A stretch of 64,000 nt of DNA from an uncultured Acidobacteriota bacterium (lineage in GTDB: Bacteria > Acidobacteriota > Vicinamibacteria > Fen-336): assembly GCA_963823195.1 (NCBI GenBank), contig CAWGKR010000005.1:418042-482041 (forward strand), written 5' to 3'. Within the stretch, counting starts at the first letter, position 1; every line of letters starts with the position of its first letter. Both the position numbers and the translations under genes were made by a program. Positions 1 through 64,000 of the stretch are shown here, in pieces. The notes below the pieces were generated by a model. That model was not told the DNA's origin. It did no database searches and worked only from the letters and a program-made list of their open reading frames with translations.

Positions 1-380
1 GGGCGGAGAGCCGGGGTGGGGTCCTCACCCTCCAGACCCCGACCGCCGCGGGACAGGAGGTCGTCGCGTATTGCGCGGTCCAGGTCGTGGCCGACGAGCT
101 GAGCATCCACACCCTGGCGGTCGCTCCCTCCTGGCGGCGGCGGGGAATCGGCCGTTGGTTCCTGGAGCGTGCGCTCCACGCGGGGGCCAGGCTCGGGGCC
201 GCGACCGCCTTCCTGGAGGTTCGCCAGAGCAACTGGGGCGCCCTCGGCCTCTACCGGTCGCTGGGATTCGAGGTGATCTCCGCGCGCAAGGGCTACTACG
301 AAGGGCCTCCCGAGGACGCGTTCGTGCTGCGCCGATCGGTGCTCGAGACGGACGACGGACGGGCCTCACGAGAACCTTGA
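1..380 (+). CDS. rimI: GNAT family N-acetyltransferase, RimI-like (5' end outside window)
   Basis: Frame 3 is open from the window edge. The product HTLAVAPSWRRRGIGRWFLERAL...GALGLYRSLGFEV contains the GNAT acetyl-CoA-binding core (RRxGIG) typical of RimI. Confidence 0.7.
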   Translation, partial: AESRGGVLTLQTPTAAGQEVVAYCAVQVVADELSIHTLAVAPSWRRRGIGRWFLERALHAGARLGAATAFLEVRQSNWGALGLYRSLGFEVISARKGYYEGPPEDAFVLRRSVLETDDGRASREP

Positions 381-504
381 AATCGTCCTGGGTGCGTGCT
401 AACGTCGCGTCCAGTCGGGGACTCTCAGCGGGTCCCGGCCTTCCCGTGCTTGCACCAACAGTGATTGCCTTCGACGCTTTGCCCCGTCCGAACAGGGAGG
501 TGCC

Positions 505-741
505 ATGCCCCAGACCACGGACGCAGTGAGGGAGAGCCTTCTCTCCCAAAACGACGAGTACCGCCGTCTCGACGAGCAGCATCACGAGTTCGAGAGCCGA
601 TTGGTCGTGTTGACCGACAAGGCCGTGCTGAGCGACGACGAACAGGTCGAGGAAGTCACGCTCAAGAAGAGGAAGCTTCAGGTGAAGGACCGGATGGAGG
701 CGATCGCTCGCCAGTTCCGGGAGGGGGACGCTCACCCCTGA
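505..741 (+). CDS. DUF465/YdcH-family small coiled-coil protein
   Basis: 78-aa ORF with LLSQNDEYRRLDEQHHEFESRL...LKKRKLQVKDRM, the pattern of the DUF465 family. A GGGAGG Shine-Dalgarno lies upstream. Confidence 0.7.
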   Translation: MPQTTDAVRESLLSQNDEYRRLDEQHHEFESRLVVLTDKAVLSDDEQVEEVTLKKRKLQVKDRMEAIARQFREGDAHP

Positions 742-852
742 CGGTGGTAGTCCCGCGGAGGGCTCCCTCGGGGAGCCCTCCGCCATTCGTCGACCTGCCC
801 TAGCCCCTTGCCAGGCACTGCGACCTGGCCTCCGAGGAATCGAGACGGTGTC

Positions 853-1476
853 ATGGGTATCGCCCGAGAAGGATGGCCGTACATCCTCACCCTCCTGGGG
901 GCGGGGCTCGTCCTGGCCTCCCTGCGCTACTACGGTTTCGCCGGCGCCCTCGTGGGTCTCGGCCTCTTCTGCGCGTTCTTCTTTCGCGACCCCGAGCGAG
1001 CGATACCCGACGGCCCGAACCTCGTGATCTCGCCCGCCGACGGGAAGGTCGTGGGGATCCTGCAGCCGGCCGACGGCCCGCTCGGGCCGGGATCCACCCA
1101 GATCTCCATCTTCCTTTCGATCTTCGACGTCCACGTGAACCGGACCCCGATCTCGGGGCGCATCGAGCGGGTGGAGTACAACAAGGGCGAGTTCCTGCCG
1201 GCCTTCGACGACAAGGCGTCCTTGCGCAACGAACAGAACAGCGTCGTGGTGCGCGATGGGGACCGCCGGGTCGCCTTCAAGCAGATCGCGGGCCTCATCG
1301 CCCGGCGGATCGTCTTCCGGAAGCGGGTGGACGACGCCGTGACGCGGGGAGAGCGCGTCGGCCTGATCAAGTTCGGGAGCCGCGTCGACGTCTTCTTCCC
1401 CCCGGGGAGCACCCTGCGGGTGAAGAAGGGCGACCGCGTCCAGGGCGGCGCGTCGGTCCTCGGGGTGCTGCCGTGA
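853..1476 (+). CDS. psd: Phosphatidylserine decarboxylase (small type)
   Basis: ORF 808..1476 trimmed to ATG 853. Conserved blocks ISPADGKV, FLSIFDVHVNR and IKFGSRVDV (G-S self-cleavage site). Confidence 0.85.
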   Translation: MGIAREGWPYILTLLGAGLVLASLRYYGFAGALVGLGLFCAFFFRDPERAIPDGPNLVISPADGKVVGILQPADGPLGPGSTQISIFLSIFDVHVNRTPISGRIERVEYNKGEFLPAFDDKASLRNEQNSVVVRDGDRRVAFKQIAGLIARRIVFRKRVDDAVTRGERVGLIKFGSRVDVFFPPGSTLRVKKGDRVQGGASVLGVLP

Positions 1477-2234
1477 AGGAGCACCCGCGGGGCCTGCGGC
1501 GTGGCGCCTCGCTCCTGCCGAGCCTCTTCACGACGGGGAACCTGTTCCTGGGGTTCTGGGCCATCATCCGGAGCCTCGACGGGCATTTCGGCGAGGCCGC
1601 GCCCCTGATCGGCTGGGCCATCGTCCTCGACATGCTCGACGGCCGCATCGCGCGCCTCACCGGAACCACGAGCGAGTTCGGCGGCGAGCTCGACAGCCTC
1701 TGCGACGCCATCTCCTTCGGGGTGGCGCCGGCGCTCCTGGTCTATCTCTGGGCCTTCGAGTCGATTCCCCGGTGGGGCTGGATCGCCGCGTTCGTCTTCC
1801 TGATGTGCGGCGTCTTCCGGCTCGCCCGCTTCAACGTGCAGCGACACTCGGTGGACGGGCGCTATTTCGTCGGCCTGCCCATCCCGATGGCCGCCGCCCA
1901 GATCGCCGCCCTCGTTCACTTCGACCCGGAGCCGATCACGATGAAGGCCCAGGCCCTCCTCTGGTGGCGGCTGGTCGTGGCCCTGGCGCTCCTGATGGTG
2001 AGCACGCTGCGATACCACTCGTTCAAGGGGTTCGATCTCCGGAAGCGACGGAGCCACGTCACCCTCCTCTGGATCATCCTCCTGCTCCTGCCCATCGCGC
2101 TCTTTCCCGAGTACGCCCTCCTGGTCCTGGCGACGAGCTACGCGCTCTCCGGTCCCACGCTCCACCTCCTGGGGATGTTCCGGCGGCGTGGACAGCCTCC
2201 GCCCGCGGTGGCCGTCGCGGGCGCGACACAGTGA
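1473..2234 (+). CDS. pssA: CDP-diacylglycerol--serine O-phosphatidyltransferase
   Basis: GTG 1473 overlaps the psd stop (GTGA). CDP-alcohol transferase motif DMLDGRIAR-x8-G-x3-D-x3-D, and a multi-TM profile. Confidence 0.85.
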   Translation: MKEHPRGLRRGASLLPSLFTTGNLFLGFWAIIRSLDGHFGEAAPLIGWAIVLDMLDGRIARLTGTTSEFGGELDSLCDAISFGVAPALLVYLWAFESIPRWGWIAAFVFLMCGVFRLARFNVQRHSVDGRYFVGLPIPMAAAQIAALVHFDPEPITMKAQALLWWRLVVALALLMVSTLRYHSFKGFDLRKRRSHVTLLWIILLLLPIALFPEYALLVLATSYALSGPTLHLLGMFRRRGQPPPAVAVAGATQ

Positions 2235-2686
2235 CCCAGCCGCCCGAAGGCCCCCGGAGCCCCTCGGTGGGCGTCGGGGGCGTCGTGGTCCACGAGGGAC
2301 GGGTTCTCCTCATCAAGCGCGGAAAGGAGCCTCTCCGGGGACGCTGGGTCGTTCCGGGCGGGACCCTCGAGCTGGGGGAGTCCCTCGAGGAGGCGCTCGT
2401 CCGCGAGATGGAGGAGGAGACCGGCGTTCGGGTGAGACCCCTCGAGCTCCTGACGGTCTTCGACAGGATCGACAAGGACGGGGACGCCGTTCGCTACCAC
2501 TACGTGATCGTCGACTACCTTTGCGAGTACCAGGGAGGCGAGGCACGCGCCGCCTCGGACGCCCAGGACGTCGCCTGGGCGTCGCCCGGGGAGCTCGAGG
2601 CCTTCGATCTGCCGGAAAAGGCTCGTGAGGTGGTCGAGGAGGGTTTCCGGCGCTCCCTGCGCTCGGAGGCCTTGCGGGCCGGGTAG
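2231..2686 (+). CDS. NUDIX hydrolase
   Basis: GTG 2231 overlaps the pssA stop. Nudix box GGTLELGESLEEALVREMEEETG. Confidence 0.85.
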   Translation: MTQPPEGPRSPSVGVGGVVVHEGRVLLIKRGKEPLRGRWVVPGGTLELGESLEEALVREMEEETGVRVRPLELLTVFDRIDKDGDAVRYHYVIVDYLCEYQGGEARAASDAQDVAWASPGELEAFDLPEKAREVVEEGFRRSLRSEALRAG

Positions 2687-2754
2687 GCGGGGCCTATACT
2701 CCTCAAGTAGAACATTCACCCCAGCGGGTGAAGCGGTCAGCGTCAGGGGGAAAA

Positions 2755-3018
2755 ATGAGACTCTTGGTTGCGTCGGCAGTTCTGGCACTCGGGGTGCTCG
2801 GGTCCGGGTCCGCCGACGCGGGCTGGTTCCACGGCTCCAACTCACTTCCTCGGCCGATCGACTCGCCGATCGTGAGGCCCCAGGTGAAGGAGATCCACAA
2901 GGTGGGCCAGGGTCTCGTGCCTCGCCTGAAGCAGGACAAACATCCCGGCTGGGGAACACAGTGGAATCAGATCTTCCGCCTCCCCGAATCGCGGCCGGTC
3001 GGGCACTACAACCGCTGA
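2755..3018 (+). CDS. Small secreted hypothetical protein
   Basis: ATG 2755 follows an AGGGGG Shine-Dalgarno. Signal-peptide-like N-terminus MRLLVASAVLALGVLGSGSADA. No recognisable family. The 3' end overlaps the convergent kinase gene by 13 nt. Confidence 0.4.
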   Translation: MRLLVASAVLALGVLGSGSADAGWFHGSNSLPRPIDSPIVRPQVKEIHKVGQGLVPRLKQDKHPGWGTQWNQIFRLPESRPVGHYNR

Positions 3019-6000
3019 ACGTCGTCTTTCGGGCTCGCCCCGCGATCCGCTGCGGCCGGAAGCCACAGCGTCGCGACGGTATGGCCGGGTTCTCCGTCCA
3101 GGGACGCGCCGCCTCCGTGCTCTTCGGCGATCTTCCGAACGAGGGTCAGCCCTAGGCCGCTGCCGCCGGTCTTCGTCGAGAAGAAGGGCTCGAACACTCG
3201 AGCTCGCGCCTCGGCGTCGAGACCGGGCCCGGTATCGGTGACCTCGATCTCGACCGTCGAGCTCTCGGCGCGAGGCCTCACCCGGATCGTGATGGCGCCG
3301 CGATCGCCGACTGCCTGTAGGGCGTTCTCCAGCAGGTTCACGATGGCGCGCTCGAGGAGCCTGCGGTCTCCCCGCACCGGCGGGAGGTCCGCGGCCTCCA
3401 GGTCCGTCGTGAGCGAGACACCCGGCGGAAGGACCCGGACATAGGGGTCCACGACCTCCGCCGCGAGATCGGCGACCTGGATGACCTCGGCCGCGCCGAC
3501 GGCGGGGCGGGCGAAGGCCGAGAACTCGGTGACGATCATGCGGAGCTTCCGCACCTGGGCCAGGATCGTCTCGGTGCACGACGCGAGGGTCGCGCCGAAG
3601 TCGACGCCCGGCGTCGGAGTAGACGCGCCGCAGGTGCTCGGCGGAGAGCTGGATGGGGGTCAGGGGGTTCTTGACCTCGTGGGCGACCTGCCGGGCCATC
3701 TCCGCCCACGCCGCGAGGCGATTGGAGCGCTCGAGGTCGGCACGCTGGCGCTCCAGGTCTCCCGCCATCCGGTTGAAGGACTCCACGAGGCGCAGGAACT
3801 CGTCCTGGCTCGTCGTGGACACTCGCGCCTCGAGCTCGCCGCGGGCGATCCTCTGGGCGGCTTCGGTCAGGTCCCGGACCGGCCCCGAGATCCGACGGGC
3901 CATCGACTGGGCCAGGGCCGCCGCGGCGCACACGAACAGTATCGACGTGAGGCGTATCGCGTGATCCAGGTCGGCGAGAACGGCCTCGACCTCGCGCTGC
4001 TTGAGGGCCAGGGGTATCGACAGAATGCCCGTTTCCCCCGCGTCCAGCCGCACCGGAACGGAGACGACCATGTACGAGAAATCGCCGATCCTCTCCCGGC
4101 CGACGCCGGAGGTCTGCCCCTCGAGGGCGATGGTCCTGAAGACGGGACCGGAGACCCGAGGAGGCAGGAGTCCCGACGCGTACAGCTCGCGCTTGCTCGA
4201 GGCCAGGAGGCGGCCCCTCTCGAAGACGTCGAGGTCGTTGCGGATTGCGCTGGCGACCCAGACGAGGGCCGAGTCGGTGACCGGTTGGTGGCCCGGCGGC
4301 CTCGCCCCGCTGGAAGAGCGCAAAGTCCTCGACGACCTTCCGGGCGATGGCGGCTCGCTCGAGGGCGTGGTTCTCGGCGTCACGCCGAAGGCGGTCCGCG
4401 ACGACGCTGCGCACCACGAGCTCCAGGACGACCACCGGGACCACCGCGACCGCGATGAAGGTCACGAAGAGGCGCAGCGCGAAGCGCTCGCGGATGGCCC
4501 GCGCCATCGAGGACCAGGACAGGGTCTTGCGGGCCATCACGGTCCTGAGCAGCACGACCAGGAAGAGCCCGGCCGCCGCCGAGAGGACCATTCCCGTGAC
4601 TGCCTCGACGAGCTGGGCCGCGAAGCGCCCGGGGCCCACGCGGGCGTAGCCGAGGCCGTAGACGCCCGCCCGGTCCGAGAACACGAACGTGTGCTGCGCG
4701 CCGTCGGGCTCCAGGAGGGTCGTCCAGAAGGGGCCCGTGGCGCTTCGCTCGAACAGAGCGGCATCGAAGGTGGGGGCGTGCTCGGCCGACGTGAACACCA
4801 GGTCGCGGTTGCGGCCGAAGGCCACGAGCTCCACGGGACGGTCGCGGCTTCGGGCTCGCGCGCCTGTGCGGTAGAGGATGGAATAGGGATCGCGCGCGCT
4901 CAGGAACGGAAGGTTCCAGAAGTCCATGCCCACGTAGACGTGGACCGCCCCGTGGGTGCGGCCGTGGTACACGAGGAGCCGCCGCGCGTGAAGGACCCGT
5001 CGCTCGGCGCTCGCGAGGGAGAGACGCTCGGCGCCGGCCTGCCATGCTTCGCCCGCGGGGAGAGGCTTGTCGGGGCCGGGAATCACGGGGAGGTTCAGGG
5101 CGAAGCGGCTGATGACGGTCCCCGACGGATCCTGGACCTCGACGGCCGAGGAGAAGCCATAGGCGGCGAGATCGGTTCCCGACCAGGTGGCGAACGCCAG
5201 CTCGTCCACAAGGGGGGGTGGCCCCGGCCCCGGGGGGACGTCCTCGAGGAGGTCCAGACCGTCGATCTGGCGCTGGGTCCTGGCCAGGACGCGCTCGCGC
5301 CACTCCGGCTGCCGCAGGACCGCCGAGGCGTACTCGTGCTCGATCTGGTTTCGAACGGACTTCTCGGCAAAGTGCATCAGCGTGGGATGAAGAAGCAGGC
5401 TCAGCACGCCCACCGCGCCCAGGACGAAACCGGCGCGTCCTCCCGCCGCGGGCCAGGGCCACCGCGGTCGGGCGTCCTCCCGGCTCGCGCCCAGCAGTCC
5501 CGTCAAGACGTAGAGGGCGACGGCCGGGACGAAGGGGAGGCCGACGATGTCCCGCGGCCAGAGACGAGCCGCCAGGGCGCCGATGAGGGCCCATTGGAGA
5601 AGGCGGGCGAGCCAGCCTCGTCGGCCGCGGCCGATGGCGCCGCCCCAATGGAAGACCATCGCCATGAGCAGGGCCCCGCTCGCAAGGACGAGCAGCACCG
5701 ACCATTGCATCACGAGATGGCCCGGGGTCTTCGGAAGTGGGGAGATGCTCTCGATGTCGAGGGAGCAGTTGCGGGTGGTGTCGCCGATGCAGAGGAAGAC
5801 GAGGCCGAGAATCGGCAGCACCAGGACGTCCGCGGCGAGGGCCTTCGCCCAGGACGAGGGCCTCGGAGCCGACGCCATCACGCGGGAAGCGGCCAGGGCG
5901 ACCACCGCGAATGCGGCGAGGGCCGTGGCCAGGAGGGCGATGGGGGAATCCAGGAGAAGGCCGAGGGGACTCCAGGGTCCCGAAGGCAACGAGGCGTAGA

Positions 6001-6898
6001 CATCCGCGGAGAGCCAGGGACCGTAAGCCGAGGGGGCCGCGGGCACGAGAAGGAGCACGCCGCGGAGGAGGATCACGAGGCCGGCGATCCCCAGGTACTC
6101 CTTTCGGGAAGCCAGCCGCGCCATCCACGCGAAGAGGATGACCACCAGGGCCCCCGCGAGGGCCAGGCGTCGGGCCTCGCCCCAACGAACAGCGCCCTGC
6201 TCGGAGGGAGTGGCGGTAGCCCGGGCCGCGGCGATGGGTTTGCCGGCGGCGGAGCGCAGAAGCACCTCGTCGGGTTCGAGGGACGTCACGACGGCGGGAT
6301 CGTCGGCGTCCCGGAAGTCGATGTACCGGAGCTCCACGGGATCGCCCGCCGCCACGAGATCGAAGTCGCGCAGGAACTCGTTCTGGATCCTGCGGCGCAC
6401 CGACACGGTGCGCTCCGCCGTGGCGAATCCCAGGAATCGGCCCGAAGCCTCGGTCACCGAGGCATAGGCGACGAACGTGGTCGACAGGCTTCCGGCGTTG
6501 ACCACCAGGCCCTCGCCCCCCGGGGCACCCGGCACGGCCCCGAGGTCGCCGATGCGTCCGGACCACGCGAGGGTCGTGAGGGCGCCGGGGCGGAGGGCCA
6601 GGGCCGGGCGGCTGGCGTCGCAGGAGCGCGCCGCGTCCAGCGCGAGGAAGAGCCTGGGGAGCGCGCCCCGATCGCCCCTGAGGGCGGCCCTCCCCTCCGG
6701 AAGAGCGGCCACCCGCGCCGCGCAGGCCCGGAGCCCGTCGGCGATCGCGCGGGCTCGAGCCTCGGCGGCCACGACCGACACGGGCGGAGACGCGGCGCCG
6801 GTCGGTTGCTGGGCTGAAAGGACCCCGCCGCCGATCGCCACCCATGCCGTGGCAAGAGCCAGACCCGGCTTCATCGCGAGGAGGGCCCGCACCGCCAC
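3006..6898 (-). CDS. Large membrane sensor histidine kinase (N-terminal multi-TM sensor, HAMP, HisKA, HATPase_c); frame breaks near 4300 and 3605
   Basis: Three minus-strand ORFs (3536..6898, 2842..4383, 3006..3554) join into one protein. Features: signal/TM-rich N-terminus, a HAMP-like region (RISGPVRDLTEAAQRIARGEL), H-box VAHEVKNPLTPI, and ATPase blocks NLLENALQA, DTGPGL, GGSGLGL. Confidence 0.8.
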
Positions 6899-6953
6899 AG
6901 GAGCATCCGCCTCCGATGGTAGTGCCCGCCTCCCGGACGGGTCAATCGGCAGG

Positions 6954-7952
6954 CTAGAGGCGGTAGAGCATCCAGTAGACGACGACGCCGGTCACGGAGA
7001 CGTAGGTCCAGAGGGGGAAGGTGACCCGCGCGCTCCGACGGTGGGCGTCGAATCGGCCACGTGCCGCGCGGGTCACGGTTACGGCCACCAGCGGGACGAT
7101 GACGATCGCCAGGATCGTGTGGGTCGCGAGGATCGCCAGATAGGCCCACCGCAAGCCCCCGAGGCCCGGGAAGCGGATCGAGCCGACGTGGGCGTGGTAG
7201 ACGAGGTACGACGTCAGGAAGGCGGCCGAACAGAGAAGGGCGGCGATCATGCAGGTCCGGTGCTCGACGCGCCTCCCTGAACGGATGAACACGAAGCCGG
7301 AAACGAGGAGGATCGCACTGGCAGCGTTCAGGGAAGCGTTGATCCGGGGCAGCCGGCCGAATCGTCCGACGAGGGCCGCGTCCCGCAGGAGGCGGCGTCT
7401 GGCCACCGGGTCCTCGCTGTCGTAGTAGCCGCGGATCTGCGCCGAGGCGTCGACGAGGACGAACTTCGAGCTATGGAGGAACGGCCCCCCGTCGCCAGGC
7501 CGGCGCTCGTCCGGGGGGACCTCCATGGCCGTGAGCTTGAAGCCGCGGGTTGCCAGATCGTAGAGATCCTGGCCCGGTCCCGTCACGAACCGCCAGCCGG
7601 GGCCGGCGCGATGATCCCTCGCGTACCGCGCCAGGACGCTCGGCGTGTCGAAGGTCGGATCGACCGTGAATGAGACGAAGGCGACGCCCGCTGGGGCGTC
7701 GGCCTGCAGGCGCGCGAGCTGCTCGGTCATCGCGGGGCAGGCTTCGGCGCACCGCGTGAATATGAAATCGACGATGGCGGGGTTGCGGGTGAGCGCGTCG
7801 CGGGTGAAGCGGGAGCCGTCCTCCGACGTCAGCGAGAACTCCGGGACCCCACCGAGCCGCGCCGGTCCGGTCGCCAGGAGGGCGAACGCCCCGAGGCCAC
7901 CCAGGGCCGCCAGCAGCACCGGCGCCACCCCCGGCAGGCGACGGCCGTTCAT
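6954..7952 (-). CDS. SCO1/SenC copper chaperone fused to a DUF420 membrane domain
   Basis: ORF 6954..8030 trimmed to ATG 7952. The N-terminal half has the thioredoxin-fold CxxxC (FTRCAEACP) and a downstream His (PFLHSS). The C-terminal half has 4 TM helices typical of DUF420 (INASLNAASAILLVSGFVF...HTILAIVIVP). Confidence 0.75.
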   Translation of the reverse strand: MNGRRLPGVAPVLLAALGGLGAFALLATGPARLGGVPEFSLTSEDGSRFTRDALTRNPAIVDFIFTRCAEACPAMTEQLARLQADAPAGVAFVSFTVDPTFDTPSVLARYARDHRAGPGWRFVTGPGQDLYDLATRGFKLTAMEVPPDERRPGDGGPFLHSSKFVLVDASAQIRGYYDSEDPVARRRLLRDAALVGRFGRLPRINASLNAASAILLVSGFVFIRSGRRVEHRTCMIAALLCSAAFLTSYLVYHAHVGSIRFPGLGGLRWAYLAILATHTILAIVIVPLVAVTVTRAARGRFDAHRRSARVTFPLWTYVSVTGVVVYWMLYRL

Positions 7953-7968
7953 CGGCGAGGGAACGGCG

Positions 7969-8226
7969 TCAGCGGAAGAGGCGGGGGGCAACCCGGCCGA
8001 GGTGCTGCCGGATGTGGGAGCGGAACGCAAAGGCCGTGAACGCGCCGAAAACGACGTAGGGGGCGAAGAGCATCACGAGGATGCCCAGGTTGAAGTCGCG
8101 CGCGATCCGCTGCCCCTCCGGGGACGACGTGAGGAACGTCTTGCACATGGCGCACTGGGCCGCGGCAGGGCCCGCGCCCCAGGCGACGATCAGGCCGACG
8201 AGGACCGCGAGAGCGAATCGCCTCAT
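7969..8226 (-). CDS. Small membrane-anchored protein with CAMCK motif (oxidase-cluster microprotein)
   Basis: 85 aa with a signal peptide ending AAAQ, immediately followed by CAMCK, plus a C-terminal TM helix. The start overlaps the subunit IV stop (ATGA at 8223-8226), indicating co-translation. Confidence 0.5.
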   Translation of the reverse strand: MRRFALAVLVGLIVAWGAGPAAAQCAMCKTFLTSSPEGQRIARDFNLGILVMLFAPYVVFGAFTAFAFRSHIRQHLGRVAPRLFR

Positions 8227-8567
8227 TCGTGGCCGTGAGCCCCAGTGGGCGCCGGAAGGGGGGGAGCCGTGGTGCGAGCCTTCACGTTCCGCGTCTCGGG
8301 CGTGATGAAGGCGAGGAGGACGAGGGAGGTCAGGACGATCCCGCCCGCGACCATGATGCTCATGCGCCGGTGCTCATGGCGCAGGTGCATGAAGTTCCCT
8401 CCGATCATGGCGGCCTTCACCGCCATGAAGGCGAGGAGGAAGAGGACCAGGAACCATCGCGGCAGGTGGAATCGCTCGGCGGCCAGCATGGCGACGGTGA
8501 TGACCAGGAGGATGACCCACGTCACCCGGTAGATGCTGTAGGGATTGTTCCCGCTCTCAGTGCTCAT
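8223..8567 (-). CDS. Cytochrome c oxidase subunit IV (prokaryotic small subunit)
   Basis: 114 aa with 3 TM helices. The motif GGNFMHLRHEHR is characteristic of bacterial CoxIV/CtaF-like subunits. It sits directly downstream of subunit III. Confidence 0.7.
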   Translation of the reverse strand: MSTESGNNPYSIYRVTWVILLVITVAMLAAERFHLPRWFLVLFLLAFMAVKAAMIGGNFMHLRHEHRRMSIMVAGGIVLTSLVLLAFITPETRNVKARTTAPPLPAPTGAHGHE

Positions 8568-8585
8568 CGCGTGGCTCTCCCGGAT

Positions 8586-9208
8586 CTAGTTCGGCAGCAG
8601 GTAGAAGAGGGTGAAGATGAACACCCACACGAGGTCGACGAAGTGCCAGTAGAGGCCCGCCATCTCCACGCCCTGGGCCGGCGTCTTGCCCATTGCGGTG
8701 CGGATGGCCGTGATGATCAGGATGACCAGGCCCGAGAAGACGTGGGACCCGTGGAAGCCCGTCAGCACGAAGAACGAAGCGCCGAACTGCGGCGCGCCCC
8801 AGGGGTTGCTCGTGAGACGGGCGCCCTCGTGGATCAGATGGCTCCACTCGTAGGCCTGGCAGCCCGAGGAAGGAGAGGCCGCCGACGATGGTCAGGATCA
8901 GGTTGTTCAGGGTCTTCTTCGCGTCGCCCAGCCGCGACGGCCGTCACCGCCGTGCCCATCCACATGCTGGAGGTGATGAGGATGAACGTCATCAGGGCGA
9001 TGAAGGGGATGCTGAAGACGTCGTGGGTCGCCGGCCAGGTCGACTGGCCGGACATCCGGAGAAAGCCGTAGCCGCAGAGGAGGCCCGAGAAGAGCAGGGC
9101 GTCGGTGATGATGAAGATCCACATCATCGTCTTCTGCCAGGTGGCGCCGAAGGGGGAAACCCCTCCTCCCCAGTCGGCGGCCACGGCGGCGTGGGTGGCG
9201 TCGTTCAT
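8586..9208 (-). CDS. ctaE: Cytochrome c oxidase subunit III; two frame breaks (~8925, ~8865)
   Basis: N-terminus MNDATHAAV...WQKTMMWIFIITDALLFSG and C-terminus FFVLTGFHGSHVFSGLVILI...LYWHFVDLVWVFIF. The middle section (DAKKTLNNLILTIVGG.../CQAYEWSHLIHEG) is recovered by removing one G from two GGG runs. Confidence 0.8.
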
Positions 9209-9219
9209 CGAGTCCTCCG

Positions 9220-9917
9220 TCACATCACGAAGAGAAGGTAGAGGAGATAGAGCCAGAGAGCGCTCAGGAAGTGCCAGTAGAGGGCGAAGAGCCCCAGGGC
9301 GTCGGTGCCCGGAGCATAGGCCATGCGGCGCATGCGGAAGGCCACGGTGGCGAACCAGACGAGCCCCCCGAGGAGGTGGAGGGCGTGCACGCCCGGTCAG
9401 CATGTAGAAGAAGGAGCTGTGGGGGTTCGACGCGAGGAAGACACCCTGGGCGGCCAGGGCGCTGCCACGCTCCGAGCTGGCCGAGCACGAAGAGGAGACC
9501 CAGGCCTCCGGTCGCGGCGACGAAGCCCTGGGCACCCGCGGAGGTCCCAGCCCCGAAGACGTCGGCGTGCCGCCTCGAGGGTCAGCGCTGCTGGCGAGGA
9601 GGACGACCGTGTTGACCCAGAGCAACGGCGGGGCGCGCGAGGGGACGCCAGTCGGCCGACGCTCGCCGCACGATGTAGGCGCTCGTGAAGCCGATGAAGA
9701 GCATGGAAACCGTGCCCATGAACGCGAGGAGCCCGAAGCGTCTCGTGTCGCCGAAGAGGCCCTGCCCTCCTCCGCCGTCCTCCGGGAGCGATGGCGGAGG
9801 CGTGGGCGGGGGAGCGTCTCCCGCGCTGCGGGACGGCGTTCGCTCGAGGACTCCTGCCGGCATCGCCCCGCCGCTCAGTGGGAGCGCGTCGCCGAGGGGC
9901 GACGGATCGTGCTGCAT
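9220..9917 (-). CDS. Second heme-copper oxidase subunit III family protein; frame breaks (~9600, ~9385)
   Basis: Blocks FGLLAFMGTVSMLFIGFTSAYIVRR, WVNTVVLLASS, HSSFFYMLTG|VHALHLLGGLVWF and LYWHFLSALWLYLLYLLFVM*. ATG 9917 sits in a TGATG junction with the likely ctaD stop. Confidence 0.7.
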
Positions 9918-11671
9918 CACGTGGTCCTTGGGCGCCCCGGGCACGTTGTAGTCGTAGGGCCACCGATAGCACCGTCGGGATCTCACCCGGCCAGTTGCCG
10001 TGAGGGGGCGGCGAAGGCGTCGACCACTCGAGGCCGTTGGCGTTCCAGGGGTTGTCGCCGGCCTTCTCGCCCTTGAACGCGCTCCAGAAGAAGTTGATGA
10101 AGAAGAAGACCTGCGACGCGCCCAGGACGAAGGCGCTGATCGTGATGAGCTGGTTGATCGGCTGGAGGTCCTTCAGGAAGTTGTACTGGTAGGGATCGTA
10201 GAGGCGGCGGCTGTGCCCCGCGAACCCGATGTAGTGCATCGGGAAGAACGTGCAGTAGTAGGCGACGAAGGTGAACCAGAAGTGCACCTTCCCGAGGGCG
10301 TCGTTCATCAGCCGCCCGAACATCTTCGGGAACCAGAAGGTGGTCGCGCCGAAGACGCCGAAGAGCGCCGCGCCGGCCATGATCAGGTGGAAGTGGGCCA
10401 CCACGAAGTAGGTGTCGTGGAGGTGGATGTCCACCGGCGCCTGGCCGAGAAAGACGCCCGAGAGCCCGCCGCTGATGAAGAGGGAGACGACGCCCATCGC
10501 CCAGAGCATCGGCGTCTTGTAGATGATGCGCGATCGCCAGAGGGTCGCGAGCCAGTTGAAGACCTTCACCGCCGAAGGGACGGCGATCAGGATCGTCCCC
10601 ACCGCGAAGGCCATGCCGAGGTAGGGGCTCATGCCGCTCACGAACATGTGGTGGCCCCACACCACGAAGCTCAGGAACGAGATCGCGCCCATCGCGCCGA
10701 CCATGGCCTTGTACCCGAAGATCGGCTTTCGGGCGAAGGCCGCGATGATGTCCGACGTGAAGCCGAGAGCCGGCAGCATCAGGATGTAGACCTCGGGGTG
10801 GCCGAGGAACCAGAACAGGTGCTGCCAGAGGAGCGGCGAGCCACCCGCGTGGGGCTGCTGGGCTCCCGAGAGAACGAGGCCGGCCGGCAGGAAGAAGCTC
10901 GTGCCGAAGTGCCGGTCGAAGAGGAGCATCAGCGACGCCGCGGTCAGGGCGGGAAACGCCAGCAGCCCCAGAATGGCCACGAGGAACATGGACCAGAGCG
11001 TCAGGGGCATGCGCAGCAGCGACAGCCCCTTGGTCCGCATGTTCAGGATGGTGGTCAGGAAGTTGAGGCCGCCCATGGTGAACGAGGCGATGAAGAAGAC
11101 CATGCCCGATGATCCAGAGGGTCTGTCCCATCTCCGAGCCCGGGACGGCGCTCTTGAGAGCCGAGAGGGGCGGGTAGGAGGTCCACCCCGCGGCCGCCGC
11201 TCCCGCCCCGACGAAGAACGAGGAGAGGATGACGACGCACCCGGGCAGGAACGTCCAGAACGACAGGCCGTTCAGGAACGGAAACGCCATGTCCCGAGCG
11301 CCGGTCTGGAGGGGGATCAGCAGGTTGCCGAACCCGCTCACGGGCGCCGTGGACAGCACGAAGAACACCATGATGGTGCCGTGCATCGTGAAGAGCATGG
11401 CGTAGAACTCGGGGTTCATGACGCCGTCGGAGAACCCCTTCGTCAGGATGCTCCCGAGCCCGGGCCAGGTCTTGTCGGGCCAGGCGAGCTGCAGGCGGAT
11501 CGTCATCGCGAGCAGCCCGGCCACGACGGCCATGAGCATCGCCGTCAGGTAGTACTGGACCGCGATGACCTTGTGGTCCTTGCTGAAGATGTACCGCCAG
11601 ATGAACGCCTGCGGCGCCCCGTGGGAGTGGGCGTCTTGGTGCTCGACCTGGCCGTGGGCAGCTTGAGACAT
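9917..11671 (-). CDS. ctaD: Cytochrome c oxidase subunit I (aa3-type); frame breaks near 11105 and 9972, and probably a third near 9935
   Basis: The N-terminus (ORF 9983..11671) and core (ORF 9397..11103) carry WFLGHPEVYILMLPA, VWGHHMF and HFHLIM. The tail PPPHGNWPGEIPTV|YRWPYDYNVPG lies in a third frame. The exact stop is uncertain. Confidence 0.85.
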
Positions 11672-11709
11672 GCTCTAGAGCCTCCTCGAGGGTCTCGTGG
11701 TTCCGCCGT

Positions 11710-12506
11710 TCACTCGATCGCGGCGGCGACCGTCTTGTCGAAGTCGTCGGCGGCCACGACGTGGACCTGGCCCCGCATCCTGTAGTGCCCGAGGCCGCAG
11801 TGCTGCGCGCAGGCGATCTCGAAATCGCCCGTCTGCGTGGGCGTGAACCACGTCTCCACCGTCATTCCCGGCATCGCGTCCTGCTTCACCCGGAAGTTGG
11901 GGAGGAAGAAGCTGTGGATCACGTCCAGGGACCGGAGCTCCACGCGCACGGCGCGTCCGACGGGAAGGTAGAGCTGGTTCTGCGGAAGGATGATGTCGTC
12001 GGCGGCGTTCGGATCGGTCTTGTCGAGGCCGATGAAGTTCAGGGCGCCCGGGTCCACGAGCTTCGGATCCGTCTTGCCGAAGACCCCGTCCTTCCCGGGG
12101 AGGCGGACGTTCCATGCGAACTGTTGTGCGGTGACCTCGACGATCAGGGCGTCCGCAGGCGGGGCCTTCGTGATCTGCGCCCAGAGGCCGAGGGCGTTGA
12201 AGAGGAAGACGAACATGATGCCCGCCGTGGCCAGCGTCCACGTCCACTCGAGGCGCGGGTTGTCGTGCCAGTAGGCCGGCGCCGGAGCGCCCGGCCGGTC
12301 CGCGTACCGCCATCCGAACCAGGCGAGGAGCAGGTTGGTCGCGATGAAGACCGCCCCGGTGACAGCCAGGGTGGCCCAGATCGCGTGGTCGATGGCGAGT
12401 CGATCGGACTTGAGGGGGGAAGCCAGTCCTTGGTGAAGAAGAAGGTCGCCACGGCGACCAGCACGAGCGTCGCCAGACCGAAGAACAGCCCCTGGACCTT
12501 GGACAT
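11710..12506 (-). CDS. ctaC: Cytochrome c oxidase subunit II (no cytochrome c domain); one frame break at 12414-12419
   Basis: N-terminus MSKVQGLFFGLATLVLVAV in ORF 12144..12506. The remainder, in ORF 11710..13143, has the CuA site DVIHSFFLPNF...CAQHCGLGHYRM. Adding one C to the C6 run restores ...LPPLKSDRLAIDH. Confidence 0.85.
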
Positions 12507-12623
12507 CCACGGCCTCCTGAAGAAACTCTGAGAAAGCGGGCTCGCGCGTCTCGGCGTTCGGGCGGGACACTACCGCAGGAACGCGGGCCCCGTCAAGACG
12601 GCTCGTGTCCCTCGCGACGGTTC

Positions 12624-13509
12624 TCAAACCTTGTCGACGACGAGCAGGATGCAGATGCCGGTCAGGTAGACGAGGGACGCGAGGAAGAGGCCGCGGGCCG
12701 CCGGGAGGGAGCGCACGACGGCGGCCCGGATGGCCACGCACACGAACCCCAGGCCGAGCGACGACCGCGCCGGCGAGGTAGACGGCCCCGGTCATTCCGG
12801 CCGCGGTCGGCGCGAGGCTCACGAGGAGCAGCGCGACGCTGTTGGCGACCGCCTGGCGGCCCGTCATGCGCCCGGCCGTGTCGAGCACCGGCAGCATCGG
12901 CAGGCCGCCCCGAGCGTAGTCCTCTCGGTAGATCCACGCGATGGCCAGGAAATGGGGGATCTGCCAGAGGAACAGGATCGCGAAGAGCACGAAGGCGCCG
13001 TGGTCCAGGGAGCCCCGTGCCGCCGCCCACCCGATGACCGGCGGCAGGGCGCCCGGGAAGGCCCCGACGATCGTGGACAGCGAGGTTCGCGTCTTGAGGG
13101 GCGTGTAGAGGAACAGGTACGTCGCCCAGGTCACGAGGGCCACGAGCGGCCGGGAGGCTCCCCGAGAGCCACTCCAGCTCGAGAAGGCCGGTGAGGCTCA
13201 GCAAGGAGCCGAAGGAGAGCGGCCTCCACGGGTCGCAGCCGGCCCCCGGGAAGGGGCCGATTGCGGGTGCGCCACATGAGGGCGTCGGTGTGGCGCTCGA
13301 GGAGCATGTTGAGACAGCTGGCGCCCGCGGCGACCAGGCCCGTTCCGAGCAGGGCCGCGGCGAGCGGGCGCCGGAGCCACGCGTCCGGGCGAGCCCATCA
13401 CGAAGCCCGACGAGGGCCGTGAGCATCACGAGGAACGTGATCCGGGGCTTCGTCAGCTCCAGGTAGTCCCCGAGGGCCGACCGTGTCGCGGCGAGAGCGG
13501 GTGTGCTCA
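12624..13509 (-). CDS. ctaB: Protoheme IX farnesyltransferase (heme O synthase); several frame breaks
   Basis: N-terminus [35 protein letters not shown]. The C-terminal half has [27 protein letters not shown] and [13 protein letters not shown]. The tail is reconstructed to ...LLVVDKV* with stop at 12624. Confidence 0.8.
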
Positions 13510-13563
13510 TGACGAAGACGCGGGCCGCGCTCCCTGGCGCGGGGAGCGTCGGCCCGCCTCGTG

Positions 13564-14342
13564 TCAGCCCTTGTAGGTGAGGCTCAGCTTCGCGGCCTCG
13601 CCGTCCTTCACCGTGACCTTGGCGCTCACGGTCTTGAGCTTGCCGTGGGCCGCCTCGATCTCGTATTCGCCCGCGGGAAGGCCCTTGATCTCGAAGGTCC
13701 CGTCGTCGCCGGTGACCGCGAAGTAGGGATTCGACAGGACGGAGATGAAGGCGCGCATCCAGGGGTGCACGTCGCAGCCCACGGGGATCAGCATCTCGGG
13801 CTTGTCGAAGAGCTTCTGCATCTCCATCCCCTTCTTGGCCTGCCCCTGGTTGAACTCCTGGTTGACCTGCGGGCGGGGGTGGATGTTGTGGAGCGTGTCG
13901 TCGCTGTTGCGGATCTTCAGCTTCTGTCCCGCCATCATGGCCACCATGTGGGGGTGGTAGTCGCAGCCGTTCTGGTCGAGGAGCACGGGCTCGGCGGGGG
14001 CAGGATACGTCCCGGTGAGGCCGCTCTTCACGTACACGAGGACGTCGGCGACGCCGCCGTCCTTCACCTTGATCGCCTGGCGCTCGAGACCGTCCTTGTG
14101 CATCTCGGCGCACTTCGCGTCGGCGGTGAGCTTGACCTTCTCGGCCGGCGGCACCGTCCCCTCGAAGCCGATCTTGCCCGAGACCGACGCGCTTCCGGCG
14201 CTGGCGCGGCCGCCGCCTCGGGGGCGGCGGCCTTCGGCGCTTCGGCGGCGGGTGCGCTCTCGGACTTCGGAGCCTCGCCGCCACCACAGGCGACGAAGGG
14301 GAGCACAGCCAGGCTCAGGACGGCAAGGCTCTTCATGGACAT
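13564..14342 (-). CDS. Lipoprotein with cupredoxin-like Cys/His/Met motifs and a carboxypeptidase-regulatory-like beta-sandwich C-terminus; one frame break (~14170)
   Basis: Lipobox LPFVAC in ORF 14064..14384, followed by an Ala/Pro-rich linker. Motifs GCDYHPHMVAMM, LHNIHP and GCDVHPWM, then FAVTGDDGTFEIKGLPAGEYEIEA. Confidence 0.45.
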
Positions 14343-14424
14343 CGTGCGGACTCCTCGAGATAGGGGTTGGTCGAAGGACGGCATCCGTCTGGACAGGGGT
14401 AGTTTACCGAGGGGCCTCCCCTTG

Positions 14425-15555
14425 TCAAGGACGGGAAGGAGCCTTCCCCTTGGGGCCCTTCTCGGGGAGCGGGGTCAGGACCGCGGGCGTCAGGTTCAAG
14501 GCATGGACCGTGATCGTCCGGTCTCGCTGGACGACGAAGAGGCGGTCGCCGACGAGGATCGGGGCCGCGCGGATCGGCGCCGTCGTCCGAAGGACGCCGA
14601 GGGGTCGTCCCGTCCGCGACGTCGAAGCCGACGACCTGGTTCTCGAAGCAGGCCACGAGGACCGCCGTCCCGTAGACGAGAGGGGCCGACAGGGGCCGGG
14701 CCGGGAGGGCCGCCCGCCAGTTCAGATGGCCGTTCTCCCGGTTGAGGGCGTAGAGGACGGCCTCGTGGGATGCGAAGAGGACGCTCTTCTGGTAGACGAC
14801 GGGGGCCTCCCGCACGTCGGCGCCGAGCCGCCACCGCCACTGGAGACGACCCTTTCCGGGCTCGAGGGCGAGGAAGGCCTTGGCGGCCGTTCCCACGAGG
14901 ACACGGGGACGCGAATCGACGAGCGCGGCCGCGGGGAGCGGGCTTCCCGATCGCGTACGTCCAGCGGGAGGCGCCCGTCTCGCGATCCCGACCACGAAGC
15001 GTTCCGCCTGCTTCGCCGACGACCACCAGCGAGCCCGCGACCGCCGGCGATGCGGTCACGCGCTCCTTCTCGGCGGTCGCCCACAGCAGCTTGCCGGTCG
15101 CCGGCGTCCAGGGCCACGACGCCGTCGCCCGCGACGAAGACGGTGCCTCCCTCGATCACGGGCGGGAGGGCCGGCCCCACGGGAGCCGGCACCCTCCAGC
15201 GGACATTCCCGGTCTCGGGGTCGAGACCGAGCACGTCGTCCGCGGCCGTCGTCGCCACGAGGACGCCCGGCGCGGCGGCCACCCTGCGGGCATTGCGATT
15301 CGCCCCCCAGCCAACGGCGCCGGTCTCCAGGCCGAACGCGACGACGACGCCCGTACGAGTCGCGACGAACAGACGTGTTCCGTCGGTCGCCGGAGGTTCG
15401 TCGACGCCGTCTTCGACCGGGACCTTCCAGACGGGCGTCATCGGGAAGACGGCCGGCGGCGGGACCAGGCGATGAGTGCATGCGGCGGCGAAAGGGACGA
15501 CCAGCGCGCCGACGAGAACCCGTGTCTTCAACCGCGCGGAACTATACCATCCCAT
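14425..15555 (-). CDS. PQQ-like beta-propeller repeat lipoprotein (BamB-like fold); multiple frame breaks
   Basis: N-terminus [26 protein letters not shown]. Repeated propeller blades ([57 protein letters not shown]) are spread over three minus-strand ORFs. Confidence 0.6.
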
Positions 15556-15592
15556 CGGGGCGGTATAATTCGCGTTCCCCGGAGGGAACCTT

Positions 15593-17139
15593 TTGTCCTT
15601 GGACCGAGACACGATCGCCATCCTCGACTTCGGCTCACAGTACACCCAGCTCATCGCCAGGCGGCTTCGGGAGCTCCAGGTCTACTCCGAGATCCTTCCG
15701 CCCGGAACGAAGCCCCGAGCACTTCGCGCTCGCGGCGTCGAAGGGAATCGTGCTCTCGGGGGGGCCCGACAGCGTCTTCGACAAGGGGTCGCCCCGCTGC
15801 GACCGCGGGATCTTCGACCTCGGCGTGCCCGTTGCTGGGGATCTGCTACGGCATGCAGCTCATGAGCCACCTCCTCCAGGGTCAGGTCAAGCGCTCCGGC
15901 CGGCGGGAGTACGGCCAGGCCGAGTTCCAGCCCCAGGGGGGGCGGCTCCTCGGCGGACTGGGCAAGGCCGCGCGCGTGTGGATGAGCCACGGCGACGACA
16001 TCCAGCGGGCGCCCGCGGGCTTCGCCGTCGTGGGCCGGACGGGAACGAACTCCATCGCCGCCATCGAGAACCTCGAGCGTCGCCAGTTCGGCATCCTCTT
16101 CCACCCCGAGGTCGTCCACACCGAGCACGGCATCGACGTTCTCACCCGCTTCCTCGACGTCTGCGGCTGCCGGCGAGACTGGAACGCCGCGTCGTTCGTG
16201 GAGAGCTCGGTGCAGGCGCATCCGGGAGACAGGTCGGCGAGCGTGGCCGGGTCATCTGCGCCCTCTCGGGAGGAGTCGATTCGGCCGTCGCGGCACTCCT
16301 CATCCATCGGGCGATCGGGAACAGGCTCACGTGCGTGTTCGTGGACAACGGTCTGCTCCGCAAGGACGAGGCCACCCAGGTCCGCCGCCGCTTCGCCCAG
16401 CGCCTCCGTCTCAAGGTCGTCTTCGTGGACGCCGGGAAGCGCTTCCTGGGGAAGCTCAAGGGTGTGCGGGATCCCGAGCGCAAGCGCAAGATCATCGGCC
16501 GGGAGTTCATCGAGGTCTTCAAGGGAGCCACGCGGAAGGCGGGGAGGGCGGAGTTCCTCGCCCAGGGGACCCTGTACCCCGACGTCATCGAGTCCACCTC
16601 GGTGAAGGGACCCTCGGTCGTCATCAAGAGCCACCACAACGTCGGCGGCCTCCCGAGGTCGATGAAGTTCAAGCTCGTGGAGCCCCTGCGGGAGCTGTTC
16701 AAGGACGAGGTCCGGCGCGTCGGGCTCGAGATCGGCCTCGACGAGGAGTTCGTCCACCGGCAGCCGTTCCCGGGCCCGGGCCTGGCCGTTCGGTGCCTCG
16801 GGCCCATCACCAAGGAGCGTCTCGATCTGCTGCGCGAGGCCGACGACATCGTCGTGGCCGAGATCAAGCACGGCCGGTCTCTATCGCGCGGTGTGGCAGT
16901 CCTTCGCCGTGCTCTTGCCCGTCCGCTCCGTCGGCGTGATGGGAGACGACCGGACCTACCAGTACACCATCGCGGTCCGGGCCGTGGAGTCGGCCGACGG
17001 CATGACCGCCGACTGGGCTCGCCTGCCCCACGACCTGCTGGCGCGGATCTCGAGCCGCATCGTGAACGAGGTCCGCGGCGTGAACCGCGTCGTCTACGAC
17101 GTCAGCAGCAAGCCACCGTCCACGATCGAGTGGGAATGA
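15593..17139 (+). CDS. guaA: GMP synthase (glutamine-hydrolysing); at least 4 frame breaks
   Basis: GATase N-terminus [20 protein letters not shown] and [12 protein letters not shown]-PPase SGGVDS, and C-terminus [11 protein letters not shown]...[14 protein letters not shown]. The pieces are distributed over four + ORFs. Confidence 0.9.
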
Positions 17140-20100
17140 CGACGCCCTCCGACTTCGTCCACCTCCACCTCCACACCGAGTACAGCCTCCTCGACGGCGC
17201 GTGCCGCCTCGACGAGCTTGTGGACCACACGGCCAAGCTCGGGATGAAGGCCCTCGCGATCACGGACCACGGCAACATGTTCGGGGCCGTGGCCTTCTAC
17301 GACGCGTGCCGGGACCGCGGATTGAAGCCGATCCTCGGCTGCGAGATCTACGTCGCGATCGGCAGCCGCCTCGAGAAGGCCGGCACCGGGATCACCGAGG
17401 CCTACAACCACCTGACGCTTCTCGCGACCAACGCCGAGGGCTACCACAACCTCATCCGCCTGGTCTCGATCGGGTACCTGGAGGGCTTCTACCATCGCCC
17501 CCGGATCGACAAGGAGGTTCTGGCTCGCCACAGCGGCGGGCTCATCGGCCTCTCGGGGTGCCTCTCGAGCGAGGTCTCGGCGCACCTCCGGGCCGGCCAG
17601 GACGACGCCGCGCTGCGCTCGGTGGGGGAGTTCTCCGACATCTTTGGACAAGGTCGCTTCTACCTCGAGGTGATGGACCACGGCATCGAGGAGCAGCGCC
17701 GCGTCAACCAGGCCCTCCTCAGGCTGCGGGAGCGCACGGGCCTGCCTCTCGCCGCCACCAACGACGCCCACTACCTCCACCACGACGACCACCACGCCCA
17801 CGACGTGCTCCTGTGCATCGGCTCCGGGAAGAAGGTGGGGGACGCCGAGCGCCTGCGCTTCGACACGCAGGAGTTCTACGTCAAGAGCGCCGCGGAGATG
17901 GCCCGGCTGTTCCCCGACCACCCCGAGGCCTTGTCGTCCACCGTGAAGATCGCCGAGATGTGCGACTTCACGTTGAAGGCCGCAGGATCCCTGCCGGCCT
18001 TCGACGTGCCCCCCGGCTTCACCATCGAGAGCTACTTCGAGAAGGTGACGCGGGACGGCTTCGAGGAGCGGCGACGGGTCCTCGAGCCCCTGGCGGACGC
18101 CGGACGACTGCGATACCCGATCTCGACCTACCTCGAGCGCCTGGACAAGGAGATCGGCGTCATCCGCCGCGTGGGCTTCGCGGGTTACTTCCTCATCGTC
18201 TGGGACTTCATCCGGTACGCGCGGGAGCAGGGGATTCCCGTGGGACCGGGGAGGGGCTCGGCCGCGGGGAGCCTCGTCGCCTACGCCCTCCGGATCACCG
18301 ACATGGACCCCATCGAGGGGGACCTGATCTTCGAGCGCTTCCTGAACGAGGAGCGCATCAGCCCCCCCGACATCGACATCGACTTCTGCGAGAACCGCCG
18401 CGGCGAGGTCATCGACTACGTCACCCGCAAGTACGGGCGCGACAACGTCGCCCAGATCATCACCTTCGGGACGATGAAGTCGAAGGCGGTCGTGCGCGAC
18501 GTGGGGCGTGTCATGGACATGCCCTACGGGGACGTCGACCGGATCGCGAAGATGATCCCCTTCGACCTGAAGATGACCCTCGACAAGGCCCTCGAGGAGT
18601 CGCCGCCCGCTGAAGGAGGCCTACCAGAAGGACGCGAGGGTCAAGGAGCTCATCGACGTGTCGCGGCGACTCGAGGGAACGACGCGACACGCGTCGACCC
18701 ACGCAGCCGGAGTCGTCATCTCCCCCGAGCCCTTGACCAACTTCGTCCCGCTCTTCAAGGGCACGACCGCCGACGTGACCACCCAGTACGACATGAAGGG
18801 GATCGAGCGGATCGGTCTCCTGAAGATGGACTTCCTCGGGCTCCGAACCCTCACCCTCATCGACAACTGCGTGAAGATGATCGATGCGCAGACCGGCGTG
18901 CGGATCGAGCCCGACAAGATCCCGGTCGACGACCCGAAGACGTACGCCCTCTTCACCGCGGGGAAGACCAGCGGCCTGTTCCAGTTCGAGTCCGACGGGA
19001 TGCGGGACATCCTGAAGCGCTTCAAGCCCGACCGCCTCGAGCACCTGACGGCGCTCAACGCCCTCTACCGGCCCGGGCCGATGCAGATGATCGACGACTT
19101 CATCAAGCGGCGCCACGGCCAGACGAAGCTCAGCTACGAGGTGCCGCAGCTCGAACCAATCCTGCAAGGGACGTACGGGATCATCGCCTACCAGGAACAG
19201 GTCATGCAGATCTCGGCGGCGCTCGGCGGCTTCACCCTCGGCGAGACCGACATCCTGCGCAAGGCGATGGGGAAGAAGAAAGCCGACGTCATGGTCGGGC
19301 AGAAGCAGAAGTTCATCGACGGATGTCGGATCCGCAACGTGCCCGAGAAGAAGGCCCAGAAGATCTGGGACCAGATGGCGCAGTTCGCCGGTTACGGGTT
19401 CAACAAGTCGCACTCGGCCGCGTACGCCTGGCTGGCCTATCAGACCGCCTACCTCAAGGCGAACTATCCGGCCTACTTCATGTCGGCGCTCCTCACCTCG
19501 GAGCGGGCGAACACGGACAAGATGGTCCCGTACATCGGCGAGTGCCGCGAGATGGGCCTCCGCGTCCTCCCGCCCGACGTGAACCAGTCCGACATCTTCT
19601 TCACCGTGGTGGGGGACTGCATCCGGTTCGGCCTCGCCGCCATCAAGAACGTCGGGGAAGGGGCCGTGGAGGCGGTGCTGCGGGCCCGGCGCGAGGGACC
19701 CTTCCGTTCGCTCTTCGAGTTCTGCGAGCGCGTGGACATGAAGGCCGTGAACCGCCGCGTGGTCGAGAGCTTCGTGAAGAGCGGCTCTTTCGACTCCCTC
19801 GACACGCGCCGGGCCTCGCTCCTCGCGGCCCTCGACCGGGCCATGGAGGCGGGGCAGAAGCGCCAGAGGGACCTCCAGCAGGGACAATCCAGCCTCTTCG
19901 GAACCCTCGAACCGCCGGACGGGTCGACCGGAGCGGATCGGATCCCCGATGCGCCCGAGTGGGGCGAGGGGGAGCGTCTCGCCTTCGAGAAGGAGTCCCT
20001 GGGCTTCTTCATCACCGGCCACCCCCTCGAGCGCTTCCAGGCGGAGCTCGCCCAATGGGCGACGGCCACGACCGGACGGCTCACGACGCCGGGAGAGTCC

Positions 20101-20634
20101 GCGGAGGTCGCGGTGGGGGGCATCATCACGGCCCTTCGCCTCATCAAGACCAAGAAGGGGGACCGCATGGCCACCTTCGTCCTCGAGGACCTCGAGGGGG
20201 GCGTCGAGTGCCTCGTCTTCCCCGAGACGTACAAGAAGGTGGCGGGTCGCCTCGCCGACGACCAGGTCGTCCTGGTGAAGGGGAAGGCGGAGACCCTGGA
20301 CGAGGGGAACGGACGCCTCCTGGTCTCGGAGGTCCTCCCCCTCGAGCAGGCCAAGCTGGCCGACGCGCGCTTCGTCACGATCCGTGTTCCCATGTCGCTC
20401 TGGGACAGAACCAAGGGAGAGAGGCTCAGGGATATACTCGGGTCTCACCGTGGTGAGTGCCCCGTGACCCTCGAGCTCGTGAGGCCCGGCGCCTATGCGG
20501 TCGCCGTCGCCCCCAACACCTTCTTCAAGGTCCGGCCGGACTCCGTCCTGAAGGGCGAGGTCGAGGCCCTGCTCGGCCCCGGCGCCATGGTCCTCGCCAA
20601 GACGCGAGGGGTCGTCGCAGGGGAGGAGAGATAG
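17136..20634 (+). CDS. dnaE: DNA polymerase III subunit alpha; one frame break (~18605)
   Basis: ATG 17136 overlaps the guaA stop. PHP domain [16 protein letters not shown], polymerase core [10 protein letters not shown] and FLGLRTLT, and an OB-fold tail. The 3499-nt length is consistent with a single indel. Confidence 0.9.
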
Positions 20635-21599
20635 TGGCGGACGCGGACTTCGAGGCCCCCCTTCTCGACCTCCAGAAGCGCATCGACGCCCTCGGGGCTT
20701 TTCCCGGCGACCCGGCCAAGGAGAAGGAGGCGGGCCGCCTCCGCACGGAGCTCGGCGAACGACGCCGCGAGATCTTCGGCAAGCTCACGCCGTGGCAGAA
20801 GACGCTCGTCGCCCGGAACCCGAGCCGTCCCAACACCCTCGACTACGTCCAGGCTCTCTTCGCCGACTTTACGGAGCTCCACGGCGACCGGCGCTTCGGC
20901 GACGATCCGGCCATGGTGGCGGGTTTCGCACTGTTCAGGGACCAGCCCGTGGCCGTCCTCGGACACCAGAAGGGACGCGACACCAAGGAGAAGATCTACC
21001 GCAACTTCGGCATGCCCAAGCCGGAGGGCTACAGGAAAGCGCTTCGGGTGATGCAGCTCGCCGCGAAATTCCGCCGCCCGATCCTCTGTTTCGTGGACAC
21101 GCAGGGGGCCTATCCCGGCCTCGACGCCGAGGAGCGCGGACAGGCGGAGGCCATCGCCTACAACCTGCGCGAGATGGCCCGCCTCAAGACGCCGATCATC
21201 GTGACCGTGACCGGCGAAGGGGGAAGCGGTGGCGCGCTGGCCATCGCCGTCGGGGACCGCGTGAACATGCTGGAGCATGCGGTCTACTCGGTCATCACGC
21301 CCGAGGGGTGCGCCGCAATCCTCTGGCGGGACTCGGGTCGGGCCGAGGAGGCCGCCACCGCGATGAAGATCACGGCGACGGACTTGAAGTCGTTCGGGAT
21401 CATCGACGAGATCATCCCGGAGCCGCCGGGGGGCGCCCACGCCGATCACGAGGCGCTCTTCCAGAGCGTGGGGCTGACCCTCGAGCGCCAGCTGCGCGAG
21501 CTCAAGGGGCTGTCCGACGAGGCCCTGTCCAGCGGACGTTACGCCAAGTTCCGGGGCATGGGCCGGCTCGGCCGCGAGTTCCTGGAACGAGCGGAGTGA
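20634..21599 (+). CDS. accA: Acetyl-CoA carboxylase carboxyltransferase subunit alpha
   Basis: GTG 20634 overlaps the dnaE stop (TAGTG). Blocks RPNTLDY, GDRRFGDDPAMV, FVDTQGAYPG and TGEGGSGGALA. Confidence 0.9.
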   Translation: MADADFEAPLLDLQKRIDALGAFPGDPAKEKEAGRLRTELGERRREIFGKLTPWQKTLVARNPSRPNTLDYVQALFADFTELHGDRRFGDDPAMVAGFALFRDQPVAVLGHQKGRDTKEKIYRNFGMPKPEGYRKALRVMQLAAKFRRPILCFVDTQGAYPGLDAEERGQAEAIAYNLREMARLKTPIIVTVTGEGGSGGALAIAVGDRVNMLEHAVYSVITPEGCAAILWRDSGRAEEAATAMKITATDLKSFGIIDEIIPEPPGGAHADHEALFQSVGLTLERQLRELKGLSDEALSSGRYAKFRGMGRLGREFLERAE

Positions 21600-21612
21600 G
21601 CCGCCTGTTGCC

Positions 21613-23613
21613 GTGCTGACGAAGGCGGCCCTGCGGCGCGGCCTCCTGGGGGTCTTCCTCGCCGTCATCGCCGCCACGCTCTGGACGCTCCGGCGGCCAC
21701 CGACTGCGGCTCCCGACGCGCGGAGCGGCGCGACGGACCGTGGCCCCAAGAAGGACGAGACGAAGGCGACCGGCGTCATCTATCGCAACTTCAAGGCGGG
21801 AGAGCAGGGCTACGTCGTCGAGGCGGAAACGAGCGTCGGGAAGACGGGGGGCGAAACGGCCTTGAAGGGCGTGAAGATGACGTTCGGCTACATGGCCCAG
21901 GGCAAGAAGGAGACGGGCACCATCACCGCCGACGAGTGTCTCTACGACCCGAGGACCCCGCGAGGAAACTTCCAGGGCCACGTGGTCCTCACGACCTCCG
22001 ACGGTCTCGAGCTCAAGAGCGACACCCTGACCTACCGGGGTGACAAGGGCCTGGCCAAGACCGAGACGGCGACCCAGTTCAAGAGGAAGGACGTCTCGGG
22101 GAGCGCCACCGGCATGACCTATTCGTCCGCCGACGAGAGGGTCGTCCTGGAATCCGACGCCAAGGTCCGGATCGAGGGGGACAAGGAGCCCCCTACCGAG
22201 ATCCAGAGCCGGTCGGCAATACTGGAGCGGGGAGAGGGGACGCTGCGCTTCGAGGACGACGCCGTGATGACCCAGGGAAGCGACGTTCTCAAGGCCGACC
22301 GACTCGTGGTGACCTTCGACGCCGAAACGAAGCAAGTGACGCGCGCCGTGGCAGCGGGAGGCGTGGACCTCCGGACCAACCGGCGCTCCCTTCCGGGCGC
22401 CGCGACCCCGGCCTCGCCACAGGGCCCACGTCGCCTCCTCTGCCGCAAGCTCGACATCGCCTTCCGCCCCGATCGGACCATGGAGCAGGTCATCGCCCAG
22501 AAGGACGTCGACCTGACCCTCCTCCCCGGCCCCAATCAGGTGAAGGAGCGCCGCCGGATTCGAGCCGCGAGCTACCTGATCTTCGACTACGACGAACAGG
22601 GGCGCATGTCGGCGGCGCGCGGGGCCAAGGAGGCCTCGATACTGGCGGAGCCCCTGGGCCCCCGCGGGGATCCGGCGCGCAGCGTCGCCTGCCAGCGCTT
22701 CCAGGCGTCCCTCGATCCCGAGACCGGCCAGGCCACGTCCGCCGACTTCGTCGAGGACGTTCGATTCGCGCGGGGGACACAGAGGGCGCGCGCCGGCACG
22801 GCGCACTACGAGGGCTCGGGGTCGCTGCTGACGCTCCAGGATCGGCCCGAGGTCGAGGACGACAAGGGGAAGCTGGCCGCGAGGCAGATCCGCCTCGCGA
22901 CGAACACCGGGGACGCCGAGGCCGAGGGGGAGGTGAGCCATCTCCTCCGGCCGCAGGGACGCCCGGGTCTCCTCTCGGGAAAGGACACGCCGACCCTCAT
23001 CACGTCGCGTGCGTTTTCGTCGGTTCAGAAGACCGGCGCCGCGACCTATTCGGGCGGCGCCCTCCTCCGCTCCGGCAGCGACGAGGTGCGATCGGGCTCG
23101 ATCGCGATCCAGGAGAGCGCGCCCGGGCAGCGCACCATGAAGGCCCAGGAGTCGGTGGTCTCGCTCCTTCACCCGAAGGCCGACAAGGCCGGCACCAAGC
23201 CGCCGAACGGCGTCGAGGGACGCGGAGACGAGATGACCTACGACGAGGCCCGGAACGTGATCCTGTACACCGGGAACGCGACGATCCGGCAGGGAGACAT
23301 CGTGACCCGCAGCCCGAAGGCTACGATGACCCTGACCTCGGACGGGTCGGGCATCGACACCCTCGTGGCGGGGGAGCCCGTGGAGGTGGAGCAGGGAGAG
23401 CGTCGCGCGACAGGGAGGCTCGGCACCTACTCTCCCTCCACCGAGACGATGGTCCTCGTGGGTGACTACGCGGAGATGCAGGATTCCCAGCACAAGAGCA
23501 AGGGACGCTCCCTGACCTTCCACGTGGGCGACGACCGGATCCTGGTCGACGGCCAGGAGGACGGCCGGACCGAGACCACCCTGCAGAACCAGGTGGAGAC
23601 GCGGAAGCCATGA
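21613..23613 (+). CDS. Fused LptC-like / multi-OstA(LptA)-domain LPS transport protein (666 aa)
   Basis: Single N-terminal TM anchor followed by several beta-jellyroll LptC/OstA-type repeats (e.g. [78 protein letters not shown]). The 3' end overlaps lptB by 4 nt. Confidence 0.7.
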
Positions 23614-24359
23614 GCCACCTCGAGGCCCGGGGCCTCGTCAAGACCTACGGCCGCCGGGTCGTGGTGAAGAGGGTGAGCGTCTCGATCGAGGAGGGGGAGG
23701 TCGTGGGGCTCCTGGGACCCAACGGAGCCGGCAAGACGACGACGTTCTACATGGTGGTCGGCCTGGCGCGCCCCGACAGCGGGCAGGTCCTCCTCGGCGA
23801 CGAGGACATCACGGCGCTCCCGATGTACCAGCGGGCGCGGAAGGGCATCGGGTACCTGCCCCAGGAGGCCAGCATCTTCCGCAAGCTCTCGGTGGAGGAC
23901 AACGTCGTAGCCATCCTCGAGACGCGCGGCCTTCGACCGACCGAGCAGAGACAGAGGGCCCGGGAGCTCCTCGAGGAGCTGAAGATCCTGCCCCTCGCGC
24001 GGCAGCCGGCCTACACACTTTCGGGGGGAGAGCGACGGCGCCTCGAGATCTGCCGCGCCCTCGCGACCTCGCCGTCCTTCATCCTCCTCGACGAGCCCTT
24101 CGCGGGCATCGATCCCATCGCGCTCCGGGAGATCCAGGGCATCGTGAGCCACCTCAAGGACCGTGGAATCGGAGTGCTCATCACCGATCACAACGTCCGC
24201 GAGACCTTGAAAATCACCGACCGGGCCTATATTCTCACCGATGGTGAGGTCTTTCGCGCGGGGACGCCGAAGGAGCTCGCCTCCGACCCGGAGGTCCGCA
24301 GGGTCTATCTGGGCGACACGTTCCGACTCGACCACGAGATCGGGGAAGCGTTGCGATGA
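23610..24359 (+). CDS. lptB: LPS export ABC transporter ATP-binding protein
   Basis: Walker [10 protein letters not shown], signature [11 protein letters not shown], Walker B FILLDEP, and the LptB-type tail EVRRVYLG. Confidence 0.9.
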
Positions 24360-24395
24360 TCGCGACCCCCCGGCTCCAAGGCTGACCCTTTGGTG

Positions 24396-25817
24396 ATGCA
24401 GCAAAAGCTCGGCCTCTCGGCCCGCCTCTCGCAGAGACTCATCCTCACGCCGTCTCTGCAGCAGGCCATCAAGCTGCTCCCCCTCACGACCCTCGAGCTC
24501 GTCGAGGTCCTCGAGCAGGAAGTGATGGAGAACCCCCTGCTGGAGGAGGTGCCCACCCAGGAAACGATGTCGGTGGACGAGGTGGCGCAGCAGGAGGCGA
24601 GCGAAAAGGCCGAGAAGGACGATCCCCTGAAGGACATCGATGTCGACAAGTTCTTCGAGGAATATGTCGACGACGGGGGATATCGCGGGACCCGGAGCGC
24701 CGAGATCCCCGAGATGCCCCCGATCGAGAACACCCTCACCGAGTCGCAGGACCTGTACGACCACCTCTCCTGGCAGCTCCGCATGTCGGTCTCCGACGAG
24801 CTGATCCTGGAGATCGGTGAGGCGATCATCCACAACCTCGAGGACGACGGGATGCTGCGGGCGTCCCTCGAGGAGATCGCCAACATGGGGCCCTATCCCG
24901 AGGCCGAGGTGGAGAAGGCCCTGGCCGTCGTGCAGGCCCTGGACCCGCCGGGCGTCGCCGCCCGGAGCCTCGTGGAGTGCCTGCGCCTCCAGCTGCGGCA
25001 CCTGGGCCTCGAGGGATCGCCCCCCGACGTCATGGTGAGGGATCACATCAAGCAGCTCCAGAGCCATCAGTACGCCGACATCTCCCGGCAGATGGGCCTC
25101 ACCCCGGAGGAGGTCTCGGAGCATCTCGAGATCATCAAGCACCTGGATCCGAAGCCCGGGCTCAAGTACAGCCCCGACCGGTCGACCTACGTCCTCCCCG
25201 ACGTCTTCGTGGTGAAGGAAGGGGACGAGTACAAGATCATCCTGAACGACGAGAGCCTGCCCAAGCTCCGCATCAGCCCCACGTACAAGCGGATGCTGGA
25301 CGTGAAGGAGCCGGGCTCCGAGGAGACGAGGAGCTACGTCAAGGACAAGCTCAGGAGCGCGCTCTGGCTCCTGAAGAGCGTGGACCAGCGGCAGCGGACG
25401 ATCTACAAGGTCGCGGAGTCCATCGTGAAGCACCAGCGAGGCTTCCTCGACGGCGGCGTCCAGCACCTTCGGCCTCTCGTCCTTCGCGACGTCGCCAACG
25501 ACATCGGGATGCACGAGTCGACGGTCTCCCGCGTCGTCGCCAACAAGTACATGCACACGCCGCGGGGCGTCTACGAGATGCGGTACTTCTTCCACAGCGG
25601 GATCCAGTCCACGATGGGCGAGGCCATCAGCTCGGTGACCATCAAGGACAAGATCCGCCACATGATCGACGAGGAGGACCAGACACGCCCCTTGTCGGAC
25701 TCGAGGATCGCCGAGCTCCTGGGGCAGCGCGGCCTTCCGCTGGCCCGGCGCACCGTGGCCAAGTACAGGGAGGAGCTGCGGATCCCGCCCTCCAACCTGC
25801 GCCGATCGGTGCAGTGA
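24396..25817 (+). CDS. rpoN: RNA polymerase sigma-54 factor
   Basis: N-terminus MQQKLGLS..LILTPSLQQAIKLL, and the RpoN box ARRTVAKYREELRIP near the C-terminus. Confidence 0.9.
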   Translation: MQQKLGLSARLSQRLILTPSLQQAIKLLPLTTLELVEVLEQEVMENPLLEEVPTQETMSVDEVAQQEASEKAEKDDPLKDIDVDKFFEEYVDDGGYRGTRSAEIPEMPPIENTLTESQDLYDHLSWQLRMSVSDELILEIGEAIIHNLEDDGMLRASLEEIANMGPYPEAEVEKALAVVQALDPPGVAARSLVECLRLQLRHLGLEGSPPDVMVRDHIKQLQSHQYADISRQMGLTPEEVSEHLEIIKHLDPKPGLKYSPDRSTYVLPDVFVVKEGDEYKIILNDESLPKLRISPTYKRMLDVKEPGSEETRSYVKDKLRSALWLLKSVDQRQRTIYKVAESIVKHQRGFLDGGVQHLRPLVLRDVANDIGMHESTVSRVVANKYMHTPRGVYEMRYFFHSGIQSTMGEAISSVTIKDKIRHMIDEEDQTRPLSDSRIAELLGQRGLPLARRTVAKYREELRIPPSNLRRSVQ

Positions 25818-25851
25818 TTCCGCGGGGTCCACGCCTTTGGGAGGGACGGCC

Positions 25852-26383
25852 ATGAGGATCGAATACACGGGGCGGCACGCCGCGGTCCCCGACGAGGTCC
25901 GGGAGCTCGCGGAGCGCAAGCTGGGCAAGGTCGCGAAGCTCCTCCCCGGGATCACCGATGTCCACGTCGTCGTCGCGACGGACAAGCACCGTCAGATCGC
26001 CGAGGTGAGCCTCCACTCTCCCCACCTGACCCTCACGGCCGCTCGGGAGAGCGGCGACATCGCCACCGCCCTCGCGACGGCCATCGATACCCTCGCCCGG
26101 CAGGCGCAGCGCCACGTCGGCAAGCTCCGCGCGCGCAAGCGGAACGGCAAGGACCGCGCCGAGGCCGCGGCCACGGCGGGCGGCGGCGGCGCAGGAGCGG
26201 ACGCCGCGCGTCATCCGAAGCCGCCGTTTCGTGGCAAAGCCCATGACGATCGAGGAGGCCGCTCTCGAGATGGGGGCGAGCGACGTCGGCTTCCTCGTCT
26301 TCCGAGACGCGGCCACCGAGCGCTTCAGCGTCCTCTACAAGAGAAAGGACGGGAACCTGGGGCTCATCGAGCCCGGGGCCTGA
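25852..26383 (+). CDS. hpf: Ribosome hibernation promoting factor (long form); one frame break (~26210)
   Basis: N-terminus [27 protein letters not shown]. The C-terminal dimerisation domain [15 protein letters not shown]...[28 protein letters not shown] lies in a second frame. Confidence 0.8.
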
Positions 26384-26393
26384 GACGAGGCCC

Positions 26394-27420
26394 GTGGCCG
26401 CTCCCCGGGACCGCCGCGCGGGCCAGGCGCCCAACGTCGTCACGGTGAGGACGCTCGTGGGCCGCGACGCGCCGGACCTGGGCCTGAAGGTCGTGGCGGG
26501 ACGGGCGGGGCTCGGGCGCGAGGTGCAGCTCTCCCGGGTCCAGAGACCCGGCCTCGCCCTCACGGGCTACACCGACTACATCCGCTACGGCCGCGTCCAG
26601 ATCATCGGCGGGAGCGAGATCGGGTACCTCCGCACGCTGAGTCCAGGCGCAGCGGGGGCAGGTCCTCGGCAAGCTCGTGCGGTGCCGGCTCTCCTGCTTC
26701 GTCGTGACCAAGGGGCTGTCGCCCCCACGGGAGCTGGTCGAGAAGGCCGAGGCCCGGGGGATTCCGGTCCTCGTCACACCTCTCGAATCGACGCCCTTCA
26801 TCAAGCACCTCTCGTCGTTCCTCGACGAGAAGCTCGCCATGCGGGTGCACCTCCACTCGGTCCTGACCGACGTCTTCGGCCTGGGCGTCCTCATCACCGG
26901 CGAGAGCGGCGTTGGGAAGTCGGAGTGCGCCCTGGATCTGGTGGATCGCGGCCATCGGCTGGTCGCCGACGACGTCGTGGAGATCAAGCGGATGTCCGAC
27001 GTCCTCGTGGGCGCGTCCCCCGAGCTCACCCGCTACCACATGGAGCTCCGCGGCCTGGGCGTCCTCAACATCAAGGACCTGTACGGCGTGTCGTCGGTGC
27101 GCATCTCCAAGCGCATCGAGCTGGTCGTGAGCCTGGAGCGATGGGACAGCGAGAAGGAATACGACCGCCTCGGGCTGCAGAACGAGAAGTTCATGGTCCT
27201 GGGCGTCGAGGTGCCCCTCATCCGCATGCCCGTCGGGCCCGGAAGGAACACGGCGCTTCTCGTCGAGGTGGCCTCGCGGAACCAGCTCCTCAAGGAGCGC
27301 GGATACGACGCGGCCCGGCGCTTCTCCGAGCGCGTCGACGCCATCCTCGCCGCCCGCCCGGCGCGCAAGCGTGTGGCGCGGCGATCCGTCGGACGGGCCC
27401 GGAAGGGGAGGGGGAAGTGA
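26394..27420 (+). CDS. hprK: HPr kinase/phosphorylase; one frame break (~26650)
   Basis: The N-terminal domain is in ORF 26394.. and the catalytic domain in ORF 26677..27420. P-loop GESGVGKSE, with ADDVVEI and LRGLGVLNI. Confidence 0.85.
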
Positions 27421-28292
27421 GGGGGCGTCTCTCGCGGGCCCACGTGCTGATGATCACGGGCCTCTCGGGCTCCGGCAAGACCCACGTCGCCCGAGCCCTC
27501 GAGGACGTCGGGTGGTTCTGCGTCGACAACCTCCCGACTCCCCTGATTCCCCGGTTCATCGACCTCTTGCGCCAGTCCCAGGAGCTCCGCCGCGCGGCGC
27601 TCGTCGTCGACATGCGCGAGCGCGACTTCCTGAAGCACTTTCCGAAGGTCTTCACCGACATGAAGGCCAGGGGCTTCGCCGCCTCGCTTCTCTTTCTCGA
27701 GGCCAACGAAAAGGTGCTGGTGCGCCGCTTCAGCGAGACGCGCCGCCCCCATCCCCTGGCGATCAACCAGCCGGCCATCGAGGGCATCCGGGAGGAGCGC
27801 GAGGCCCTCCGGCCCATCCGGAAGATGGCCGACCTCATCCTCGACACGTCCAAGTACACGCCCCACGAGCTCAGGGACTACATCCGCGAGCACTACGATC
27901 TTCGAACCCAGGCGAGCCCCATCGTCGTCTCGGTCACGTCCTTCGGCTACAAATACGGCGTGCCGTCGGAGGCCGACCTCGTCTTCGACGTCCGCTTCCT
28001 CCCGAACCCGAACTTCGTGCCAAGGCTCAAGCGCCTGACGGGGAGCCATCCCGCCGTCGTGCGCTACATGCGGCGGCAGCCCGACACGGCCACGTTCCTC
28101 GCGAGGCTGACGTCGTTCCTGAAGTTCGTGATTCCGCGCTACATCCGCGAGGGGAAGAGCTACCTCGTCATCGGGATCGGCTGCACCGGCGGCCGCCATC
28201 GGTCGGTGATGATCGCCAACGCCCTCGGCCGCGCCTTGAGCGGCCGAGGCTACACCGTGCGCGTCCGCCACCGCGACGTGAGGCTCACATGA
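27417..28292 (+). CDS. rapZ: RNase adapter protein RapZ
   Basis: GTG 27417 overlaps the hprK stop. Blocks ITGLSGSGKT, FCVDNLP, FGYKYG and GCTGGRHRSV. Confidence 0.85.
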   Translation: MRGRLSRAHVLMITGLSGSGKTHVARALEDVGWFCVDNLPTPLIPRFIDLLRQSQELRRAALVVDMRERDFLKHFPKVFTDMKARGFAASLLFLEANEKVLVRRFSETRRPHPLAINQPAIEGIREEREALRPIRKMADLILDTSKYTPHELRDYIREHYDLRTQASPIVVSVTSFGYKYGVPSEADLVFDVRFLPNPNFVPRLKRLTGSHPAVVRYMRRQPDTATFLARLTSFLKFVIPRYIREGKSYLVIGIGCTGGRHRSVMIANALGRALSGRGYTVRVRHRDVRLT

Positions 28293-28687
28293 TCGGAATC
28301 ATCGTCGTGAGCCACGGCCAGGTCGCCGTGGAGCTCGTGAACGCCGCGCGGACCATCGTCGGAGAGATACCCGCCATCGCCGCCGTGTCCATCGGGTGGA
28401 CGGACGACGTGACCGTGGCCCACGACGCGATCGTCAAGGCCATGGCGGAGGTGGGCGGGGGGGACGCGCTGATCCTCACCGACATGTTCGGCGGGACGCC
28501 CACGAACGTGAGCCTGCCGTTCCTCTCGGCGCGGGTGGAGATCGTCACGGGGGTCAACCTGCCGATGCTCATCAAGCTCTCGAGCCTGCGGGACGGGGAC
28601 CTGTTGGAGATCGCGCGGGCCATCCGCGACCAGGGGCGCGGCGCCATATCGGTGGCCACCGAGGTGCTCGGCAGGAGGCCCGTCTGA
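28289..28687 (+). CDS. PTS EIIA component, mannose/fructose family
   Basis: ATG 28289 overlaps the rapZ stop. MIGIIVVSHGQVA (phospho-His in VSHG) and LTDMFGGTP. Confidence 0.8.
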   Translation: MIGIIVVSHGQVAVELVNAARTIVGEIPAIAAVSIGWTDDVTVAHDAIVKAMAEVGGGDALILTDMFGGTPTNVSLPFLSARVEIVTGVNLPMLIKLSSLRDGDLLEIARAIRDQGRGAISVATEVLGRRPV

Positions 28688-28950
28688 CCCGCCAGTCGGT
28701 CCAGATCAAGAACCGCCTCGGGCTGCACGCGCGGGCCGCGGCCCGGTTCGTGCAGGCCGCCACACGCTTCCGGTCCAAGGTGAGCGTGAGCCGCGACGGG
28801 CGCGCCATGGACGGGAAGTCCATCCTCGGCATCCTGCTCCTCGCGGCCGCCCAGGGGACCTGGCTCGAGCTGGCCGCCGACGGAGAAGACGAGGTCGCCG
28901 CCGTGGCGGCCCTGGTGGCCCTCGTGGACGGGGGATTCGGGGAGGCCTGA
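28684..28950 (+). CDS. ptsH: HPr family phosphocarrier protein (start codon unclear)
   Basis: VQIKNRLGLHARAAARF (His15 context) and DGKSILGIL (Ser46 context). There is no ATG/GTG/TTG in frame near the expected start. The stop overlaps the ptsI ATG (TGATG). Confidence 0.75.
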   Translation: MTRQSVQIKNRLGLHARAAARFVQAATRFRSKVSVSRDGRAMDGKSILGILLLAAAQGTWLELAADGEDEVAAVAALVALVDGGFGEA

Positions 28951-30743
28951 TGGAGATCCGCGGCCTCGGCGTCTCGGCCGGCATCGCCATGGGAGAGGCG
29001 CTCCTCATGGAGCGCGAGACCGTGCCGGTGTTCCGGCTCCTCCTTCCTCCCGAAGACGTCGAAGGGGAGGTCCAGCGCCTGAGCCGTGCCGTGGCGGCCT
29101 CGCGCGGCCAGCTCGAGGCGATCAAGGAGCGCCTCTCGCGGGAGGTCGGCGCCCTCCATGCCTATATCTTCGACGCCCAGCTCCTCATGCTCGACGACCC
29201 GCTCCTGCTCGACAGGACCGTGGCGGTGATCCGCGAGGAGCACGTCAACGCCGAGTGGGCTCTCCGGACGGTCTCCGACCAGCTCCACGCCCTCTTCGAC
29301 GAGTTCGGGGACGCGTACCTCCGGGAGCGCTCGACGGACCTCGACGACGTCCTCGGACGGGTCCAGCTCAACCTCGCGGGCGCCGCCGACGCGCCCTCCC
29401 TCTCGCGCCTGCCCGGGAATCGCATCCTCGTGGCCGTCGACCTCACGCCGTCGGAGGCCGCCGCCCTCGACTGGGAGCGCGTGCTGGCGGTGGCCGCGGA
29501 CGGGGGCTCCCGGACCGATCACACCGCGATCCTGGCGCGGTCCCTCGGCATCCCGGCGGTGGTGGGGCTTCAGGACGCGACGCGCCGTGTGCCGGCCGGC
29601 GCGCTGGTCGTCGTGGACGGAGACCGCGGCCTGCTGGTGGTCGAGCCTTCGGTTCGTGCGCTGGCCGGGTATCGGGAGACCCAGGAGCGCGACCGGGTCG
29701 AGCGTCGGCGCTTGCAGGAGACACGGACGCTCTCGGCGGTGACCCTCGACGGTGTCGCCGTGCATCTACTGGCCAACATCGAGTTCCCCGAGGAGGCCGC
29801 CACCGCGCGCGCCTTCGGGGCCGAGGGCATCGGCCTCTTCCGCTCGGAGTACCTCCTGGGCCGATCGCGACAATGGCCGACGGAGGAGCGCCAGATCGAG
29901 ATCTACGAGGGTCTCCTGGACCAGATGGGGAACCAGCCGGTGACGGTTCGGACGTGGGACGTCGGGCGCGAGGACCTGGCACCCGGTGGGCCGAGCAGCC
30001 CGAACCCCGCCCTCGGGGAGAGGGCGCTGCGCCTCCTGTCGCGCGACCCGGCTCCGTTCCGGACGCAGCTCCGGGCCCTCTTGCGCGCGGCCCTCCACGG
30101 ACCCCTTCGCATCATGTTCCCCTTCATCGGCGGGGTCGCGGATCTCCGCGCCGCCCTCGCTCTCCTCGAGGAGGCCCGGGGCGAGCTCCGGCGGGCGGGC
30201 ATTCCGTTCGCGGAGAAGGTCCCCGTCGGCCTGACCCTGGAGCTGCCGAGCGCCGCCTTCACCGCCGACCTCCTCGCCCCCCACGTGGACTTCTTCAGCG
30301 TGGGAACCAACGACCTGATCCAGTACCTCCTGGCCGTGGACCGGGCCGATCCGCGCCTGGCGCTTCTCTACCAGCCCCTCCACCCGGCCGTTCTCCGCGC
30401 CATCAGGGCGATCACTGCGGCGGCCCACGCGGCCCAGGTGCCCCTGGCGCTCTGCGGCGAGATGGCGGCGGACCCGCTCCACGCCCTGCTCCTCCTGGGC
30501 CTCGGCGTTCGGGACCTCTCGATGGGTCCGAGCAGCATTCCCAAGGTAAAGGCCGCGCTCCGGGGCGTCCGGGTCGAGGACTCCCGCCTCGTGGCCGAGG
30601 CGGCGCTGGACCTCGCGACGGCCGCCGACATCGAGGCGATGGCGAGGCAGGCCCTCGCGTCCGCCCTCGCCGCCTCCGACGAGGCCAAGGACGACCCCAT
30701 GGCGGAAGCCGGGGGAGCGGTTGGGCGGGAATCCGTCGACTGA
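28950..30743 (+). CDS. ptsI: Phosphoenolpyruvate--protein phosphotransferase (Enzyme I)
   Basis: Intact 597-aa ORF. Phospho-His region GGSRTDHTAILARSLGIPAV, a PEP-binding TIM barrel with FFSVGTNDLIQY, and CGEMA. Confidence 0.9.
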   Translation: MEIRGLGVSAGIAMGEALLMERETVPVFRLLLPPEDVEGEVQRLSRAVAASRGQLEAIKERLSREVGALHAYIFDAQLLMLDDPLLLDRTVAVIREEHVNAEWALRTVSDQLHALFDEFGDAYLRERSTDLDDVLGRVQLNLAGAADAPSLSRLPGNRILVAVDLTPSEAAALDWERVLAVAADGGSRTDHTAILARSLGIPAVVGLQDATRRVPAGALVVVDGDRGLLVVEPSVRALAGYRETQERDRVERRRLQETRTLSAVTLDGVAVHLLANIEFPEEAATARAFGAEGIGLFRSEYLLGRSRQWPTEERQIEIYEGLLDQMGNQPVTVRTWDVGREDLAPGGPSSPNPALGERALRLLSRDPAPFRTQLRALLRAALHGPLRIMFPFIGGVADLRAALALLEEARGELRRAGIPFAEKVPVGLTLELPSAAFTADLLAPHVDFFSVGTNDLIQYLLAVDRADPRLALLYQPLHPAVLRAIRAITAAAHAAQVPLALCGEMAADPLHALLLLGLGVRDLSMGPSSIPKVKAALRGVRVEDSRLVAEAALDLATAADIEAMARQALASALAASDEAKDDPMAEAGGAVGRESVD

Positions 30744-30761
30744 GGGCCCGTCTCCGCCGGT

Positions 30762-32847
30762 TCAGTACTCGCGGAGGGAGCGAATCGCCTCGAGGACGGT
30801 GGTGACCTGGGGAAGGATCGCGTCTTCCAGGACCGGGTGGTAGCCGACGAACGTGTCGAGCGCCGCGACGCGCTTGACGGGGGCGTCGAGGTACTCGAAC
30901 AGCTCGTCGGCGATCCGCGCCGCGATCTCGGCGCCGTACCCCCACGACCGCGAGTCTTCGTAGGCCACGAGCGCCCGCCCCGTCTTCTTCACGCTGCGGG
31001 CGATGGCGTCCCAGTCGTACGGCGCGAGGCTCCTGAGGTCGAGGACCTCCGTCGAGATTCCGTGGGTCTCGGCCTGGCGGGCCGCGACGAGGGAGCGCTG
31101 GACCAGGGCCCCGAACGTGACGACGGTGACGTCGGTTCCCTCGCGGGGGCAAGCCGCCTTGCCGAACGGGATCATGTATTCGGGGCCCGGGTAGATCCCC
31201 TTGTTGTAGGTCTGGCGGTACAGGTGCTTGTGCTCGAGGAAGATCACGGGGTCGTCGCACCGGATCGCCGTTCGCAAGAGGCCGCTCGCGTCCTGGGCGG
31301 TCGAGGGGATCACGACCCGGAGCCCGGGTATGTGGGTGAAGAGCACCTCGCCGCACTGGCTGTGGTAGACGGCGCCTCCCTGGAGGTAGCCCCCATAGGT
31401 CACGCGGATCACCACCGGGCACTTGAAAGCACCGTTGGATCGCCACCGGAGGAGCGCCAGCTCGTTCCGGATCTGCATGTATGCCGGCCAGATGTAGTCG
31501 ATGAACTGGATCTCGACCACGGGCTTCAGGCCGCGGACCGCCATGCCGATCGCGCGGCCCACGATGCTCGCCTCGGCGAGCGGGGAGTTGAAGACGCGCT
31601 CCGAGCCGAACTTGCGTTGGAGGTTGTGGGTGACCTTGAACACGCCCCCCTTGCCCTTGACGCTCCCCAGGTTCCCCTCCCGGCTGCAGTCGGCGACGTC
31701 CTCGCCGAAGACGACCACGCGGGGATCGCGGGCCATCTCGTCGTTGAGGCAGGCGTTCAGGAGATCGACCATGGTCTTCGGGCCGCCGCCCGGCTGGGGG
31801 TCCGTGGCGAAGGCGGGCGAGCAGGGGTCGACGTCGGGCGAGTAGACGTGGAGCGTGGCGCTCGCAGGATCGGGTATCGGAGCCGCGAGGGCGGCGTCCG
31901 CCGCGGCGTTCACCTCCCGGTCCACGCCCTCACGGAGGGCGGCCAGCTCCTCCGCGGACGCGACGCCCTCGGCCGTCAGGAAGCGGGCGAAGGTCGGAAT
32001 CGGGTCCCGCTTCGCGTCGGCCTCGCGCTCCTGCGCGGGCCGGTAGAGCGTCTCGTCGTCGGACAGCGAATGGGAGTAGGGACGGATCACGCGGGCGTGG
32101 ACGAGGGCCGGGCCTCGGCGCGCCCGGCACCAGGCGACCGCCTCGCGAAGGACGGCGAGGCTGGCCAGCGGGTCGCAGCCGTCCACCTCGCGGACGAGCA
32201 GGTCCGGAAAGAGCCGCACGAGCTTCGAGATGCTGCCGCCCGAGGTCTGGACCTCGACCGGGACGGAGATCGCGTAGCCGTTGTCCTCGACGAGGTACAG
32301 GACGGGCAGGCGACGACTCGGAGGCGACGTTGAGGCTCTCCCAGAACTCTCCCTGGGACGTGGCGCCGTCACCGGTGGAGCAGTAGACGACCTCGTCGCC
32401 GTCGTTGGGAAGGGGGGATCCCGGGAGACCGGCATCGGCGCAGCCGATGGCCTGGGTGAACTGCGTGCCCGTGGGGGACGAACGGCTCACCACGTGGAGC
32501 CGGGGATGGCCCCAGTGGGACGGCATCTGGCGGCCGCCGGAGGCCGGGTCGCCCGCCGCCCCGGTCGCTCCCAGGAGCATGTCCTTCGGGGATAACCCGA
32601 GCTGCAGGAGCAGGGCCCGGTCCCGGTAGTAGGCGTAGAACCAGTCGTGGGCGGGGCGGAGGGCCATGCCCGCCGCGACGAGGACCGCCTCGTGGCCGGC
32701 GCCGCTGATCTGGAAGTAGATCTTGTTCTGGCGCTTGAGCTGGACTTCCTTGTCGTCCAGCCGCCGGGACAGCACCATCGTCCGGTAGATGCCCAGGAGC
32801 GTGCGGCGGTCCAACCCCTGGAGCTTGTCGACGGATTGCGTGGCCAA
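30762..32847 (-). CDS. 2-oxoacid dehydrogenase E1 component, fused alpha/beta subunits; one frame break (~32300)
   Basis: The alpha part has a TPP-binding region [15 protein letters not shown]. The beta part has [12 protein letters not shown] and [11 protein letters not shown]. The protein joins from ORFs 31930..32847 and 30762..32435. Confidence 0.8.
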
Positions 32848-32927
32848 GCGCGAGCCTCCCGGTGATCCGGTATTCTACTTCAGGGGGGGGACCCCCCGAC
32901 CAGCCAACTGCCAGGGGGCGCTGACCC

Positions 32928-33551
32928 ATGAAGCAGGCCATCATCCTCACCGGCCTCCTCGTTTGCGCCCTGTCGGCGCGCCGTCGACAGCGGAGGGGCG
33001 ACGGTTCGTCCTGGACCCGGCGCGCAGCGCGCTGACGGTCCGGACGGGGCGGGGCGGGCTCTTCAGCTTCGCGGGGCACGAGCACGTGATCGTCGCCTCG
33101 CAGCGTCCGCGGAGAGATACGGGCCGACGCGGCTTCCCTCGCGTCGTCTTCGGTGTCGCTGACGATCGACGCGGCTTCGCTCAAGGTACAGGCCGAGGGA
33201 GAGCCCGCCGAGGACGTGCCGAAGGTCCAGTCCAGGATGGTCGGGCCCGAGCTTCTGGACGTGGTCCGCTTCCCGGACATCGCCTTCCGCTCCGGGGGGG
33301 TTTCCGGGAAGGAAGGGGCCGCAGGCTCGTTCGACCTGGTCGTCTCGGGCGATCTCTCCCTCCACGGGGTCACGCGGCCGAGCTCGTTCCGGGTCCACGT
33401 GGAGGTCTCCGGAGCGACGCTGACGGCCACCGGGCGGTCGACCCTGCGGCAAAGCGCCTTCGCCCTGGAGCCGGTTTCCGTGGCGGGCGTGGTGAAGGTC
33501 AAGGACGACGTGGTCGTGGATTACAAATTCGTCGGAATCGCGACACCCTAG
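32928..33551 (+). CDS. YceI family periplasmic polyisoprenoid-binding protein; frame breaks in the N-terminal third
   Basis: Signal peptide MKQAIILTGLLVCA at ATG 32928. YceI blocks FVLDPARSALTVRTGRGGLFSFAGHEH and FPDIAFRS...LSLHGVTRP are spread over three frames. Confidence 0.65.
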
Positions 33552-33616
33552 ACCCCTTTTGTCGCAAACTCAAAGAAATCCGAAAAAAGTCGGCTCGCGT
33601 GGCCGAGGCCCGATCC

Positions 33617-33622
33617 TATAAT
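33617..33622 (+). promoter_or_regulatory. Consensus -10 hexamer TATAAT upstream of glnN
   Basis: TATAAT lies 30 nt upstream of ATG 33652 in an AT-enriched leader containing a GAGGAGG Shine-Dalgarno. No convincing -35 is present. Confidence 0.3.
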
Positions 33623-33651
33623 CCTCCCGATTTTTTGAGGAGGTAGATTCC

Positions 33652-35812
33652 ATGTCCGACGGTCGGCTCTGGGCCATCAAGGAAGTGACGTCGCGGTCGA
33701 TCCGCTCGCTCCCCGAGTTGTCCGGCGGGGTCAAGGTTGCCGAGATCTTCGGTTCGAACACCTTCGACGCCGCCGCCATGAAGCGCAAGCTCCCGAAGAG
33801 CGTCTTCAAGTCCCTGCAGGAGACGATCCGGCGAGGCAGCAAGCTGGACGCCTCGATCGCCAACGAGGTCGCTCACGCCGTGAAGGAGTGGTCCCTCGAG
33901 AAGGGCGCCACCCACTTCTGCCACTGGTTCCAGCCCCAGACGGGGCTGACCGCGGAGAAGCACGACGCCTTCCTGACCTTCGACGACGAGGGGCTCCCCA
34001 TGGAGCGCTTCAGCGGCGCCCAGCTCATCCAGAGCGAGCCCGACGCGTCGAGCTTCCCGTCGGGGGGGATGCGGACCACCTTCGAGGCCCGCGGCTACAC
34101 GGCCTGGGACCCGTCGAGCCCGATCTTCATCATCGATGGTCCCAACGGGAAGACCCTCTGCGTGCCGTCGGTCTTCATCAGCTATCACGGGGACGCCCTC
34201 GACAACAAGACGCCGCTCCTCCGCTCCATGGAGGCGCTCTCGCGAGAAGGCGCTCGCCGTCCTGCGCCTCTTCGGCGACAAGGTGTCGGTGCGCGTCGTC
34301 CCGACCCTCGGCCCCGAGCAGGAGTACTTCCTCATCGACCGGGCCTTCCACGCGCTGCGGCCCGACCTCGTCTCGGCGGGGCGGACCCTGATCGGCGCCA
34401 AGCCTCCGAAGGGACAGGAGCTGGAAGACCACTACTTCGGCAGCATCAAGGACCGGATCCTGGCCTTCATGCAGGAGAGCGAGACGGAGCTCTTCAAGCT
34501 CGGGATCCCCATCAAGACGCGGCACAACGAGGTGGCCCCGAGCCAGTACGAGACGGCGCCGATCTTCGAGGAGGCCAACGTGGCCTCGGACCACAACCAG
34601 ATCGTGATGGAGACGATGCAGCGCGTGGCGCGCCGCCACAACCTGATCTGCCTCCTCCACGAGAAGCCCTTCGCCGGGGTCAACGGGAGCGGCAAGCACT
34701 GCAACTGGTCCCTCCAGACGTCCGAGGGACGGAACCTCCTCGAGCCGGGTGCGACGCCGGAGCAGAACATCGAGTTCCTCGTGTTCCTGGTCGCCGTCCT
34801 CAAGGGCGTCCACAAGCGGGCCGGCGTGATCCGAGCGGGAATCGCGTGCTCGGGGAACGACCACCGCCTCGGCGCCAACGAGGCGCCGCCGGCCATCATC
34901 TCGGTCTTCCTCGGGCGACCAGCTCACCCGCGTCCTCGACGGGATCGAGAAGGGAGAGGGAGCCGGGCAAGAACGGCCTCGAGAAGATCAGCCTCGGCCT
35001 CGCGAACCTCCCCGAGGTGGCGCGGGATCAGACGGACCGCAACCGGACCTCGCCCTTCGCGTTCACCGGCAACAAGTTCGAGTTCCGGGCGGTGCCCTCG
35101 TCGGCCGCGATCTCGATCCCGGTGGCGTTCGTGAACGCCGCCGTGGCCGAGGCCCTCGACGAGGTCGCCACCGCCCTCTCGGCCCGTATCGCCAAGGGGA
35201 AGAGCGTGGCCGACGCCGCCCTCGAGGTCGTGAAGGAGACGATCGTCGAGACGAAGGCCGTCCGCTTCGAGGGGAACAACTACGCCGCCGAGTGGGTCGA
35301 TGGAGGCCAAGAAGCGCGGCTTGCCGAACCTCAAGAACAGCCCCGAGGCCCTCGCGGAGCTGGTCACGAAGGACAACCGCGCGTTCCTCGCCAAGACGAA
35401 GGTCTTCTCGGAGGGCGAGAACGAGGCGCGCTACCACGTGAAGCTCGAGCGATACATCAAGGACATCGAGATCGAGGTCGAGGCGCTCCGCGGGATCGTT
35501 TCGGCCTACGTCCTGCCGGCGGCCTACAAGCAGGCGGCTCTCCTCGCCGGGGCGGGCTCCGGCAAGGCCGTGAAGGGCGCCCTCGAGAAGATCAACGGCG
35601 CCATCGACGACCTGACGGCCCGCGTGAACGATCTCCACTCCGCGACCGAGAAGGCGTCGGCCGAGGGGCTCGAGAAGAAGGCCAAGCTCTTCGCCGAGAC
35701 GGTGTTCCCCGGGATGGCCGCGGTTCGCGAGGTCGCCGACGCCATCGAAGACGCGGTATCCGACGAGTTCTGGCCCCTGCCGAAGTACCGGGAGATGCTG
35801 CTCCTGATCTGA
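33652..35812 (+). CDS. glnN: Glutamine synthetase type III; about 3-4 frame breaks
   Basis: Blocks [76 protein letters not shown] and [15 protein letters not shown], plus the C-terminal helical domain. The pieces lie in ORFs 33652.., 34136.. and 35300... Confidence 0.9.
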
Positions 35813-35819
35813 GTTGAGC

Positions 35820-35844
35820 GAGGGGGGTGCGCTGCGCCCCCCTC
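35820..35844 (+). terminator. GC-rich hairpin after glnN
   Basis: GAGGGGGG-(9 nt)-CCCCCCTC begins 8 nt after the glnN stop. No clear U-tract follows. Confidence 0.4.
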
Positions 35845-35884
35845 CTTCACTCCGCCCTTATCATTGTCGATGCTCACCCTTGCT

Positions 35885-35899
35885 GAACTAGTCTAGTTC
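35885..35899. repeat. 15-bp perfect palindrome GAACTAG-T-CTAGTTC
   Basis: Read directly from the sequence. It lies at the high-GC to low-GC transition downstream of glnN. Confidence 0.9.
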
Positions 35900-36646
35900 C
35901 CTGCCCTTGGCCGTCCCTCTGCAGGCGGCCCCCTCAGTCTCGTTCCCCATCTCAGACGCCTTCGCTGGCAAAGTCGTCGGGATCTCGGACGGCGACACCA
36001 TCACGTTCCTTCGAGACCACCAGCGGGTAGGCGAAGTCCACCTTCTGCGTCTCGAACAGCACCCTGTGGCTCAAGAAACTGGAGGCAACGAGCTCCGCGA
36101 CGCCGTCGATCTGTCGTTGCTCGGAGATGCCTTGGACCGATTGGACCGTTGGGCGAAGGAAGGGCGATAGCCGCGAGACTATGGTGTTGGTGCCGCCCTG
36201 GCGTCCGTCGGACACCCTGAGTTGACGGTCTGCGCGAACGTCAATTGAGAGGGGGGGGGCAGGCCCGTCTGATCGAGCTTCCCGGCCTTGCGCGGCTTCC
36301 GTGGAAGGGGGGACAAATGGTCCATTGACTCTGCGAGAGGAAGTCCCCACGGTGATCAACAGGGCCAGCGGGTTCGCTCCCTCATGCGGCGGACGAGTCC
36401 GTGTGGCAGTCAAGGTGCGCGGAGTGATGACGACGGGCCGGGACGGAGGGCGAGGGAGAGGCAAAGCATTGCCGCTGGCGGGGCCCCCGACCGTGGGTGC
36501 GGTGCCCGTGTCTTCGCCGCTGTTCTTTCTTGGCGTGGGTGGGGCTGCGGCCGCCTTCCTCCAACGCCCCAGGCCTTGCTCCCGCTCCCTGCCCAAAGAA
36601 ACGGAGAACTCCAGTGCTCTGTAAAACCCTCGTATTCAATCGCCTG

Positions 36647-37847
36647 ATGTGGCTCACAGTGGCATGCATCACCACCTGCGGTGGCAGCATCGACGCTGCC
36701 CTCATTCCGCAAAACGCCCAAGAGGACAAGACGGGGTCGGCGCTCACACACTCCAACGACTTGTCACGATTCATCGAGCGGAGCTTGTTGGCACAAGGTG
36801 TTGCGGGAGCATCAATTGCAATCGTCAGGAACGATCACGTGGTTTACCTGAAGAGCTTTGGCCTCGCTGACGTGGAGAACAAGCGAAGAGCCACGCCACG
36901 AACGCCGTTCGCGGTTGCTTCTGTGGCTAAGACGTTCATAGCGACGGCCCTGATGCAGCTATATGAGCGAAGACAGTTCGGCCTGGACGACGACGTGAAT
37001 CAGTACTTGTCCTTCTCGGTGCGCAACCCGAATTTCCCTGACATCCCGATAACCTTCAGAATGCTCCTATCCCACTCTTCCGGGATTGCCGACAACTGGG
37101 ATCTCATGTTCGGTCGGCTCTTGTGGAATACCGACCCAGATCCCCAGCTTGAAGCCATATTGCGGGCGTACTTCGACCCTTCCGGAGAGGACTACGACCC
37201 CACTTTGAACTTCTTGAATTTCCCGCCGGGTGCGGACAGCTCGTACTGCAACGTCTGTTACACCTTGAACGCGTATCTGGTTGAGGTGCTATCGGGGGAG
37301 ACCTTCACCAAGTACTGTGAGAGACACGTGTTCGCCCCGCTAGACATACGGGCCGGGTGGTTCATGAGCGACTTTGCAGCATCCAAGCCCGCCGTGGCCA
37401 TGCCGTACTATTACGACTCGGTAGGTGGCCAATACTATCCCTACGGGTTTTACGACATCGCCCTTGGCTACCCGGCCGGGACCTTCTTCGGCGACAGACG
37501 CCGTCTCCTTGACTTCGTGGCTACTTGCCAACATCAACCGCGGAGAACTTTACCATCGCAGAATCCTCAAACCAAAGACCATGGATTTGATGCATTCCCT
37601 CATTTCGCCCCTACCTGGCGGAGGGGGATACGGCCTTGGGTTTGAAGTCGAGGATCGTGGCGACGGCATCTACGTGGGGAAGTGGGGGGACTTTGTCGGG
37701 GAATCAGCGCACGTTTTCTATCGCAAGGCTGACAAAGTGGGTGTCGTGTTGATCGAGAATGGCTCTCCGTGGGATCAAAGGGACGCGGGGGTTGCAGCCA
37801 GGGCCGACCTGCTCAAGCGTCTGTTTGACGAGGGGACCACACGTTGA
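36647..37847 (+). CDS. Beta-lactamase-fold serine hydrolase (class C/PBP4*-like); one frame break (~37483)
   Basis: SxxK motif FAVASVAKTF, with LLSHSSGI. The C-terminal part (ATDAVSLTSWLLANINRGE...GYGLGFEV) lies in ORF 37425..37847. An alternative GTG start at 36614 would give a lipoprotein-like signal. The gene is ~55% GC. Confidence 0.7.
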
Positions 37848-38035
37848 TGACGAGCCGGTTCCTACGCCAGAAACCGGTTCGATGCTGTCGCCGTGAACCT
37901 GCTACCGAACTACCCGGGCTGAACCCGGCCACGAAGACGTGCTGTTCTGAGGTGCGACCTCGCGGTTGACGCTCAGTGGGAGCAGTGGCGTCCGCGACCT
38001 TCGCCGCGAGCCGCCTTCACCCAGCAAGACTAAGT

Positions 38036-39235
38036 CTACGCCCGCAAGAGCTGCCAGACGAAGCCCGGATCGAGGGCGCTCTTCGCCGGCACGAAGTCGC
38101 CGGCGATGCCCACGAGCTGATCGGCGAGATCCGGGCGTCTCGCCAGGCGCTTCGCCACCGCGTCCCCCAGGGCCGGCCAACCCACAATCGTCTGCATCAG
38201 CCGGTTGACGCGGAACTTGTCCCGGGTGGCCCGGTGGCGGGCGCGGTCATAGTCCCGCAGGTCCGGCACGCCGCGGGCGGCGAGGGCCTGATGCCCCACG
38301 GCTGCGGCCATCTCGGCTCCGCGGAGGGCCAGCGTGACGCCTTCGCCGGTGAACGGGTCGTAGAACCCGGCGGCGTCCCCCACGAGGAGGGCACCGGGTG
38401 CCGAGACACGGCGGGCCTCGAGGGCCAGTGGGCCGATGGCCCGGGGCCCATCGACGAGGCGAGAGCCCTCGAGGCGCTCCGCAATTCGCGGCCAGCGCTC
38501 TCGCAGCTCGCGGCGGTAGAAGCCTTCGAGGTCTCCCGCCGCGGCCCGCAGCGACCGGGCCTCGAGGACGAACGCGACGTTGGCCAGGTCCGGCGACAGG
38601 GGAGCGATGCCGCAGTAGCCCCCCTGGCCCACGTGCATCTCGCCGCGCTCCTCGAGTCCCTGGATCCCTTCCCAGTATCCGCGGACGGCGAAGCGTCGCA
38701 TCGTGCGGTGCTCACGCAGCAGGCCGAGACCGCGGGCCACGACGCTTCGGCGCCCCTCGGCTCCGACGACGAGGCGCGCGCCGACCGTCTCGGGGCCACG
38801 ATGGCTCTCGCAGGCCAGGCCGATCGCCTCGCCGCCGCCGCCACGAACGAGCCCCGTCACCCGCGCTCCCTCCCGGACCTCGACGCCCGCGTCCCGAGCG
38901 GCCGACAGCAGCACGGCGTCGAGACGCTCCCGCCGAACGGCGAACCCGGGGCGGGAGATCCGACGATAGTCGCCCCGAAACTCCGTGCCGTCGGTGGACG
39001 TGAGGGCCATCCCTCGGACCGGGAAGGGGCGCAGCCCCCGCACGGCGGCCGCGGCTCCCAGGTCCTCGAGGAGCCTCCACGCTTCTGGGGAGACGCTCTC
39101 GCCGCAGATCTTGTCCCTGGGGAAGCGCGCGGCGTCGAGAAGGAGCACGTCGTGGCCGCGCTGGCGCAGGAAGATCGCCGTGGCCGCCCCGGCTGGACCG
39201 CCTCCCGCCACGACGACCTCGCGCGCTTCGGTCAT
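38036..39235 (-). CDS. FAD-dependent oxidoreductase (geranylgeranyl-reductase/aromatic hydroxylase-like)
   Basis: Intact 399-aa ORF with VVVAGGGPAGAATA (dinucleotide fold) and LVGDAAGFYDPFTGEG. The start overlaps the methyltransferase stop. Confidence 0.8.
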   Translation of the reverse strand: MTEAREVVVAGGGPAGAATAIFLRQRGHDVLLLDAARFPRDKICGESVSPEAWRLLEDLGAAAAVRGLRPFPVRGMALTSTDGTEFRGDYRRISRPGFAVRRERLDAVLLSAARDAGVEVREGARVTGLVRGGGGEAIGLACESHRGPETVGARLVVGAEGRRSVVARGLGLLREHRTMRRFAVRGYWEGIQGLEERGEMHVGQGGYCGIAPLSPDLANVAFVLEARSLRAAAGDLEGFYRRELRERWPRIAERLEGSRLVDGPRAIGPLALEARRVSAPGALLVGDAAGFYDPFTGEGVTLALRGAEMAAAVGHQALAARGVPDLRDYDRARHRATRDKFRVNRLMQTIVGWPALGDAVAKRLARRPDLADQLVGIAGDFVPAKSALDPGFVWQLLRA

Positions 39236-39906
39236 GCCGCCCTCTCGGCCACGGCCACGAGGCGATACGGGAACGAGCGACGGATCCTCACGCCCGGGAT
39301 CCCCGCGTCCGCGAAGGCGGCCCGCAGCTCCTCGGGGCGGAAGGCGCGGCGTATGGAGAGAAGGCCGTCGGCCACGCTGACGGGCGAACGGAAGAGGAGC
39401 GGGAAAGCCACGCGGCCGAAGAGATACGGGACCCGGGCCCGGTGGAGGTCGTTGACGACCAGGGCGCGGCGCGCCAGGGCGAAGAGCGACGCCAGGAGCG
39501 GAGCCACGGCGGGCGCGTCGAAGTGATGAAGGAACAGCGATGCCGTCACCACGTCGAACGAGCGCGGGCGGAACGGCAGGCGAAGAACGTCTCCCAGGAC
39601 GCGCTCGACGCCGGCGGGGGTCTGCCGAAGGTGGACGAGCTTGATGTCCAGCCCCACGACGACGAGACGTCCGCCCAGCTCGCCGCGCAAGCCGTGAGGC
39701 ACGTCAGCCGAGCCGCACCCGACGTCGAGGAGGCAGGGGCGCGGGCACCCCGCCAGGAAGGGGCCCACGGCCTGCCGCATCGAGCGCCGGCCGCCGAGCC
39801 ATCGGTTGACGAAGCGGAGGTCCGCCAGGCTGCGGACCGCCTCCGCCTCGTCCACCCCTTCGTCGAGGAGCTCCGGATCGGTGGCTCTCTTCGAGAAATC
39901 CGGCAT
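39232..39906 (-). CDS. Class I SAM-dependent methyltransferase
   Basis: Intact 224-aa ORF with SAM motif I LLDVGCGSADV. It abuts the PKS stop (39907) with no gap. Confidence 0.8.
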   Translation of the reverse strand: MPDFSKRATDPELLDEGVDEAEAVRSLADLRFVNRWLGGRRSMRQAVGPFLAGCPRPCLLDVGCGSADVPHGLRGELGGRLVVVGLDIKLVHLRQTPAGVERVLGDVLRLPFRPRSFDVVTASLFLHHFDAPAVAPLLASLFALARRALVVNDLHRARVPYLFGRVAFPLLFRSPVSVADGLLSIRRAFRPEELRAAFADAGIPGVRIRRSFPYRLVAVAERAA

Positions 39907-40975
39907 TCAGCAGAACTCGAGGAGCGCGAACTCGGCGCCGAACCCGGGCCCGAAGGCGCCCAGGAGACCCTTCTCGCCGGCGCGCACGTCGGCGCAGCGG
40001 AGCATCTCGTCCAGGACGAAGAGGACCGTCACCGAGCTCATGTTCCCGTGGGCCGCCAGGACTGCCTCGGTGGGGGCCAGGTCGCACGGCCTGAGGCCGA
40101 GGCGCTCGGTCATCACCTCGATGATCTTGCGCCCGCCGGGATGCAGGATCCATCGGCTGATGTCCGCCCGCGACAGGCTCCGGGGGCCCAGGAAGGCGTC
40201 GACGCCGGCTTTCACCTCGCGCTCGACGAAGGGAGCCAGCTCACGGTCCAGGATGATCTGGAGCCCCTGGTTGCGCAGCCGGAAGCCCATGAGGTGCGTG
40301 GTGCCGGGGAAGAAGAAGCTGTCGGCGTCGAGGAGACGCACGAGGCCGGCGGAGGCGAGCGGGTGGTCCGCCCCCACGAGTACGGCCGCCGCGCCTCCGT
40401 CGCCGAAGATGGCCGACGACACGATGTTGGTGGCGGAGCGGTCCCAGCGCTGGAACGTCAGGCTGGACAGCTCGACGGCCAGCACGAGGGCGGCGCGATC
40501 GGGGTGCGCCGCGAGGTGGTCCGCGGCTCGGGCGAGCCCCACGACGCCCCCCGCGCACCCGCTCTCGGTGATGGGGAGGCGGACGAGGCGCGGGCCGAGG
40601 CCGAGAGCGTCGGCCACGTAGGCATCGAGAGCCGGGATCATGAAGCCGGTGCACGAGACGCTGACGACCAGATCGACGTCGGCCGGCACGAGACCGGCGC
40701 TCGCCAGGGCTCGCCGCCCCAGGTCCACCGCGATATCCCGCGCGAACTCGCCGTACCGGTCGTTCTGCCCCTCGAAGTCGCGGGGGAAGAAGACCTCCTC
40801 GATGGGCACCACGCTGGCCCGGGAGGCGACGCCCGCGGCGGCGTACACGGGAAGGAGACGCAGGGCGTTCGGGTCGTCGCTCTCGGCGAGCCACTCCTCG
40901 ACCCAACGCGTGACGATCTCCTGGTCGTACCGGATACGGAGGAACGAACCGCTCGACCGAGAGCACGGTGGCCAT
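39907..40975 (-). CDS. Type III polyketide synthase (chalcone/stilbene synthase family); one frame break (~40932)
   Basis: Catalytic contexts ESGCAGGV (Cys), WILHPGGRKI (His) and HGNMSSVTV (Asn). The N-terminus MATVLSVERFVPPY|RYDQEIVTRWVEEW joins across two frames. Confidence 0.85.
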
Positions 40976-41008
40976 CGGCGAACGGAGGATCAAGCGCTCG
41001 GGTGGTCC

Positions 41009-41452
41009 CTAGAACGGAACGTCGTCGTCGGAGACCTGGAAGTCGTCGGCGGGCGGACCTTCCCTGGCTTCGGCGGGGCCGCTGGCGCGCCCTCCGCCTC
41101 CTCCCTCGCCGCGCCCCCCGAGGAGGACGAGACGCGAGTTGGGGCCGCTGACGCGGATCTTCGTCATGTACTTCTTGTTGCCGTCCTTGTCGGTCCACTC
41201 GTCGTACCGGATGCTCCCCTCGATGTAGACCTGCTTCCCCTTCGAGCAGTAGTCCCGGACGACCTGCGCGGTCTTGCCGAAGACCTCCACGCGGTGCCAC
41301 TCCGTGCGCTCCTGCTTCTGGCCGCTCTTGTCGGTCCAGTTCTCGCTCGTGGCGAGGGAGAAGTTGGCGATGGGCTCACCGCCCTGGGTGTAGCGGATCT
41401 CGGGGTCCTTCCCGAGGTTGCCGATGAGGACGACCTTGTTGACGCTGGCCAT
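41009..41452 (-). CDS. ssb: Single-stranded DNA-binding protein
   Basis: OB fold NKVVLIGNLGKDPEIRYT...TEWHRV, a Gly-rich linker and the acidic tip DDDVPF. Confidence 0.95.
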   Translation of the reverse strand: MASVNKVVLIGNLGKDPEIRYTQGGEPIANFSLATSENWTDKSGQKQERTEWHRVEVFGKTAQVVRDYCSKGKQVYIEGSIRYDEWTDKDGNKKYMTKIRVSGPNSRLVLLGGRGEGGGGGRASGPAEAREGPPADDFQVSDDDVPF

Positions 41453-41461
41453 GTGGCCTCC

Positions 41462-42265
41462 CTAAGGGTTGAGCTTCTCGCGGGCCTTCCGCCCCGCCTC
41501 GGAGTTGGGGTAGTGCTCGGCCACGTAACGGTACTCGATCAGGGCCTGGCTGCGGCGCCCGAGGCGCTCCAGCGCGAGCCCCTTCTTGAACCGCCCGTCG
41601 GGGAGCTTGTCGCTCGAGGGGAAGTCCCGGACCAGGGAGTTCCACGCGTCGATGGCCTCGGCGTACTTCTGCTTCCCGTAGAGACATTCCCCGATCCAGT
41701 ACTGGGCGTTGTCCGAGAAGTCGGTGTTCGGGAAGGCCCGCAGGTACTCCTGGAAGCCCTGGATGGCCACGTCGTAGTTGCCGCGGGCGTAGTCGGCGTA
41801 GGCCTGGCTGTAGAGCTCGCGGGGGGCAGGCGGCGTGCCGGCCACGGCCGACGCCGGAGGAGCCGGAGCCGGCACCGCGCCGCCGGGGATCACCGGTCCG
41901 CCCGGGGAGGCGGGAGGCGCTCCGAAGGTCGGCGCCTGCGCCGTCGCCGCGCCTTGTCCCGCCTGGAAGCGCTCCGCCAGCTCGCCCAGGCGCTCGCTCA
42001 TCTCCTTGAGGCTGATCTGGAGCTGCTCGTCCTGGACCCGGCGGTCCTGGGTCGCCTTCTGGTACGCGGCGGTCTGGGCGGCCAGCTGCTCGTTGAGCCT
42101 CTTCAGCTCCCTCTGGTTCTCCTCGGCGAGCCTCTGGAGGTCGCTCACCTGCGTCTGGAGCGTCGAGACCTGGATCTGGAGCCGCTCGGTCTCCTTGCTG
42201 GCGGCCCGGACCGGGCCCGCGAGACCGGCGACGAGGAGGACGGCGGCGGAAAATTCACGTTTCAC
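41462..42265 (-). CDS. cpoB: Tol-Pal system protein CpoB/YbgF
   Basis: GTG 42265, a signal peptide, a coiled coil (LQIQVSTLQTQVSDLQRL), and a C-terminal TPR block YSQAYADYARGNYDVAIQGFQEYL...AQYWIGECLY. Confidence 0.8.
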   Translation of the reverse strand: MKREFSAAVLLVAGLAGPVRAASKETERLQIQVSTLQTQVSDLQRLAEENQRELKRLNEQLAAQTAAYQKATQDRRVQDEQLQISLKEMSERLGELAERFQAGQGAATAQAPTFGAPPASPGGPVIPGGAVPAPAPPASAVAGTPPAPRELYSQAYADYARGNYDVAIQGFQEYLRAFPNTDFSDNAQYWIGECLYGKQKYAEAIDAWNSLVRDFPSSDKLPDGRFKKGLALERLGRRSQALIEYRYVAEHYPNSEAGRKAREKLNP

Positions 42266-42333
42266 GGGGACCTCCGGAAGGACGAGCGCCTGGGCGGCCT
42301 CATCATATAACCAACGCGAGCGCGCGCCGCGGG

Positions 42334-42892
42334 CTACTGTGACACGGCGAAGTGCGCGCGCCGGTTCCGCGCCCACGAGGACTCGTCGTGTCCGGGAACG
42401 ACGGGGCGCTCCTTGCCGTACGAAACCGCGGTGAGGCGGCTCGCGGGAACGCCTTTGCTGACGAGGTAGTCCCGCGCCGCCTGGGCGCGCCGGTCGCCGA
42501 GAGCGAGGTTGTACTCGATGGTGCCGCGCTCGTCGCAGTGCCCCTCGACGCGGATGCGCAGGCCCGGGTGGGCTTGGATCCACTGGGCGTGCTTGTCGAG
42601 GGTGGCGCGAGCCTCGTCGCTGAGAGTGGCCTCGTCGAGGTTGAACCGGACGTCGGCCAGGGGCCCGCCCTCGCCGTTTGCGTCCGAGAGCATGTCCCGG
42701 GTGATGGCGCCCGACCCGTCGAGGGCGCTCAGGTCAGCGCCTTCGCTCCCCTCAGGCGCCGGGGGCGGAAGGGGCTTCGTGGCGCCACCGGGATGGCTCG
42801 TGGTCACCGCCGGGGGACGCTTGTGGCCGCAGCCCACCGTAGCCACGAGCGGCCAGGACAACGGCAAGAGAGAGCTTCGATCGCGTCATCAT
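42334..42892 (-). CDS. pal: Peptidoglycan-associated lipoprotein Pal (OmpA family); frame break in the signal peptide
   Basis: Lipobox LVATVGC. OmpA-like domain VRFNLDEATLSDEA...VEGHCDERGTIEYNLALGDRRA...NRRAHF. ATGATG at 42887-42892 is out of frame with the body. Confidence 0.85.
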
Positions 42893-42909
42893 GCCTCCGA
42901 GTCGCGACG

Positions 42910-44194
42910 TCACGGGCCCCAGTCGGGCTGGACGTTGTTGCCCGGGCCGGTGGCGAGAGCCTGAACTTCGGTGCCGTTCCGGTCCGAGACGGTGATCTGC
43001 CAGTTCTGCCCCCGGCTACACGAAAAGACGAGGTGGCGCCCGTTGGGAGCCCAGGAAGGATACTCACAGCTCCCGCGCCCCTGGGTGATCTGTCGCACCT
43101 GCCGCGTCGCCAGGTCCACCACGGCCACCTCGAAGCCCCCTTCGAGCCGCGAGGTGTAGGCGATCTCGCTGTACTGCTTCGAGGGGTTCCAGGCGGGTGC
43201 GTCGTTGTAGTTCCCCACGGTCGAGAGGCGGCGCACGTTCAGCCCCTCGGTGTCCATGATCCAGATCTGCGGCGAGCCGCTCCGGTTGGACGTGAAGGCG
43301 ATCTCCTGCCCCGTGGGGCTCCAGCAGGGCGCCGTGTCGGAGCCGGGGCTGCTGGTGAGCCGCCGCGCCTCGGTGCCGTCGGCGTTGGCCACCCAGATCT
43401 CCATGTTGCCGCTCTTGTTGCTGGCGTAGGCGATGCGCTTGCCGTCGGGGCTCCACGAGGGGGCGAAGGCCTGCCCGGCCTTGCCGGCCGTCAGGTTCGT
43501 GCTCTTCCCCTCGAAGATCGACGCGATGAAGATCTCGGGGGAGCCCAGCCGATAGGACACGTAGGCGAGCGAGCGCCCGTCGGAGCTCCAGTTGGGAAGG
43601 ATGTTGAGGGACTGGTTCACCGTGACGCGGCGCGGGTTGAAGCCGTCGTAGTCGACGATGTACAGCTCCTTCGATCGCTTCTCCTTGGTGGCGTCACGGT
43701 CGGAGGTGAAGGCGATCTTGGTCCGCGCCACGCCGCGGTTCTGCGTGAGCGCCACGATGTCGTCGGACGCCTGGTGGGCGATGATGCGCGGGTTGTCGGC
43801 CTTGGCCGAGTAGCGTCTTCCGGAGCGGGTTCTGGCCCGAGTCGACGAAGTAGACCTTGGCCTCCACCGTGACGTCGGCACCGTTGGCCTCAGCGCGAGT
43901 CACGACGAGGACCTTGGCCCCGATGGACTTCCAGTCCTCGAAGTTCGGCGCGTCGGGGTTCATGGGCGGGATCGCGGAGAAGAGGCTGTCGGGCACGAAC
44001 TGGAAGAGCCCCTCGAACTTCAGGTCCGCCCGCAGCACCTGCGTGACCACGCGGCAGGCGTCGCGGGTCGCGTCGTCTCCCTTCTTGGGAATGCAGTCGG
44101 GGATGGCGAAGCGCTGGGCCTCGCCGCCGATGATGATCTCTGCGGGGCCGCCGCCCGGCGCAGACGGCTGTTGCGCAACACCGACGCGCGTCAA
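42910..44194 (-). CDS. tolB: Tol-Pal system beta-propeller protein TolB; one frame break (~43800). The true start is probably ~30 nt upstream.
   Basis: The N-terminal domain is in ORF 43694..44194. The propeller repeats (PNWSSDGRSLAY, PSWSPDGKRIAY, PCWSPTGQEIAF, PAWNP, PSWAPNGRHLVF) are in ORF 42910..43881. A signal-like RRLVAATAAAIALTRVGVAQQ lies upstream of the TTG. Confidence 0.85.
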
Positions 44195-44233
44195 CGCGAT
44201 CGCGGCGGCCGTCGCGGCGACGAGACGGCGACG

Positions 44234-44952
44234 CTACGACGTCGGCTTGAAGAGCGCCTGGATCGGGTATCGGTCTGTTCCATAGTTCTTGGGGAGCGGC
44301 CCGAAGGGCGCCGCCGACGAGATCGCGCGCTGGGCGGCCAGGTCCAGCGTGAAGACGCCGCTCGGCTGCACCACCTTGATGTCGGTGACGGAGCCGTCGG
44401 CGAGGATCGTGAAGCTGACGGTCACCGACTGCGTGCCGGCCGCCCGCATCTGTTGGGACCAGAGCAGCCAGATCTTCCGCTGCACGCCGGCGAGGTACCA
44501 GTCGCCTCCGACGTCGGTTCCACCCGGGACGCCCGGGCCAGGCGGTCCGAACTCGAGGCCCGGCGTCTGCGTCGACGTCCCCGTCCCTCCGGCCATGCCT
44601 CCGGATCGAGGCGGGGGAGTCGGGTTCTTGTCGGGCTTCCGGGCCTTCTTTGCGTCCAGCTCCGGCAGGCCCTTCCGCGGTTCTTCCTTGGGGGGCTTCA
44701 GGACCTTCTGCGGTTCGGGTTTCGGAGGAGCGGCCTCGGGCTTGACCGGCTGCGCTACCTCCGGGGCGGGCGCGGGTTCCTGGGCGGTCGGCGAGCCTTG
44801 CCCGCCGCGCGGGAGCGGAACCATGAAGCCGTCCTGGACCTTGCAGGATCGGGCTCGTGGGGCCCGAGCAGCGCGACCAGGACCGTCCCTCCCAGAAGGA
44901 GGCCATGGCCCACGACCGAGAGGATCATCCCGCCGGGGAGCCCCTGGTCCAT
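44234..44952 (-). CDS. tolA: TolA-like protein (N-terminal TM, Pro/Lys-rich linker, TonB_C domain); one frame break (~44850)
   Basis: [30 protein letters not shown], then [24 protein letters not shown], then a C-terminal domain [23 protein letters not shown]. It sits between tolR and tolB. Confidence 0.7.
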
Positions 44953-44990
44953 CTCCTCGCGCTCGACGATCAGGCGGTCGACGGCGTCGA

Positions 44991-45461
44991 TCACTTCGCG
45001 GCCTTCTCCTGGGGAAGGACGTAGGCGAAGCCGACCTGGTCGACGCCGGCGTGCTTCAGCTTGTCCATGACCTCGATGACCTTGCCGTAGCGGAGGCTCT
45101 CGTCGGCGCGGAGGTAGACGACCTTCGAGGTCCTGCCCTCCATCATCCCATGGAGCGTGTCCTCGAGGAGCACCATCGCGACCGGCTTGTCGGCCACGTA
45201 CACACGCCCGTCGGCTTTGATCGAGACCGTGATGCGCTCCTCGGGTTCGTTCTGCGGCTGGTTCGCCACCGGGCAGCGAGACGTCGATCCCGCGGCTCAT
45301 CATCGGCGCCGTGACCATGAAGACGAGGAGCAGGACGAGCACCACGTCCACGAGCGGCGTGACGTTGATGTCGCCGAGGGCCGGGGCCGAGCGCCGCGCC
45401 CGCGAAGACCACGGTACGTGGCCGCCGCGCTCGCCGCCGCCTCCTGGCCTCCGGCCTGCAT
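44991..45461 (-). CDS. tolR: Biopolymer transporter TolR/ExbD; frame breaks
   Basis: [22 protein letters not shown], then the periplasmic domain in ORF 44991..45269. ATG 45461 lies 2 nt after the tolQ stop. Confidence 0.8.
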
Positions 45462-45462
45462 C

Positions 45463-46145
45463 CTATGTGAAGTTACGCTCGACGATGTTGAGGAATTCCA
45501 GGGCGAAGTCGTCCATCATCGACGCCAGGACCTTGATCCGGCTGTTGTAGTAGTTGAAGAAGACCGCCGCCGGGATGGCCGCCGCGAGACCCGCGGCGGT
45601 GGTGATCAGGGCCTCGGAGATCCCCGGCGCCACGACGGCGAGGTTCGCCGAGCCCATGCGGCCGATGTCGCCGAAGGCCGTCATGATCCCCCAGACCGTG
45701 CCGAAGAGCCCGACGAACGGGCTCACGCTCGCGGTCGTGGCCAGGAAGCTGACGCGGCGCTCGAGGCGCGTGCCCTTCCACCGTGGCCGCGCGCGCGAGG
45801 GAGCGCGAGAGCGACTCGAGGCTCTTCACCGTGGGCTTGGCCGCGGTGCCGCCGGCCGTCGAGCCCGCCGCGCCGCGCACCTGCTGGTTCACCTCGAGAT
45901 ACCCCGCCTGGAAGACGCCCACGAGCGGGCTGGCCTTGAGCTGCACGCAGACCGAGTTGACCTCGGAGAACTTGCTGCTCTTGCGGAAGACCTGGAGGAA
46001 CGTCTGGGACTGGCGCGTAGGCGCTGTGGAGGACGAGGCCCTTGTAGACGATGATGGCCCACGAAACGATCGAGAAGACGACCAGGAGCAGCAGCACGGC
46101 GCGGGCCATCGGGCCCGGTGTGGCCGACCCAGCCCCCGAGACCAC
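45463..46145 (-). CDS. tolQ: MotA/TolQ/ExbB proton channel protein; frame breaks, start uncertain (GTG 46145 or ATG 46109)
   Basis: C-terminus SPFVGLFGTVWGIM..APGISEALITTAAGLAAAIPA in ORF 45463..45726. The N-terminal TM LLLLVVFSIVSWAIIVYK is in another frame. Confidence 0.8.
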
Positions 46146-46295
46146 CCGAAAACGCGCTGCTCTGGGCCAGGACCAGGAGGGGAGAGAAAGAACAACAGAT
46201 ACCTCTCTAAATAGCGCTACCGGCTGAGGATGCCACAAGCGGTGGTGGCTGTCAATGACGGATGCCGGGGCGGTCCCACGGCTGCGTCTCGTTGA

Positions 46296-46311
46296 TGTAT
46301 CGTGATTTACA
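46296..46311. promoter_or_regulatory. 16-bp palindrome TGTA-N8-TACA upstream of recN (candidate operator)
   Basis: TGTATCGTGATTTACA lies 45 nt upstream of the recN ATG, in the tolQ/recN divergent intergenic region. Confidence 0.3.
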
Positions 46312-46355
46312 GCCACGCCGGGGGTGTGCTATCCTCCGCCGGGAGCCCGAGCTCC

Positions 46356-48048
46356 ATGATTAAGTGCCTTAGAATCAACAATATCGCACTGATCGCCTCC
46401 GCCGAGCTGGAGTTCGGCCCGGGGCTCAACCTCCTCACGGGAGAGACGGGAGCCGGCAAGTCGATCCTCGATCGACGCCCTCGGGCCTGCTGCTCGGGGA
46501 GCGGGCCTCGACGCGATCTGATCCGAACGGGGAGTCCCAGGCCGTCGTCGAGGGGATCGTGGAGAGCACCGAGGGGGCGGCGCTCCTCGAGGAACACGCC
46601 CTGCCCGCGCGACGGCGACGAGATCGTCCTGCGCCGGGAGATCCAGGCCACGGGAAGGGCCGGGCGACCGTGAACGGCGCGCTGGTCCCCGTTGACTCTC
46701 TTGCGCGAGCTGGGCGAGCGCCTCGTGGTCGTCCACGGCCAGCACGAGCCGCAGGGGCTCGCTGAACCCCGACACCCACCTCGGGATCGCTCGACGGCCA
46801 TCGCCGGCCTGGCCGCGGCCACCGCGGCGCTCGGCGCGCCCTTCCGCCGACTCCGAGAGACCGAGGCCGCCCTCGAAGCCCTGCGCCACGGGGCGCGCGA
46901 GGCCGAGCGCCGACGCGAGATGCTCGAGTTCCAGGCCGGCGAGATCGAGAAGGCCGGGCTGGCGCCTGGCGAGGAGGAGGCGCTCCGCCAGGAGAAGGGC
47001 GTGCAGGCCAACGCCGGCCGGCTCGCGACCCTGTCCCAGGAGGCCTACGCCGCGCTCTACGAGGACGAGGGCGCGGTCCTCACGCGCCTCGGCGCCGTCT
47101 ACCGGCGGATCGAGGAGCTGGCCACGATCGACCCGCGGTTCGCCCCATTCGCCGAGGGACGCAAGGGGATCGCCGCGCCAGCTCGAGGACCTGGCCCTCT
47201 TCCTGCGGGACTACGCGCGACGGCCTCCAGGTGACCCCTGGACGTCTCGACGAGATCGAGTCGCGGCTGGCGCTGATCGAGCGGCTCAAGCGGAAGTACG
47301 GGGCCATCGGTCGAGGAGATCCTGGCCTTCGGCGAGCGGTGCCGGCGGGAGCTTCAGGCCGATGGGCTCCCCGGAGGAGCGCGAGCGCGCCCTGGAGCAG
47401 GAGCGCGACCAGGCGGCCAGGACGTATCTCGAGGCGGCTCGTGCGCTCTCCGAGGCGCGTCGAAAGGCCGCCCCCGATCTGGAGAAGAAGATGGAGGGGG
47501 AGCTGGCCCTCCTGGCCATGGAGCGAACGCGGTTCGGCGTGCGCTTCGATCCCGAGACCCCTGACGGACGAGAGCGCCTCGTGGACCGAGCAGCGGCCTG
47601 GAGCGAGCCGAGTTCCTCCTCTCCCCGAACCCCGGCGAGGAGCTGCGTCCCCTGGCCCGGATCGCCTCCGGCGGCGAGCTGTCGCGCATCCTGCTGGCCC
47701 TCGAGTCCGTAGCCAGCAGCGGCGCCGCCGGGAGGACGCTCGTTTTCGACGAGGTGGACGCCGGAATCGGCGGGCGGGTCGCCGAGGTCGTCGGCCGGAA
47801 GCTCCGGACGATCGCCGAGCGCGCAGCAGGTCCTGTGCGTCACCCACCTGCCGCAGATCGCCTCCCTCGCCGAATCCCACCACGCGGTGCAGAAGCGCGT
47901 CGCGCGCGGCCGGACCCACGCCGAGGTCCAGGTCCTCTCGTCCGAGGAGCGCGTCGAGGAGGTCGCGCGGATGCTCGGTGGCGAGACGCTCACCGAGACG
48001 ACGCGACGCCACGCGCGTGAGATGATCAAGCAAGGGCTGCGCTCGTGA
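46356..48048 (+). CDS. recN: DNA repair protein RecN; at least 5 frame breaks
   Basis: N-terminus MIKCLRINNIALIASAELEFGPGLNLLTGETGAGKSIL (Walker A), a coiled-coil middle in ORFs 46692.. and 47362.., and C-terminus ASGGELSRILLAL...LVFDEVDAGIGG reconstructed to stop at 48048. Confidence 0.85.
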
Positions 48049-48061
48049 CACGGACCATTCG

Positions 48062-49428
48062 ATGACAGCAGAGGAAAAGACGCTTCCACATCCAGACGTT
48101 CGGCTGTCAGATGAACGTCAACGACTCCGAGAAGGTGGCGGGGCTGTTGCTCGCCGACGGGCACGAGCGCGCGGATGGCCCGGACGACGCGGACTTCGTC
48201 TTCATCAACACCTGCGCGGTCCGCGAGCGCGCCTCGGAGAAGCTGTTCCACTACACTGGGACGCCTTCGGCGGGCCCGAGAAGGATCGGCCGGAGCTGCG
48301 CGTGGGCGTCGGCGGATGCGTGGCTCAGCTCCACGGGAAGGACATCCTGGCGCGGGCGAAGAACGTGGACCTCCTCGTCGGCACCCACACGTTCGGCCGC
48401 GTCCCCGAGCTGCTCGCAGCCGCCCTCGCGACCGGCGAGACCCAGGTCGATCTCGACCGGAGCGCCGATTCGTTCGGCGATCCCGTCCGAGAACGTCGCC
48501 CATTCGAGCGCCATCCGTACGCGCCTTCGTCACCGCCATGGAGGGGTGCAATCACGTCTGCAGCTTCTGCGTCGTACCGCGGACCCGGGGGATCGAGGTC
48601 TGCCGGCGCCCCGAGGAGATCGTGCGAGGAGGTCCGATCGATCGTCGCCCGCGGTGTCCCGGAGGTGATGCTCCTCGGCCAGACGGTCAACGCCTACCGC
48701 CACGGGGAAACGGACTTTCCCGCGCCTGCTGGCTCGCGTCCACGACGTGGAAGGCCTGGAGCGTCTGCGGTTTACGACGTCCCACCCCAGCCACGTGGGG
48801 CCTGCATTGGCCGCGAGCTCTTCGGGATCTTCCCAAGCTCTGTCCCCATCTGCATCTGCCTGTGCAGTCCGGCTCGGATCGCATCCTCGCCTCGATGCGA
48901 CGGGGCTATACCGCGGCAGAGTATCGCGCCATCGTGGCGCTTCTGCGAGACCACGTACCGGACCTGGCCCTCTCGGGGGACGTCATCGTCGGGTATCCCG
49001 GTGAGACCGAGGACGACTTCCAGGCCACGGTCTCCTTGGTGGACGACGTCGGCTTCGACGGCCTCTTCGTCTTCGCCTACTCGCCACGCCCCGGGACGAC
49101 GGCTGTCCGCCTCCCGGACGACATCGCCGAGGGCGAGAAGCTGCGGCGAGTGAACGTCCTGAACTCCCACCAGCAGCGCGCCCAGGCCGAACGCAACGCC
49201 ACGCGCGTGGGGCAGCGCGAGGAGGTCCTGATCGAGAGCGTCGAGGCACCGGGTCGCCTCTCGGGCCGGACGCCTCACTTCCGAATCGTCCACCTCGACG
49301 GACCGGAGACGCTCCTCGGAATGCGCGTCCGCGTGGACGTCACTGGGAGCGGACCGAACGCGCTCAGGGGGCGGATGATCCCTCCAAGCGATTCATTGAC
49401 AGAGGGTTCCGCCGTCCCTATATTGTGA
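48062..49428 (+). CDS. miaB: tRNA (N6-isopentenyl-A37) methylthiotransferase MiaB; many frame breaks
   Basis: UPF0004 domain HIQTFGCQMNVNDSE and FINTCAVRE, radical SAM site EGCNHVCSFCVVP, HLPVQSGSDRIL, and a TRAM domain at the end. The pieces lie over three frames. Confidence 0.85.
49396..49424 (+). promoter_or_regulatory. Sigma-70-type promoter TTGACA-17 nt-TATATT
   Basis: The -35 is at 49396-49401 and the -10 at 49419-49424, 24 nt upstream of ATG 49448. It lies inside the 3' end of miaB. Confidence 0.5.
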
Positions 49429-49447
49429 CCGGTCCCGCGGAGGCGGC

Positions 49448-49933
49448 ATGCAGATCGAGATGACGATCAAGGGGTTGATGATCGACCCCATCACCAACAT
49501 GCCGATCATCGTCCTTCGCGACGAGGAAGGTCAGCGCATCCTGCCGATCTGGGTGGGGGTCTTCGAGGCCAATGCAATCGCCCTGCAGATCGAGAAGGTC
49601 GAGACCCCTCGGCCGATGACCCACGACCTCCTGAAGAACATCATCAACGACCTGAAAGCGAGCGTCGAGCGCATCGTGGTGTGCGGCCTGAAGGAGAACA
49701 CCTTCTACGCGACCATCGAGCTGCGCGCCTTCGGAGGGAGCGTCACGATCGATGCGCGCCCCTCGGACGCGATCGCGCTCGCGCTTCGGACGCAGTCTCC
49801 GATCTTCGTCGAGGAGGACGTGATCCAGGACGCCAAGGGCCTGGAGGCGGGCAAGGAATCCCACGACGTCGGTCGCCTTCGAAAGTGGCTCGAGGGCCTC
49901 TCCGACGAGGAGCTGGGCAAGTACAAGATGTAA
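49448..49933 (+). CDS. Bifunctional nuclease family protein (DUF151/BFN)
   Basis: Intact 161-aa ORF with ILPIWVGVFEANAIA, THDLL and IDARPSDAIALALR, typical of BFN domain proteins. Confidence 0.8.
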   Translation: MQIEMTIKGLMIDPITNMPIIVLRDEEGQRILPIWVGVFEANAIALQIEKVETPRPMTHDLLKNIINDLKASVERIVVCGLKENTFYATIELRAFGGSVTIDARPSDAIALALRTQSPIFVEEDVIQDAKGLEAGKESHDVGRLRKWLEGLSDEELGKYKM

Positions 49934-49970
49934 GGGACGTCACGCGTTCTCCGCCGCCTCCCGTTTACCC

Positions 49971-50000
49971 TTGACCCTCGCGCGCCGGATTGCCTAAGAT
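49971..50000 (+). promoter_or_regulatory. Possible sigma-70-type promoter TTGACC-18 nt-TAAGAT upstream of parA
   Basis: Hexamers read directly from the sequence, 36 nt upstream of GTG 50036. Confidence 0.35.
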
Positions 50001-50035
50001 GCGCTCGGTTCCATGCCTGCCTTCCCCCGGGTGAC

Positions 50036-50794
50036 GTGTTGATCACCATCGCCATCGCCAACCAGAAGGGCGGCGTCGGGAAGACGACGACCGCGATCAA
50101 CCTCGCCGCGGCCCTGGCCATGCGCGGACGTCGGACGCTGCTCGTCGACCTGGATCCCCAGGGGAACTCGTCGATGACGTACCTCGACGTCCGGTCGCTG
50201 GCGCGGTCGATGTACGACGTCCTGGGCGAGGGGATCCCGCTGGCGGACGTCATCATTCCCTCGGCGGTCCCGAATCTGGAGCTGGCGCCGTCGCGCATCT
50301 CCCTTGCGAAGATCGAGGCCAAGCTCGTCGGAGAGATCGACGGCCACTTCAAGCTGAAGGACGCCATCGAGAGCATCCGGGACCGCTTCGAGTTCGTGAT
50401 CATCGACACGCCGCCGGCCCTCGGCCTCATCACCGTCAACGCGCTGGTGGCCGCCACGCATCTGCTCGTCCCCGTGCAATCGAGCTACTTCGCCTTGGAG
50501 GGGACCGACGACCTTCTCGAAACCGTGGAGAAGATCCGTTCCCGGCCCAACCCGAACCTCAAGCTGCTGGGAGCCGTCATCACGCTCCACGACAAGCGCA
50601 CGACGCTGTCCCGAGACGTCCAGAAGGCCATCGGGAACGTCTTCGGAGATCGCGTCTTCCAGACGACCATCAGCAAGAGCATCCGTCTCGAGGAGAGCCC
50701 GGCCCACCGCGAGTCCATCTTCACTTTCGCGCCGCAATCCACCGGCGCCTACGAGTACTACCGCCTCTGCGAGGAGGTGATCGAACGTGTCTAA
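50036..50794 (+). CDS. parA: ParA/Soj chromosome partitioning ATPase
   Basis: Deviant Walker A IANQKGGVGKTT, with VIIDTPPALG and LEESPAHRESI. Confidence 0.9.
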   Translation: MLITIAIANQKGGVGKTTTAINLAAALAMRGRRTLLVDLDPQGNSSMTYLDVRSLARSMYDVLGEGIPLADVIIPSAVPNLELAPSRISLAKIEAKLVGEIDGHFKLKDAIESIRDRFEFVIIDTPPALGLITVNALVAATHLLVPVQSSYFALEGTDDLLETVEKIRSRPNPNLKLLGAVITLHDKRTTLSRDVQKAIGNVFGDRVFQTTISKSIRLEESPAHRESIFTFAPQSTGAYEYYRLCEEVIERV

Positions 50795-51632
50795 CATCCG
50801 CCGTATGGGCCTTCCCGACGCTCTGCGCATGCGTCACGACTCCCACTTCGTCGAACAGCTCGGACGCCCCGGGGGGACGCCGGTGGGACGCCTCATTCCC
50901 ATCGAGGACATCGAACCCAACCCCCACCAGCCGCGCCAGGCGCTCGGGGACCTGTCCGAGCTGATCGCGTCCATCCGCGAGAAGGGGATTCTCGAACCGA
51001 TCCTGGTGCGGCCGAAGGGGAGCCGCTTCCAGATCATCGCCGGCGAGCGACGCTTCCGCGCTGCGACCGAGGCGGGGCTGGCCGACATCCCGTGCGTCGT
51101 GCGTGACACCTCCGACGCCGAGACCATGGAGATCGCGCTCATCGAGAACCTCCAACGCAAGGATCTCAGCGCCTTTGAAGAAGCCGACGGCCTCAAGACG
51201 TTGGCCGAGACGTATGGTTATACGCACGAAAAGATGGCCGAGAAGATCGGGAAGAGTCGGAGCGCCCTGACCGAGACGCTCTCTCTCACGGCCATGCCGG
51301 ATCACGTTCGAGAGCTTTGTCGGCTGGCCGACATTTCGTCTAAGTCATTGCTGCTACAGATTGTTAGGCAATCTGATTCCAAGAAAATGGTCGCCTTGGT
51401 CGGCCAACTGCAGCAAGAGGGCGCCACGCGAGAGACCGCTCGTCGGCTCGCGCGAGAGGGCAAGCCCAAGACGGCAGCCAAGGGCCGCCCGCAGAACTAT
51501 GTCTTCCGTTACCAGCCGAAGGAGAGGTCGTTCTCCCTCGCCCTTCAGTTCCGGAAGAGCCAGGTTCCCCGCGAGGAGATCGTTCGCGCCCTGCAAGCCA
51601 TCATCGAAGACCTGACCCGCGAAGACGAGTAG
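50787..51632 (+). CDS. parB: ParB/Spo0J partition protein
   Basis: Overlaps parA by 8 nt. ParB box PNPHQPRQ and ILVRP...FQIIAGERRFRA, HTH GYTHEKMAEKIGKSRSALTETL. The 3' third is markedly lower in GC. Confidence 0.9.
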   Translation: MSNIRRMGLPDALRMRHDSHFVEQLGRPGGTPVGRLIPIEDIEPNPHQPRQALGDLSELIASIREKGILEPILVRPKGSRFQIIAGERRFRAATEAGLADIPCVVRDTSDAETMEIALIENLQRKDLSAFEEADGLKTLAETYGYTHEKMAEKIGKSRSALTETLSLTAMPDHVRELCRLADISSKSLLLQIVRQSDSKKMVALVGQLQQEGATRETARRLAREGKPKTAAKGRPQNYVFRYQPKERSFSLALQFRKSQVPREEIVRALQAIIEDLTREDE

Positions 51633-51876
51633 CACCCCGCTGGTCAGAATTTCCTTGAGCTATTGGAGGTCAAATACCTTCTCCAACGGCTATTTCCCCT
51701 CTGGACTAGCAGCACGAGGACGATCTCGCCCGCCTTCCTCTACAGGCGGCGTGAGGATAGGCACGGCCGTCCTCGTCTTGCGATCCACCACGTCGACCGC
51801 AGCGAGGTTGGGCATCGCCGGACGACGCCACAATCGGGGGATCGGTCCCGGCGCCCGTGATATATGATCGCCGCCC

Positions 51877-52951
51877 ATGAAAGCCGGCACGCGCATCCAC
51901 CGCCTGGCGAGGATCGCCGGGAAGGTGGCCTGGGCGCTACTCGACCGAAGCCATCCCCTGCTCGTCCACGTGGTCCCGATGCGGCGCTGCAACCTCTCCT
52001 GCGCCTACTGCAGCGAGTACGACACCGTCTCGAAGCCGGTGGCGCTCGCCGCGATGCTCGAGCGGATCGACCGGCTGGCCGACCTGGGCACCGCGATGGT
52101 GACCGTCAGCGGCGGCGAGCCCCTGATGCACCCGGACCTCGAGCGCATCGTGGCTCGCGCGCGCCAGCGGGGGATGCTCGTCTCGCTCATCAGCAACGGG
52201 TACTACCTCTCGCCCGAGCGGATCGACGCCCTGAACCGGGCGGGGCTCGACCACTTCCAGATCAGCATCGACAACGTGGAGCCCGACGAGAGCTCGACCA
52301 AGAGCCTGCGCGTCCTGGAGCCCAAGCTCCGGTGGCTCGCGGAGCGGGCCGACTTCACGGTCACGATCAACTCCGTGCTGGGCGGCGGCGTGAAGAAGCC
52401 CGAGGACGCGGTGGTGATCGCCCGGCGCGCGCGGGAGCTGGGCTTCGGTAGCTCCCTCGGCATCGTTCACGACGGCCACGGCCAGCTGAAGGCCTTGAGC
52501 CCCGCCGAGATGAGGGTCTACGAGGAGCTGCGCCGGATGCAGGGGCGCGGCTTCTCGCGCCTCAATCGGCGCTTCCAGGACAACCTGGCCCATGGGCGCC
52601 CCCACGAGTGGAGCTGCCGGGCCGGGGCGCGCTATCTCTACGTCGACGAGAAGGGAATCGTCAGCTACTGCTCCCAGCAGCGCGGCATGCCCGGGATTCC
52701 CCTCGAGCGCTTCACGCCGCGAGGACGTCCGGCGCGAGTACCGGTCCAAGAAGAGCTGCGCTCCCTTCTGCACGGTGAACTGCGTCCAGCAGGTCGCCCT
52801 GCTCGACAACTGGAGATCCCCCCAGACGCGTCTGCGGCCGGTCTTCCCTCGAACGCGGGGGTCCCGCGCCGCCCACGCCCCCGGGGCCCCAGGGCGACGG
52901 CGTTCTCGCCGGGTAGCCGGATGCCTGAGCCCGATCTCCGCGCTCTGGTGA
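51877..52951 (+). CDS. Radical SAM protein with SPASM-like Cys-rich C-terminus; frame break (~52720). The real stop may be TAG 52914-52916.
   Basis: CNLSCAYC (CxxxCxxC) near the N-terminus and the GGEPL motif. C-terminal Cys clusters WSCRAG...VSYC and KKSCAPFCTVNC. Confidence 0.7.
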
Positions 52952-53711
52952 CCGGTGCCTCCAGCGGCATCGGCGCCTCGTTCGCCCGCGCCATCCGTTC
53001 CCGCGGCGAGCGCCTGGTGCTCGTGGCACGGCGTGAGGATCGCCTGCGCGTCGCTCGCACAGGAGCTCGGCGGCGGCGGGGACGTGGCCGTCGTCGTTGC
53101 CGACCTGGCCGCGCCCGACGGGCCCGAGCGGCTCCAGGCGGAGGTCGAGCGCGCGGGGTTCCAGGTCGACTTCCTCGTGAACAACGCGGGATCCGGCGAC
53201 ACCGGGCGCTTTCGCCGACCAGCCGATCGAGCGCCTGCGCGCCATGATCGACCTGAACGCCCGCGCCCTGGTGGAGCTGACCCGGCGCTTCCTCCCCGGG
53301 ATGATCCAGAGGGGACGCGGCCGGATCGTCAACGTGGTCTCCAACGGGGCCTTCCAGCCCGTCCCGTATCTGAACGTCTACGCCGCGACGAAGAGCCTCG
53401 TGCTCTCGTTCACCGAGGGGCTGGCCACGGAGCTCGAGGGGACCGGGGTTCGCGTGCAGGCGCTGTGTCCCGGCCTCACCGAGACCGAGTTCTTCGACGT
53501 CGCCCGGACGAGCAGGGACCTCATGGTCAACCGGCTCCCGCGGATGACCCCCGAGGACGTGGTCGCCTGCTCGCTTCGGGGGCTGGAGAAGGGGAGGCTC
53601 CGGGTCATCCCGGGTTTCCAGAACCGCCTCCTCGCGTCGGTCGTGCGCTTCGTCCCTCGTTCGCTGGCCCGAGGGATCGCGGCGAGGCTCTACAAGCCCC
53701 GGTACCCCTGA
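52921..53711 (+). CDS. Classical short-chain dehydrogenase/reductase; two frame breaks (~53045, ~53215)
   Basis: TGASSGIG, NNAG and the YAATK (YxxxK) catalytic motif. The pieces lie in three + frames and end at 53711. Confidence 0.8.
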
Positions 53712-53733
53712 CGGGGAGGCGCCCCGGCTTTTT
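53712..53733 (+). terminator. Weak intrinsic terminator after the SDR gene
   Basis: CGGGG-AGGCG-CCCCG hairpin followed by GCTTTTTG. Confidence 0.35.
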
Positions 53734-53765
53734 GTGGTGGCGGGCTTCCCCGGACCCCCAAGGGC

Positions 53766-53774
53766 TGGTAAAAT
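53766..53774 (+). promoter_or_regulatory. Extended -10-like element TGGTAAAAT upstream of the lipid operon
   Basis: Read directly from the sequence, 80 nt upstream of ATG 53854. Confidence 0.3.
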
Positions 53775-53853
53775 ATCGAGTCGCTTTTGTGACCCCCGGG
53801 CCATCCCTTTCGCCCGTCTCGTCCGGGGATGCCAATGATTTGAGGTGCAGCCT

Positions 53854-55134
53854 ATGGACGCGGTCCAGAAGAAGGACGCCGCCAAGCCGACGTTCTCGGA
53901 CTACGACTACAGCAATTTCTACTACGGCGCGGGAGACGACCCCGTCAACCTCCTGGGGCCCTTCCGGGACTGGTACGAGGAGGCCGTCCCGAACGGCTAC
54001 TACCTCTACTCCGAGCCCCTGGAGACGGCGCCCACCACGAGGGCGCGGGTCAAGAACCGGAAGACGGGCGTCGTCCAGGACCTGCTGAACCTGGCCTCCT
54101 ACAACTATCTGGGGATCTCGTATCGCCCGGAGGTGAAGAAGGCCGCCATCGACGCCGTCGAGAAGTACGGCCTCGGGGCCTCCGGCTCGCCGATCCTCTC
54201 GGGAACGATGGACGTCCACTTGAAGCTCGCCGACGCCATGGCCCGCTTCAAGGCCAAGGAAGCGGCGATCCTGTTCCCGACGGGATACAGCGCCAACGTG
54301 GGCTTCATCTCGAGCCTGATGCGGGCGGGGGACAACGTCATCATCGACCAGTACTCCCACGCCTCCATCGTCGACGGGGCGATCCTGGCGAAGTCCAAGA
54401 CCGTCTTCTTCCGCCACAACAACCCCATGGACCTGGAGCGGAAGCTCCTGAAGTGCACGGGGAAGAAGCTCGTCATCGTCGAGGGCGTGTACTCGATGGA
54501 CGGCGACGTCTGCCAGCTCCCGGAGATCGTCGAGGTGTGCAAGCGCCACGGCGCCCGGATCCTGATCGACGAGGCCCACTCGACGTTCCTCTTCGGCCCC
54601 AACGGGCGCGGCGTGGCCGAGCACTTCGGCCTCGACAAGGAGGTCGACTTCCACCTCGGGACCTTCTCGAAGAGCCTCGGCGGGCAGGGCGGCTTCGTGT
54701 GCGGATCGAAGGACCTGATCGACTACGTCAACGCATTCGGCCGGTCGCGGTTCTTCTCGTGCAACCTGGCGCCGCCCATCGCCGCGGGCCTGTTGGCGGG
54801 CGTCGAGATCGTCGAGAACGAGCCGCAGCTCCGCGCCAAGCTCTGGAGCAACGTGGCCTACCTCCGGCGCCGGTTCGCCGAAGAGGGAATCGACATCGGC
54901 AAGAGCACGTCCCAGGTGATGCCGGTCCTGGTGAACAACGACGCCAAGGTGTTCGCCGTCGCCGAGAAGATCCAGAACCGCGGGCTCTATCTCCAGCCGG
55001 TCACCTACCCGGCGGTGCCGAAGCACAAGTCCCGCCTCCGCATCTCGGTCTCCGCCGCCCACAGCGAGGCGGAGCTCGAGTTCGCGGTGGGCGTCATCGG
55101 CGGCGTGCTCCGGGAAGAGGGGATCATCCATTGA
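53854..55134 (+). CDS. Alpha-oxoamine synthase, serine-palmitoyltransferase-like (PLP-dependent)
   Basis: Intact ORF (ATG 53854 follows a GAGG Shine-Dalgarno; GTG 53845 is also possible). PLP-lysine GTFSKSLGG, and blocks NYLG, FRHNNPMDLERKL, EGVYSMDGD, DEAHSTFLFGPNGRGV. From memory, these resemble Sphingomonas Spt more than BioF. Confidence 0.75.
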   Translation: MDAVQKKDAAKPTFSDYDYSNFYYGAGDDPVNLLGPFRDWYEEAVPNGYYLYSEPLETAPTTRARVKNRKTGVVQDLLNLASYNYLGISYRPEVKKAAIDAVEKYGLGASGSPILSGTMDVHLKLADAMARFKAKEAAILFPTGYSANVGFISSLMRAGDNVIIDQYSHASIVDGAILAKSKTVFFRHNNPMDLERKLLKCTGKKLVIVEGVYSMDGDVCQLPEIVEVCKRHGARILIDEAHSTFLFGPNGRGVAEHFGLDKEVDFHLGTFSKSLGGQGGFVCGSKDLIDYVNAFGRSRFFSCNLAPPIAAGLLAGVEIVENEPQLRAKLWSNVAYLRRRFAEEGIDIGKSTSQVMPVLVNNDAKVFAVAEKIQNRGLYLQPVTYPAVPKHKSRLRISVSAAHSEAELEFAVGVIGGVLREEGIIH

Positions 55135-55800
55135 AGACCCGGTACGGGTACTCCAACGCCATCAGCGGCTTCTTCGAGTTCCCGACCGAGAACGCCCGCC
55201 GGATCCTGCCCGCGCACCTGGAGCCCGTGGAGCTTCACCACGGGACCAGCATCTTCTCGATGACCGCCTTCGACTTCACCGAGAGCGAGGTCGGCGCCTA
55301 CGGCGAGGCCGTCATGTCGGTCATCGTGTCCCCCCTCGTGAAGCCGGGGGAGCGCCTGCCCGAAGTCGGCGTTCTATCCCTACCTCGTCGCCACCACGAC
55401 GAAGGCCGCCCGCGACCACGCCATCGAGCGCTGGCACCTTCCGCACTGGATGGAGGACGTGGAGATGTCCTTCAGCCGCGACGGATCGCGCATCAACGCC
55501 AAGGTGTCGGCCGACGGCGCGCCCGTGGCCGAGCTCACGATCAGCGACCACTCCTGGAACCCCGTCTCGCACCTGTACCAGTCCTTCATGAGGAACGACA
55601 ACGGGGCCTACCTGGCGAACATCGTCATGGAGGGGGACCAGAGCGAGCACGAGGAGGAGACCGGACTCCTGGTGCTCTCGGACCATCCGTTCAACCGGGA
55701 CCTGGTCATCTCGGAGGTCTACGAGATCCCGTTCCGCGAGATCTGGATGCGCAGCGGCGCCCAGACCTTCGATCCGCTGATCCAGCTCCAGACCGCCTGA
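55131..55800 (+). CDS. Acetoacetate decarboxylase (ADC)-like family protein; one frame break (~55358)
   Basis: TTG 55131 overlaps the upstream stop. The reconstructed sequence ...GERLPKSAFYPYLVATTTKAARDHAIERWHLPHW... fits the ADC-like beta-cone family pattern. Confidence 0.5.
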
Positions 55801-55828
55801 CGTCGCACCGCCTGGATCGAGAGCCGAT

Positions 55829-56743
55829 TTGAACAGCGACGAGCGCGTCTTCGTCATCTTCAACCCGCGCTCGGGTCGGGGGCGCGGGGCACAGGTCGTG
55901 GCCCCGGTCTTGGACGCCCTGTCGGCCCACAAGGGCGTCGAGCATGCCCTCACCGGCGCGCCCGGCGACGAGGAGCGCCTCGCGACGGAGGCCATCGGCC
56001 GGGGCTTCTCGACGATCGTGGCCGTCGGCGGCGACGGCACGTGGAGCAACGTGGGCAACGGCATCTTGAAGTCCGGGAAGCCGGTGAAGCTGGGGCTCAT
56101 CGCGGGCGGGACCGGCTGCGACCTGGCCAAGTCGCTGGGCATCCCGGGAAAGGACCTGCGGGCCGCGGGCCGCGTCATCCTCGATGGGCACACCCGGAAG
56201 ATCGACGTGGGACGCATCGAGGAGCGCTACTTCCTCAACATCGCGGGGTTCGGCTACGACATCGCCGTCATCGAGGATTCCTGGACCGTCGGGTACCTCG
56301 AGGGAGAGTTCCTCTACCTCTATTGCGCCGTCCGGCAGCTCGGCTCGTTCCCCGGCTTTCCGGTCGAGGTCGCGACCGACGGGGGCCCCTTCGTGCCTCA
56401 CGAGCTCCTGATGCTGATCCTCGCCAACGCGCGCGTCTTCGGCGGGGGCTTCAAGATCGCGCCCGACGCGGACCTGGGGGACGGCCGGCTCGACGTCATG
56501 GCGTTCCGCAACATGGGGTTCTGGGAACGGGTCGGGATCATGGTGAGGCTCCTGCGCGGCACCCATCGCGGCAGCGCCCACGTGGCGGCCTCCAGCGCGT
56601 CGTCCCTCACGCTGCGCTTTCCCTCGCCCCCGGCCTACGAGACCGACGGGGAGTGGAACCGAGCCAAGTCGGCCGAGCTCCGGGTCGAGACGATCCCCGG
56701 CGCCCTCGAGGTGCTCGTTCCCGCCGGCGCTCCGCCCCGATGA
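55829..56743 (+). CDS. DAGK/LCB5-family lipid kinase (YegS/BmrU-like)
   Basis: Intact 304-aa ORF with VFVIFNPRSG, AVGGDGTWSNV and GTGCDLAKSLG. Confidence 0.8.
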   Translation: MNSDERVFVIFNPRSGRGRGAQVVAPVLDALSAHKGVEHALTGAPGDEERLATEAIGRGFSTIVAVGGDGTWSNVGNGILKSGKPVKLGLIAGGTGCDLAKSLGIPGKDLRAAGRVILDGHTRKIDVGRIEERYFLNIAGFGYDIAVIEDSWTVGYLEGEFLYLYCAVRQLGSFPGFPVEVATDGGPFVPHELLMLILANARVFGGGFKIAPDADLGDGRLDVMAFRNMGFWERVGIMVRLLRGTHRGSAHVAASSASSLTLRFPSPPAYETDGEWNRAKSAELRVETIPGALEVLVPAGAPPR

Positions 56744-57525
56744 TCCTGGCCATGAGAGCCGCTCGGAGCGCGCTCTCGCTGCTCGTCGTGCTGTCGTGGA
56801 TGGTGCTCGTCGGGGCGCCGCTCCTGTACCTCCTCGTCCTTCCGGTCGGCGCCTGCCTCTCGGGACGGCCGCGGCGCGCCCTGACGTCCGCCTACATGAA
56901 GCTCATCTGCGCCGGGATCCTGGCGGGGTTCCGGCTCGGGGGAGCGCGCTTCGAGCGGCGAGGCACGATCCCGACCGACGGCCATTCGCTCATCCTGATG
57001 AACCACCAGTCCCTCCTGGACATCGTCACCGTCACCCTCATGGGCCAACCGTACGTCCCGGCGTTCGTGCCTCGCCTCCGGTACGCCCGCTGGTACATCC
57101 TGCTGGTCGGCGCGAGCATCTGGCTCCTGGATTGCCCCGTGGTCGACCCGAAGCGAGACCCCAAGGGCGCCGTCTCCGCCATGCGCCGCGCGGCCCTCGA
57201 GCATGGCCACGGCCTTCTCGTGTTTCCCGAGGGACACCGCAGCGTCGACGGCGAGGTGCGTCCGTTCAAGACGGCCGGTACGCTGGCCGCACTCGCCGCT
57301 CGGCGCCTCCCGGTGTACGTCGTGGTGAGCGACGGCTTCTCGTTCGGCCGCCGCCTCGTGGACTTCCTCTGGAGCGTTCCACAGATCCGCGGGGAGACGG
57401 AGATTCTCGGACCCTTCGCGCCCCCCGAAGGCGAGGAGGACCTTCTCCCGTTCATCCACGAGATGCGAGGGGTCATCGTGGATCGGCTTCGCGAGCTCAG
57501 GGCCAGGCGCCATGCCGGCGTCTGA
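56740..57525 (+). CDS. PlsC/LPLAT-family acyltransferase with N-terminal TM helices
   Basis: ATG 56740 overlaps the kinase stop. Acyltransferase motifs NHQSLLD (HxxxxD) and FPEGHRS. Confidence 0.8.
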   Translation: MILAMRAARSALSLLVVLSWMVLVGAPLLYLLVLPVGACLSGRPRRALTSAYMKLICAGILAGFRLGGARFERRGTIPTDGHSLILMNHQSLLDIVTVTLMGQPYVPAFVPRLRYARWYILLVGASIWLLDCPVVDPKRDPKGAVSAMRRAALEHGHGLLVFPEGHRSVDGEVRPFKTAGTLAALAARRLPVYVVVSDGFSFGRRLVDFLWSVPQIRGETEILGPFAPPEGEEDLLPFIHEMRGVIVDRLRELRARRHAGV

Positions 57526-58498
57526 TCCGCTCCGGGAGGCCATCCGGGCCCGCGCCTTTTCGCGGGCCCCGCAGGCCGAAGCCGAGGCGCTGGCGCGCAC
57601 CGTGGTGGAGGGCGGCGGAGACAGCGTGCTCGGCGTCGTCTTCTTCGGCTCCCGGAAGACCCAGGCGAGCCCCGATCCGTGGAGCGGCTACGACCTCTTC
57701 GTCCTGACCCGCGAATACCGCTCCTTCTATCGCTCCTTGAAGGCCGCCGGGGCCCTCCGGCGGAGCCGGAGCGTGGTGGCCGCGCTCAACGCGATCCTGC
57801 CCCCGAACCAGATCTCGGTGCGTGGCGCGGGGGAGTCGCGGGCCCTCGCCAAGTGCGCCGTCATCTCCCTCGCCACGCTGCGCCGGGAGACATCCCCGAA
57901 GCGGCGCGACCACTTCTGCGCCGGCCGCCTCTTCCAGCCGACGGAGGTTCTCTACGCCCGCGACGAGGTCACGGCCGACGTGATCCTGGACGCGCTCGTG
58001 AGCGCCCATGCCATGACCCTGTCCTGGATCCGGCCCTGGCTCCCGCCGACGTTCGACGTGGAAGCGTATTGCCGGACGCTCCTGCGCGTGTCCCTCGGAC
58101 GCGAGATCCGCCCCGAGCCCGAGGGGCGCTCCGAGGCACTCTGGCAGGCGCAGAAGGACTATCTCGAAGCGGTCTACGGGATCTTCCTGCGCGGCCAGGC
58201 CACGGCGGGGGAGCTGCGCGTCGCGGGCAACGGCCTCTATTCCCTGGCCCGGCCCGTGTCGGCGGGCGAGCGACGGCGCCTCGAGGCCTACTTCCGCCGG
58301 TCGAAGGTCCGGGCCACGGAGCGGTGGTTCAAGTACATGGTCACCTTCGAGGACTGGCTCGAGTACATCGTCCACAAGGCCGAGCGCCATTCGGGCGAGG
58401 AGATCGTCCTGACACCTCGCGAGCGCCGGCTGCCGATCGTCTTCCTCTGGCCGCGGGTGATACGCTACCTCCGCGACAAAGGCCGGCCCCGGCGATAG
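57512..58498 (+). CDS. Tam41/Mmp37-like nucleotidyltransferase-fold protein (putative lipid-phosphate cytidylyltransferase)
   Basis: Intact 328-aa ORF. By-eye alignment to yeast Tam41 recalled from memory: VVFFGSRKTQ vs FGYGSGVFEQ; KCAVISLATL...FCAGRLFQPTEVL vs KYGVVSMETL...YLAGRLQKPVKIL; FDVEAYCRTLLRVSLGREIR vs FDEFQFYKEITALSYAGDIR. The family assignment needs an HMM check. Confidence 0.45.
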   Translation: MPASDPLREAIRARAFSRAPQAEAEALARTVVEGGGDSVLGVVFFGSRKTQASPDPWSGYDLFVLTREYRSFYRSLKAAGALRRSRSVVAALNAILPPNQISVRGAGESRALAKCAVISLATLRRETSPKRRDHFCAGRLFQPTEVLYARDEVTADVILDALVSAHAMTLSWIRPWLPPTFDVEAYCRTLLRVSLGREIRPEPEGRSEALWQAQKDYLEAVYGIFLRGQATAGELRVAGNGLYSLARPVSAGERRRLEAYFRRSKVRATERWFKYMVTFEDWLEYIVHKAERHSGEEIVLTPRERRLPIVFLWPRVIRYLRDKGRPRR

Positions 58499-58513
58499 GA
58501 GCGCCCACACCGC

Positions 58514-59251
58514 GTGCGTCCCTCGGTCCTCGTGCTCATCGGCGTGCTCGCCGCGGCCTTCCTCTCCATGGCCGTCTACGCCGCCGTGGGCCGCGGCCGC
58601 GACGCCGATGCGACGAAGAAGGGCACGCGCCTCTTCCTCGGAGGCCTGGACTTCCTCGTCCACTGGTTCCTCTGGGCCCTGGCGCCGGCGGAGCGCCTCT
58701 TCCTCCGCCTCGGCTTCACGCCCGACGTCTTCAACTTCACGGGGCTCGGCTTCGGCCTGGCGAGCGGCGTGGCCCTGGGCCTGGGGGAGCTGGAGCTCGG
58801 CGGATGGGCCATCGCCCTGGGAGGCATCTCCGACATCCTCGACGGCCGGATCGCCCGGGCCAGGAACCTTGCGTCTCCCTACGGGAAGTTCATCGACAGC
58901 ACCCTGGATCGCTTCGTCGAGGTCTTCGCGTTCCTCGGTCTCGTGGTCTATTTCCGCGACCGGCCGGTCGGGGCGTTCCTGGCGGCGGCGTCCATGGCCG
59001 GGTCGCTCCTCGTGAGCTACGCCCAGGCGCGGGGCGAGACCGTCGCCGTCAGCGGCTCCGGCGGCCTCATGCAGCGGGCCGAGCGTCTCGTGCTCATGTG
59101 CCTGGTTTGCCTGATCGACCCGACCCTGTCGGCCTGGCGGGGCTGGTCCGAAGGGACCGCCGTCTTCGGGGTCCTGGTGCTCATGGCGGTCGCCACGTTC
59201 GCCACGGCCATCCACCGGACCGTGTGGATCGCCCGGCGCCTCCGGTCCTGA
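58514..59251 (+). CDS. CDP-alcohol phosphatidyltransferase family protein
   Basis: GTG start; 245 aa, multi-TM. Motif DILDGRIAR-x8-G-x3-D-x3-D. Confidence 0.85.
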   Translation: MRPSVLVLIGVLAAAFLSMAVYAAVGRGRDADATKKGTRLFLGGLDFLVHWFLWALAPAERLFLRLGFTPDVFNFTGLGFGLASGVALGLGELELGGWAIALGGISDILDGRIARARNLASPYGKFIDSTLDRFVEVFAFLGLVVYFRDRPVGAFLAAASMAGSLLVSYAQARGETVAVSGSGGLMQRAERLVLMCLVCLIDPTLSAWRGWSEGTAVFGVLVLMAVATFATAIHRTVWIARRLRS

Positions 59252-59269
59252 CGATCGGCCGGACAGGGC

Positions 59270-59734
59270 CTAAGGCTTCGCGGCCTCCTCAGGCTTCGGC
59301 GCGTAGTGGAGATGAACCACCTTCCACCCACCGTTCTGCTTGAACCACACGTCGCTCTCGCGGGCCCGTTCCCTCGTGACGCTCCCGTCGGGCTGCCGGG
59401 TCGCGACGTGGACGGTGTAGCTGGCCACGGCGCTGTCGCCGGACGGTGCCACCCGGACCACGAGATCGCTCAACGCGTTCTCGAGAACCTTGCCGCCGTC
59501 CTTGAGGAGCTTCGTCCATTGCTCCTTGTAGCTGGCGAGCGTGGCCGGATCGTCGCCGAGCCACATCGAGACCGAGGCGTCGTAGAAGGGCCAATAGGCC
59601 GCCATGTCGTTGGCGAGGTAGGCGGCGTTGAAGCGCTTTTCCGCGTCCACGACCTCGGCTTCGGCCTTCTTCAGGTCGGGAGCGCCGGTCACAGGCAGGG
59701 CCAGCACCAGCAATAGCGACGCTGCACTCAACAT
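59270..59734 (-). CDS. Secreted SnoaL-like/DUF4440 (NTF2 superfamily) protein
   Basis: ORF 59270..59944 trimmed to MLSAASLLLVLALPVTG (signal peptide). The NTF2-like core has ...DVWFKQNGGWKVVHLHY. Confidence 0.6.
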   Translation of the reverse strand: MLSAASLLLVLALPVTGAPDLKKAEAEVVDAEKRFNAAYLANDMAAYWPFYDASVSMWLGDDPATLASYKEQWTKLLKDGGKVLENALSDLVVRVAPSGDSAVASYTVHVATRQPDGSVTRERARESDVWFKQNGGWKVVHLHYAPKPEEAAKP

Positions 59735-59839
59735 CGGTTGGGCCTCCGTTCGGGAACGGCGAAATCGTATCCGAAACGACGGGGTGTCGGCCACCGCATG
59801 CTCCTTGACGCAGGAAATAGGAATACGTATCATAGAGGT

Positions 59840-60106
59840 ATGAAATCCATCGTGGGTGAGCGTGGGCAGGTCACGATCCCCAAGGTCCTTCGGCGGAGCC
59901 TCGGCCTGCGCGCCGGAGAGGAGGTCCAGTTCGAGGAGCGCCACGGAGCGATCGTCCTCTCCAGGGCACCCCGGTCGGACCCGTGGGACGCCCTGGTGGG
60001 CATCGTCAAGAACCTTGACGTGGACGCATCCCTCGACACCCTGAGGGGGCCGGCCTGGCGAGCTGGGAGCGACGCGCGGGTCGCCAAGAGGCGCCGCCGA
60101 AGATGA
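59840..60106 (+). CDS. vapB: AbrB/MazE/SpoVT-family antitoxin (VapB-like)
   Basis: ATG 59840 follows an AGAGG Shine-Dalgarno. Looped-hinge-helix N-terminus GERGQVTIPKVLRRSLGL. The stop overlaps the vapC start (ATGA). Confidence 0.8.
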   Translation: MKSIVGERGQVTIPKVLRRSLGLRAGEEVQFEERHGAIVLSRAPRSDPWDALVGIVKNLDVDASLDTLRGPAWRAGSDARVAKRRRRR

Positions 60107-60516
60107 TCACGGCCGTGGACTCGTCGGTCCTCCTGGACATCCTGACGGCGGACGCTCGCTTCGGCGAGGCCTCGTTGGCGGCTGTTCGCGGGGCCCAGCG
60201 TCTGGGGGCCCTGGTGGCCTGCCCGGTGGTCTGGGCCGAGGTCCGGGCGCTGACGGCTGACGTGGCCGTCCTCCGGGAACGTCTGCCGAGCGCCGGGGTT
60301 CATTTCGACCCGTTCGACGAGGAGGCGGCGGAGCTTGCCGGCACGATCTGGCGCTCGTACCGCCGCCAGGGAGGGTCGCGTGATCGACTCGTCCCGGATT
60401 TCCTGATCGGAGCCCACGCGCAGGTCCGCGGCGGGGGCCGGCTCCTGTCCCGGGACCGAGGGTTCTACCGCAGGTACTTCCGCAGCCTGAAGCTCATCGA
60501 CCCGAGCGACCGCTAG
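60103..60516 (+). CDS. vapC: PIN-domain ribonuclease toxin VapC
   Basis: Intact 137-aa ORF with N-terminal acidic residue VDSSVLLD, and DFLIGAHA...LLSRD. Confidence 0.8.
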   Translation: MITAVDSSVLLDILTADARFGEASLAAVRGAQRLGALVACPVVWAEVRALTADVAVLRERLPSAGVHFDPFDEEAAELAGTIWRSYRRQGGSRDRLVPDFLIGAHAQVRGGGRLLSRDRGFYRRYFRSLKLIDPSDR

Positions 60517-60595
60517 CAGGGTCGTCCCTCGAGGAAGGAGAAGAAGGCGCCAAAGCACGCCAGAATCAACTTCCGATAAGATCTGTTATGTAAAC

Positions 60596-61183
60596 TCAGA
60601 CCCCGGCCAGACGCTCCAATTCGGTCACCACCCGCCCCAGCTCCTCGACGAGCCAGCTCGAACCTGCGGACTGGAAGGCCGACACCAGGGCCCGGTAGTA
60701 CCACAAGGTCCCTTCCTTGCCTCCGCTGAACCGGTCCCAGAGCGGCTCACCGAGGGTCCGGTAGTCCACGAGGATGGCTCGCGCGTTGTAGAGCTTGTCC
60801 GCGGCAGATACGCGCCGCGCGTCTGCCTCCGCGCCGGCTATGTGGGCCACGTACCGTTCCTTGCGCCCGCGCCACGGAGGCTTCGGGGTCGTGTCGGCAT
60901 CCGTGCAGGCTTCGACGATGCCGGCGACCCGGTCTCCGAACCGCCGCCTTATCGTCTCGAGGGTCGGCAGGCCGCCCTGGTCCTCCACGGCATCGTGCAG
61001 GAGGGCTGCGATGGCCTCGTCCTCGTCGCCGCCGGCTTCCAGGACCAGCGCCGCCACGCCAAGGAGGTGCGACACGTACGGGACCTTGGTTCCCTTTCGG
61101 ATCTGACGGGCGTGAAGCCTCGAGGCGAAGACCAACGCGTCGTCGAATCGCTGGGTCAGAAGGCCGCCCACGATCGGGATCAT
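60596..61183 (-). CDS. HD-domain protein resembling the RelA/SpoT (p)ppGpp hydrolase domain (small alarmone hydrolase-like)
   Basis: Intact 195-aa ORF with FASRLHARQIRKGTKVPYVSHLLGVA and AALLHDAVED (HD motif). Confidence 0.7.
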   Translation of the reverse strand: MIPIVGGLLTQRFDDALVFASRLHARQIRKGTKVPYVSHLLGVAALVLEAGGDEDEAIAALLHDAVEDQGGLPTLETIRRRFGDRVAGIVEACTDADTTPKPPWRGRKERYVAHIAGAEADARRVSAADKLYNARAILVDYRTLGEPLWDRFSGGKEGTLWYYRALVSAFQSAGSSWLVEELGRVVTELERLAGV

Positions 61184-61234
61184 ACACCCCGCCTCTCCCC
61201 CACCCGCGAGGCGCCGGGGGAGAGGCGGGGCATA

Positions 61235-63355
61235 ATGACCATCACCATGACGACGAAGAAGCGCGTCGTGCTACCCCTCCTTCTCCTGGTGACCATGAAG
61301 AGTGCCTCCCTTGGCGCGGAAGCGCCGCCGCCGACCGATGATCCCTACCTCTGGCTCGAGGACGTCACGGGAGAGAAGGCTCTCGCCTGGGTCAAGGAAC
61401 AGAACGCCCTCAGCGTCGGAGAGCTCGGCGCCTCGGGCGCCTTCAAGTCCCTCGACGGGCGGTTCCTCAAGATCCTCGACTCCGAGGCCAAGATTCCGTA
61501 CGTCGAAAAGCTCGGCGACCTCTACTACAACCTCTGGCGGGACGCCGAGCACGAGCGCGGCGTCTGGCGACGCACGACCCTCGCCGAGTACCGCAAGGCG
61601 GAGCCGTCCTGGGAAGTGGTCCTCGATCTCGATGCGCTCGGGAAGACCGAGAACGAAAACTGGGTCTGGCACGGCGCCGAGTGCCTGAAGCCCGACTACA
61701 AGCGCTGCCTCGTCTCGCTGTCCCGCGGCGGCGCCGACGCCGACGTGACCCGCGAGTTCGACCTCGCCGCGAAGCAGTTCGTCCCGGGGGGCTTCTCGCG
61801 CCCGGAGGCGAAGGGGTCCCTCGGCTGGATCGACCTCGACACCGTCTACCTCTCGACCGATTTCGGCCCGGGCTCGATGACCCAGTCCGGCTATCCGCGC
61901 ATCGCCAAGGAGTGGCGCCGGGGAACTCCGCATGGACCAGGCCCGGACCGTCTACGAAGGCAAGCCCGAGGACATCTCTGTTGGGGCGTTCCGCGACCAT
62001 ACTCCGGGATACGAGCGCGACTTCGTCTACCGCGGCCCGACGTTCTTCACGAGCGAGGTCTATCTCCGCCGGGACGGCGCCCTCGTGGCCATCGACAAGC
62101 CCGCCGACGCCCAGCTGTCCGTCTACCGCGACCTTCTTCTTCTCACGCTGCGAAGCGACTGGACCGTCGGCGGGCGGACCTACCGCGCCGGCTCGCTCCT
62201 CGCGTCGGACTTCGAGGCCTTCCTCAAGGGCTCGCGGACTCTCGACGTGCTCTTCGAGCCCACCGCCCGCGCCTCCCTGGCCAGCTTCAGCCCGACCCTC
62301 CACCACATCCTTCTCAATACACTCGACAACGTTCGGAGCCGCGTCGAGGTCCTCACCCGCAAGGCCGGAGCGTGGACCCGGCAGCCACTCCCCGGCGTGC
62401 CGGACTTCGGCAGCGTGGACGCGACGGCCGTGGAGCCGGACCGCTCCGACGAGTTCTTCCTCACCGCAGACGACTTCCTGACTCCGACCAGTCTCTCTCT
62501 CGGCGTCGCAGGCACCAATGCCCGGGCGGACCGCTTGAAGTCCCTGCCCTCGTTCTTCGAGGCCGGCGACCTCGCCATCTCCCAGCACGAGGCCGTCTCG
62601 AAGGACGGCACCCACGTCCCGTACTTCCAGGTCTCGCGAAAGAACGTGGCGACCGATGGCACGAACCCGACGCTTCTCTACGGATACGGCGGGTTCGAGA
62701 TCTCCATGACTCCCGACTACGGCGGCGCTGAACGGGGCGGGATGGCTCGAGAAGGGCGGCGTCTACCTTCTCGCCAACATCCGCGGCGGAGGCGAGTTCG
62801 GACCGGAGTGGCACCACGCCGCCCTCAAGGAGAATCGCCACAAGGCCTACGAGGACTTCATCGCCGTCGCGGAAGACGCCATCGCGCGGAAGCTCACCTC
62901 GACACCCACACCTCGGCATCATGGGCGGCAGCAACGGCGGCCTGCTCATGGGCAACATGCTCACCATGCGGCCCGACCTCTTCGGCGCCGTGGTCTGCCA
63001 GGCGCCGCTTCTCGACATGAAGCGCTACTCCCATCTGCTCGCTGGCGCCAGCTGGATGGAGGAGTACGGCGACCCCGACGATCCGGCCCAATGGGAGTTC
63101 CTGAAGACGTTCTCCCCCTACCAGCAGCTCGCGAAGGGAGTCCGGTATCCGCGCACGCTCTTCACGACCTCGACCCGTGACGATCGCGTCCATCCCGGCC
63201 ACGCCCGCAAGATGGCGGCCAGGATGAAGGCGTTCGGTCAGGACGTGCTCTACTACGAGAACATCGAGGGAGGGCACGGCGGCGCGGCCACCAACGCCCA
63301 GACCGCCTTCATGCACGCCCTCGCCTACACCTTCCTCTGGAACCAGCTCCGGTAG
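61235..63355 (+). CDS. S9 prolyl oligopeptidase family serine peptidase, secreted; three frame breaks (~61930, ~62740, ~62900)
   Basis: Signal peptide, then DPYLWLEDV, a beta-propeller middle, and a catalytic domain with GGSNGGLL (Ser), RDDRVHP (Asp) and GGHGG (His). The pieces lie over ORFs 60842.., 61932.. and 62921... Confidence 0.85.
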
Positions 63356-63385
63356 TGGTCGTTCGCGGGGCGGCGGGGCGACGAC

Positions 63386-64000
63386 TTGGCCGCGCATAGG
63401 CGCTCCGCCTTCGCCCTCCGGCTGGCCGTCGGAGGCCTCGCCCTTCTGTCCGGCGCCAGCCTCGCGGCAACGGTCTGGCAGGCTCGCGTCACCGGGCTGC
63501 GGCTCACGATCGAGCCCCCGGGGGACTCCCCCGTCGAGGTCCTGGCTCAGCAGGTGACTTCGGACGAGCTCCTCCTGAACCCTGCGATCCCCTCGGGCAT
63601 TCGCGCCGCTCGATGGCGGGGCCAATGGCTCGTTGCACGCGACGGTCGCGGCACGTTCCTCCTTCGCGGACGAGGGGCCGCGCGGGTGTGGGTGGACGAC
63701 GTTCTCGTCCTCCAGGCCGAGGGAGGGATGTATCGAGAGGAGAGGGCCCTGGGCCTGGAACGCGGGCCTCATGCCGTGCGGGCGGAGTTCGAGACCCGTG
63801 GGCCCTTGCCGGTCTTCAAGCTGTTCATGACGGCCGCCGGCCAGACGGCACCCGCGGAGGGAGGCCGGGATCTCTTCCCCGGGATCCCATCGGCGACGAC
63901 GGAGCGCCTCCTTGCAATGGCCCGCCTCGCACGGGGAGCCGCTATGGGCGCCTGGACTCTCGCATTCCTCTGGGCCACGCTCCGCTTCCGCAAGCGCCGC
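63386..64000 (+). CDS. Membrane protein with PA14-like N-terminal domain (3' end outside window)
   Basis: Frame 2 is open from TTG 63386 to the window end (not in the supplied ORF track). TM/signal RLAVGGLALLSGASLAA, then RWRGQWLVARDGRGTFLLRGRGAARVWVDDVLVL, resembling PA14 domains, then a second TM helix. Confidence 0.45.
   Translation, partial: MAAHRRSAFALRLAVGGLALLSGASLAATVWQARVTGLRLTIEPPGDSPVEVLAQQVTSDELLLNPAIPSGIRAARWRGQWLVARDGRGTFLLRGRGAARVWVDDVLVLQAEGGMYREERALGLERGPHAVRAEFETRGPLPVFKLFMTAAGQTAPAEGGRDLFPGIPSATTERLLAMARLARGAAMGAWTLAFLWATLRFRKRR

Follow-up and report, generated by a model that had tools for sequence, protein, structure and literature searches.

An Spt-like synthase gene clustered with genes for a lipid kinase, a Tam41-like nucleotidyltransferase and a CDP-alcohol phosphatidyltransferase: a candidate sphingoid-type phospholipid pathway in uncultured bacteria

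The window, a 64,000-nucleotide stretch of DNA from an uncultured Acidobacteriota bacterium, carries a cluster of six genes, all on the + strand, at the positions given by a first-pass annotation. They are predicted to encode an Spt-like alpha-oxoamine synthase (AOS; ORF1, 53854..55134), an ADC-fold-like protein (ORF2, 55131..55800), a YegS/DgkB/BmrU-family lipid kinase (ORF3, 55829..56743), a PlsC/LPLAT-type membrane acyltransferase (AT; ORF4, 56740..57525), a divergent Tam41/Mmp37-superfamily nucleotidyltransferase (ORF5, 57512..58498) and a CDP-alcohol phosphatidyltransferase of the PIP/AIP-synthase type (ORF6, 58514..59251). ORF1 begins at ATG 53854 (alternative GTG 53845), and its stop (55134) is overlapped by the TTG start of ORF2 at 55131. 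ORF3 and ORF4 share an ATGA overlap (56740-56743), ORF4 and ORF5 overlap by 14 bp (57512-57525), and 15 bp separate ORF5 from ORF6 (58498 to 58514). The coordinates of the open reading frames thus bear out the same-strand layout and the overlaps, and the family calls made at first pass all hold, that of ORF5 only through fold, profile and residues and that of ORF2 as an ADC-like protein without the conserved lysine.

The first-pass reading of the six frames is correct for the layout, but ORF2 is not intact in the window. An extra base within 55359-55362, where ‘ctgcccgaag’ stands against L-P-K-S in relatives, shifts the frame; the true protein runs from 55131 to ~55361 and from ~55363 to 55800 and has 222 aa once corrected. 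In a search, the corrected protein is 100% identical over its full length to a metagenome protein (P0270), with one apparent residue difference in the alignment, so that an intact and, by sequence, essentially identical copy exists outside the window. Upstream lie a radical-SAM gene (51877..52891, + strand; Pfam Radical_SAM, ~341 aa in relatives) and an SDR gene (52936..53711, + strand; adh_short matches). The former is frameshifted near 52700, the intact homologue giving 51877-52713 and 52691-52891 by tblastn; the latter falls into pieces in three frames (52936-53046, 53114-53266 and 53211-53711 by tblastn), with two frameshifts within 53046-53266. Since these genes are frameshifted too, the window looks like an indel-rich assembly rather than one with a decayed operon. 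A terminator-like GC hairpin with a T-run, a consensus match only, lies between the SDR gene and ORF1 (53712..53736, + strand); the five such sites stand against a chance expectation of 3.1, which lends it little weight.

What kind of AOS does ORF1 encode? It matches Pfam Aminotran_1_2 (E 3e-58), and its top NCBIfam model is Spt-CFB (363 bits, cut-off 640), with BioF at 353 bits (cut-off 426); no curated Spt, BioF or KBL cut-off in NCBIfam is reached. Searched with phmmer against solved structures, ORF1 is closest to the Spt of Sphingobacterium (S. multivorum; 306 bits), and scores 250 bits with Sphingomonas Spt, 221 with the best KBL, 205 with E. coli KBL and 188 with E. coli BioF. The earlier view that the synthase lies nearest to Spt and not to BioF or KBL is therefore upheld, and its surroundings are lipid genes, not bio genes. 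Identity to S. multivorum Spt is 38%, and ORF1 is about equally far (36-40% identity) from several AOS lineages; its C-terminal block looks KBL-like. The PLP-site residues of S. multivorum Spt used for comparison (PMC10196870) are retained, including His138, Asp210, His213 and Lys244 in the GTFSKS block. Orthologues across phyla are 56-86% identical, and ORF1 appears to be an Spt-like AOS that forms a distinct clade. Because it is 38% identical and below all curated Spt cut-offs, we infer Spt activity and the use of serine rather than assign them.

ORF2 scores 29.1 bits with PF06314, near the gathering cut-off of 29.8, and the same model matches 19 of 20 diverse homologues. The family alignment has no invariant Lys, hence no conserved Schiff-base lysine, and its invariant residues are mainly His, Glu and Arg; the AlphaFold model has a pLDDT of 47. 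The gene invariably follows the synthase gene directly, with overlapping or abutting frames, and is as conserved as ORF1. ORF2 is thus ADC-fold-like by sequence but, because the family lacks the conserved lysine, it is predicted to be no classical acetoacetate decarboxylase.

ORF3 contains DAGK_cat and YegS_C domains (Pfam) and a GGDG motif, exceeds the cut-off of TIGR00147 (155.9 against 118.65) and has S. aureus DgkB, a diacylglycerol kinase, as its best PDB match, all of which points to a soluble lipid kinase of the DgkB/YegS type. ORF4 matches PF01553 (E 2e-12) and shows the motifs NHQSLLD (HX4D) and FPEGHRS, as expected of a PlsC-type acyltransferase; such enzymes are classically O-acyltransferases. 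It seems to be an accessory gene of the cluster, present in 35 of 55 loci and missing from 20.

Taken alone, ORF5 has no Pfam, NCBIfam or PDB sequence match. In a Foldseek search of the PDB, the five best matches to its AlphaFold model (pLDDT 84.5) are all Tam41 (E 1e-7, TM 0.5-0.63), and a 68-sequence profile finds Tam41 structures 6ig2 (E 1.3e-11) and 7ecd (E 1.4e-7). The invariant residues are G46, S47, D61, K114, R139, K274, K289 and R292, and the protein shows the signature of a single acidic residue reported for Tam41 (PMC11646218). Fold, profile and signature therefore agree with the first-pass call, and ORF5 is best modelled as a divergent Tam41. With the mitochondrial and bacterial Tam41 (Mmp37) CDP-diacylglycerol synthases (6ig2, 6ig4, 7ecd) it shares the fold, the aligned blocks YGS / D / KY / GRxxKP / SYxG[DE]xR, and one acidic catalytic residue with conserved basic residues. 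Differently to these enzymes, it is only ~11-14% identical to them, is not recognised by PF09139 and shares its operon with an Spt-like synthase, which makes a substrate other than phosphatidate possible. Distant relatives (25-35% identical) score above the PF09139 cut-off and are located outside AOS contexts, whereas the clade proper is missed by PF09139 and tied to AOS, a pattern that fits a changed substrate. ORF5 is predicted to be a CTP:lipid-phosphate cytidylyltransferase. One distant relative (L084) lies directly 3' of a DAGK_cat kinase gene with no AOS nearby, and a kinase-Tam41 pairing on its own therefore does not imply a sphingoid substrate.

ORF6 (PF01066) scores 114 bits with the NCBIfam AIP synthase and 96 with PIP synthase, both under cut-off, and only 22 with pgsA; its best PDB match is M. 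tuberculosis PgsA1 (6h53). The motif D-x2-DG-x2-AR-x8-G-x3-D-x3-D is invariant in 71 orthologues, as are R94, S132, R137, R152, R155 and R195 of the phosphate-binding pocket known from inositol-phosphate-using PIP synthases (PMC6506517). ORF6 would thus be an integral-membrane, PIP/AIP-synthase-like CDP-alcohol phosphatidyltransferase, and the head-group step can be narrowed, on these residues, to an inositol-phosphate-type acceptor. The mycobacterial/actinobacterial PIP synthase (PgsA1) and the archaeal archaetidylinositol-phosphate synthase share the CDP-alcohol motif and the inositol-phosphate pocket. Unlike them, ORF6 stays below the curated equivalog cut-offs, has R or Q at the position of K135 of the pocket and may use a donor lipid other than CDP-diacylglycerol, and neither an inositol-phosphate synthase nor a PIP phosphatase is encoded nearby.

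Related loci number 76, all from metagenome-assembled genomes, and 56 have enough flank for counts of gene content. AOS, ADC-like, kinase, Tam41-like and transferase genes occur together in 55 of these 56, a recurrence beyond chance that confirms the expected synteny for a five-gene core. The loci belong to Acidobacteriota/Vicinamibacteria, Gemmatimonadota, Latescibacterota and Krumholzibacteriia, and the cluster is shared by four or more bacterial phyla, most of whose members are uncultured. In Acidobacteriota it forms one collinear operon; in the other three groups there are two divergent operons, (AOS-ADC-kinase) and (AT-Tam41-transferase), the kinase going with the synthase and the reductase, away from the Tam41 module. 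Gene fusions join AT to the Tam41-like protein (P0104, P0123 and P0131) and the Tam41-like protein to the CDP-OH transferase, and would indicate channelling from AT through Tam41 to the transferase. P0121 resembles the AT::Tam41-like fusions in length and layout, the two features on which it was judged.

The six genes first recognised all belong to the cluster, but its membership was incomplete, as a ketoreductase gene and often the radical-SAM gene belong to it as well. The radical-SAM gene lies upstream in 20 of 55 loci; its product, under the cut-off of every NCBIfam equivalog, is probably an accessory, lipid-modifying enzyme. The ketoreductase that usually adjoins the cluster is an SDR in 33 of 55 loci and, beside the kinase, a Zn-ADH instead in nine loci of Latescibacterota/Krumholzibacteriia. 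The best NCBIfam model of an intact SDR orthologue is mycolate reductase (172 bits, cut-off 380), and the SDR is a candidate 3-keto reductase for the synthase product. Retention of a ketoreductase through non-orthologous replacement argues that the keto product of the synthase is an intermediate of the pathway. A FA_hydroxylase-family gene lies beside one cluster (L001), and P450 fusions occur in some clusters. Neither the window nor the conserved neighbours showed an inositol-phosphate synthase, PIP phosphatase, bCerS or CerR gene, and cdsA was not seen in the DNA retrieved.

In textbook glycerolipid synthesis, enzymes such as ORF4 convert LPA to PA, those such as ORF5 PA to CDP-DAG and those such as ORF6 CDP-DAG to PIP. 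Does the cluster apply the same logic to a sphingoid backbone? The family and fold identities, the conserved catalytic and pocket residues, the fusions and the synteny across phyla are observed; from them we infer which substrates are used, whether kinase or acyltransferase acts first and what the final lipid is. ORF1 would join an amino acid, most likely serine, to a long-chain acyl thioester, yielding a 3-keto long-chain base, with ORF2 acting together with it. The ketone would be reduced by the neighbouring SDR, whose part a Zn-ADH would play in other phyla, and ORF3 would phosphorylate the C1 hydroxyl to give a product like lyso-phosphatidate. Acylation of position 2, the amine, by ORF4 or an acyltransferase encoded elsewhere would produce a ceramide-1-phosphate-like analogue of phosphatidate. 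ORF5 would then move CMP from CTP onto this lipid, and ORF6 would pass the lipid-phosphate from the CDP-lipid to an inositol-phosphate-type acceptor; loss of a phosphate, for which no enzyme was found here, would leave a phospho-inositol sphingolipid.

Three further known systems resemble parts of this scheme. The ceramide (di)phosphoglycerate pathway of Caulobacter crescentus comprises an Spt cluster, the ceramide kinase CpgB, CpgC, CpgA and the cytidylyltransferase CpgD, and the mechanism of the CpgC step after ceramide-1-phosphate is still unknown (PMC10331486, PMC12275187). Here, too, a bacterial sphingolipid locus would use a kinase of the DAGK superfamily to form a lipid 1-phosphate, and a phosphorylated head group would need a CTP-dependent nucleotidyltransferase. 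However, CpgD has an IPCT/NTP-transferase fold and activates a soluble head group (CDP-glycerate), whereas ORF5 belongs to the lipid-activating Tam41 type, with the gene for a PIP-synthase-type CDP-alcohol transferase coming next; the ADC-like gene is absent from the Caulobacter account (PMC10331486, PMC12275187), and the phyla differ. The canonical Spt-bCerS-CerR pathway (Stankeviciute et al., 2022), as far as it is related in PMC10331486, also starts with an Spt-type AOS and needs keto reduction and N-acylation. Against that outline, GNAT-type bCerS and epimerase-type CerR are both missing from the conserved neighbours here, a classical SDR or Zn-ADH serves as the reductase, the sole acyltransferase is PlsC-type and optional, and three extra enzymes give a CDP route. 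Bacteroides BT_1522-1526 likewise uses a PIP-synthase-type enzyme, its end product being inositol-phosphoceramide; differently to the present cluster, it carries MIPS, PIP phosphatase and PI:ceramide transferase, draws on housekeeping CDP-DAG and is without synthase, kinase or Tam41-like genes (PMC9246714).

Could the genes instead serve two ordinary modules? ORF3 as a DAG kinase and ORF4 as an LPA acyltransferase would supply phosphatidate, which ORF5 would turn into CDP-diacylglycerol and ORF6 then into phosphatidylinositol phosphate, while a sphingoid base or ceramide would come from ORF1, ORF2 and the reductase; the modules would meet only later, for example when PI gives its phospho-inositol to ceramide and ORF3 recycles the released DAG. 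This is possible, if less probable than a single pathway. Each family's characterised reaction would fit with its substrate unchanged: the best PDB match of ORF3 is DgkB, ORF4 has PlsC motifs, Tam41 proteins are CDP-DAG synthases (PMC11646218), ORF6 has the PIP-synthase pocket, Bacteroides inositol-phosphoceramide arises through PI (PMC9246714), and L084 pairs kinase and Tam41 without AOS. The same reading would lead one to expect an IPC-synthase-like (PAP2/HAD), inositol-phosphate synthase or PIP phosphatase gene, none of which is conserved nearby, and a cell with cdsA would have no need of a dedicated CDP-DAG synthase. Moreover, the divergent layout co-transcribes the kinase with synthase and reductase and not with the PA-to-PIP genes, and the ORF5 clade is almost never found apart from AOS.

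A 1-deoxy-type backbone seems doubtful. A KBL-like ORF1 would take glycine or another amino acid and release a 2-amino-3-keto acid for decarboxylation by ORF2, and the resulting amino alcohol would enter the kinase/CDP route. The strict coupling and equal conservation of the two genes, the beta-keto acid decarboxylation for which the ADC superfamily is named and the near-equidistance of ORF1 from several AOS lineages suit this idea; the lack of a Schiff-base lysine in the ORF2 family, the low-confidence ORF2 model, the proximity of ORF1 to Spt and the fact that alpha-oxoamine synthases normally decarboxylate by themselves do not. A Kennedy-type route is more improbable still. In it, ORF5 would activate a soluble phospho-alcohol (e.g., inositol phosphate to CDP-inositol, as CpgD/IPCT) for transfer by ORF6 onto a lipid alcohol such as ceramide or DAG, by analogy with CpgD, which activates the head group of Caulobacter ceramide phosphoglycerate lipids (PMC12275187), and with the CDP-inositol route proposed for some Bacteroidetes (PMC9246714). 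Yet ORF5 shares fold and motifs with Tam41 and does not have the NTP_transferase/IPCT fold of CpgD, ORF6 retains the pocket in which PIP synthases, with a CDP-lipid as donor, hold the phosphate of their soluble inositol-phosphate acceptor (PMC6506517), and the lipid kinase would be left without a role. A housekeeping role of ORF1 as BioF or KBL, with the lipid genes beside it by coincidence, can practically be discounted, for although its BioF and Spt-CFB scores are close and both under cut-off, there is no bio or tdh-type context, the same lipid genes accompany the AOS across phyla, and E. coli BioF and KBL score far below Spt.

Activation by CMP of an Spt-derived lipid, as first proposed, is consistent with all of the evidence and proved by none of it, ordinary DAG/PA chemistry being equally possible. 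For the sphingoid reading speak the linkage in 55 of 56 loci, the proximity of ORF1 to Spt, the Tam41-like ORF5 and the inositol-phosphate pocket of ORF6, and kinases of the ORF3 superfamily do act on sphingoid bases or ceramide in bacteria (CpgB, P. gingivalis dhSphK1; PMC10331486). Against it, the nearest solved relative of ORF3 is a diacylglycerol kinase, and ORF4 is PlsC-type and often missing. The psd (808-1476) and pssA (~1500-2234) genes, noted earlier and confirmed in the window, imply an existing demand for CDP-diacylglycerol of the ordinary kind in the cell; for ordinary substrates, a second enzyme dedicated to activation would be superfluous. At about even confidence, we therefore read the region as one lipid-biosynthesis cluster, a five-gene core with accessories, for a sphingoid-type phospholipid made by the logic of the CDP-diacylglycerol pathway. 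A route from Spt to a CDP-lipid has no prior description in the literature searched, and the product of the cluster is, on its gene content, probably a phospho-inositol sphingolipid formed via a CDP-activated lipid.

The cluster comprises six genes on the + strand, at the positions reported in the first-pass annotation, in a window of about 69% G+C. The Spt-like α-oxoamine synthase gene (ORF1, 53854-55134) has its stop overlapped by the TTG start, at 55131, of the gene for an ADC-like protein (ORF2). The lipid kinase gene (ORF3, 55829-56743) is followed with an ATGA overlap by the acyltransferase gene (ORF4, 56740-57525), then with a 14-bp overlap by the Tam41-like nucleotidyltransferase gene (ORF5, 57512-58498) and after a 15-bp gap by the CDP-alcohol transferase gene (ORF6, 58514-59251). 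The observation of six linked genes is thus real, except that ORF2 is not intact: one frameshift had been overlooked, and a single additional base within 55359-55362 breaks its frame in the window. The corrected protein has 222 residues and is matched over its full length by the metagenome protein P0270, with a search-reported identity of 100% and one apparent residue difference in a later alignment. Directly upstream of ORF1, the SDR gene (52936-53711) is frameshifted twice within 53046-53266 and the radical-SAM gene (51877-52891) near 52700, and further genes of the window are split, for example a prolyl-oligopeptidase-like gene that runs over three frames at 60842-63355 (by eye). Since these other genes are also fragmented, the single-base frameshifts suggest indels of an indel-rich (long-read) assembly and not pseudogenes. 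A decayed operon was rejected on the intact match to corrected ORF2 and on the spread of frameshifts through the window.

The surroundings hold several other features. The psd and pssA genes, already recognised as a separate housekeeping pair, were confirmed at 808-2234. Just upstream of the cluster lie parA and parB (50036-51632), which adjoin it also in a 4-Mb relative (L001, 3817-5419); at least these two Acidobacteriota thus share a conserved chromosomal neighbourhood around the cluster. A few hundred bases downstream, past an opposite-strand DUF4440/SnoaL-like gene, a small MazE/AbrB-like antitoxin gene and a PIN-domain gene with a 4-bp overlap (59879-60516, + strand) form a VapBC-type toxin-antitoxin pair. 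On the - strand, a type III polyketide synthase with chalcone/stilbene-synthase domains (39907-40989) is directly followed by a SAM-dependent methyltransferase (39232-39906), a pair that recalls alkylresorcinol/alkylpyrone lipid clusters and would give the window a second lipid locus of an unusual kind.

ORF1 carries a fold-type I PLP domain (PF00155, E 3e-58). When it is aligned to the Spt of Sphingobacterium multivorum, His138, Asp210, His213 and Lys244 (in the GTFSKS block) are kept together with other PLP-site residues, whose roles have been described for that enzyme (PMC10196870). Its placing among Spt, BioF, KBL, ALAS and CqsA was made by ranked scores and not by a tree: phmmer against the PDB gave 306 bits for S. 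multivorum Spt, 250 for Sphingomonas Spt, 248 for a Thermus α-oxoamine synthase, 228 for ALAS, 221 for the best KBL, 205 for E. coli KBL, 188 for E. coli BioF and 130 for CqsA. By these scores, the Spt-likeness claimed in the first-pass annotation is upheld. ORF1 passes no curated NCBIfam cut-off of Spt, BioF or KBL (Spt-CFB 363 against 640, Spt-BetaP 335 against 500, Spt-AlphaP 269 against 670). Because Spt is closest by score with only 38% identity to the S. multivorum enzyme, all cut-offs are missed and the PLP-site residues are kept, ORF1 is predicted to be Spt-like yet of a separate clade. We infer its amino-acid substrate from the Spt reaction, in which L-serine and a long-chain acyl-CoA or acyl-ACP yield 3-ketosphinganine. 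A tblastn search of ORF1 against plasmids retrieved only generically annotated synthases (34-41% identity) and was of no help for classification.

Corrected ORF2 scores 29.1 bits against the ADC family PF06314, whose gathering score is 29.8, and 19 of 20 diverse homologues match the same family at E up to 0.1 (best 1e-10). In ADC, MppR and Sbi00515, the Schiff base is formed by a conserved lysine of the active site. A cross-phylum alignment of 20 members of the ORF2 family has no lysine that is invariant or nearly so, and conservation falls on His, Glu and Arg; for lack of the lysine, classical ADC chemistry was rejected for ORF2. The AlphaFold model of ORF2, built from a shallow alignment of sequences at least 79% identical, has a pLDDT of 47, and the ORF2 profile found only chance-level matches in the PDB.

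ORF3 matches DAGK_cat and YegS_C in Pfam, exceeds the cut-off of TIGR00147 (155.9 against 118.65) and has DgkB as its best PDB match; its predicted function is that of a lipid kinase of the YegS/DgkB/BmrU family. ORF4 matches PF01553 with 47.6 bits (cut-off 23), and its translation contains the NHQSLLD (HX4D) and FPEGHRS (FPEGxR) motifs of what is predicted to be a PlsC/LPLAT-type acyltransferase.

ORF5 alone matches nothing in Pfam, NCBIfam or the PDB sequences (PF09139 is missed even at E 10), and a narrow profile of 30 sequences also found nothing in the PDB; its homology was revealed only by a fold search and a broad profile of 68 sequences. Three independent lines argue that ORF5 is a divergent Tam41, as its first assignment to the Tam41-like nucleotidyltransferases had proposed. 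The first is the fold, predicted with a pLDDT of 84.5: the five best Foldseek matches in the PDB are all Tam41 (probability 1.0, TM 0.50-0.63), followed by aminoglycoside nucleotidyltransferases at TM <0.36. The second is the broad profile, which matches Schizosaccharomyces pombe Tam41 (6ig2, E 1.3e-11) and a Firmicutes Tam41 (7ecd, 1.4e-7), with the YGS, DF, KY, GRxxKP and SYxG[DE]xR blocks aligned. The third is the PF09139 gathering score, which is passed by distant relatives in the HMMER family of ORF5 (proteins P0123, with 29 bits, P0190 and P0237, and a protein of locus L073, with 33 bits). Invariant in the ORF5 family are G46, S47, D61, K114, R139, K274, K289 and R292; D61 is the sole invariant acidic residue. 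Tam41 is peculiar in keeping one of the three acidic residues of nucleotidyltransferases and in holding CTP by basic residues (PMC11646218), and the residue signature of ORF5 fits this peculiarity. Its substrate may be other than the phosphatidate used in CDP-diacylglycerol synthesis.

At 50% identity, the ORF5 family falls into about 1,000 clusters, and its close relatives among the search listings are unannotated or called ‘hypothetical protein’. More distant relatives of the Tam41 type have other gene neighbourhoods: some stand alone, and one comes directly after a DAGK_cat kinase without an α-oxoamine synthase nearby. In this last case (L084, 5788-7703), a Pfam-recognised homologue, 25% identical to ORF5, overlaps the end of the kinase gene, with neither a synthase nor a CDP-alcohol transferase near it; the pair may serve kinase to CDP-DAG salvage in another lineage.

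ORF6 is predicted to be a CDP-alcohol phosphatidyltransferase; among curated families and solved structures, its best relatives are archaetidylinositol-phosphate (AIP) synthase and mycobacterial PIP synthase. Its NCBIfam scores all lie below the cut-offs (AIP synthase 113.7 against 180, PIP synthase 95.7 against 170, BT1523-type 91 against 350). The D-x2-D-G-x2-A-R-x8-G-x3-D-x3-D motif is invariant in 71 orthologues, as are R94, S132, R137, R152, R155 and R195; at position K135, 51 of them have R, 19 have Q and one has E. In Mycobacterium tuberculosis PgsA1, the inositol-phosphate pocket is formed by R94, S132, R152, R155 and R195, with K135 and R137 nearby (PMC6506517). On these pocket residues, the head group can probably be narrowed to the inositol-phosphate type. 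Neither an inositol-phosphate synthase nor a PIP phosphatase was found among the conserved neighbours in 76 loci or the scanned ORFs of the window.

These 76 loci were returned by a scan of species-representative genomes and all come from metagenome-assembled genomes. Complete or near-complete among the genomes with the cluster are OY970399.1, CP070631.1, CP070677.1 and OY970173.1. The carriers are Vicinamibacteria and other Acidobacteriota, Gemmatimonadota (including Longimicrobiales), Latescibacterota and Krumholzibacteriia; two distant loci of Myxococcota were also in the scan. The synthase, ADC-like protein, kinase, Tam41-like protein and transferase occur together in 55 of the 56 loci whose flanks are long enough, which bears out the synteny predicted from the window; the family assignments of the first-pass annotation hold as well. 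The genes keep the collinear arrangement of the window in 36 loci and form two divergent operons in 19, one with the synthase, ADC-like and kinase genes and the other with the acyltransferase, Tam41-like and transferase genes. Some proteins are fused, the acyltransferase to the Tam41-like protein or the latter to the transferase, and some fusions include a P450; in some metagenome contigs the P450, fused to the Tam41-like protein, lies between it and the transferase (L081, 714-2984).

Other components are less constant: among the 55 loci, 35 have the acyltransferase, 33 the SDR and 20 the radical-SAM gene. Among curated families the SDR comes closest to mycolate reductase, which acts on long-chain 3-keto-lipids. 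Nine loci from Latescibacterota and Krumholzibacteriia have in its place a Zn-dependent alcohol dehydrogenase after the kinase, and the reductase step is therefore kept by non-orthologous genes. The radical-SAM gene lies upstream of the SDR in the 20 loci (as in the window and L006-L023) and no equivalog could be assigned to it; its partial matches are best to PqqE/SPASM-type proteins and weak to the tetraether synthase Tes. A relative with 36-39% identity is found a few kb downstream in Latescibacterota and Krumholzibacteriia loci (L042, L048, L050, L056), and the protein may modify the lipid of the cluster. In one Acidobacteriota genome (L001, 5455-6195, - strand), a gene of the FA_hydroxylase family, which includes sphingolipid C4-hydroxylases, replaces the radical-SAM/SDR pair beside the synthase. 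Within about 8 kb, the conserved neighbours include no PAP2/HAD transferases and neither GNAT-type bCerS nor epimerase-type CerR, so that the canonical Spt-bCerS-CerR set is not among them; its linkage to spt is not required. The neighbours that are conserved encode a pseudouridine synthase, a Leu/Phe-tRNA transferase, a methyltransferase, an M1 peptidase and an amidase, and the Zn-dependent alcohol dehydrogenase is the only relevant one.

How could these proteins act together? We infer a pathway from the family and fold identities, the conserved catalytic and pocket residues, the fusions and the synteny. ORF1, with ORF2 in an unassigned role, would make a 3-keto long-chain base on which the reductase would act. 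ORF3 would then phosphorylate C1, and ORF4 or an acyltransferase encoded elsewhere would acylate position 2 to give a phosphatidate analogue. From this ORF5 would make a CDP-lipid, which ORF6 would couple to inositol phosphate. The gene order parallels this sequence of steps, and the divergent layout separates the backbone genes from the assembly genes. Such a CDP-activated sphingoid-lipid pathway from ORF1 to ORF6 is our preferred reading, at about an even chance, and we put its central chemical claim forward as a well-supported hypothesis and not as a result. More tentatively, somewhat short of an even chance, the cluster would define a ‘CDP-ceramide’ route to a sphingophospholipid in Vicinamibacteria, Gemmatimonadota, Latescibacterota and Krumholzibacteriia: the base would be phosphorylated and acylated like lyso-phosphatidate, CMP-activated by a neofunctionalised Tam41 and joined to inositol phosphate by a PIP-synthase-like enzyme, with the ADC-fold protein as the synthase's obligatory partner, in a role without earlier description. 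Such a route, if true, would be the complete equivalent, for sphingolipids, of the CDP-diacylglycerol pathway and a new way of attaching sphingolipid head groups.

Alternatively, ORF3 to ORF6 would carry out ordinary chemistry from DAG and phosphatidate through CDP-DAG to PIP beside a sphingoid module. The textbook reaction of every family fits this account, which also has a precedent in the kinase-Tam41 pair known without a synthase. However, the kinase gene is co-transcribed with that of the synthase, and no linked IPC-synthase, MIPS or PIP-phosphatase gene is present among the conserved neighbours. A dedicated CDP-DAG synthase would moreover be redundant if cdsA is present; by tblastn, E. 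coli CdsA found no match in the window or any of the fetched loci. We regard this main alternative as possible but rather unlikely. It is improbable that the synthase is KBL-like and has ORF2 as a decarboxylase partner; ORF2 does approach the ADC family in score, and Schiff-base acetoacetate decarboxylase chemistry is unexpected for it because the conserved lysine is missing. Kennedy-type activation of the head group is contradicted by the Tam41 fold and the PIP-synthase pocket and is very improbable. A housekeeping BioF or KBL role for ORF1 was rejected on gene context and scores and deserves practically no credence.

The nearest described system to the preferred CDP-activated sphingoid pathway is the Cpg pathway of Caulobacter, where the ceramide kinase CpgB and the cytidylyltransferase CpgD build ceramide (di)phosphoglycerate (PMC10331486, PMC12275187). 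CpgD has an IPCT/NTP-transferase fold and activates the head group (PMC12275187), whereas ORF5 has the Tam41 fold; what happens to ceramide-1-phosphate next in Caulobacter still lacks an explanation (PMC10331486, PMC12275187). Differently again, Bacteroides makes inositol-phosphoceramide through PI with another gene set (PMC9246714). None of the roughly 8 million papers covered by the literature search mentions ‘CDP-ceramide’ or a CDP-activated sphingoid, and the searched literature contains no description of the cluster itself, which is an undescribed combination of known enzyme families with a divergent Tam41 clade.

In the known routes, sphingolipid head groups are attached by transfer from a glycerophospholipid (sphingomyelin/IPC-synthase type) or from nucleotide sugars. 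Caulobacter provides a third mode, with a CDP-activated head group (PMC12275187), and the cluster, if it works as proposed, would add a fourth. It would also provide the first possible non-phosphatidate substrate for the Tam41 family and suggest a mechanism class for steps like the conversion of ceramide-1-phosphate in Caulobacter. The window has LptC/LptA-like genes and rpoN at 21478-25817, and the organism is therefore a diderm with LPS transport, which bears on the final location of a sphingolipid-like lipid. Even conservatively read, the cluster would be a dedicated Tam41-based route to PIP alongside a bacterial sphingoid module. Its carriers belong to abundant, poorly cultured soil and sediment phyla, in which the lipid could be a biomarker and could affect outer-membrane biology.

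Follow-up and report, generated by a model that had tools for sequence, protein, structure and literature searches.

A distant bacterial relative of mitochondrial Tam41 in a lipid operon of Vicinamibacteria: a candidate cytidylyltransferase for a CDP-ceramide-like donor

Mitochondrial Tam41/TAMM41 (PF09139; S. pombe structures 6ig2 and 6ig4) converts phosphatidic acid with CTP to a CDP-lipid for cardiolipin synthesis and has no operon context. It is reported to retain only one of the three acidic residues of nucleotidyltransferases (NTases) (PMC11646218). The same source reports that a Firmicutes Tam41 (7ecd; Kimura et al. 2022), which belongs to canonical PF09139 and uses phosphatidic acid, makes CDP-diacylglycerol (CDP-DAG), and that bacterial Tam41 is thought to bind membranes via its C-terminal domain (PMC11646218). 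In bacterial sphingolipid synthesis, genetics carried out in Caulobacter only has CpgC (CCNA_01219/CC_1161) acting directly after ceramide-1-phosphate, and cpgC mutants retain ceramide phosphate without the next product (PMC9393093). CpgC was first proposed to be a direct head-group transferase placing glycerate onto ceramide phosphate, for CC_1161 an NDP-activated ceramide has been put forward (PMC11324152), and papers up to 2026 still have the step proceeding 'via an unidentified mechanism'. The inositol phosphoceramide of Bacteroides is formed from PI-DAG by an AUR1-like enzyme (PMC9246714).

We have analysed a window of 64,000 nucleotides from an uncultured member of the Acidobacteriota (Vicinamibacteria), in which the gene at 57512–58498 was originally predicted to encode a Tam41/Mmp37-like protein placed to feed a CDP-alcohol transferase. 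The genes that concern us are the following.

51877–52951, plus strand: radical SAM protein, accessory; frame shift near 52700
52921–53711, plus strand: SDR oxidoreductase, candidate 3-keto reductase, accessory; two frame shifts
53845–55134, plus strand: alpha-oxoamine synthase (AOS), nearest to bacterial serine palmitoyltransferase (PF00155)
55131–55800, plus strand: ADC-fold protein; one frame shift near 55360
55829–56743, plus strand: DAGK_cat/YegS-Rv2252-BmrU lipid kinase (PF00781, PF19279)
56740–57525, plus strand: PlsC/LPLAT-type acyltransferase with an N-terminal membrane anchor (PF01553, E 1.8e-12)
57512–58498, plus strand: Tam41-superfamily nucleotidyltransferase, 328 aa, pI 10.2, no transmembrane segment
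58514–59251, plus strand: CDP-alcohol phosphatidyltransferase of the PIP-synthase/archaetidylinositol-phosphate-synthase type (PF01066, E 4.5e-13)

The open reading frame 57512–58498 is intact on the plus strand, from an ATG start to a TAG stop, and its GC3 of 0.92 is coding-like for a genome of 69% GC. It shares 14 nt with the upstream acyltransferase gene (56740–57525), and 15 nt separate its end from the transferase gene, which starts with GTG at 58514; the intact frame, the overlap and the spacing given in the original prediction are thus confirmed. The AGGAG Shine-Dalgarno sequence of the transferase gene overlaps the TAG stop. The starts of 36 homologues line up with its N-terminus, indicating that the start codon is right. 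Homologues are numerous, with 778 matches at E ≤ 1e-3 in a 90%-clustered database and 1046 representatives in a 50%-clustered one; NCBIfam has no model for this Tam41-like family, and the members encountered are mostly named 'hypothetical protein' in the databases and RefSeq. With a maximum 19-residue hydropathy of 1.29, the protein has no predicted transmembrane segment.

The relationship to Tam41 is a remote one. A search with PF09139 had been suggested as a check, but the single sequence gave no match in hmmscan even at E ≤ 1 and did not reach the gathering threshold of 24 bits in the Pfam HMM search; a search of NCBIfam gave no Tam41 match either, and phmmer and clade-profile hmmsearch against PDB sequences returned chance matches only. 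Relatives in the family do match PF09139, 48 of 75 at E ≤ 1 with a best E-value of 1e-14, and one of them (P0123) scores 29 bits. The link to Tam41 therefore needs intermediate sequences or structure. With hhalign, the narrow clade profile was not significant against the Tam41 sequences, taken singly or both together (E 0.11), whereas the broad family profile (A2) aligned with the two PDB Tam41 sequences at 97% probability (E 8.5e-11, 167 columns), so that at the profile level it is the intermediates that carry the connection. The Tam41 references are PDB entries, found with a fragment of human TAMM41 which was itself not used afterwards.

Structure gives the same assignment. The AlphaFold (AF2) model of the protein has a pLDDT of 89 and a pTM of 0.88, and its top five fold matches in the PDB are all Tam41, 6ig2, 6ig4 and 7ecd among them (E 1.1e-7 to 2.3e-6, target TM-score 0.59–0.67, 279–290 aligned columns). 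The S. pombe protein, with which a comparison had been proposed, is the best fold match, and the Firmicutes protein 7ecd has the highest TM-scores (0.57 normalised to the query and 0.67 to the target); sequence identity is only 10–14% to mitochondrial Tam41 and 10% to 7ecd. The next fold matches (HalB and ANT(4')) have TM-scores of 0.24–0.39. An ANT/KNTase/LinB identity was rejected, with Foldseek E-values of 8e-4 to 3e-3 and TM-scores of 0.22–0.35, far below those of Tam41, and Adenyl_transf is matched by only 3 of the 75 relatives, at E-values of at least 0.068. A better match to ANT or KNTase proteins, which would have told against a Tam41, was thus looked for and the result was negative (TM about 0.3 compared with 0.6–0.67 for Tam41). 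The fold search, the profile–profile comparison and the PF09139 matches of the relatives together bear out the Tam41/Mmp37-type identity: the product of 57512–58498 is a bacterial relative of mitochondrial Tam41, genuine though very remote.

The three blocks that had been aligned by eye with yeast Tam41 are present, lie on the most conserved columns of the family and align with both of the solved Tam41 proteins. Their positions, and that of a C-terminal helix, are as follows.

57641–57703, plus strand: NTase core, FFGSRK (G46, S47) and YDLFV (D61), aligning with YGSG and IDFIF of Tam41
57848–57940, plus strand: AKCAVIS (K114) and AGRLFQP (R139), aligning with KYGV[TI]S and GRFQKP of Tam41
58088–58117, plus strand: VSLGREIRPE (S194, E198, R200), aligning with LSYxGDxRM of Tam41
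58430–58480, plus strand: basic amphipathic C-terminal helix LPIVFLWPRVIRYLRDK, predicted helix 308–322

Across 75 diverse members of the family, G46, S47, D61, K114 and R139 never vary, and at least 90% keep S194 and R200; D61 is the single conserved acidic residue of the NTase core in these 75 sequences. The conserved G-S, D, K, R and S/R positions fall opposite residues that S. pombe and Firmicutes Tam41 share, and the protein thus has in common with the mitochondrial enzyme the G-S, the single Asp, the K of KxxV.S, the R of GRxxxP and S..[DE].R. The C-terminal helix has a hydrophobic moment of 0.62, and its W313 is nearly invariant in the 75 members. By analogy with Tam41 it is probably a membrane-binding element; mitochondrial Tam41 is likewise soluble or peripheral with a C-terminal membrane-binding region. 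The pI of 10.2, the lack of a transmembrane segment and the amphipathic helix together suggest a peripheral-membrane protein.

The chemistry is presumed to be that of Tam41, CTP and a lipid phosphate giving a CDP-lipid. The same formal reaction is carried out for CDP-alcohol phosphatidyltransferases by CdsA (PF01148) and archaeal CarS, but these have unrelated, integral-membrane folds, whereas the window protein lacks a transmembrane segment and has no PF01148 (CTP_transf_1) match in the Pfam search. A non-CdsA enzyme in a bacterial lipid operon had been put forward as unusual; bacterial Tam41 proteins were, however, already known from the solved Firmicutes protein 7ecd, and the proteobacterial genes in the CpgC position described below are members of the same family as the window gene. 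The partners of the window protein, a serine palmitoyltransferase (Spt)-like enzyme, a lipid kinase and a PIP-synthase (PIPS)-like transferase, set it apart from mitochondrial Tam41.

On NCBIfam, the transferase encoded downstream scores 113.7 bits with archaetidylinositol-phosphate synthase (AIPS) and 95.7 bits with PIPS, compared with about 22 bits for PgsA and PssA, all of these scores being under the equivalog cut-offs. In the PDB it matches M. tuberculosis PgsA1 (6h53) best, and the two have the signature motif and the inositol-phosphate site residues in common. Across 41 orthologues the signature residues D107/D110/G111/A114/R115/G124/D128/D132 do not vary, nor do R133 and Y169, and position 173 holds either R or K; the residues R133, Y169 and R173 are the counterparts of R94, Y133 and R137 of the MtPgsA1 inositol-phosphate site. 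The conservation of these site residues makes inositol phosphate the most likely acceptor. The acyltransferase, joined to the kinase gene by an ATGA start/stop overlap, carries the motifs HX4D (NHQSLLD) and FPEGHRS and has weak NCBIfam matches to OlsA and AGPAT. The kinase scores 155.9 bits with TIGR00147, over its cut-off of 118.65, and its best PDB match is DgkB (2qv7). The best PDB match of the AOS is the Sphingobacterium SPT 3a2b at 305.8 bits, the best non-SPT match being at 248.6 bits; the AOS shares 39% identity with Spt from a cpg-type locus of Roseomonas and scores 362.7 bits with NCBIfam Spt, short of the equivalog cut-off. Intact orthologues of the ADC-like protein score 29.2 bits on PF06314, just short of the 29.8 cut-off, have no invariant lysine, and as a profile give no match in the PDB.

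The accessory genes lie upstream, with a terminator-like hairpin at 53712–53726, after the SDR gene. Intact orthologues of both occur in another locus (L003), where the SDR matches adh_short and has a mycolate reductase as its best NCBIfam match. We read the frame shifts in the radical SAM, SDR and ADC-like genes as assembly indel errors and not as pseudogenisation, since other, unrelated genes of the window show the same kind of break and the orthologues are intact. Elsewhere in the same 64-kb window there is a psd–pssA pair.

The module of Spt-like enzyme, ADC-like protein, DgkB/YegS-type kinase, PlsC-type acyltransferase, Tam41-like protein and PIPS-like transferase is conserved across 83 loci from Vicinamibacteria, Gemmatimonadota and related lineages, one of them (L065) in a MAG assigned to Gemmatimonas aurantiaca; the loci were found with a narrow family alignment and many end early at contig ends. 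The Tam41-like and CDP-alcohol transferase genes are adjacent in 82 of the 83, in at least four lineages, and this observed gene order supports the predicted placement to feed the transferase. Kinase, AOS and ADC-like genes are present in 71, 66 and 68 loci, respectively, and the accessory SDR and radical SAM genes in 28 and 18. Linkage of the module to its Spt-like AOS and ADC-like genes has held in both Vicinamibacteria and Gemmatimonadota despite rearrangement of the operon. Fusions are also found: the acyltransferase is fused to the Tam41-like domain in five relatives (P0104, P0121, P0123, P0130 and P0126), a CpgD-like NTP_transf_3 domain is fused to it in P0268, and a fusion of Tam41-like and CDP-alcohol transferase domains occurs in P0177, on a contig of 1.8 kb, so that it could be a frame-shift artefact. 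The fusions in relatives, with the gene junctions in the window that overlap or are 15 nt apart, support coupling to the transferase. Within about 8 kb in the flanks of 80 loci, no ceramide genes of the bCerS or CerR type and no inositol-phosphate synthase or PIP phosphatase gene recur, nor does a cluster of LptF/G or NTP-transferase genes recur in the flanks.

The closest relatives whose gene context has been characterised occupy the CpgC position of proteobacterial sphingolipid loci. The 328-residue protein is 30% identical, end to end, to the P. luteola protein in that position (E 5e-28) and 30% identical to the Roseomonas one (E 6e-21), and hhalign of the two clades gives 100% probability over 301 columns (E 2e-56). 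The connection to CpgC is made via these P. luteola and Roseomonas genes, orthology to Caulobacter CpgC being taken from synteny; among the best 120 matches of the protein homologue search the named ones are all Gammaproteobacteria, and Caulobacter CpgC is not one of them. In the P. luteola and Roseomonas loci the Tam41-like gene is found with a CDP-alcohol transferase, a DAGK-family kinase, LptF/G paralogues, Spt and ACP, a layout that agrees with the Caulobacter locus of 10.64898/2026.04.12.717747. Through the syntenic genes, then, the homology to CpgC and its P. luteola, Roseomonas and Qipengyuania counterparts is full-length, and both types of locus have a DAGK-fold kinase, a CDP-alcohol transferase and an Spt-type gene. 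The subfamilies of kinase and transferase differ, however, with the window kinase matching the P. luteola CpgB-like protein over 100 residues only (E 2.5e-6) and the window transferase its CpgA-like protein over 75 only (E 5.6e-4), both of which count against the reading proposed below. The module of the window type also lacks LptF2/G2 paralogues and CpgD-type NTP transferases; in their place it has an ADC-like protein and an LPLAT, and no ACP gene was noticed in it. Where the Caulobacter pathway uses phosphoglycerate, the head group here is probably inositol phosphate.

We consider that the best reading of the gene, and one somewhat better than evenly favoured, is as a CTP:lipid-phosphate cytidylyltransferase making a CDP-ceramide-like donor for the downstream transferase. 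The operon opens with an Spt-like gene and the closest relatives of known context are in the CpgC position, from which we infer that the lipid is most likely sphingoid, either ceramide-1-phosphate or an acylated long-chain-base phosphate. The original prediction of an operon for a CDP-activated lipid stands, but it missed the Spt-like first gene, and the lipid is more likely to be sphingoid than diacylglycerol. The Spt-like AOS would form a keto base which the SDR would reduce; the lipid kinase would phosphorylate the reduced base and the LPLAT acylate it, an order of kinase and acyltransferase that we propose. The Tam41-fold enzyme, at the membrane surface, would then transfer CMP from CTP onto the operon-made lipid phosphomonoester with release of PPi, and the CDP-activated lipid would be handed to the PIPS-like transferase encoded 15 nt downstream, which would add the head group by putting a phosphorylated polyol, most likely inositol phosphate, in place of CMP. 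Such a pathway would be the sphingolipid counterpart of phosphatidic acid (PA) to CDP-DAG to PIP. It would differ from the Bacteroides (BT_1523) route, since the module has no AUR1-like gene and its transferase would take the activated sphingoid lipid directly. Against this reading, the AOS falls short of every NCBIfam equivalog cut-off, LPLATs are known as O-acylating, not N-acylating, enzymes, and the ceramide, inositol-phosphate synthase and PIP phosphatase genes looked for within about 8 kb of the loci do not recur there.

The main rival is that the protein is an ordinary CDP-DAG synthase, with the kinase and LPLAT supplying PA, the Tam41-like enzyme making CDP-DAG and the PIPS-like transferase phosphatidylinositol phosphate, while the Spt-like and ADC-like genes serve elsewhere, for example in a separate lipid or a head-group alcohol. 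For four of the six genes (kinase, LPLAT, Tam41-like and PIPS-like), the nearest relatives that have been characterised belong to glycerolipid metabolism: the two characterised Tam41 enzymes both act on phosphatidic acid, the kinase is closest to DgkB and the YegS/Rv2252 family, the LPLAT to AGPAT and OlsA, and the transferase to mycobacterial PIPS, a CDP-DAG user. The LPLAT–Tam41-like fusions would also suit a line from lyso-PA through PA to CDP-DAG. What this rival leaves unexplained is why the Spt-like AOS and the ADC-like gene should be so tightly linked to the rest of the module; moreover, the Caulobacter kinase, which is equally 'glycerolipid-looking', has been proved to be a ceramide kinase, and ceramide phosphate builds up in the cpgC mutant. 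The psd–pssA pair shows that a housekeeping CDP-DAG pathway is present, so that a second dedicated source of CDP-DAG seems redundant, and on balance we regard the CDP-DAG explanation as rather unlikely, though a serious one.

Two further explanations dispense with a CDP-lipid. That a soluble phospho-head group is activated (for example as a CDP-polyol passed to a lipid alcohol), or that the head group is put directly onto the lipid phosphate, would accord with a CpgC mechanism that the literature still calls 'unidentified', with the use of CDP-alcohol donors by some CDP-alcohol transferases (the DIPPS-type match is 45 bits) and with the CpgD-like NTP_transf_3 fusion in P0268. We think it improbable, because the fold and motif residues are those of lipid-phosphate cytidylyltransferases, the downstream transferase groups with the lipid-donor PIPS/AIPS enzymes at scores far over that for DIPPS, the amphipathic C-terminus suggests work at the membrane, and a lipid kinase would have no evident purpose in the module unless the substrate were a lipid phosphate. 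An inactive or non-lipid NTase-fold protein (an antibiotic NTase, a toxin–antitoxin NTase or a regulator) that is in the operon by chance would fit a weak Polbeta NTase match (E 0.12) and the presence of ANT(4'), HalB and MNT-like structures further down the list of fold matches; these structures have TM-scores of 0.2–0.35 against 0.6–0.67 for Tam41, however, the residues of the catalytic motifs are invariant over 75 diverse members and the gene order is kept in 82 of 83 loci, which makes this explanation very improbable indeed.

If the CDP-ceramide-like donor is correct, it would provide a testable mechanism for the CpgC step of bacterial sphingolipid synthesis, namely CMP transfer to ceramide-1-phosphate, and CDP-ceramide, a term of which our literature search found no occurrence in about 8.3 million papers, would be a new activated lipid intermediate. 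We extend this tentatively, and at somewhat less than even likelihood, to the suggestion that a phospho-sphingolipid, probably inositol-phosphate ceramide, is produced in Vicinamibacteria, Gemmatimonadota and related soil phyla by a 'Kennedy-like' route in which CDP-ceramide is formed by a Tam41-fold enzyme and the head group added by a PIPS-like transferase, that the same chemistry explains the CpgC step, and that the ADC-like protein is a new sphingoid-base or ceramide enzyme. A literature search found no report of sphingolipid-like lipids in Acidobacteriota (Vicinamibacteria) or Gemmatimonadota. These very abundant soil phyla would then have sphingolipid-like membrane lipids, and inositol-type phosphosphingolipids would be made without a phosphatidylinositol donor, unlike those of eukaryotes and Bacteroides.

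The target gene at 57512–58498 (+ strand) is intact from its ATG start to its TAG stop and encodes 328 residues, with a GC3 of 0.92, a typical coding value for a genome of 69% G+C. The 3′ end of an acyltransferase gene overlaps it by 14 nt, and a CDP-alcohol transferase gene starts with GTG at 58514, 15 nt past its stop codon, across which lies an AGGAG. Our reading of the ORFs reproduces exactly the coordinates, overlap and spacing of the original prediction, and the identities that it gave to the two neighbours are borne out by domain matches (PF01553, E = 1.8e-12, upstream; PF01066 downstream). The protein is basic (pI 10.2), has a C-terminal helix predicted to be amphipathic and shows no transmembrane segments on sequence analysis. 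At the 50% clustering level its family comprises 1046 representatives; of the database relatives that were scored, 778 fall at E ≤ 1e-3, and none of these has a precomputed Pfam domain for the target region.

That the protein belongs with Tam41, as originally proposed, could not be seen by direct searches. With hmmscan, the target ORF alone gave no match to PF09139 and hit Polbeta only, at E = 0.12; an NCBIfam search with it returned nothing, and Tam41 was missed among PDB sequences both by the target sequence and by a profile made from 37 of its close homologues. The AlphaFold2 model from alignment A1 (pLDDT 89, pTM 0.88) has as its five best PDB matches only Tam41 structures, namely S. pombe 6ig2 and 6ig4, the comparison proposed at the outset, and Firmicutes 7ecd (E = 1.1e-7 to 2.3e-6, target TM-score 0.59–0.67, ~285 aligned columns). 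The next fold families, Hailong HalB, ANT(4′), KNTase and LinB, reach 0.22–0.39, and an antibiotic or KNTase-type nucleotidyltransferase, the alternative named with the original prediction, is rejected on these scores. We also aligned 75 diverse full-length members drawn from an exhaustive representative search (A2). Individually, 48 of the 75 match PF09139 at E ≤ 1 (best E = 1e-14), and the A2 profile matches the two solved Tam41 sequences, fetched from the PDB by query with a TAMM41 fragment, at 97% probability (E = 8.5e-11, 167 columns). These three independent lines, structure, relatives and profile comparison, establish that the target is homologous to Tam41.

The A2 alignment has nine invariant columns (G46, S47, D61, P98, K114, R139, K274, K289 and R292) and six that are nearly so (S58, S194, R200, R271, G295 and W313). 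G46/S47, D61, K114, R139, S194 and R200 align with residues identical in yeast and Firmicutes Tam41, so the three motif blocks that had been aligned by eye are real homologous motifs. A review of nucleotidyltransferase folds describes Tam41 as retaining just one of their three canonical acidic residues and using basic residues for CTP (PMC11646218), and the target family has the same pattern. The wider family has other clades, made up of PF09139 genes that stand alone in unrelated surroundings.

The genes accompanying the target are as follows.

51877–about 52951 (+): radical SAM protein; frame shift near 52700
52921–53711 (+): SDR; frame shifts near 53050 and near 53240
53845–55134 (+): alpha-oxoamine synthase (AOS), closest to solved bacterial serine palmitoyltransferases
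55131–55800 (+): ADC-fold protein; frame shift near 55360
55829–56743 (+): DAGK_cat/YegS lipid kinase, passing the YegS/Rv2252/BmrU lipid-kinase model; closest to DgkB
56740–57525 (+): PlsC-type (LPLAT) acyltransferase, with HX4D and FPEG motifs seen in the DNA
from 58514 (+): CDP-OH_P_transf protein

The kinase stop and acyltransferase start overlap as ATGA. A G+C-rich terminator-like hairpin followed by a T-run lies at 53712–53726, right after the SDR stop codon, and may give the genes from AOS to the CDP-alcohol transferase a transcript of their own, apart from the radical SAM–SDR pair, though terminator-like sites in the region total no more than expected by chance. Reading frames are split in four stretches of the window (9397–13143, 51877–53711, 55131–55800 and 61271–63355), affecting the radical SAM, SDR and ADC-like genes, a prolyl oligopeptidase (three frames), COX1 and UbiA–COX2 fragments. 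These look like indel errors of a long-read assembly, because orthologues of the first three are whole at two loci in other genomes (L001 and L003) and unrelated genes of the window are broken alike; we have set aside the reading of the three as pseudogenes on the same grounds.

The AOS matches serine palmitoyltransferases of Sphingobacterium (305.8 bits) and Sphingomonas (about 250) in the PDB, the best other match scoring 248.6, and falls under every NCBIfam equivalog cut-off. The downstream transferase scores 113.7 bits against archaetidylinositol-phosphate synthase and 95.7 against PIP synthase, with PgsA and PssA at ~22, and in the PDB it is matched best by M. tuberculosis PgsA1. Its catalytic signature is invariant in 41 orthologues, as are the residues corresponding to R94 and Y133 of MtPgsA1, while the one corresponding to R137 is R or K; all three have been linked to inositol-phosphate binding by mutagenesis. 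The P153 equivalent is Ala. The ADC-like protein (221–231 residues) is encoded between the Spt-like and kinase genes at 68 of 83 loci (55131–55800 in the window, 7646–8320 in L003) and has no sequence match in the PDB and no model in NCBIfam. In its alignment (A5) numerous His, Glu, Asp and Arg positions are invariant but no Lys is, which rules out a Schiff-base acetoacetate decarboxylase.

Scanning a single genome for each GTDB species yielded 185 loci; the 80 that were kept come from Acidobacteriota (Vicinamibacteria and others), Gemmatimonadota (among them a MAG classed as Gemmatimonas aurantiaca), Krumholzibacteriia and Latescibacteria. With the window proteins as tblastn queries, the CDP-alcohol transferase was found at 82 of 83 loci, the kinase at 71, the ADC-like protein at 68, AOS at 66, the acyltransferase at 59, SDR at 28 and radical SAM at 18, many loci being interrupted by contig ends. 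The genes are collinear in Vicinamibacteria, where several modules lack the acyltransferase entirely; in Gemmatimonadota they are divided between two divergent operons, kinase–ADC–AOS and acyltransferase–Tam41-like–transferase, and the linkage has therefore outlasted rearrangement. No other recurrent gene family was found in the flanks, and nothing inositol-related in particular. The acyltransferase and Tam41-like domain are fused in five separate 50%-identity clusters; a single fusion to the CDP-alcohol transferase, on a 1.8-kb contig, may be an artefact. The domain also occurs fused to cytochrome P450 (756 and 1152 residues; P0137, P0147) and to a MobA/IspD-like NTP_transf_3 domain (594 residues; P0268), the last resembling a CpgD–CpgC fusion.

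A Tam41-like gene also holds the CpgC position in proteobacterial sphingolipid loci. In Pseudomonas luteola a gene from one of the A2 clades adjoins two NTP-transferase genes, two LptF/G paralogues, a CDP-alcohol transferase and a DAGK-family kinase, and a Roseomonas mucosa megaplasmid (NZ_CP025062.1) adds Spt and ACP genes to this set; complete loci of this cpg type are carried by a Pseudomonas species and by Roseomonas megaplasmids, the plasmid-borne Tam41-like genes being labelled 'hypothetical protein' in RefSeq. The layout matches that reported for Caulobacter (lptG2, lptF2, cpgA, cpgB, cpgC, spt), and the target aligns with this clade end to end (30% identity, E = 5e-28; hhalign E = 2e-56, 301 columns). 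In Caulobacter, CpgB is a biochemically proven ceramide kinase, and cpgC mutants retain ceramide phosphate and lack ceramide phosphoglycerate (PMC9393093). That paper gives CpgC 'no conserved domains'; in CC_1161, Olea-Ozuna et al. recognised an InterPro domain of the CDP-DAG-synthase type and raised, as a speculation, an NDP-activated ceramide (PMC11324152), and papers of 2025 and 2026 still term the mechanism unidentified. The term 'CDP-ceramide' was found nowhere in the literature searched, and among the Caulobacter and ceramide-phosphate papers listed none mentions Tam41. The window module has its Tam41-like enzyme and general logic in common with these loci, though not every component: its kinase and transferase are no more than remote relatives of the CpgB-like and CpgA-like proteins there.

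The target combines a Tam41 fold and intact family motif residues with a place in a conserved module that opens with an Spt-like gene, where an acyltransferase and a PIPS-like transferase flank it. We consider it likely that it is a cytidylyltransferase supplying a CDP-lipid to the adjacent transferase. In the fuller reading, which we favour by a modest degree, it would move CMP from CTP onto the phosphate of a lipid that the module produces, that lipid would be sphingoid, and the CDP-lipid would serve as donor to the transferase, with inositol phosphate as the probable acceptor. The main rival, plain CDP-DAG synthesis for phosphatidylinositol phosphate, agrees, for four of the six genes, with the closest relatives that have been characterised. 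We regard it as rather unlikely, since the conserved Spt-like and ADC-like genes would go unexplained and a housekeeping pathway would be duplicated: psd (808–1476) is followed by a PssA-like CDP-alcohol transferase inside ORF 873–2234 (motif DMLDGRIAR...GGELDSLCD), implying that the organism also has the ordinary CDP-DAG-dependent PS/PE route.

Elsewhere in the window, a bifunctional-nuclease gene and parA–parB lie directly upstream of the lipid operon (49448–51632), with an lptC/lptA-like–lptB–rpoN–hprK block farther upstream (21613–27420) and a chalcone/stilbene synthase-like type III polyketide synthase gene at 39907–40848 (−). Just downstream of the operon, a VapC-type PIN toxin gene (60103–60516, +) is preceded, with an overlap of 4 nt, by a small ORF, AbrB/SpoVT-type antitoxin-like by eye (59738–60516 region, +); the two are probably a VapBC pair.

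Bacterial Tam41 proteins are already known (7ecd), and some proteobacterial relatives are named Mmp37 or 'phosphatidate cytidylyltransferase' in UniRef. New here are a divergent Tam41-like clade that Pfam and NCBIfam do not detect and the conserved module of six genes to which it belongs in abundant soil phyla; our literature search found no sphingolipid reports for these phyla. Adjacency, fusions and the PIPS-like acceptor site together lend comparative support to a CDP-activated sphingolipid intermediate.
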